This document shows positions 1 to 64,000 of a stretch of 64,000 bases of DNA, piece after piece. The DNA is taken from positions 1,474,559 to 1,538,558 of the forward strand of contig JBNZDD010013730.1 of assembly GCA_050575255.1 (NCBI GenBank), written 5' to 3'. Source of the stretch: Harriotta raleighana. Taxonomy: Eukaryota. Under the pieces are notes generated by a model, which was not told the DNA's origin, did not search any database, and saw nothing but the letters and a program-made list of their open reading frames with translations. Both the position numbers and the translations under genes were made by a program. Position 1 is the stretch's first letter. Each line of letters starts with the position of its first letter.

Positions 1-240
1 AAGAGGGGATTTGGAGAGTGACCGATGGGACCGTCGAAGAGGAGGGTCTTGAGGCCAGGGAGGGGGCGAGGCAGAGGCGGATAGAATTCCAGAGGTTGGG
101 GGCAGAGTGGCTGAAGGTTCGCCCGCCAACCAACGGTCGGGGGATGATGGAGTAGGCCGGAGCCTGCCGAGAGCAGGGGCCAGGCAGATTGGTAGGGGGT
201 CAGGAGGTTGCGGAGGTAGGTTGGGGCAAGGCCACAGAGA
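1..240 (-). mobile_element. L2-clade LINE 3' fragment
   Basis: Reverse complement resembles the L2 3' end at 29540-30160 (LWNS..., LKTLLFD). Confidence 0.7.
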
Positions 241-274
241 ACTGTGAATATACAATGGAATAAGAGATTAATCA

Positions 275-465
275 AGAGTAGGCTGTCCTTTCTGGGTCAG
301 AGGGCTACAGACTCAAGCCCCACGTTGGGACTTGGAGGAGGTTGTCACTTTGGAGCAACGTTAGAGAGGCCCGGCATTGCCAGAGATGCCATTCTTCTGA
401 TGGTGGGACTAAACTGAGGCCTTGTCGGCCTATTCAGGCGGACGTTAAAGCGCCCGTGGGACTGC
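275..465 (+). mobile_element. Old Deu-domain SINE fragment
   Basis: ctaaactgaggccttgtcggcctattcaggcggacgttaaag resembles the Deu core also seen at 11030-11100 (minus) and 60458-60520. Confidence 0.55.
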
Positions 466-873
466 TGAAGGAGACCGCCAATGCTCCAGATAAGATGCGA
501 AATTGTTCGCTCACTTCGCGGCTGTCCTGGGGTGAACCACACCTGCCTTCGCATCCAGTGCAAAGCCGTTCTCTTTGGAGATGTTTAGAGACTCTTAGGC
601 AAGAGGGTGAAAATATCGGATATTGATTAAATATAATTTTAGAAAATCCACAATGAGGAGTCACTTCACGACCGTTTGAGGGGACGTCGCTGTGCGCAAT
701 TGGCTTTTGCCCCCCCCCCCCCCCCCCCCCCCCCAGCACAAAATACACAGTCAATTCACGTTAACAAACGCAAGGATTCTTATTGCTATTGCTGCTATTA
801 TTATTGTTTGTTATCGTGTTAACGGCAACAGAGAGAGATGAACACCGAAGACCCAATGACTTGAGACGCGAAC

Positions 874-1018
874 CTTTCACGATGACTTTGAACCTTCGGG
901 AGTCATTGCCAGCCGCCGTGGTCACTACACACTCCCATATACCGCTGTCTTGGGGACCGATCCTGGGGAGCTTGAATTCCGAGGTGGTTATATTGCCTTG
1001 CATGATGGATTTAGTGGC
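874..1018 (-). CDS. TIE1: TIE1 exon 9 (Ig3 C-half)
   Basis: ATKSIMQG...[25 protein letters not shown]; 145 nt. Confidence 0.93.
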
Positions 1019-1569
1019 CTGACGCGTGCGAGGGAAAAAAAAACAGTTCCGAATCAATTGCTCAATCCTTAAAGTTAGAACGAAGGGCGGTTTCAAGTGT
1101 TTTCCCCCCCCTCCGTTGCACTGATCACAATAAAACAACCTTCGCTCTTCTGAAGAGGCCTAAAATGACCCAACGTGGATAGGAACACCGGGAACAACCC
1201 ACGACATTCTGATTAAAAACATGTCAGTCGTCTCTAATTACTTTCATGAGAAAGTATGTGTTTTTTTTTTCTTCTTTAGGGCTTATTAACATTATTATCG
1301 TTATCATTATTAACAAGCACGTGGAGTAAGGAAACTTGCCCAAGGTTTCAGCTCCTGCCTGGAATCGAACCCAGGTCTCTCGCTTTTAAGGCGAGCGCCC
1401 TGACCACTGAGCTACAGCAGTTACACGTCCAGAAATATGTTATGCTCTGCTTAAGACTTTCTAGAAGTGACTCTAGTGTAACGATGAGAGTGCACAACTC
1501 GCAGATAACTCAACTATGGCTTATTTTGCTCCACCACTCTCCCTTGTGACCCCCATTAAGTATCCGTCA

Positions 1570-1605
<36 letters not shown>

Positions 1606-4600
1606 CATATATATATAACTCCTCTCTCTAATGAAGGAGCAACTGCATGCAATGTACAGGTAACGGCATCTCTCTCTCTCTCTCTCTCGCTGTCTCTCTC
1701 TCTCTCTGTCTCTCCGAACAAGCGTTCCTTAAAAAAAAACAACGATGCGCCTGAAAACTTTTAGCAGTTCAACGGTTGTGAAAGACTGACTTTGAGCACT
1801 TGTCTGTTGGCTTTGTGGATCGTTATATCTCGATCGACTGGCAGCGGTTTCCCCGAGGCCGAGCAACGCATCACGGGGCTCGAATCGAGATTCAGTTCAA
1901 CTTCTGCGAAGGTGTCCACAATCTTGGGGATGTGATCTGAGAGGGGGGTAAACACGCCAGACAGAATCAGGATACAAGCAAAAGGATGATCAAGCAGGTC
2001 ATGTCTTGAAAGTGTCACTGTCAGTGTCAGTGTCATTGGCAGGGGTCGACGTCAAAAGGTTCCACGTCTAGCTTCCATCCCCACCCTTTCTGAACTCAAA
2101 CCTCACCTTGACTGTCCAGTGGCTTGAGACATACTCCTTGACGTGAAAGGAGTTATACAAACGCAACTTGTTGTTGTTGTTGTTGTTGTGCTGACTGTAT
2201 TGTTTTGCTTGGATCCAATATATTCGATGGGGGATTAAAGAAGTTACACAGATACTGTGTACCTTTTATAATTGAATCTGATTTATGTACCAATCTACAC
2301 ACATTACTGATCTATGGTGCGATCTATCTCACACGCACCCCCCCACCCCCCCTCCCCCGCCAGCACACTCATTAGAATAATAATAATAATAATCCTTGCA
2401 TTTGATGCAGCGCTTTTCATATCTTCTAAACGCCTCAAAGCGCTTCACAGAATATACTGTAACGTGAATTGACTGTACATTTTGTGAGCGAAACTTGGCA
2501 GCCAATTGCGCACAGCAGCGTCCCTGTCCCCCCCGCACAAACAGTCGTGGAAACTGTCTTTTGTATAGATGGGGATTATCATTAGGCGTGTGGAGTAAGG
2601 AAATTTGCCCAAGGTTTCGCACTGACTGGAACTGAAACCCAGGTTCCTCGCTTGTCAGACGAGTGCTCCAACCAGTGAGCTACAGGTCTCCCCCACACTG
2701 TCGGCAAACTAACAGATTCATGCGTAAAAATAAGACGAGTCAGACGGGTGAAATGTGCGGGGAGGATACCGACAGCCGTGACGGCTTGCCTTGAGCGACA
2801 GTGACGAGTCAGGCAGTCGAGTCTATCGATTTCTCTGCATTCATTCCCGCATTGCCACGTTGAGTCACGTCGGCCGGGTACCTGATTTTTCGCAGTGTTG
2901 CCCGTGCCAGCCCGTGTTGCAACTGCACCCGCGGAATCGATCACACCTTCCTCCATTCAGACACCCGCACGCCAGCCCGCAGCCCGGTCCGTAGCGGCCA
3001 GCCACACAGTCTGCGATACGCAAAGTCGAGCTCGTTAAACTCCCCCCACCCTGGCCTGCGCTCCCGTTTCAGATGTTGATCGGCCGCTGGCTGACTGTTG
3101 GCAGTCAACGTCAACAACAACAACAACTTTCATTTATGCAGCGCCCTCCACGCCGGGCAGCGTCTCAAAAGCGCTTCTCGGAGGAATCTCAATCGCAGGA
3201 CTTGGAAGTTCCTGAGTCATCACATTTATTTATTTATTTTAAAAGGCAGCACACGCATGCGTCAGTTTCATTCATCTCTTGGATGACATTTCGGGAGCTC
3301 ATTTCAGTGCAGTAACACAGTGTATACTCTACTCATCAACTTCAACCCCACCACAGTGAAGTGAGAGTGACTCCTTGGCGGTTTATTACGTGAAATGTTT
3401 TTTTTTTTACATGAAATGAGATGTCCGAGAGCAAAACAGTGGTTAGTTTTCAGCAGTGAGGAGCACTCCGCTCCGTTCTATTCATTTAAATTGACTATCA
3501 TCATTATGATTCTGATTCTTATTATAAATTAATCTCAGGCAACTGGCTGCTGTTGCTTTGTGAGCTGGATCGAACTGCGCCTCGAAGTTCCTGAAAGTAA
3601 CTGAGCGGTTTCGACGCAGACCAAACACTGTAGCGTTCGTTGAACAAAGTTGGCTCAGAAGATTTGGTGGAGAGAATTCTCTGTCTCTCTCTCTCTCTCT
3701 CACTACACACACACACACACACACACACGCGCACACACACGCACACACACACGTTACTGATACATACCTTCCTTACATTTCTTGCCATGCCAACCTGTGG
3801 CACACGAGCAGCCGTATGGATCGGGTAAACAGAACCTGTAACCACTGCAGCTCCCTCCTTTACACGCCTCCTGGCAATTGCGACCAAATTTCCCAACATC
3901 GCAAACTGCAGGGAGGAGAAAGCTGCTAATCAGTCCATCAGTCGGGCGGTTGGTCGCACTTTGTGACGTTCCACCCCACCCCCACACCCCACCCCACCCC
4001 CACACCCCACCCCANACCCCCACACCCCACCCCACCCCCACACCCCCCACCCGCCCGACATGAAAGGTACGACTGTAAATTGCGCTGTGTTGTAACTGGT
4101 TATAGGCACTGCCTTAGATTTCGCACTGTGGTGTACAATGCAATGGGGTGTAGAGAACAAGTAACAGTGTTTTATGGTGGTTTGCGTCATCACACACGAA
4201 AGTCAATCTACATTTAGAGCGCCCGTCTTACAGGCGAGAGACCTGGGTTCGCTTGCAGGTTTGGGGCGAAACCTTGGGCCACATTGCTTACTCCACACGC
4301 CTGACAATAATCCCTCGAGAAAAGCAAACAACAATAAATTGGTCAGTCAATCCACGAACTGTTTGTGCGTGTGCGCAATTGGCTGCCGCGTTCCGCCCAC
4401 AAATATACAGTCGATTCACTTTACAGTAGATTCTGCGACGGGCTTTGAGACACAGTCTAGAAGATGTGAAGAGCTGCTAATATCAAAATGCAAGGATTCT
4501 TCTTCTTCTTCTATATTATCAGATTACTCACTAATTTCGCAGTTTTGTCCAGTAAACCCTGGCCCACAGATACATTCCCCGGTCCCTTCGTGACAGATTC

Positions 4601-7600
4601 CTCCATTCAGGCAATCGGGACAGTCTCGGTCACATGCTGTACTCCATTTATTATGAGGACAACCTGTCAACACAACACGATGCTATTAGCAGAATAGCCA
4701 ATGACTCTGTCCCCCCGTCATTAAAAAGACATCAATTATTCTCTAAGGTTATTTAGTGGAACTTAACATTCTTACAAGAGTCACCAGATATTTATTTTAG
4801 GGACGTTTTGGAATAACTTCACTGAACAGAATGTACGGGTTTAAACTTATAGCTGTTCTGTACTGAATTCCTCCTGTCTGGCATAATACAGTACTTGCAG
4901 CAGCCAGTCACATCGCTGAACGCACAGTAACATATCCACAACTTGATTGACTTATATCTTACATTGATATACACATCTTCTGTTTAAATATGAATACACT
5001 TATTCCATGGGGTGGAGAGCAGACCACAAGCACAGGCCTGTGCTTGTGTATGTCCCTTTTGTTTGTGCTCTGTTCTGATTTTCTCTGGAGGAAAGGGAAA
5101 GGGTTGGGGAAAAGTCACTAATCACACCTTCAAAGCCAACGCACACACAAGCTTTCGAATCCGGACTCGTTTCTGCTGGTGGGAAGGCAAGCAGCGTGGA
5201 TTCTAAACCCTTCGACATGAGGGCAACACTGCCTCGTAAGACACACGTGCAAGGGCTCTAAACTGACTTGTACCTCGGACTATCAGCCTGAAGAATGCTC
5301 CTTTCAGAATATTCCCGCTGAGGGTCGATGTACTGTAAACGCAGGTGTGGGAAGGTCCTGAATTCTTGATCTCCATGGTGGCGGTGCCATTCTCGATTTC
5401 GTTCACGTGGGTCGTGCTGAAAAAGGTACCTGAGGACACAACGTAAGAGCTTTACGGCCTGTCCAACACCCGCAAATAACACAGGCCAAGAAGGACAAGA
5501 GTGTGTCCCGAAATGTAGGAATTGCTTCTTTACACCTTTATGACAGGTATGGGATTTCCCATTTCACTATTATGCAACGTGTATTCCATCCTAGAGAAAC
5601 AATTTGGGGGAAAAAGATTGCTATTTTTAGTTTTTTTTTTATAAATAAAGAATTAACCTGAGAGACCNCCTAGAGAAACAATTTGGGGGAAAAAGATTGC
5701 TATTTTTAGTTTTTTTTTAAATAAAGAATTAACCTGAGAGACCCAAATTCACAGAGGTAGCCTAAAAGTTAAACGAATCACACCACAACTTATATATTTT
5801 TTTGCATGTTGTTTATATTGTAATGTAAACGGAAGGAAGTCAAAGCAATTGAAGCCTAATCTTCAGCAAAGCATTTACACAGAACTGGCTGCCAGATCCA
5901 CAGAAAACAATGGTGAGAAAAGAACAACAAACTCTGGAGCAAAAGTGCACTTACAGAACAGACTAATGATTAAAAAGGAGAGTATTTATAAATCTGAGTC
6001 AAAAGCTGGCCAAGTGTGTGTGTGTGTGTGTTTTTTTCCCCTTCCCTTCCCTCCACCCTCCTCGATCCCGACCCCAGCTCGAGTCCAAAACACTGACTGT
6101 CCAGCACCTTGGGATATCCTTCTGATGCGAGAGACGCTATGCAAATGTCATTTTGTTGTTGCTTGTAGAAACCTCTCCAAATCCTATTCGACTTTCTAAG
6201 TTCAGTTCAGAGCCTCATAGTTCAGTTTGGATGGATTGATTCGGGGGCAGAAAATTGAAGGTTTTTCAGGAACTGTGATTACTTTAGCTCCTATATAATA
6301 CTTGACCTCCTTCCATAAATAACCCACCTATTTTCTGGTTGCACGAGGTAACTTTGATTTCAGATTCAATCTCCCTAACTTCTGGAACTCTCTCCCTTTG
6401 ACCTTGTTGTCTCATTAATGTCATTAGTCATTTCAATCCACCACTGTTTCACCCACCCACAGATATACATTCAATTCACTTTGCAGTATATTCTCCCACC
6501 TATTTTCTGGTTGCACGAGGTAACTTTGATTTCAGATTCAATCTCCCTAACTTCTGGAACTCTCTCCCTTTGACCTTGTTGTCTCATTAATGTCATTAGT
6601 CATTTCAATCCACCACTGTTTCACCCACCCACAGATATACATTCAATTCACTTTGCAGTATATTCTGCGAAGCGCTTTGAGGCGTCGATAAGACGTGAAA
6701 AGCCGCTATATCAAAGGTCAAGGATTAATATTATTGTTATTATTATTGTAGTGATCGTGAACTTACCGTTACATTTCCACATAACATCTTCGTTCGCTGC
6801 GTTTTGTTTTTGTACCACAAGGAGAGCGGTCTCACCCTTGTTAACGGTCATCGTCAGTTGATTGGGGTAGAACTCAGCTGGAAATGAGATGAGAAATAAA
6901 CATAGTACAGCTGACACATGACATACAGTACAGGAAACTAGATTTGAGGTCACAGCAGCAGTGACGTCATCAGATAGAGATGTTTGGGGACCAGATAATA
7001 AAAATTGGTCATTTCAATCCACGACTGTTTGTTGGGGGGACACGCTGCTGTGCACAATTGGCTGCCGCGATTCGCCCACAAATATATATATATACACAGT
7101 CAATTCACTTTACAGTATATTCTGTGAAGCGCTTTGAGATATCTAGAAGACGTGAAAAGCGCTATATGCAAGGATTCTGATGAGTATTATTAGATTACAG
7201 TAATAGCGAACGAAACAGGGGACTTGCCAAACAGATAGCATTGATCATTGCTGGAAAAGTGTGATCGAAGAGAGAAAGCATGAGAGACGAGAGCAGCAGA
7301 GCGAACGGTAGGGGGGTGGGGGGGCAAAAAAGGGATGATTAAGCTGTAATAAAAGAATCATTATTTTGAGCAATCGTTCAGTGTAAATTCACCTCCAGTG
7401 ATAAGGGGTTGGATTAACAAACAACGTACAACATCTGTGATCACACCAGAGTGGTTACCAAACCCAAATTATGGTGTCGTCGAACTCACTGACTGCAATT
7501 CTATTGAACAGGAGACTACAGTAGAATTTCCGTTTTAAACACGCAAAAACTGTGAACTAGTCATTCACAAACAGTATATTTCAGATTCTAGCACTACCGA

Positions 7601-10600
7601 TAACAAAGCTGACGTTCTCGCAAGACACCGCAAACAAAAACAACAACGGAATGACGCTTGCACAGCGCCTTTCACGTTGGGAGGACGTCCCAGGATGTTG
7701 GGAGGGCGTCCCAAGGCGTTGGACAGTCAATATTTCAGGCCCGAGCTGGGGTCGGGATCGGGGAGGGTGGAGGGAAAGGAGGGGATTTGGAGCGACCGAT
7801 GGGACCGTCGAAGAGGAGGTTCTTGAGGCAATCTCCAGCATAGGAATCAACCTAACATCTAGCATTGTGAGATCAATGATTTCAGCACATCTGGAGTCCC
7901 TGAAGCTCAGTGGTTAGAGCAGTCGCCTTACAAGCGAGGGAGCTGTGTTCAATACCAGGCAGGATGAAACCACGGGCAAGTTTCCTTGACTCCAGACATT
8001 TAATAATAATCCCCTCAAAGAAATAATGAATTGGTCTTGTCAATCACACGATTGTTTGTGAGTTTCGCCCACAACTATGCAGTCAATTCGCTTCACAATA
8101 TACTCTGTAAAGCGCTTTGAGGTGGCGTGATGACCCTAGATAACGTGTAAAAGCCCTGTATGAAATGAATGGATTATTGTTATTATTAAATGTTATTAAA
8201 ACGCCACATTAACTATCTACATATTAACCAGTCAGTACGCAACCTCTTGGAGTCAGCGCTTCAGTGTGAAACGGTGTGTACCAGCACGACCAACTCTCAA
8301 TAAATCAATGAACATACAACAGTTTGTGAGTGTCAGTGTATGCGTGTGTGTGTGTCTGTGTGCATGTGCGTATACATCGCCACATTTGTCAGCAAATAAT
8401 AGGGTAGCAAGAAATATCGTACTGTATATAGATTTACAAATCCGTGGATTGAGAGATTGGAATATAAATCTTACCTGAATCACTGTTAATAATTGTTAAA
8501 ACGTGAGCTTTCTCCGATTGCCGTGTTCCTTCACAGTAGTAGATTCCCACTTGCTCGTAGGGCTTGGTGAGGCCTTTAGCTCGGATCCCATTGTGCCTGC
8601 TGAGATCTTCCACATAATTGAAATTGACCTTTTCGACCTGAAATATTGTGTTGTCTTTGTGCATTTTAAGTTTGGGTTCATCGTACTGGCGTTCAGCAGA
8701 CAGGCAAGAGAGAGGAGTCTCGGTCGGAGAGGAATGGTGGAGGTCAGTGATCAGGTAGATGTCCAAAATAGCTCCTATATTGAGAGGACAAAAAAAATAA
8801 GATTGAAACGGTCTTAATAATCGTACGCCTTCCAATTGGAATCCCTTTAATCGACACACCTTTGAGTGTTATTGAGTCGTTTCGTTCTGGTCGGATCCTA
8901 TTCTCAACAGCGAGGTGTCAAACGCATTTAAATGCAAAGATGAGAGCCTTTCACGAGTTCACAACCGATTCCGTGCGTTCAGTTCCTTAAAGCATTTCAC
9001 AAAGCTTGGTCACAGTAAAGTAGTCGTTTGACAAATCATCCACAAGGGGTTAAGTTTTGTTCCATCAGTGAAAATGTTTTTTTGGGAGGGAACGTAAATA
9101 ACGAGAAAAAATAGTTTCAGCGATATACCATTTAAATTAAAACAAGAGCTTTATAATAGAGCTTGACAATTCTCAGCTTGAAGGTAATTGTTTTCGAGTA
9201 CTGTGTAGTGTTATCTTACGCTGCTCGTGAAAAAGGCAACATTTTAGAATTTTTTTTGGTTTATTGTTGGATTTCATAGTGAAAGATTAGAATTTTTTTT
9301 TAAAAAAGTCGTCAGAATAATCACTTTGTCAAGGGAGAACTTTGATTCGTGTGATAAAATTCCACGAGAGTTTTTAATGCTTGAAACTCCTAGGATGAAT
9401 GGCATTGAGTTGGCATTGAAAATTAGCTAGCAATTAAGATGATCGTAAATGCTCTCAGTGGGCAAAAAAAANNNNNNNNNNNNNNNNNNNNNNNNNNNNN
9501 NNNNNNNNNNNNNNNNNNNNNNNNNNNNNNNNNNNNNNNNNNNNNNNNNNNNNNNNNNNNNNNNNNNNNNNNNNNNNNNNNNNNNNNNNNNNNNNNNNNN
9601 NNNNNNNNNNNNNNNNNNNNNNNNNNNNNNNNNNNNNNNNNNNNNNNNNNNNNNNNNNNNNNNNNNNNNNNNNNNNNNNNNNNNNNNNNNNNNNNNNNNN
9701 NNNNNNNNNNNNNNNNNNNNNNNNNNNNNNNGATCGACTTCAAGATCCTCATCCTCNNNNNNNNNNNNNNNNNNNNNNNNNNNNNNNNNNNNNNNNNNNN
9801 NNNNNNNNNNNNNNNNNNNNNNNNNNNNNNNNNNNNNNNNNNNNNNNNNNNNNNNNNNNNNNNNNNNNNNNNNNNNNNNNNNNNNNNNNNNNNNNNNNNN
9901 NNNNNNNNNNNNNNNNNNNNNNNNNNNNNNNNNNNNNNNNNNNNNNNNNNNNNNNNNNNNNNNNNNNNNNGGGTCCTAAACCAACTGTCCAGCGCCTTGG
10001 GATGTCCTCCCGACATGAAACGCGCTCTATACATGCAATCTTGTTGTTGTTGTAGTATATAGAGTGAATGGTATCCATTAGCAAATAAATCGAAGGGAAG
10101 GGTTAAGGTGTAATTATTTTCTCAATTACTGAAAGTTTCCAGCCAAACTGAAACATCTTACCAAGATAATAGATTACACGATATCTGATTGATATTTCGA
10201 TGTCACCCACTGACTGTTCACTACGCCACATGGACTCACCAAATAATGAAACTTGGAAACTTATTTTCATTGGAAAAAAAAATTCAATGTTTTACAAGCG
10301 AGAAACCTGGGTTCAATTCCAGACACGATGAAAGTTTGGGCCAGTTTCCTCATTCCACACACGCCNTGAAAGTTTGGGCCAGTTTCCTCACTCCACACAC
10401 GCCTAATAATCCCTCAAAAAAAACAATCATAAATTGGTCATTTCAATCCACAACTGTGTGTGGGACACTGCTGTTCGCTGCCGTGTTCAGCCNAGAAATA
10501 TACAGTCAATTCACTTTACAGTACAGTATATTCTGTGAAGCGCTTTGAGAAGAAGACACAAAATGCGCTATATCAAATGCAAGGATTATTATTATTATTA

Positions 10601-11873
10601 ATGTGCCTGATAAAGGCTACTTTATTTAGATTGTGAGTGAGGCATCGAACTGCAGGGTTTTAAAATTAAATCATTTCACGTGAGACTGCAAATTTAGGAA
10701 ATACATTCCGCCTTCCCAGACCCACAGAGGAACAGACTACGCATCTTAAGATGGTCGTCAAAAACATCTTGTGCTGAAAGGAGAGTGGGAGAGAGGTGTG
10801 GTGGGGGTACGGAGCTGGTTTGGATTCAATCGTGGGCATTTAAGACTGGATTGCAACTGCGGAGCTTTCAAGATGCCCTTCAATTGAAACAAAAGTCCTT
10901 CACGGGGAGTCTGTATTGGAAGTCTTGACATGTGTGACGAAGGTTAGAATCATACAAATGTCCGCCATCACAATAATAAAAAAAAACTTTCCATTTGAGA
11001 CAGCGTCTCGTCTCAAAGCGCTTTTGCGGGATCTTCAACGTCCGCCTGGACGGGCAGACACAAGGCCTCGGTTTTAATGCTCTCCTTCGAAGGACTGCAA
11101 CTCCACCAATCCAACACCCCCTCCCAGGGCTGCCTTGGAGTGTTAGCTTCGGATACCTGATTCCTAGTTCACGACCCGGAGCTTGGATCCACAACCTTCA
11201 GATTGAGAGGCGAGACTGCTGCCCCTTGTATCAGGCTGACACACCACAAACAGACAAGGAGGCCGGCCAGGAGCTCCATCACAGCTGTGCTATCATTTTG
11301 TAAATTCAATCTATTCAGTTCCGCTTCAACAGCCTTTTCCCCCTAATACCCCAGCAAAAAAGATTCCTCGTTAGATATCTAGCTTCAGTAGCTCCCTCTA
11401 GTCTAGAATCTGCCATTGCCAGTCCAGATGTTGAGTCTAAAGACTTATGGAAGGATTTGATCCCATAAACATCTCACCTAGAGGCCAGAAAGTTACTCTA
11501 TGTGCAAGGTTTGTTTGAAATAGCTTAAAATATATAGTATAGTAATATACTATATAGTATAGTAATAGTAATATAATCTTTTTTTTAAAAAAGCATTGTC
11601 TTTGAATGTAGGTCTTTCACAGAGGTGTCCTCTTCTGCAACAGTAAGCCTCGACAAGTATAATAATAACTAAACTGTGAAGAAGCATTTAAAAAAAAAAT
11701 TGCTATTGTAATCTATTGGGTGAGTGGGTGGGTGAGTGAGTGAGTGAGTGAGTGAGTGAGTTGAAAGTAGATTTTATCAATCAAAGGAAGTTCAAAGGGA
11801 TCGAGATGGGGAGAAAGATCTTACCTGTTAAGTGAAAAGGAAACACCATCCAGTACGACAGGAACAGAATCAT
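874..11873 (-). CDS. TIE1: Tyrosine-protein kinase receptor Tie-1, coding exons 1-9 (signal peptide, Ig1, Ig2, 3 EGF, Ig3); remainder lies left of the window
   Basis: Nine GT-AG exons join in frame: 11873-11825, 8774-8475, 6877-6767, 5429-5274, 4663-4532, 3905-3768, 3010-2882, 1936-1791, 1018-874. Motifs [21 protein letters not shown] and [10 protein letters not shown] (TIE1-type, not TEK-type). Neighbours match the human TIE1 locus. Confidence 0.95.
1791..1936 (-). CDS. TIE1: TIE1 exon 8 (Ig3 N-half)
   Basis: [17 protein letters not shown]...CSASGKPLP; 146 nt; cag/gtcagt. Confidence 0.92.
2376..2685 (-). mobile_element. tRNA-derived SINE, near full length
   Basis: tRNA-like head, gctgtgcgcaattggctgcc core, aaatgcaaggattattatt tail. 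Confidence 0.88.
2882..3010 (-). CDS. TIE1: TIE1 exon 7 (EGF3)
   Basis: Hand translation [42 protein letters not shown]; 129 nt. Confidence 0.93.
3768..3905 (-). CDS. TIE1: TIE1 exon 6 (EGF2)
   Basis: [14 protein letters not shown]...[22 protein letters not shown]; 138 nt; cag/gtatgt. Confidence 0.94.
4212..4510 (+). mobile_element. tRNA-derived SINE
   Basis: Same head, core and tail as other copies. Confidence 0.85.
4532..4663 (-). CDS. TIE1: TIE1 exon 5 (EGF1)
   Basis: Hand translation [43 protein letters not shown]; 132 nt; cag/gtgagt; absent from the ORF track. Confidence 0.93.
5274..5429 (-). CDS. TIE1: TIE1 exon 4 (Ig2 C-half)
   Basis: GTFFST...GAFFRLIVR; 156 nt; cag/gta. Confidence 0.93.
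6767..6877 (-). CDS. TIE1: TIE1 exon 3 (Ig2 N-half)
   Basis: [17 protein letters not shown]...VMWKCN; 111 nt; cag/gtaag. Confidence 0.92.
7893..8190 (+). mobile_element. tRNA-derived SINE
   Basis: agctcagtggttagagc A-box, gttcaatacc B-box, family tail. Confidence 0.82.
8475..8774 (-). CDS. TIE1: TIE1 exon 2 (Ig1)
   Basis: tag acceptor, AILDIYLI...LSCLS...[14 protein letters not shown], gtaag donor; 300 nt. Confidence 0.92.
9472..9970. other. Assembly gap with a 25-nt island (9732-9756); other gaps at 26809-26890, 32450-32539, 34642-34771, 55033-55049
   Basis: N runs. Confidence 0.98.
10940..11260 (-). mobile_element. Deu-domain SINE (SacSINE1-like as recalled)
   Basis: Minus strand reads tRNA-like head ...taaaaccgaggccttgtgtctgcccgtccaggcggacgttgaagatcc... 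then the shared tail. Confidence 0.65.
11825..11873 (-). CDS. TIE1: TIE1 exon 1 ([17 protein letters not shown], signal peptide)
   Basis: ATG at 11873, hydrophobic leader, CAG|gtaag donor, phase 1 matches exon 2. Confidence 0.8.
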
Positions 11874-12299
11874 TTTTCGTTTACAAATTCAGAAGTTTGC
11901 GAACAGCTACTCTTGTTTAGAAAAAATCCCAAGCCGTTGCTACCAATAGATTCGACTACAGGAACAGAATCATTTTTCGTTTACAAATTCAGAAGTTTGC
12001 GAACAGCTACTCTTGTTTAGAAAAAATCCCAAGCCGTTGCTACCAATAGATTCGACTCCAAATTTACTCTTGAAATGTTCTCTCTCTCTCTCTCTCTCTG
12101 TGTGTGGGTGCNGCCGTTGCTACCAATAGATTCGACTCCAAATTTACTCTTGAAATGTTCTCTCTCTCTCTCTCTCTCTGTGTGTGTGGGAGTTTTTTTG
12201 TTTTCTTTTCAAAACGGTTTAGATTTTTTGTTTCTTCTTTTCCTCTCTCTCTCTCTCTCTCTCTCGCTCTCTTTCTCCTTCCAATTTCGCCCGCAATCA

Positions 12300-25689: not shown

Positions 25690-28499
25690 GGGTCTGAGCA
25701 ACAGGGCTTGGTATCGATCCGTTAAGATAAACTTCAGACGGACGAAAGATCCGTTTGATTTTTTGAAGGGTCAAAGTGAGAACTTTATGAAAAACCCTTC
25801 TGTGATTTTTTTGAACCCCCCCCACCACCCCCCACCCCACTCCACCCCTTTACCCCCCTGAATGGAAACAACTAAATATAAAAGCGGGTTAGGGAAGGTC
25901 AAACCCAAATAAGAGGCCAGATTTATTGAGAGTCTGATTGAAACAAGAAGAGAGGGGAAATGGTCTCAATTGGGTGTAGATTTACTCTGGAATCAGAGAG
26001 AAAGATCAAAGTGGAATCAGTTCTGACTGGACGAGGAGTTACTGTCCTAGAAGCCTTCCTTAATCTCTGCCTCGTACAGGGATAAAAACTTTCTTCCTGT
26101 TTTCAAACTCCCAATCCCTGTCTCTATTTAACAGCGCTTTGGGACGTCCTCCCGACATAAAACGCTCGACACAAATGTACTTGTTGGGGTTTATTTTTTT
26201 CCTTTGCTGCCCCTCTCGCTTTCATTCGGTTTCTCACAACCCAGTCTCATTAGTCTTACAGTACGTGCCTTGGGTCGTCCGCCCGACATGAAAAGCGATA
26301 TACAAATGTAATTGTGTTGTTGTTGTTGTTGTTGTTGTTGTTGTGCTTGTGTGCTGCAACCTTAAGAGGCCGCAAAACTGGCAAAAGACCCTGATGTGTT
26401 TTCTTTACAAACTTCTTTTCAAACTGGCTTGTAATCCCTCCGAAAAAAGATTAAACTGGTCACTTCAATCCACGGCTGTTCGTGGGACACAACTGGGCGC
26501 AATTGGCTGCCATGTTTCCCCCCTCCCACCCCCCCCCCACCCCCCCCAACCCCCTCAAATATGCAGTGAATTGAATTTACAGCCACGTCCTGTGAAGCGC
26601 TTGGAAACGTCTAGAAGACGTAATGAGGCTCTATATCAAATGCAAGGATTATCATCATTATTCTTATTATATTGTTATTGTCCAATCTACTAATAAAGAT
26701 GTGGGGTGGGGGGTGGGAGTGGGTGGGTGGGGGGCGTACATTGCATTGTCAGGAGTTGCTGGGCTCTTCGTGTCAGACAGTAAACCAAACCAAACTCCCT
26801 TCTGCCTGNNNNNNNNNNNNNNNNNNNNNNNNNNNNNNNNNNNNNNNNNNNNNNNNNNNNNNNNNNNNNNNNNNNNNNNNNNNNNNNNNNGGGGGGGGGG
26901 GGAATGCAGATCAATTGATAACCTTTGATATCTAAACCTTTTTCAAAAAAAACACACACTACCCAGGAAATAGAAAAGGCTTCATGGGTGGGGGAGGGTT
27001 GAGTTTTACCTTCACACACGCACACACACACACACACACACTGAAGAGCATTGAAGTGGGAGCTAAGAACAGGTAGAGCAGGATTCGAAAGAGAACTTAT
27101 GGAGCACAGGAATATTTTAAACAAAGAGGGAATGAAGGACAGGGAAAAGGAATATGTCAAGCCTAAGCCATGGTGACTTTCAGGTCATGTTCCCTGATGT
27201 TTGGCTTAGTGTTGGTTGGATGAAAACATGTTGAGCAGTTTAGAGAGCGTCGGGAAACGACTCAAACAGAAGGGAAACTGGTAGAAAGCAAAGCCTTCGC
27301 AATGCCACAAGCCTAAAACAACTCAAGAGACCGATCCTGATAAAAACCCTTCCACCTGATCACGATGAACAGTGGAATGGCTGCCAGCGTCTGGTCTGGG
27401 GGAAAGAAGAAATGCGAAGACCGACGCGAACGAATAAAAATCTGGGATTGGTTAAACATCGCGACTGAATATCCCGCCCACACTATAGGATGCCTCCTCA
27501 GGTTTGGTGTATGATTGTACCAAGTTGTAAAACCACTCGTTGTGGCGAGGGCCACACATTGTCTCTCCAGAAGAACCACGTTCACTGTTTATCCGAGCCG
27601 ACTTCTGGCTGTGATCCTGAAGAACTTTTGAAATCTAATCTGACCAGCGCTGAAATAACATCTAGGAAAACATTTGGCTGGAATCTGCAGCCCCACTGCC
27701 TTCAAACGATGAATTTTATTACCTCGTAACTACCAGAGAGGGTGCCTTTTATTTTCAAAAACGCAGACAGGAAAGGAAGTTGTTAGTTCTTTTGTCAGTC
27801 AAGTTTCTGAGGCCGCCCAGCCAGTGGCTTAGTTTACTATTAATATGTGTTCATACTCAAGATTATCGTAGCTCTGTTGGGTAACGCTTAACAGGCTGCT
27901 GGTATGCATTGATAAAACAATGACAACTTGCATTTATATAGTGTCCTTCACGCAGAGCACAGTCTCAGAGCACTTGAAGTTACAGTATGATGATATTAAC
28001 CTAGTCAAGTAACTTTCTGGTCACCAGCAATCAGGACTGTTCAGGCCACACCTAGAGTTATCTTTCTTCACAGATATCCCACAATTTTAATATAATATAA
28101 TATAATATAATATAATATAATAAACCTAATACCCTTACATCACCAGCAATATTTTCGATATCAGGACAAGTAGCAGAATTGTTACATAAGGAAAATAAAA
28201 ACAAACAATAACAAATCAACTATCAGTTATTGTCATCGCCACGATTGTTAAGACAGTATTATTAACAATGTAATATTACTGCTATTCCCCGCTGTGTTAC
28301 TGTTCAGGATTATGACAATCACGCTGTTGACATTTATGTTCATTTACTGAAAACATTAGTACGTATTGTGGGCAGATTGTTGGACTGAAATCCATGTCAA
28401 TAATCAACGACAATCATTTTTATTATACGTGGACACGTTGACAATGACTCGACTTGTAAAAAAATGCAGATGAACAGAAAAATTCCCTTCCGACGAAGC

Positions 28500-28601
28500 A
28501 TGCGATGGGCAGTGTGTCACAATGGTGGGACAGTGGTGGCATTTTGTGTGGGTTTCCTGATGACTGTTCTACACGCTGGGCCTTGTGAAGTAAGCAATGA
28601 G
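28500..28601 (+). CDS. C1orf210: LRR gene exon 1 (signal peptide and first LRRNT Cys)
   Basis: MRWAVCHNGGTVVAFCVGFLMTVLHAGPCEVSNE, GAG|gtgagt donor, phase 0. Confidence 0.7.
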
Positions 28602-28639
28602 GTGAGTCTCAGCTTATATTAACCAACATCGGGACGTTT

Positions 28640-28672
<33 letters not shown>

Positions 28673-31600
28673 GATCGATCAAGCTTATGTCACCCCCCAC
28701 CCCTCCCCCGAGGAACGAAGGTCAATGCAAAGGGGAAGCATGAAAGTAAATTGACTCTGTACAAACGAGCTGACACGACCAACTTACAAGTTGCATTGTG
28801 CGCCATTATACGTGTTTGCCTGCAAACGCAGTCACTGCACTTTAGAGTAAAAATCCTGTGAAGCGCTTTGAGATGACATGTTAACACGCGATATCNATTG
28901 ATTGATTGATTGATTGATTGATTGATCGATCAAGCTTATGTCCCCCCCCCCCCCCCCTCCCCCGAGGAACGAAGGTCAATGCAAAGGGGAAGCATGAAAG
29001 TAAATTGATTCTGTACAAACGAGCTGACACGACCAACTTACAAGTTGCATTGTGCGCCATTATACGTGTTTGCCTGCAAACGCAGTCACTGCACTTTAGA
29101 GTAAAAATCCTGTGAAGCGCTTTGAGATGACATGTTAACACGCGATATCAAATGCACAGTTGTAATCTGAAAACCTCTCAGGAAGGTCGCTGAAGTTTGA
29201 GATGGAACAAATCAGCCATTTGAGAACGGACAGATTGTCAGGCTTGGAAATGAACACAGATTATTTTGTTGTAATAATAATGATAATGATGACTATTTCT
29301 GTCTAAATGTCATTTTTCCTATGGCCAGTAGTGGTCAGATTAAAGTTTAATCTGCCACTGAAATTTGTAATTTACCTCTCCGACCTGCTGTCTTCCTATC
29401 AGTCCGCCCCNAGATTGTCAGGCTTGGAAATGAACACAGATTATTTTGTTGTAATAATAATAATAATGATTAATATTTCTGTCTAAACCTCATTTTTCCT
29501 ATGGCCAGTAGTGGTCAGATTAAAATTTAATCTGCCACTGAAATTTGTAATTTACCTCTCCGACCTGCTGTCTCCCTATCAGTCTGCCCACACCCTCCGT
29601 TCAGCAGACTCAGGCCTGCTCCGCGTCCACCGCCCTAACCCCCCAACCATCGGTGGTCGGGCTTTCAGCCTCTCTGCCCCCCCTCCCCCCACACTCACAC
29701 ACACACAGCCTCTCTGCCCCCACACTCTGGAACTCCATCCCGCAGTCCCTCCGCCTTGCTTCCTCCCTTTCCTCCTTCGAGGCCGGTCTCAAGACCTTCC
29801 TCTTCGACCGAGCCTTCGGCTCCCCCCCTGACTCTTCCCCCTCTCCCTACTCTCCTTCCNAACCCCCCAACCATCGGTGGCCGGGCTTTCAGCCTCTCTG
29901 CCCCCACACTCTGGAACTCCATCCCGCAGTCCCTCCGCCTTGCTTCCTCCCTTTCCTCCTTCGAGGCCGGTCTCAAGACCTTCCTCTTCGACCGAGCCTT
30001 CAGCTCCACCCCTGACTCTTCCCCACCTCTCCCCACTCTCCTTCTCCCTCCCCCTATTCCCCCACCCTCCCTCACCCCCGCTCGGGTCTCGCCCTGATTG
30101 TTCAGCGCCTTGGGACGTGCTCCCGACGTGAAAGGCGCTCTATCAATGTCATTTTGTTGTGGTGGTGGTTGTTGTGATCAGGACTCTGGATGTATTTCCC
30201 AGGGGACAGCAAACTGCAGTGGGAGAGAACTTCTTAACATCCCAAAAGATCTTCCCGACAGTTTGTCAAGCCTGGATTTGTCATACAATCGGGTGAACTT
30301 GTCTGATCCTGATAACCGCAGACAACTGCAGGCATTCAGACAGCTGACCTTCCTCAAGCTTTCAAACAATCGCATCCCATCCCTTGACCCTGGGATCTTC
30401 ACCGACTCGAAGACGCTAAAGCTGTTAGACCTGGGTCACAACGCCATGGCTTCACTCCACCCTGGTACCTTCCGAGGTCTTTCCAGTTTGCGCATCCTGA
30501 TTCTGAGAGACAACAGGATAGAGCGACTGACTCCTGAGCTACTGAGCGATATGTACGATCTGCGGTCGCTGGACCTCGCTAACAACAGACTGACCACGGT
30601 GACGACCGGCTTGCTGCGGAGATTCAGTGCGAGTGCACTGCGAGAGGTCCACCTTCAGGGTAACCCCTGGGTATGCGACTGCTCACTGTACCCACTGCAG
30701 CAATGGCTGCGGACTCTAAATGGTAAGTCACACATTTCCATTCGTGTCCTTCGGCCTGAGAGCTCGCAGACGCTCGCAGAGAGGACTGTAGACCTGACAT
30801 CGCAAACCCACGCCTATTCATCCGAAGCCAGTCCAAAAGCATGAGGGGTTTAGTAGATATCTGCGGCCTCCAAAACAGGGGACACTCCTGTAAGTCAGTG
30901 GTCAGTTAGAGCACTTGCCTTACAAGCCTGAGACCTGTGTTCGAATCCAGGCAGGTCAGGGCGAAACCTAGGGCAAGTTTCCTTACTACACACACACACA
31001 CACACACACACACACCAATTCACTTTACAATACAAAATATGAAGCACTTAGAGACGTCGATAAGATGTGAAAAGTACTATATCAAATGCAAGGCTTATAA
31101 TATTAATCTGAAGGTAGTCCAAAGCATTACAACAATCAGAGAATTAACAAAACACAAAATCCCAAATAGTCAGTAGTCATTTATAGACGAGTCTCGCCTC
31201 ACGACCCAGAAGTCACACTCAAAGCACAGTGCGGAATTGTCAAGCAAGAGACAACCTTGCTCAGAATTCCCTCTATACTCACTCTCAGCCGAATTTACAC
31301 CAAAGAATTATCTTGTCAGGTCCATCCAAGGATATCTGAGCTCGTGAGTGCAGCCATATACTATATACATACACTCGCAATCCTGTCCTGTCACAGCTGT
31401 GGCAGATGAAGAAACAAAACGACCAAGTATGTTTTTGTCAAAAGCATAAATAACCCTTAGAACTGAGACACTTGTTCATAATGCGAACTGAACGGAGAGT
31501 GGATATGCTTGTGTTTATCCCAATGATTTCTCCACATTTTGCCTCCTTTATCGTTTCATAAATACCCTGCCCTTTTACTTCCGCATTACTTTCTCATTGG

Positions 31601-33016
31601 CTGTTTGTTTGCAAGGCCGCCAGCTGTGTTACAAATTGACGTTCTTAACCAATGTTGTCTTTCAAAAGTAAATTAAAAAGGTATGCGTTCGAATTTTTTG
31701 AAGCTTTTTAATCCCCCCACACCCCCTCCCCCCCCCCCCCACCAAAAAAAAATAATATTCGAATCTTATTAATCTTATTGATTTATCTTATTGTTCGGTT
31801 GTCGGTAGCTAGAAGGTGGAAAGAAGTAAATAATTAAAACAGCATTGTGAAAGTGGCTTGTGTGCTTCTGTCAGACTCCACAGAAGATATAGAGTGTGGC
31901 CACTCTCCCCACCTCCAGGGTAGAAACATACAGACAGCGTTGTGTCCAGTCACTGGTGCGGGAATCAACAAGGGAAATCGACTTCCTCGGGCGCTAAACG
32001 AATCGCAAACTGCAACCCCAGAGACCTCCAATGCGAGTAAGTGTTGCTGAGAGTGAAACGGGATCAACAAAACCCGTCAATGATTCGCGGCCATTAACCG
32101 CCTCTGTTGATCATTTCAATAAATAATGCTTTTTTTTAAACAAAAAAATAAGGCTTTGCTTAATGATTAATCCCCTCCCACCCGTCCCCCCCACCCCCTC
32201 CCGGCTGGTAAAATTGAATAGTTAATCATTAATTGTTTTTAAAAACAGTGATTACGAACTGATTTTTAATAAATAAAATCAATTTTCCTTAGCGTTGTTT
32301 AATTTTGTTGTTGTTATAGTTGTTGTTGTTGTTGTTGTTGATATGACATTACAGTACTGGGACTTGGTGAGATTCAATATTTTTGTGGCTGAGGAGATAG
32401 CACACGTGCATTTGTCAGCCTGGGTACTGAATGATTTCACCCCCCCCCCNNNNNNNNNNNNNNNNNNNNNNNNNNNNNNNNNNNNNNNNNNNNNNNNNNN
32501 NNNNNNNNNNNNNNNNNNNNNNNNNNNNNNNNNNNNNNNACTAGTGTGCTATCGACAAGGGAACCTTTGACGTCGTCCCGAGTGTAAATTTTGTGTTGTG
32601 TTGCTTCGAGGTTGTTTTAACCACCGTCTTGTTGATTGCAAAACTTTCCAGCCTCGCCATCGCCGCCGCCGGCGAAAAGTGGGACGACTCTGCGAGTTCT
32701 GCTGGCGGTCCTCCTCACTGCCATTTTGCTCTCTGCGCTGATCGTAATCGCCGCCAAATGCAAACTCTTTCACAAGTACCTGGCCAGCTACAGCCACCAA
32801 CTGCTGCCAGAGCAAGACAACTGCTCGGCGATCGTAACCATCGCCAGCGGTGGAGAAACGCACGGAATTGGGGATCAGGTGATGTTTCCCTCTCCGGGCT
32901 TAGATGAGGATGATGGCTACATCGAGGACAATTACATTCAGACGGAGTTAAAAGAGGAGGATGACGACGACGGTGGCGAAGAGGACGACGTTGACGAGCT
33001 GCACATTTCCATCTAG
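28500..33016 (+). CDS. C1orf210: LRR type I membrane protein, C1orf210 (TEMP) orthologue / LRRC19-like, about 382 aa (394 aa from the in-frame ATG at 28464)
   Basis: Exons 28500-28601, 30203-30722, 31875-32036 and 32652-33016 join in frame: signal peptide, LRRNT, 5 LRRs, LRRCT (GNPWVCDC), TM helix, tail AAKC..SYSHQLL..DEDDGYIEDNYI typical of C1orf210/LRRC19. Position next to TIE1 matches human C1orf210. Confidence 0.85.
29540..30160 (+). mobile_element. L2-clade LINE 3' end (ORF2 C-terminus and tail), partly duplicated by the assembly
   Basis: Encodes YLSDLL..LRS..GGRAFSLSAPTLWNSIPQSLRLASSLSSFEAGLKTFLFDRAF; tail gcgccttgggacgt..gtgaaaggcgctctat..ttgttgt. Confidence 0.85.
30203..30722 (+). 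CDS. C1orf210: LRR gene exon 2 (LRR array)
   Basis: ttcccag acceptor; LxxLxLxxN repeats; G|gtaagt donor. Confidence 0.92.
31875..32036 (+). CDS. C1orf210: LRR gene exon 3 (LRRCT completion and stalk)
   Basis: DSTEDIECGHSPHLQGRNI...C; cag/gtaagt; phase 1-1. Confidence 0.82.
32652..33016 (+). CDS. C1orf210: LRR gene last exon (TM helix and acidic cytoplasmic tail)
   Basis: VLLAVLLTAILLSALIVIAAKC...DDGYIEDNYIQ...ELHISI*. Confidence 0.92.
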
Positions 33017-33733
33017 GCAGGAGAAAACGATACGAGGAAACAAACAGAACAAAACAAACGGATCCGCCTCTCCATCGCCCCCAGGAAAATAAGGGATTGA
33101 AACTCTGGCAAAAAATACTGTGTCCAGCTCTTCGGGATTTTTAAAAAAACTTTTATCATTTAAAAAAAAATCGTAGAATTGATTTCGAGAAATCTCAAGG
33201 TTTTATTTTTGTCTTGAAATGAGGACGATCTGTTCAGTTTTGTTTGGGAGGTCAAGGCTTCTTGTGTCTTGTGTAACTTGAAATCCGTTGAAACATTTTA
33301 TTTGCCCGTTGTATTTTCCCTCCTCAAAACCCCTTTGACGCGTCCCCTCCTCAAAGGCTGAGCCACCGCCGTACAGTCTGAAGCCTCGAGTGCGACACGC
33401 CTTACACGTCAGTACATCAGAATCTGCCTTCGCCACAAAGCTCGAAGGAAGGAATCGACTGGGAGAAAATTTTTGCTGGAGGGGGGGGGGGCCGCGAAAA
33501 AAAAAGCGAAGAACACGCTCTCGCTCAGTTCAACTTCAAGCCTCAAAATGGATGCCTTGGAAATTACGGAGTGGGGTCAATATTAGGATATCCTACTGCT
33601 GACTGTGGAAACCAGGCTTGCCAGATTGCGAGCCCACTTCACAGGCAATTTACAAAGTGTCAATGGCCCCAAACCTGAGGATTTATGAGGAAACACAGAA
33701 AGGGGGATGGGGGGGTGGGGGTGTGGGGGGGGN

Positions 33734-33764
<31 letters not shown>

Positions 33765-33997
33765 GGGAGGGTAGGCGCTAATCTGTCTGAAAAATAATCG
33801 TAGCTCGAGGAAGGAACTCAATGTGTGCGTACCAAACTGACCTTGCAGCACAGGGAGGGAAGGGCAAAGGGGAAAGAAGGAATCTTATATCAAAGTGATG
33901 TCGTAGAGGACATGAACTGTATCACAATGGCTGCTTTAAAATTAGTCCTTTATATCCCATGTAACTGCTGCACATACAATGTCACACATATATACAT

Positions 33998-34033
<36 letters not shown>

Positions 34034-35315
34034 TGATCTATGGTAGTGAGGAGCTGACAAATAATGTCACACCTATATAGTTATTGCTAAATAATGACAC
34101 CAAACGCTTGGGTTTAAAGGCCACTTAAATAAGAGTCCCAATAAGAGTTTTTTTGGCAATGAGAACATTATCAAGCCTGAATTGAGACTGCTGTAACAAA
34201 GAAACGTTGAGTGTGTCNATGGTAGTGAGGAGCTGACAAATAATGTCACACCTATATAGTTATTGCTAAATAATGACACCAAACGCTTGGGTTTAAAGGC
34301 CACTTAAATAAGAGTCCCAATAAGAGTTTTTTTGGCAATGAGAACATTATCAAGCCTGAATTGAGACTGCTGTAACAAAGAAACATTGAGTGTGTCTTAA
34401 AACATACTGTGCGAGACCAGACACACACACGTGTGTGTGTGTATGTGAGAGTGTATTCAAATTTGGTGCTTTCATCAGAAATCAAGATTTTTTAAAAAAA
34501 GAAACGATTACAGTGCTGAACACACGGGCTAGAGAATCATCATCTTCAATGTACTTTAAGAATTTTATCCGAATGATTTGTGTTTTTTTTTTGATTCCTG
34601 AAATTAAAGAATTTACTTTGTGGAAACGGTAGTAGGTTACGNNNNNNNNNNNNNNNNNNNNNNNNNNNNNNNNNNNNNNNNNNNNNNNNNNNNNNNNNNN
34701 NNNNNNNNNNNNNNNNNNNNNNNNNNNNNNNNNNNNNNNNNNNNNNNNNNNNNNNNNNNNNNNNNNNNNNNTGATNTGTGTGTGTGTGTGTGTGTGTGGG
34801 TGTGTGTGTGTGTGCGTGTGTGTGTGCGTGTGCGTGTGGCCTATATGATGTGATATAATCTCATGGGACTTTCCGAACTTCCTCTCCTGAAGGAGCTTTA
34901 CGTTGGACACGACGGCGAGTATTAAACTGTCTGCTGTGCTTAGCTGCTAAATACACAGTCACTAACTACGCTTCACCTCAAAATCCTATGAAACACTTAC
35001 ATAGTGCGCAGTTTGGGAATCCGCACGTTTGTGTATGTGTATGTACTCATGAGTGAATGCATAGTTCTGGGAACAAACATGGACTGGTACGAGGACTGCC
35101 CGGAAGTATAGATTACAGGCATGTTTGGACGGATAGATGCATGGATATGAGTGTTTGTTTTGGATGCAAGAGTGCGGATATCAATGTGTGTATAGGTGGA
35201 GTGTTATTTTGCGTGCGCATAACATGCAAATGAAGCATCTGCATTTGCATTCTCTGTTACCCAGTAGATTTCCACAACAAAATGACATTTATACAGAGGT
35301 TTTCATGCTGGGGNG

Positions 35316-35368
<53 letters not shown>

Positions 35369-36423
35369 GGCGGAGAGGGATTACGGGATGGAATTCCAAA
35401 CCAAAGTTTCTGCATTACATACAACATGGAATATCAGTGTTTGAATGCAAAAAGCACTTAACATAGTCATAATGATTATAATAATCCGTGCATTCGATAC
35501 AGCGCCTTTAAAAGGTCTGGTCTTGAGAAGTCTCAAAGTGCTTCACAGGATATATATATATACATACACTTTTAAAAGTGTAGTGACTGTAGTGACTGAT
35601 ATATTTAAAAAAAACTTTTTTGGGGGGTGCAAAACCAATATCCCCAGTGAAGGCAATCAATCAATTTGTTCTGGGTGGGGGTGTGGGGGTGGGGGGTGGG
35701 CAGACACAGCCCATACACACACCAAGTCTATTAAAACAACCAGTTGGAACACAGTACAAAATGTCAATGGGTTGTGACACCCAAACCTCTTCCACATCAG
35801 ATTGTACAAGACTATCCTGCAGTTCCAGCTCCCTGCTCTCTCTCTCTCTCTCTCTCTCACTGTCAAGCACAGTCTCCACATGAGTTAAATAAACCCTGTG
35901 TCGCAATGTTCGGCCTATTGTATCACAACAACTACCCTTCATGACAGGCTTACAATCCTGCCACTGTTTGCATGTGTTTGTGTATGGGTGTGGGGAATGG
36001 GGTGTGGGGGGGGAATTTCCCTTCTACAGAGAATGTGCAGGTAAAACTTTTAATAGGAATATGAAGCTCAGGTGAACACACACTATACACACATAGTCTG
36101 TGNGCAGGTAAAACTTTTAATAGGAATATGAAGCTCAGGTGAACACACACTATACACACATAGTCTACACTTTGGTATGACTAGGTAGGGATAATTCTAT
36201 CCATGTAGGGATAAGATGACACCTCCAACAGCTGACTAACTGACACACACACACACTCACTCACTCACACTCACACACCCTCTCTCAACCAACCTACTGG
36301 GTGTCATTGACTGTGTGTGGGGTGACGTGGGAACAGAGCATACGGAAAGGAAACCAAAGGGGAGGAAGAGAAGCTGGAGAGGTGATAGATAGAGATGGTG
36401 GAGACATATACAAATAATAGAGC

Positions 36424-36532
36424 AGTCAGTCAGTCAGTCAGTGCGTGAGTGAGTGAGTGAGTGAGTCAATCAGTGAGTGAGTGAGTGAGTCAATCAGTGA
36501 GTGAGTGAGTGAGTGAATCAATCAGTGAGTGA
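36424..36532 (+). repeat. (CAGT)n/(GAGT)n tetranucleotide repeat immediately 5' of the AP-1 mu ATG
   Basis: Directly visible; ends about 5 nt before the ATG at 36538. Confidence 0.9.
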
Positions 36533-36537
36533 GCATC

Positions 36538-36579
36538 ATGTCAGCTTCTGCAGTGTTTGTCCTGGATCTGAAAGGGAAG
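36538..36579 (+). CDS. ap1m3: AP-1 mu exon 1
   Basis: [17 protein letters not shown]|gtaaga. Confidence 0.93.
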
Positions 36580-39500
36580 GTAAGAAAAGGTTGGGAGTTG
36601 CTCCAATAATGTTTGTTACACACACACACACGGACATAAGGTAACACACAGACACAGACAAGGACAGTCTTTCATTACCTGGGCTCTGCAGGTGAGCTGA
36701 AACATTGCCTCAATGACTTGGGGCTGGAGGTGGGGGGGAGTTGAAGGGGAGATACCTGGAGAAGTCACCCAACTTTTGGCTTGGAGACAGTGAGAGAGAA
36801 GGGGTGGGCGGGTGGGGGGGAGAGAAGAGAGAGAGAGAGAGAGAGAGGAGATTCTCATGGGGATCTATATACTGTAGAAAGTGGTTTCATTCCCCCCCCC
36901 CAGTGGACAAGCCACCTGGAACTGAAATCAGCCTGTCTTGTCTTTGCTCCCGGTTGTAACCCTCACACTCCTCCAGCCCGGTGTGGACTTTCATGGCTTT
37001 GTTAGTTTCCTGGTTTCCCGATGAGGGTCGCGGATTCCTCAGCGGTGAGAGCGCGCTCGACCCTTACGGCGAGAGACCTGGGTTCGGTTCCCGGCAGGTT
37101 CAAGGGAGAAACCTTGGGCGAGTTTGTTTTCCTTTGCTCCGCAAGCCTGATCACAATCCCTCACCAAAAGAAATAAAATGAATCGGGGCGTCATCTCAAT
37201 CCGCGACTGTTGTTGGGGGGGTGGGCGGGGGGGAGGGGGGGAAACGCTGCTGTGCGCAATTGGCTGCCGCGTTTCGCCTACCAAATATGCAGTCAGTTCA
37301 CTTTACAGTATATTCTGTGAAGCGCTTTTGGGGCGTCTAGAAAACGTGAAGTGCGCTGTATCAAACGCAAGGATTATTTTTTTTACTATCGTGCCCTTGA
37401 ACTAATCCCTCCCCCAACCTCAGGCTGACACAGAAATCACTGCCTGCTGATCACAAACTAGTTACTGTGCTTAGGGTTTTAGTGATAGCGGTGGTGGTGG
37501 GGTGGGGGGTGTGAGGGGGGGTGGAAGGAGTGGTGGAGGTATAGAGAGTGGGGACTAAAGAGAGTTCTTACAGTAAGTGGAGACTGTAATATATATAATT
37601 TAAATATAATATATTATAATATAATATATAATTATTATTTTTTATTATTATAACAATATAGACCAAAAATAGCCTTTGGGGCTGAAATGTTATTGTATGA
37701 ATCCAACATATCTGATCTGTGAGAAGAGCACTACATATACTATATATATATACATATCTATATACATATATATATACACACACACACGTAACTAGATGTT
37801 GTTGTTGAATGATTGTCGCCTCACTTCGCTGAAAGATCATGAGATGCCCAGCTTGTTAGGTTCACCTCTCCACACCTTGTCAAGAGACGACTCTGCTCAC
37901 AATGACCGAGACACAAAATTAGGGCTCCGTAAGGGCCCAACAATTCTGTGACACTCGAAGCATTTGTTTCAGGGTGTATTTGAATTTTTTTGTAACATAT
38001 TTATATGATGTACTGTATAAACCTTACCTGACTCACTCTTAACACTCTCTGCCTTCCACTCTTTGGAGCTCACATCCCACAGTTCCCTTCACTCGCTGCC
38101 TCCCTTGGATCCTTCAAAGCCCAACTCAAGACCCTCCATTTCGACCCTCTAACCTCTCTGCCACCTTCCCCCCACTGCCATCCCAACCCCCCCCCCCCCC
38201 CCCCACACCAACCCCCACACTCCTCCCCCCCCAGCCCTTCCCCGTGCTCACTTCCTGACCACTGACTGTTCAGAGCCTTGGGACTTCCTCCTGACGTGAA
38301 AGTGCAATTTTGTTTTTGTTGTTGAAGAAGTGTGAAATGTCTGAGGCTGATATAATCATAATAGTAATTACTGTATAATAATAACTATCATCATAATAAT
38401 ACTTGCATTTGATACAGCTCCTTAATCACTTCTTCGCGACGTCAGTCTCGAAATAATGCCCTAGAGTCTTGGGCCTTCCTCCCGATGTGAAAGGCGCTCT
38501 AGAAATGTAATTTTGTTGTTTTTGTGGTGATTGTAGAGGTGGGCAGTTTTGGTGACGGACTTTCATAGAATCATACAATCTTACAGCACAAAGGGAGGCC
38601 ATTCGACCCATCAAGTCTGTCCCGGCTCTTTAAAAAGAGCAATTTAATCCCACTCCCCAGCTCTCTCTCTCTCCCCGTAACCTCGCAAACCCGTCCTCCA
38701 TAAATAAATGTCCACCTCTCTTTTAAAAGTTGTTATCGAATCAGCCTCCACCACCTTTTCAGGCAATGCATTCCAGATTCGAACAACCCGCTGAGTGAAA
38801 ACCTCCCCTCTGCTTCATTTTGAAACTATTTTAAATCTGTGACCACGAGTCACTGATGCTCCCACCAGTGGAGACAGTTTTTCCCTATCTATTCTGTCGA
38901 ATGACCTTACAAATCTCCATTGGGTCTCCTCGCAACCTTCTCTGTTCCAATGAGAATAAACCTAGACTTTCCTCGTAGCTGAAGTCCCTCATTCCTGGTA
39001 CCATCCTGGTAAATCTCCTCTGCACCCTTTCCAATGCCTTAACATCCTTCCTAAAGTCTGGTGACCAGAATTGTTCACAGTACTCCAGCTTTGTTTCTTC
39101 GATTGGTTTTGCTTGCTGGATTGATTGTGTTTCTCGTCAGGTCCTGATATGTAAAAATTACATGGGTGATGTGGACATGAGTGAAATCGATCACTTCCTG
39201 CCCATACTGATGCAGCAGGAGGAGGATGGACCTGGTTCGCCAATCTTCACCCACGGACCTGTTCACTTCCTTTGGATAAGACACAGCAACCTGTATTGTA
39301 TCCTTTCCTATGTCAGCTCCGCTGGGAGAAACCATCCTGTAGCTCAGTGGTTAGAGCACTCACTCGCCTTACAAGTGTGAGACCTGTGTTCGAATCACAG
39401 GCAGGTCAGGGCGAGACTTTGGGTGAGTTTCCTTACTCCACACACGCACGCCTAATAATAATAATAATAATAATAATAATCCCTAAAAAAAAACAACACA

Positions 39501-42500
39501 ATAATAAAATTGATCATTTCAATCCACCACTCTCTGTGGGGCACGCTGCTGTGCGCAATTGGCTGCTGCGTTTCGCCCACAAAATAGACAGTCAATTCAC
39601 TTTACAGTGTACTCTGTGCAGCGCTTTGAGACACAGTCTAGAAGATGTGAAAAGCGCTGTGTCAAATTCAAGGATTAGTATTGTTACTATGGCAGGGAGT
39701 GGTGGAAGAGGGAGAGAGAGTCTCTGTGAGCTGATGCTCTATTCCACGCTTTGCTGTGGTGGGAACTCTGCTGTGCGACTGAATTTGGACACGTCCGTGA
39801 CGGGATAATTGAGAACATTTCTTAACAATGTGCCTCATTGCGTAAGATTTTTTCCTACATACGTACGTACGCACACATGGAACTCTCAGTCTGCTTTGGA
39901 CACGCTTAAGCCGGGGTGATGAGATGCATGTGTTATATCCCCCAGCTGACCAAAACAAAAAAGATTTTCATGTAATTCACGGTTTCTTTATTCACCCACA
40001 CACACATATAAAAGCCACGGATACATTGAAATTATTAGCATGCAGCTAACTAACAGCTGTTATGCCTCACTAAAGCTTAAGCCTCACATATTAAGTTGCT
40101 CATAAAAAAATAAGCGAAACAATATTTATGGCGTGCATTTTATTGAATGCCGTCTGAATGAATTTCGACGCAAAATAGCTTCCAAACATCCTTATTGATG
40201 AGCTGATTGAAGCAGTAACTTCATTGAGAGCAAATGAATTACTGTACAGTATTTATTCTTCGAATCGTTCGAAAGGCTTCGAGGGTAAACGGTATAGTTT
40301 CGGGATGACGAACACTGTTGAGGGAAGCCTAAACCTTCGGTTTAGAATTGCGATTGATTATTTTCTAAGGATTGTTTTCTTGAATCTAACCCACACAGTG
40401 GTGGCGGTGACAAAGAAAAATGGAAATGCAGCCTTAGTTTTTTCATTCTTGTACAAAATTATTCAGGTGAGTCTTTTCACTCATTTTCACATGTTCTCCA
40501 AACTTTTTCTGCTCACAATTCAATTACTCCCAAACCGAAAACTGCTTACTGATGTGCTCTTATTGAATCAGAGCTGGATCAGACTGTCTTCGTCTCCCTT
40601 CTCTCTCTCTCTCTCTCTCTCTCTTTGAACTACACTCCCCAGACTCATGGATTGACTTCGCTCATTTAGTCATAAAGTAATCCTTGCATTTGACAGAGCG
40701 CTTTTCACTCCTTCTAGACGCCTCAAAGCGCTTCCCAGAACATACCGCAAAGTGAAATATTTGTGGGCAGCCAATTGCGCATCGCGGGATCCCACAAACA
40801 GTCGTGGGTTGAGTGACCAAATGATTTTTTTTTTTAAAAAAGGATTATTATCACCAGAAAAGCGATCCGCCAATCTGTAGCTCGGTGGTTAGAGCACTCG
40901 CCTTTCAAGCGAGAGATCCGAGTTCGATGCCAGGCAGGACGAAACCTTGGGCGAGTTCCCTTACCCCACACGCCTGATAATAACCCCTCTAAAAAGAAAA
41001 CCAAGAAGAAATTGGTGATTTTCAATCCGCAACTGTGTTTTTGGGGTCACTGCTGTGCGCAATCGGCTGCTGTGTTTCGCCCTAGATATACAGTCAATTC
41101 ACTTTACAGTATATTCTGTGAAGTGACTTGAGTCGTCCGCCGCCATATCAAATGCAAGGATTCTTATCATTATTCTCATTATTCTCACCGCTGGATGAAC
41201 GGAGGATAACGTCATTGATGCTGCCTCACTGAGCAACGAGAAGAAATTCTGCTCCCAGAATGATAGCTCAACCCTATCTTTACAACAGTGAGAGGTGTGA
41301 CTGTACAAGGATACAGTCATTATTTTTTCCCCACACTTATTTCTCCCCTCGTTCTCTGAAGGCATTTTGCTCAATTTAATTTTCATTTCTGCGGAGTTCA
41401 GGGGTTAGTAACCCTGCGGTAACAACACCATTAAACTATTCGTGTGTCTGAGCCTTGGCAGTTGGCGTTGACAGGTTAATCCAGTCCGAGAGCCTCACAG
41501 TTCCCTGTCCTGTCTTCCGCGCGCAAAGTAATCACCCCAGCATTTTACGGCAGGACCTTCGGATTGAGTGGGAACTTTGGTTATTTGTTTCGCTCGCTCA
41601 CCTGAGATCCTCGCTCACCTGAGATCCTCTCTCACCTGAGGTACATCAGCCCTTCCTGCCCGACCTCGGAGCTCCCCTCTTCCTGGATGCCCTTAAAACG
41701 AAAAAAAAACACCACGTAAACATTTGTACCGTTTGCAGGTTTTCACTGAGTATTTCCAGGAGGTCGAAGAGGAAAGCATTCGGGATAACTTTGTCATTGT
41801 CTACGAGCTTTTGGACGAGGTGATGGATTACGGATTTCCGCAGACGACAGACAGTAAGATTCTGCAGGAGTAAGTGTCGATCGAGCGCACCCAAAAGGAT
41901 AGTTTCTTTTTAACCCAAGTAAAGAAACTCGCCCAGAGGTTTCACCCTGCCTGGAATGGAACCCGGGTCTCTCTCGCTTGTAAGGCGAGTGCTCTAACCA
42001 CTAATATAGATAGATGGATGTTATTATTATTATTATTATTATTATTATACAATGGAGAGCGAGGCAACCCTCCAAACATCCTCTCTTGTGCGCGATTGGC
42101 TTCAACGACGTTGAAAGCTCCTTTCGTTGGACAAATGTAACTCCCTCTCCCTTGGGACCTCCCTTCGCTGATACCATTGGCGATGCTGTTCACCCCGTGT
42201 GGGCCAACATTGCCCCCTGTTGGTGCGTCCCTAGCACAGCAACAACAAAACAGCGTCCCCAGAAAAGAGAGCGTGTAACAGTACTTACTGTCCATTCATA
42301 CCTCCCGGTAAAAAACACACACCCAGCCACTTTTAACCACCGTCACAGTTGTCACTACAGGCAGACACCTCCTCCTGGGTACCAACATACAGGTTTGTGA
42401 CCCCCCCCAACCCCCTACCCCCACCCCCAACCCCTCCCAACCCCCCCCATATACCTGCCTGTGTGCAATTCCTTAGTTCTTTACTTTAACGAGGGCGTAA

Positions 42501-45500
42501 TTCAGCGAACGGCTGCATAACTTGATGGATGAATCCCGTTTCTGTGAACGCCGCGGCGAAGTGCCATACGGTGTGTATGGTGTGCGCCCCCACAATCCCA
42601 GGCTCCAGCTCGGAGAACACCGGCCCCCATCACTCGAGGAAGCCCACCGATGGACAGTCAGTCGACTCCACCAGTATACTCTGTGGAGCGCTTTGAGGCT
42701 TCACTCTGGAAGACGTGAGGGACGCCTACATCCAATGCGAGGATGATTATTACAGTATTATGACTATTAAGCTCCCATCTCACGGTATCTCCCTACCCAG
42801 AGGAAGTTCTGTGTCCCACACTCACTGTGAGCAGCTATGTTTATGCCATGTTCGCCCCCCCCCACCCCCCCCATCCCTGCCACCCATACCCAGGATGCAG
42901 CTCTGTGCTTTTGACCCTCATATCCAACGTGTAATGTATTGTACAGACATTTGCCAGGGTAACGGTGTCTTACTAAACACTGAAGCTTGAGAAAAACTGG
43001 GCCTTTCTTGGGCCATGACTCTGGACTTGAACAAACAAACCCTCAAGGAAGCACGAAAACCCTCGCAAATCAACTTGCCCCTCGCCACGTCCAAATACCC
43101 GAAAGGGGCCTAATTCGCAAGTAATTACTGTCACGAGGATCGACTGGTTTATTTTATTTTTTTAAAAGCCAAGTGAAAACACAACGCAGTGTAGTCATCA
43201 TCGCTCTGCAGCTCGCGTGTCTCATTACCGTAAATCCGCGGCTTAAAAATTCCCATTCCTGTTCACTAGGCCGTGTTGAGAGAGTGGGATGGGGGGGGGG
43301 GGGGGGGGGGGGGGGAGGGGGTAAATCTCAGTAGCTGTTGTGCACCTGCTCCTCATTACAGCTCTTTTTGGACGAGTCGTCCCATAGGGTTGTCACCACC
43401 GCAGCAAACTGTAAACAATGTTATTTTCATCAAGTTCAATCAGCCCTTCGACATTCAGCAAATTGACACAAAGCACTGTTAGAAATGGTTTAAATTGCAG
43501 CTGTTTCACCCCAGTCGTCCCCNGTTTAACATCTCGATCACACGCACAGACAAATGGTTCCATTATTATTTGGCGTCTCCCCTCCAAATGATTTCCCCCC
43601 CCCCCCCACCTCCCCGATAGGAACATCTTTCTCTTGACTAAATTCTAAAGGCTGATGCTTGAACAGCGACTGACAGCTTGAGAAACTCTCCTGGGTATGG
43701 GATAGGAGGCCTCGAAACCCAGTGTACCTCAGATACGTTTCAAAAGTATAACATTTGCTCAGTGGTTAGAGCGCTCTCATCTGGCGAGCCAGAGGCCGCT
43801 GGCTTCGAGCCCCAGGCACCTTGGGCAAGTTTCCTTACTCCACACGCACACACGCAACAAACACACACGCACGCACACACACGCACACGCACGTGGCTAA
43901 TAATAATCCCTCCAAAAAAAAAAANGCTTCGAGCCCCAGGCACCTTGGGCAAGTTTCCTTACTCCACACGCACACACGCAACAAACACACACGCACGCAC
44001 ACACACGCACACGCGCGTGGCTAATAATAATCCCTCCAAAAAAATAATAAAATTGGTCATTTCAATCCGTGACTGTTTGTGGTGGGGGGGGGGCGGGGGG
44101 AGGGGGGACAGGGGGGACGTCGCTGTGTACAATTGGCTGCCGCGTTTCGCCCACAAATATACAGAACAGTCAAATTCACTTCACAGTATCGTTCCGGGAA
44201 ACCCTTTCGAGACGTCTAGGAAGACACGAAACGCTCTACATCAAACGCAAGGATTATGATTATTATGATGTTTCTTCTTCTGATGATGATTATTATTGAC
44301 GTGGATCTCCCATCTCAAATCGTTTCCCCAGATCACATTGCCGACAAGTGATTTGCAAGCGCAGTTTGTTGACGCTTGATCTCACAAAGAGTGTCTTGTC
44401 ACAAACTGCATCGCTCGTTTGCGGAGGTTAACGCGATGTTTCTGCCTTGTACCCAGGCCCGTAGCTGAAGGCGAGTTGATGTAATNGCTTGATCTCACAA
44501 AGAGTGTCTTGTCACAAACTGCATCGCTCGTTTGCGCAGTTAACGCGATGTTTCTGCCTTGTACCCAGGCCCGTAGCTGAAGGCGAGTTGACGTAAGCGG
44601 ATGCAATTTCGCCTGCCAAACAGCCCTGCCCACTTGCCCAGTTAACGACGCTTCCATTTTTTCCCCAAAACCCTCTCCCATCAGGTACATCATTCAACAG
44701 GGACACAAGCTGGAGATCGGAGCCCCGCGTCCCCCAGCCACCCTCACAAACGCAGTGTCGTGGCGATCGGAGGGTGTGAAGTACAGAAGGAACGAGGTTT
44801 TCATCGATTTGATCGAATCGGTCAATTTACTGGTGAGCGGGTTTTGCTTGTTGAAGGTGAGCGAGAGTTCGTGTCGCTTGGGGATTTAGCTGTCGAATCC
44901 CCCCCACATATCAGCGCTGTGTGTCTCTTAGCTCACCCAGGCATACAGCATTGTACGTGCTTCACGATAGCAGGCATAGCCTGGAACCTGGAGCCTCACA
45001 CTTTCAGCAGCTCTCAAAAAGAAATCTCGCGTTACTCCGACGGTATAAATATCGAGGGTAAATTGACGGTAATTAACGAGAATGCAGTACAGCCATCATT
45101 CTCGAAGCTTGTGTGTCCTCATTAACTGTGACTCACTCCACAGCTAAACATCTCTTTGCTGCTGTTTCACCTTCAATTTCAACAAGCCTTACAAGCTTAC
45201 GGCATCTGCTTGTCCCACTCCCCAGCTATAATTTTGCTACATGCATGGCAGGGGCGGGAAGGGGGGGGGAGAGAGAGAAAGAGTATTCAAATTAATGTAG
45301 CTACAATCTCCTCAAAAGATAGGCAGCGAAATTCTTCATTTGCAACGACGCTGCCTCTGTAGGCGTGTGCAATCCTCTGGTAGTTAGTGTCAGTGCGCGC
45401 GGAGAAAGAACTGGGAGTCAGGATTACATTCAATAGCGATGTCACAATATATCATTGCTTCACGTCCTTCTGGGGCGACGTCCACTCATTCGCTTGGTTT

Positions 45501-48500
45501 AAAGGAATTTGGCAACTTGATTCCACCGGAGTAAAAGCAATGTTTTTGCTGATCTAGGTGAGTGCGAGTGGCAGTGTCCTGAAGAGCGAGGTGGTCGGAA
45601 ATGTGAAGTTGAAGGTAATCCTGTCGGGAATGCCGGAATTGCGACTTGGACTCAATGACAAAGTGCTGTTTGAGATCTCCGGGCGTAAGTAACAGCCAGA
45701 ACGAATTTATTTCCATTTTTAACACTAGTCCTGAGAGAGATTGGATTGGATTGGGTGGGTACAGTGGATTTGAACGCGGCCTATTTTCGTGACTGGGTTT
45801 TCCTGGTGTGAACAGAGGCCGGTATGATCAAACAACTCAGCGGTGAGAGCACTCACCTCACAAGCGAGAGACCTGGGTTCGATTCCAGGCGGGTCTGGGC
45901 GAAACCTTGGGCGAGTTTCCTTCCTCCCCCGCGTCTGATGATAATCCCTCAAGGAAAGAAACAATAATAAATTGGTCAGTTCAATCCACGACTGTTTGTG
46001 GGACCCTGCTGTGTTTTGCCCTCAGGTATACAGTCAATTCACTCCACTGTATATTCCGTGAAGCGCTTTTGAGACGTCTAGAAGACGTGAGAAGCGTTAG
46101 ACCAAATGCAAGGATTATTAATATTAATATTATTATACAGTAGCAACAACTACTAATACAATTTCAGTCTCAGTCACAGAGAGCAATTATTTGCCAAGAA
46201 TGCGGAGGTCCCTAAAGTAATAGTCAGTGTGNAGTCTCAGTCACAGAGAGCAATTATTTGCCAAGAATGCGGAGGTCCCTAAAGCAACAGTCAGTGTGTC
46301 TCGGCTTCCACGATGCCTTGAACAGTTTTTTCTATCTTTCTTTCTTTCTTTTCATTCACAGGGGACAAGAGTAAATCTGTGGAGNAGCAATTATTTGCCA
46401 AGAATGCGGAGGTCCCTAAAGTAATAGTCAGTGTGTCTCGGCTTCCACGATGCCTTGAACAGTTTTTTCTATCTTTCTTTCTTTTCATTCACAGGGGACA
46501 AGAGTAAATCTGTGGAACTGGAAGACGTGAAGTTTCATCAATGCGTGCGTTTGTCTCGCTTTGAGAATGATCGAACTATTTCCTTCATTCCACCAGATGG
46601 AGAGTTTGAGCTGATGTCTTACCGGCTGTACACTCAGGTACTTGGCAGCCTCGGATGCCAAGTGGGTAAATCCGAGACGTAACTGAATGTGTATTAATAA
46701 TAAATCCTTATCATAATCTTTGCTGGGCACAATTCGCTTCTCTGTGCGCTTTAGGTGAAGAGCACTTTAGGGTAAATTGCTTTTCAGATCATTATTAGCT
46801 ATTAAAACAACTTGAAATAATTAACAAGTAGCGTTTTGCTCTCCTAGTCCAACACAGTCAACAGACAGTAAATTCCTGTGCAATATTCAGTGGGATGAGG
46901 AAGGTTGGCACATTGCGAGAGACGGAACGGACGCAAAGAATTATCGTTCGACTGGATTGCTTTCGCTCCAGCTCGAGTTTTCTAAATTAGATTAATTTTT
47001 TTTAAAGCCTGTGATGTCTCTGTCTCTGTCTGTAAAATGTCACATGAATATTCAACAACACCATCTGTTTTGCAGGTGAAGCCTTTAATATGGATCGAGT
47101 CAGTGATCGAGAAGTATTCGCACAGCCGAGTGGAAATGATGGTGAAAGTAGGCAATTCTGTAAACGCTAGCGCTAGCGGATATTTAGCGAATGCTTTAAA
47201 TTGTGCGTCACAGAAAAATCTGTTCCTTGCGGAGGGTGGGATGGGGGCAAAAAAAACGACCTTTCGTGACTTGCCCCGGTTTCGCTGAACCTGTCCTGTC
47301 TGTCTGTACGTAATGAATGCTTCCCTTTTGCGTCAAATTTCAACTTTCCTCTGTGTTTCAAAAACAACACGAACAAACAAACAAAACACGAATTCCTCTA
47401 AATTCAGGCGAAGAGTCAATTCAAACACCGCTCGACAGCAAACAACGTGGAGATCTGTGTTCCTGTCCCGAGCGACGCTGACACGCCCAAGTTCAAGACC
47501 AGCACGGGCAGCGCAAAATGGCTCCCGGAGAAAAGTGTGGTCATGTGGTCAATCAAGTCTTTCCCCGTGAGTAATCCAGCGGATCTACACCCTCCCGCCT
47601 GCTGTGGGGAACGCAGAACGCTGTCCAGCATCGTGTGTGGCACGTGTGACGCCCCGGAGAGCTGGTACCCTCTGTTTACACCCACCCACCCACCCCCTGG
47701 TTCCTCTCTCCTCACAAACGTTACCCGTTGCTTTCGCTCCACCGGGTCTGGCCTCCTCCTTGTCGTCGTCCGTCCCCCCCCGTCACCCCCCCCGTCCCCC
47801 GTCCCCCTCCACCCTGTGTGTCTGTGTGTGGGGTGGGGGGTGTGTGTGTGTGTGCATATGTGTATATGTGTGTGTGCGTATGCGTGTGTGGTGTGTGTGT
47901 GTATAGTGTGTGTGTGTGTGTGTACGTACACATGTACACACCCAGTGCCTTGGGATACCCTCCCCAGTGTGAAAGGCACTTTGCAAATGTAAATTTGTTG
48001 TTGCTGTTTGTGGATGAGGTAAGGTTGGCTTAGTCTGTCTACTGACTGGGAATGAATGCTTTACTGTGCTGTACAACTCTATATAAAGGCGGTTGTTGTT
48101 GTTGTTGTTTGTCGTTGTGGTTCTGCCTCTCACTTTTCTGTGCTTTCCTAGGGTGGAAAGGAGTATCTGATGCGAGCTCACTTTAATCTCCCGAGTGTGG
48201 AGGGTGACGTGGAGGCAAAGCGCCCGATTACTGTGAAGTTCGAAATCCCCTACTTCACAGTCTCCGGAATCCAGGTCTGCCCTCCCCTCGCCCGGACACA
48301 CAAACCCAACAGCAAACACTCAGCCCCTTTCAGCGAACACAACGCAAACACACAGTCAAATTCGCCCTCTGTGTATCTGTTCTGCGAAGGGCCTTTGAGA
48401 CGTCGGTCAGACGTGAAAAGCCTAAAGACGGGTCAAAATGCAAGGATTAGAATCATTACTATTGCTATTATGAAGGCTCGTTGACCCGGTAAATTTAGAA

Positions 48501-59207: not shown

Positions 59208-60454
59208 CCCACTTTTTAAGATGTTCTTTATACAATACTGTACTTTGTGAGGTCAGTACCAATTTCGAGGTCGTAAAGCTTTGCCTTTTCAAACAAAAAA
59301 AACAATATTTCTTCACATTTCTTTTGGGTTGAAGAATTTTACATGAGCTCCATTTCCTGGAACAGTGTTACACTCTGACATTTAGATTTAACTTTTAAAG
59401 AGCTGCGTTATGTTTACCAACCTGTAGGGTAGGGAAGAATTTCAGCACAGATTATTTTCTGCCAGGTAGAACCTGTTTGATGGTGTGTGTGTGTGAGAGG
59501 ACACAGATCCAGTATCACACACAGTACGCTGTTGTCTTCACTATAGATACCAAGCACCTTTGTTCTGTTACTGTTAATACGTGCAAACAACAGTGAGACC
59601 ACGATTCATTTCTCTAATTGAGTCCTTTAATCTGCTCCACTCCTTCAGGTGTGGAACAGATTGATTTACAAACAGGTTCTGTTCCTCTGAATTCTTTCCC
59701 CCACTTCCTCCCTCCCGTTTCAATCTTCGGATTTGATACGAATGCAGATTTGCTCCAACTTTTGAATAACTCTCGTCTCTTGAGAAGTCGAATGTTTTAT
59801 CGTCTCACAGGTAGCGAGTTAATGTCATGGATTCCTTTCATTGGTGGGGAGATCCCAGCCATCATCCAGATGAGGTTTGAAAGCCTTGCCACCAGTTCGG
59901 GGGCAGGTGATGCACAAAACTTTCTAGAGATTCTTCTTAGATTTTGCTGTGATTACAGGTAACTCTGTCGAGATCAGGTTCCTACTCCAGCTCAGCTCCT
60001 CTTCTATGATATTTACTCCAGAGCGTCTCTCAGCTTGTGTCATAGATGATTTAGGCTCAAGACTTTCATCCAAGTGGAGGAGTTATTTCTTCCTTGTACT
60101 GGAACGTAGGATTGTGGATGCTGTTTGTTTGGGCATTGCTTTTGTCTTTTATTTCCTAGTTCGGTTTGAACTCCACCCTCCTGTGCTAAGCTGCCAGACA
60201 GGTTTACAGGTTTGTTAAGAATGGGGGGGGGGGTTCAGATAAATTCCTGGTTTTTGTACAGATCATGCTGAATCTCATTCCAATCTCTTCTGAGACAATG
60301 CCCTGGAGTGCACGGATTAACTAGATTGTGCAGTTTTATACAAACACTAAACCTTCAGCGTAGAAGACGCTTGACGTACTTTGGTTGGTATTTAGAAATA
60401 AAGGAAATATTTGAGAATTAGTTACGAGACTCCTCACCTATCGAGATAAAGAGA

Positions 60455-60700
60455 AAATTAAACCGAGATCCGTCTGCCTGTTCAGGTGGACGTTGAAGAT
60501 CCTGTGGCACTATTCAAAAAGAGAAGGAAGCTTTATGGCTGTTTGTCGGGCACTATTGTGGGCAAATTAGCTGCTGTGTCATCTACAAAATACGCAGTTA
60601 CAACACCTTACAGTAAAACCATGTAAAGCATTATGAAACGTCTTCACACAGACAAAAGGGGCCGCATTATTGGGCGCATTATTGTATCAAAGGCAAGGAT
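60455..60700 (+). mobile_element. Old Deu-domain SINE
   Basis: taaaccgagatccgtctgcctgttcaggtggacgttgaagatcctgtggcactattc matches the Deu core as recalled. Confidence 0.7.
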
Positions 60701-61152
60701 TTTAGTTTATGTTGGTGAATTAGCCACAGGTCGGAGCACTCCTGCCACACTTCTTGGTTGAGTCAATGCCTCCATTTAATTTAACTTCATTGATGTAAAT
60801 AAGCCACAGCTAGATTCTTCGAATGATAATAATCAAATTCCTTTAATGCAGGACTAATTTAGTTATGATAACAATATTGGTTTGCTGCCCAGTAATGTAC
60901 ACTGCCATTTACTACACAAAAGGTTTCAGGAAACACAAGAACAAAGTTTAATAGCTTATCCTCAAAACATTAGTCATTGCTTTGAAAGGTAACAGTGTGA
61001 CGTTGCTCAGAAGAAAAAGGAAGGACAAACTGACATAGAGAACAAAGTATTTGTCAGAAATTATGATAATTGTTTGCTTTGTTAAGTAAATGGGAAAGGG
61101 CAAACTCATGATGTGTTGACTTCTTACATATATAACATATTCCAAGCAACTT

Positions 61153-61319
61153 TTACGCAACGAGTGAGGTTAGCTTTGCAACAGAAGAGGATCGCATTTC
61201 CTCCTGCTGCTGAATTTGATCCCGAAGACGTTTAATTTCAAGTCGCTGCATTTCAATGATACGTTCTGCCTCTTCCTCAAAATTAAGACGCATTAATCCA
61301 CCAGACCTCGAACAATCAT
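61153..61319 (-). CDS. CFAP57: CFAP57 last coding exon
   Basis: [41 protein letters not shown]...VA*. Confidence 0.88.
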
Positions 61320-62903
61320 CTGTCAATGGAAACAGGGGTGAGATCACATGAGATTACACAGCTCTTTTATCTAGTATACAGGTTTTTTAAGACATTCCCC
61401 TCTATATATCCCTCCGACTGTGAGATTAGTTTGAACATCCTCAATTTAGTTAGTTGTGGGTTTGCAGAATTACATAGAATTAATTATCATGGCCCAACTG
61501 GACAATACCTGAGATTTTTTTTAAAAATAAACAAACAAAAAAAAATGTAAATAAAAATAAATTAATTAATCAATTCAGTTTCAATAATGCGCCCAAGAGT
61601 AAGTACTTCTACTACCTGTAAAGTCATAGAGAAAAATCAACTGCATTATTTAAATCCACTCTGTGTTCCGTGGTTCGCTGTTGCTCAGATTGATGCCAGT
61701 TAGTTACCTTTGAATTGGAGAGGGCACGGTTTCTTCTTGTTTTTCTTGACTCCAAGAGTTACTTCTAAATCATGCACTTGGATTCGAGCAGCCTTCAGAT
61801 CATGCCTCAGGTCATTAATTTCCTTAATTAGTATAACATTTTCCTGAACAAACAAAAACACAGGCAAGGTTTTGAATCATCAGAGCTGATGAAGCACGAA
61901 TGAAACGATCACAACGGAGAGTGATTATTATCATGACAATCCAGACTGTCACAACAGTGTGATAGTGAAGCACCATTATTCACGTGAGATGCCATCATCT
62001 GCTTGTTCTTGTCATTTAGGTAAAGCTCGTAGAGCTCCTGTGGCTTAGTGGTTAGAGCACTCGCCTTACAAGCATGAGACCTGTGTTCGAATCCAGGCAG
62101 ATCAGGGTGAAACCTTGGGCAAGTTTCTTTACTCCACATGCCTAATAATAATCCCTCCAAAACAACCACAATAATAAAATTGGTCATTTCAATCCACGAC
62201 TGTTTGTGGGACACTGCTGTGCGCAATTGGCTGCTGCATTCCTCCTACAAATATACAGTCAATTCACTTTACAGTATATTCTGTGAAGCGCTTTGGGACG
62301 TTGATAAAATGTGAAAAGCACTATATCAAATGCAAGGATTATTATTATTATTATTATTAAAGACAGGACAGCAATTCTCAAGTGTCATAATCGACGTTAT
62401 TCCTTCATCCAGATTTATTGCTCTGCCTCAAAACAAAACAACAACAACTTTACACTTGTATGACGCCTTTCACGTCAGGAGAACTGGCTGACAGGGAGGG
62501 TGGAGGGAGAAGGGTGGGATTTGGGGTGACTGATGGGACCGTCGAAGAGGACGGTCTTGAGGTGGGACTTGAAGGAGGCCAGGGCGGGGGCGAGGTCGGG
62601 GCCAGAGTGGCTGAAGGCTCACCAGCTGATGATGGGTCGGGGGACGTGGAGCAGGCCGGAGCCCGCTCAGCGGGAAACAAATTGGTCATTCATCTCACTC
62701 CTGGTCAGTAGGACATTTTCGTTGCAGGTTACATGCTACTGTACTTCTCTTGTCTGTACCTGCATGATGCGGACATTATCCGTGCGGTGTATCTCTGTGT
62801 CCTTCACTAGTTTTTTCTGCAGGGTTGCGATGCTCCGCTCCAAGTGGTCCCTTTGCCGCCCAAACTCTCGTTGAATGTCTGCATCAACGACTGCAATTTC
62901 AAA
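61153..62903 (-). CDS. CFAP57: Cilia- and flagella-associated protein 57 (WDR65), last three coding exons
   Basis: Exons 62903-62760, 61843-61708 and 61319-61153 join in frame: [16 protein letters not shown]...RIMQ|[13 protein letters not shown]...|[17 protein letters not shown]; coiled-coil C-terminus; adjacent to TMEM125. Confidence 0.92.
61708..61843 (-). CDS. CFAP57: CFAP57 penultimate coding exon
   Basis: Hand translation [45 protein letters not shown]; cag/gtaact. Confidence 0.88.
62032..62360 (+). mobile_element. tRNA-derived SINE, full length; best local reference copy of a family with dozens of copies or fragments here
   Basis: A-box tggcttagtgg, B-box gttcgaatcc, core gctgtgcgcaattggctgc, tail aaatgcaagg(att)n. 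Confidence 0.92.
62435..62675 (-). mobile_element. L2-clade LINE 3' fragment
   Basis: Reverse complement resembles 29540-30160; similar pieces at 7660-7830, 19460-19640, 23385-23700, 38030-38320 and 51020-51330. Confidence 0.72.
62760..62903 (-). CDS. CFAP57: CFAP57 third-last coding exon
   Basis: [48 protein letters not shown]; 144 nt. Confidence 0.9.
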
Positions 62904-64000
62904 CTGGGGGGGGGAAGAGAAAACGATCAAGAGCTAAGAGAATGATTTATCCTGTAACTGAAGCAACCACTGTTAAATTATAAGCTCCATAAATTCAAAC
63001 CCGATTTCCCCAGTAAATATTAGAAATAAAATGGAGGGGGTTAAGATTAGCAATGGTGATTAAAAAAAAACTGTATCGACGTAGTAATAACTGGATTCAG
63101 TAGATACTTCCCCAGAATTGAAATATTTTCTGGTTTTATCATCAATCAAATATCCGGAAGACGTATGTAAGGTGACGGTCCCAATGTTTACACTGGCATA
63201 ATGCTCGGGTGGGATAATATGGTTAATTTACCCAGAAAAAAATTACTAATACTGTATAATAGAGGTGTGTAAACATGATGCTGTTAATCAAAATAGAAAC
63301 ATTCAAAAAAGAATATTAATGAATCCTCAGTAAACAATTTGTTTTCACATGAAAGAATTGTCACCTAGCACAGGGGAGAGAGGTCTGGGATTCCAGGTGA
63401 ATGGGCTACAGATGACATTGCTGAATACGGTTCTGAGGGAAGTGTATATTCTTTACAGTAGATACATCACTAGTAAGTAGGTCAGCACTGCAATAGAGCT
63501 TAGTCCTGTGGATGTTACTACTGTAATAAGATCGTGGTGTTCCTAGTGATCACCTCTCCTCGAGGTATCAGGCTGTAGGTGACTGTCACTTGTGACTTGT
63601 TGCCTGCTCCCTTGCATCTCTGAAGTTGCCGCCAAGTGCTTGAAGAGCTGAGAGCAAACAGGTCGGCCTTGGGAGGAGCTGACCTTCGATCTCATTGTCT
63701 AGGGGAAATGATGGGGGTGGACCTCAGCTCAGGAACCGACAGAAATCCCTGCTTTGCCGTTGGATAGGAATGTGGAGGAATTTGACATTTCAACTACCTC
63801 CATACCTGGTGCAAATGCCAAGCCAATTCCAAAGCCACGCGGAGTGGAAGCATTTGTCGAGCTAAGTTCCCTCTACGCTGTGTTTTTTGCTGAATTTCAG
63901 AAGAGCTCCCTCTCCTGCCATTTCAGTGCCACATTTTGCCCAAACTCGGAATTGGGCTGAGATTGTCTCAACACATGTTTACACAGGTTTCTTCCAGCCA

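Follow-up and report, generated by a model that had tools for sequence, protein, structure and literature searches.

The C1orf210/TEMP gene of the chimaera Harriotta raleighana encodes a leucine-rich repeat protein with a predicted protease site in front of its membrane stub

The gene beside TIE1 in the chimaera Harriotta raleighana is the orthologue of human C1orf210/TEMP, and its predicted product consists, from N to C terminus, of a signal peptide, five leucine-rich repeats (LRRs) with their caps, a stalk, a transmembrane (TM) helix and a PF15176 tail. It is an ordinary orthologue, already annotated in a related chimaera, and the LRR form, far from being special to Harriotta, is what many non-mammalian vertebrates usually have. 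New here are a conserved RxxR site before the TM helix and its relation to the positions at which short forms of the protein start. Judged from the sequences, a protease is likely to cut the LRR head off, leaving a stub similar in size to the human protein, and the head appears to have been lost in several vertebrate lineages separately.

The window analysed is a stretch of 64,000 nucleotides, to which all positions refer. The gene has four coding exons, and the junctions proposed in the first-pass annotation (28601/30203, 30722/31875 and 32036/32652) proved sound, with GT-AG ends at all three introns, phases 0, 1 and 1, and an open in-frame join without internal stop:

28500..28601, + strand: coding exon 1, predicted signal peptide and first LRRNT Cys, ending in a phase-0 GT donor
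30203..30722, + strand: coding exon 2, rest of the LRRNT, five LRRs and first half of the LRRCT (NPWxCxC), phase 0 to 1
31875..32036, + strand: coding exon 3, second half of the LRRCT, RLPR, and stalk with two N-glycosylation sequons, phase 1 to 1
31979..31990, + strand: RLPR, predicted protease site of the convertase type (RxxR) between LRRCT and stalk, with putative cleavage judged from position and conservation
32652..33016, + strand: coding exon 4, juxtamembrane segment, TM helix, cytoplasmic tail and stop (PF15176)
32696..32755, + strand: predicted TM helix, matching helix 268-304 in the Callorhinchus milii model
32903..32938, + strand: acidic-aromatic tail motif DG[FY]IEDxYI, common to TEMP and LRRC19

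All four exons map in order onto the C. milii protein (NP_001279848 / AFK11171, accession types that presumably derive from mRNA), with 71% identity over 382 columns for the whole protein; RefSeq labels the C. milii protein a 'precursor'. Further in-frame ATGs lie upstream in exon 1 at 28464 and 28470, but residues 1-33 of the C. milii protein align to exon 1 with Met1 paired to the ATG at 28500 and not to that at 28464, so that the likely product has 382 rather than 394 residues. In exon 2, Pfam recognises LRR_8 (E 1.6e-24) and, weakly, LRRNT, the repeats being five canonical LxxLxLxxNxL units, and in exon 4 it recognises LRR19-TM (PF15176) at 38.4 bits against a cut-off of 27. Intron 3 holds a stretch of 90 Ns (32450-32539), and given the match to C. 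milii no hidden exon is needed there. An artefact of assembly or gene fusion was rejected in view of the colinear C. milii protein and the many long orthologues; so was a short isoform starting at an internal Met in exon 3, as this exon has no Met in Harriotta.

A first structure model of the C. milii protein, built from 53 mixed sequences, did not resolve the LRRCT, whereas a model from a 44-sequence alignment without teleosts and frogs did. An N-terminal helix spans residues 7-23, the part encoded by exon 2 takes an LRR fold at high pLDDT, and the RxxR site stands at the start of a low-confidence stalk, directly after the folded LRRCT. The stalk is short, Ser/Thr-rich, poorly conserved and predicted to be disordered, and none of the proteins scored has a Cys in it (57 entered, of which 2 could not be anchored). 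With its hydrophobic N-terminal helix and an ectodomain of about 240 residues, the Harriotta protein would not have the type III topology of mammalian TEMP, which lacks a cleavable signal peptide and has a short lumenal N-terminus.

The gene order at the locus is CDC20-MPL-TIE1, the TEMP gene, AP1M, two copies of TMEM125 and a WD40/coiled-coil gene, which matches the order around human C1orf210. The TEMP gene lies between TIE1 and TMEM125, divergent from (head-to-head with) TIE1. The latter is identified by a lower PDB TIE2 score than that of its paralogue on contig C13638 and by its neighbours MPL and CDC20; its first exon was not located. The neighbouring features are:

764..8868, - strand: TIE1 ectodomain exons (Ig, EGF), in a gene that runs past the left end of the window
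36529..48973, + strand: gene for an AP-1 mu-type adaptor subunit, between TEMP and TMEM125
53635..54360, - strand: TMEM125 copy A (open frame)
57550..58248, - strand: TMEM125 copy B (open frame), 60% identical to copy A

In an unrooted tree, in which short rows fill less than half of the columns, the Harriotta protein falls on the TEMP side of a branch supported at 100/100 that separates 40 from 19 rows, and forcing it together with C. milii TEMP into LRRC19 is rejected (p-AU 0.0065). The protein also has the PF15176 TM-tail with IEDNYI that characterises the TEMP orthogroup. Tree and neighbour genes thus bear out the orthology to C1orf210/TEMP, and the name LRRC19, which UniProt gives to the C. 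milii protein and to many bird models, was rejected on the strength of the tree and of a separate LRRC19. This second PF15176 locus of the Harriotta genome (G000:C13638:248769-254379(+)) was predicted to lie beside TEK and was found there, head-to-head with it; in the genome, the Pfam profile picked it up, whereas phmmer with the tail exon as query did not. The coiled-coil exons around it are presumably those of IFT74, and Pfam assigned no family to the four such exons tested. Its product is 80% identical to C. milii LRRC19. Like TEMP, LRRC19 (human NP_075052; C. milii XP_007890760) has a signal peptide, LRRs, a TM helix and a PF15176 tail, encoded in four coding exons of phases 0, 1 and 1, head-to-head with a TIE-family gene; unlike TEMP, it forms a clade of its own (100/100), and it lacks both an RxxR/RxLL site in the stalk and a hydrophobic C-terminal end.

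The LRR exons thus join the TM exon, and the protein neither groups with LRRC19 nor stands as the sole copy. The view of TIE1-C1orf210 and TEK-LRRC19 as ancient paralogous pairs holds, because LRRC19 exists as a gene of its own beside TEK and shares the intron phases; both pairs are head-to-head in Harriotta, and each clade contains chimaera and human members. As far as the sequences tell, the duplication predates the split between chimaeras and bony fish. The best 150 of 309 unnamed representatives included nothing recognisable as a homologue from lamprey or invertebrates. Tie1/Tek is listed, in an excerpt of the source, as a vertebrate two-gene subfamily (PMC4898815).

An RxxR lies 20-35 residues before the juxtamembrane Trp in 54 of the 55 long TEMP proteins with both LRRCT halves, a set drawn from 161 long TEMP-type proteins and not hand-picked, although birds dominate it and the counts are therefore not independent. 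Among 53 hand-picked complete models RxxR occurs in 44 (P1 at 27-31) and RxL[LTM] in the other nine, while either motif is found in 18% of shuffled segments. In long forms the RxxR lies about 26-31 residues before the TM helix; many teleosts have RxLL in its place, and LRRC19-type proteins have neither in the stalk (0/22). As expected of a convertase substrate, RxxR or RxLL is conserved at an exposed lumenal position, with the exceptions of paddlefish (four isoform models, neither motif) and reedfish (KKR instead). RxxR was seen in only 8 of 75 long models without recognisable exon 3, which are mostly partial bird models, and of the 30 models in which both LRRCT halves are missing, 6 are without the motif. 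At P2 the site is not that of an optimal furin substrate, as Lys or Arg is lacking there: Harriotta has RLPR and most others RFPR or RFAR, with RPRR or RFRR confined to monotremes and one unnamed protein. Arg-hydrophobic-Pro/Ala-Arg is a minimal rather than an optimal furin site.

LRR-bearing forms are already named TEMP in databases for sharks, teleosts, frogs, a lizard and birds, and an ESM Atlas cluster of such models has 248 members. The proposal that the LRR ectodomain is the ancestral state of TEMP is supported. Its loss does not look mammal-specific or single-step: six changes are required on the tree to explain the LRR-less rows, a single clade of these rows is rejected (p-AU 1.7e-35), and monotremes are intermediate. 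These losses are read from protein models. The short forms start 21-33 residues before the juxtamembrane Trp, about where the RxxR sits in the long ones, namely at 28-32 in placentals (n = 12), 26 in caecilians (n = 3), 30 in salamanders (n = 3), 33 in percomorph-type fishes (n = 3) and 21 in a skate (n = 1); no marsupial record was found among 120 of the 140 short matches. In echidna (220 aa) and platypus (227 aa) a signal-like N-terminus and an LRRCT relic are present without repeats, and their RPRR is in register with RFPR. Unnamed second copies in teleosts keep RHLL or RKLL without LRRs in four of six cases and lack it in two. Some short models can be artefacts, as the short C1orf210 models in UniRef (birds, crocodile, turtles, tuatara) include birds, which have long forms, and as Centroberyx has a second model of 243 aa.

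The explanation that I consider probable is that the chimaera protein is TEMP in its ancestral LRR form, working as a precursor open to cleavage, with the membrane stub as the product that is conserved. The signal peptide would drive type I insertion, and a furin-family convertase or a matriptase-like epithelial protease would cut after RLPR at the exposed site. These candidates follow from known specificities, by which the RxLL of teleosts would suit site-1 protease. The cut would set the LRR module free, and what stays in the membrane, a glycosylated stub of stalk, TM helix and tail, would correspond to mammalian TEMP. Since no disulfide is expected to tie the two together, the module would be shed or held only non-covalently. 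It may then act as a pro-piece or soluble decoy, and the conserved function would fall to the stub, probably in the early/recycling endosome traffic of epithelia via DG[FY]IEDNYI, as in mouse TEMP. If the stub is the part that works, lineages could lose the LRR exons again and again, with a new Met in the stalk giving rise to a type III protein. The term 'endosomal', as used in the first-pass annotation, would apply by analogy with the mouse short form only, which is found at Rab5/Rab4/Rab11 endosomes (PMC3901140). More tentatively, and with somewhat less than even confidence, TEMP may have begun as a protease-activated LRR pro-protein of which placentals, salamanders and caecilians, spiny-rayed fishes, skates and a teleost duplicate independently made the cleavage product the gene. 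Platypus and echidna would be half-way, with a signal peptide, an LRR relic and a sharpened furin site, and human C1orf210 would be the hard-wired, pre-cleaved form of LRRC19's lost twin.

Alternatively, the protein could be an intact innate receptor like LRRC19, with an ectodomain that binds microbial ligands, a tail that signals via TRAF2/6 and NF-kB, and an RxxR serving only for regulated shedding. It shares architecture, intron phases and tail motif with LRRC19, which excerpts of two papers report to bind flagellin and to act through TRAF2/6 (PMC10763354, PMC4742566), it combines a capped extracellular LRR domain with a single TM helix and no TIR domain, and expression of mouse TEMP is known from gut and kidney (PMC3901140). 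The LRR module is also kept from sharks to birds. Its exons are well conserved (about 40% from shark to bird), so that the module has a function of its own, which counts against the cleavable-precursor reading. However, the tail is conserved where the LRRs are gone, the site is retained after repeat loss, and teleost forms have lost the LRRCT cap. DG[FY]IEDxYI occurs in 53/53 long TEMP, 22/22 named short TEMP and 23/25 LRRC19-type proteins. A TRAF6 motif (PxExx[FWYDE]) is found in 2/53 long TEMP tails and a TRAF2 motif in 19/53, a weak test since both are patchy in LRRC19 too (7/25 and 6/25, respectively). With a conserved predicted protease site, a cysteine-free stalk and patchy TRAF motifs, the designation 'receptor' is not supported, and I regard this alternative as unlikely.

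A cleaved, two-chain receptor or cargo adaptor, in which the LRR module remains bound, non-covalently, to the stub or to a partner and picks up lumenal cargo that is then recycled through endosomes, seems to me less probable still. Such a form would account for a conserved site next to a conserved, capped LRR fold and for the mouse stub in recycling endosomes, and several well-known receptors remain associated after processing by convertases (TLR7/8, LRP1, Notch). However, a stalk so short, Ser/Thr-rich, poorly conserved, Cys-free and predicted to be disordered leaves little surface to hold the module. Finally, it is very improbable that the Arg motif is structural or incidental in an LRR protein that stays uncut and has an adhesion or auxiliary role (like AMIGO, TPBG or LRRC26), with several short forms being annotation errors or minor isoforms: the best PDB matches of the C. 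milii model are indeed AMIGO-1, Slit2 D2 and GPIb-alpha, which with TPBG and LRRC26/55 are the nearest neighbours in fold or features outside the family, some short models are demonstrably doubtful and paddlefish lacks the site, but the motif lies outside the folded domain at constant spacing from chimaera to platypus, and short forms of the same group (three each from caecilians, salamanders and percomorph-type fishes) start at matching positions.

Human C1orf210/TEMP (113 aa, P0269; mouse 2610528J11Rik) is the orthologue of the Harriotta protein by tree and neighbours. The TM helix, the SY.H segment and DG[FY]IEDNYI are common to both, as are a hydrophobic C-terminus and a lumenal stretch of about 30 residues that is glycosylated; Harriotta adds the signal peptide, the capped LRR module, the RxxR site and a longer tail insert, and would therefore be type I rather than type III. 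The C. milii 'TEMP precursor' and other LRR-bearing TEMP models are the same gene with the same architecture, with no difference in kind. Platelet GPV and vasorin, from which a protease removes the ectodomain near the membrane, also combine a capped LRR ectodomain, a short stalk, a protease site and a single TM helix, with unrelated tails, and no LRR membrane protein of this kind is known whose stub alone became the gene several times. Literature on LRR-bearing TEMP or its cleavage was not found among titles and opening parts of abstracts, in which subscription journals are sparsely covered, and a 2012 paper described TEMP orthologues in mammals only, with no known domain (PMC3901140). C1orf210 is a nearly unstudied human epithelial protein to which the vertebrate-wide paralogy with the gut receptor LRRC19 gives an origin, and the conserved cut site offers a direct test of the role of the lost ectodomain. 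If true, TEMP would offer a clean example of convergence, in which a type I precursor was turned more than once into a type III protein at a protease site and an intermediate still survives.

As to other tail signals, YxxPhi is present in 23/25 LRRC19 tails versus 4/53 long TEMP tails, and no dileucine sorting motif was found in the TEMP tails searched (0/53 and 0/22). The kinesin light-chain 'Y-acidic' motif is a weak lead for the role of IEDNYI, as the motifs described in an excerpt of the source are C-terminal (PMC6214655) whereas IEDNYI is internal. A kinesin role for IEDNYI would fit microtubule-dependent peripheral clustering (PMC3901140).

The C1orf210/TEMP gene of Harriotta raleighana forms one open frame from four exons with GT-AG ends and intron phases 0, 1 and 1; exon 2 is an LRR_8 match (Pfam, E 1.6e-24), exon 4 scores over the Pfam cut-off for PF15176 (LRR19-TM), and the product carries five canonical LRRs. 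Its closest named protein is the 'TEMP precursor' of Callorhinchus milii (NP_001279848/AFK11171, accession types derived from mRNA), which is covered in order by all four exons at an overall identity of 71%, and whose Met1 is matched by the ATG at 28500. As all four exons are colinear with this protein, a relative supports that the LRR exons are spliced to the transmembrane exon, and the in-frame junction read in the first-pass annotation holds. Near-identical direct duplicates around single N bases (e.g. 15963-17712 / 17714-19461 and 28647-28895 / 28898-29149) have the look of overlapping contigs that the assembly failed to merge; two of them are in intron 1 of the TEMP gene.

Features of the window
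28500-28601, 30203-30722, 31875-32036 and 32652-33016, forward strand: TEMP coding exons
31979-31990, forward strand: RLPR motif in TEMP exon 3, a predicted protease site (alignment)
36529-48973, forward strand: AP-1 mu-type adaptor gene, between TEMP and TMEM125
53635-54360 and 57550-58248, reverse strand: TMEM125, two intact single-exon tandem copies, 60% mutual identity

The gene order is CDC20, MPL and a TIE gene (all reverse), TEMP and the adaptor gene (both forward) and then, again reverse, both copies of TMEM125 followed by a WD40/coiled-coil gene. Leaving aside the adaptor gene and the second TMEM125 copy, this is the human C1orf210 neighbourhood. The adaptor gene, which is not known to have a counterpart between human C1orf210 and TMEM125, is probably the third mu1 paralogue of fish; the TMEM125 copies, given their identity of 60%, are a real duplication and not an assembly repeat. 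Exons of a Reeler-domain (FRRS1-like) gene and of glycogen debranching enzyme adjoin the WD40/coiled-coil gene (about 1574000-1597000 of the same contig, C13730, reverse strand; pieces L037-L039), a linkage whose members lie far apart on human chromosome 1.

In an unrooted 59-row TEMP/LRRC19 tree with hand-chosen rows, the window protein groups with human C1orf210 on the TEMP side of a 100/100 branch, which together with the neighbouring genes bears out the proposed orthology to C1orf210 beside TIE1. That the gene is LRRC19 itself is ruled out, both by forced placement (p-AU 0.0065) and by a separate LRRC19 on contig C13638. The latter is the second of two loci above the cut-off among six PF15176 matches listed for the genome (10 candidates scored), shares 80% identity with C. 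milii LRRC19, is split like TEMP into four coding exons (phases 0, 1 and 1), and stands head-to-head with a second TIE gene at about 55 kb. The TIE gene on C13638 matches Ig1 of PDB TIE2 (E 2e-13), where the window TIE gene has no match, and its FN3 region scores 97 bits against 66-68 bits, so that the former is TEK and the latter TIE1, the two genes of this vertebrate subfamily in the available text of PMC4898815. The pairs TIE1-C1orf210 and TEK-LRRC19 thus do appear to descend from an old duplication, as had been proposed, which predates the chimaera/human split since both sides of the tree contain chimaera and human. The architecture and intron phases shared by TEMP and LRRC19 indicate that the LRR ectodomain is the ancestral state.

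In the LRRC19 of C13638, a TAA (254377-254379; L016:4377-4379) replaces the conserved Tyr of IEDxYI, and the 13 residues by which C. milii LRRC19 extends past this Tyr are recognisable downstream of it; the stop is either a true truncation or an assembly error. The LRR exon of chimaera LRRC19 (C13638:250920-251286, L016:920-1286, and C. milii) is shorter than that of human LRRC19, with fewer repeats. Just past the 3' end of TEK lies a homeobox gene of the paired type whose end is OAR-like (C13638:152260-154371, L026:2260-4371, forward strand). It resembles DMBX1 and is possibly a paralogue of DMBX in the TEK-bearing copy of the duplicated region.

The LRR architecture of TEMP is already known to databases, as long models span sharks, teleosts, frogs, birds, reedfish, paddlefish and a lizard, and an Atlas cluster of the LRR-bearing form has 248 members; the gene in the window is an annotated orthologue, no new family. 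The one dedicated TEMP paper found (PMC3901140), in its available text, reports orthologues in mammals only, a motif common to TEMP and Lrrc19, and mouse TEMP at the plasma membrane and in Rab5/Rab4/Rab11 endosomes.

What is added here is a conserved arginine motif in the stalk of long TEMP, a predicted cut site, within exon 3 and downstream of the last LRRCT cysteine. At the position of RLPR, sharks and birds have RFPR, frogs RFAR or RFIR, a lizard RVPR and many teleosts RKLL. Among all 161 long TEMP-type proteins in the collection, RxxR occurs 20-35 residues before the juxtamembrane Trp in 54 of the 55 with both LRRCT halves, in 8 of the 75 models, for the most part incomplete ones from birds, where no exon 3 could be recognised, in 8 of the 30 with neither LRRCT half (16 have RxL[LTM], 6 no motif), and in one further protein. 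Either motif is present in 53/53 complete long models, picked by hand after the motif had been noticed, against 18% of shuffled segments; LRRC19-type proteins, unlike long TEMP, have neither (0/22). Paddlefish TEMP has no arginine motif at the stalk position, and reedfish has KKR instead. The AlphaFold model of C. milii TEMP gives a confident capped LRR domain up to about residue 230 and puts the motif where the low-confidence stalk begins; no stalk cysteine was found in the TEMP proteins scored.

On balance I favour, with some reserve, that long TEMP would be inserted as a type I precursor, in whose stalk a convertase or a protease resembling matriptase would make the cut. With nothing to tether it, the LRR module would then come free and serve as a pro-piece or decoy, while the remaining stub may work in epithelial endosomal recycling via DG[FY]IEDxYI, a motif kept in 53/53 long and 22/22 short TEMP and in 23/25 LRRC19-type proteins. 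An intact NF-kB receptor after the model of LRRC19, for which the available LRRC19 data of PMC10763354 and PMC4742566 could speak, is unlikely; the TRAF motifs are patchy in TEMP and LRRC19 alike and so discriminate weakly. With the predicted cut site conserved, the label 'receptor' needs revision. A protein cleaved into two chains that stay associated seems less likely still, and an uncleaved LRR protein of adhesion type, suggested by fold neighbours, is very improbable.

To judge from database protein models, the LRR-less form, as in human C1orf210, reaches beyond placentals: such models (RefSeq or UniRef) exist for one skate and for three taxa each of caecilians, salamanders and percomorph-type fishes. 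The ancestral LRR state inferred in the first-pass annotation stands, but its mammal-specific loss calls for revision. LRR-less rows require six changes on the tree, a count that alone does not separate gain from loss, and their placement in a single clade is rejected. Some short models are likely artefacts, since short UniRef models also occur for birds and reptiles whose relatives have long forms. In the open-access literature, searched mostly by title, I found no account of the paralogous pairing, of a cut site conserved in long TEMP, of repeated LRR loss or of a monotreme intermediate.

The caecilian, salamander, percomorph-type and skate short forms begin 21-33 residues before the juxtamembrane Trp, those of 12 placentals 28-32, and a long form cut after RxxR would retain 25-30. 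The TEMP models of echidna (220 aa) and platypus (227 aa) have a signal-like N-terminus and an LRRCT relic but no repeats, with RPRR in register with RFPR. Six unnamed LRR-less fish proteins (P0238, P0350, P0335, P0391, P0323 and P0381), which the tree places with TEMP, are probably a second teleost TEMP copy; their N-terminus is signal-like and followed by a short pro-piece, and 4/6 keep RHLL or RKLL.
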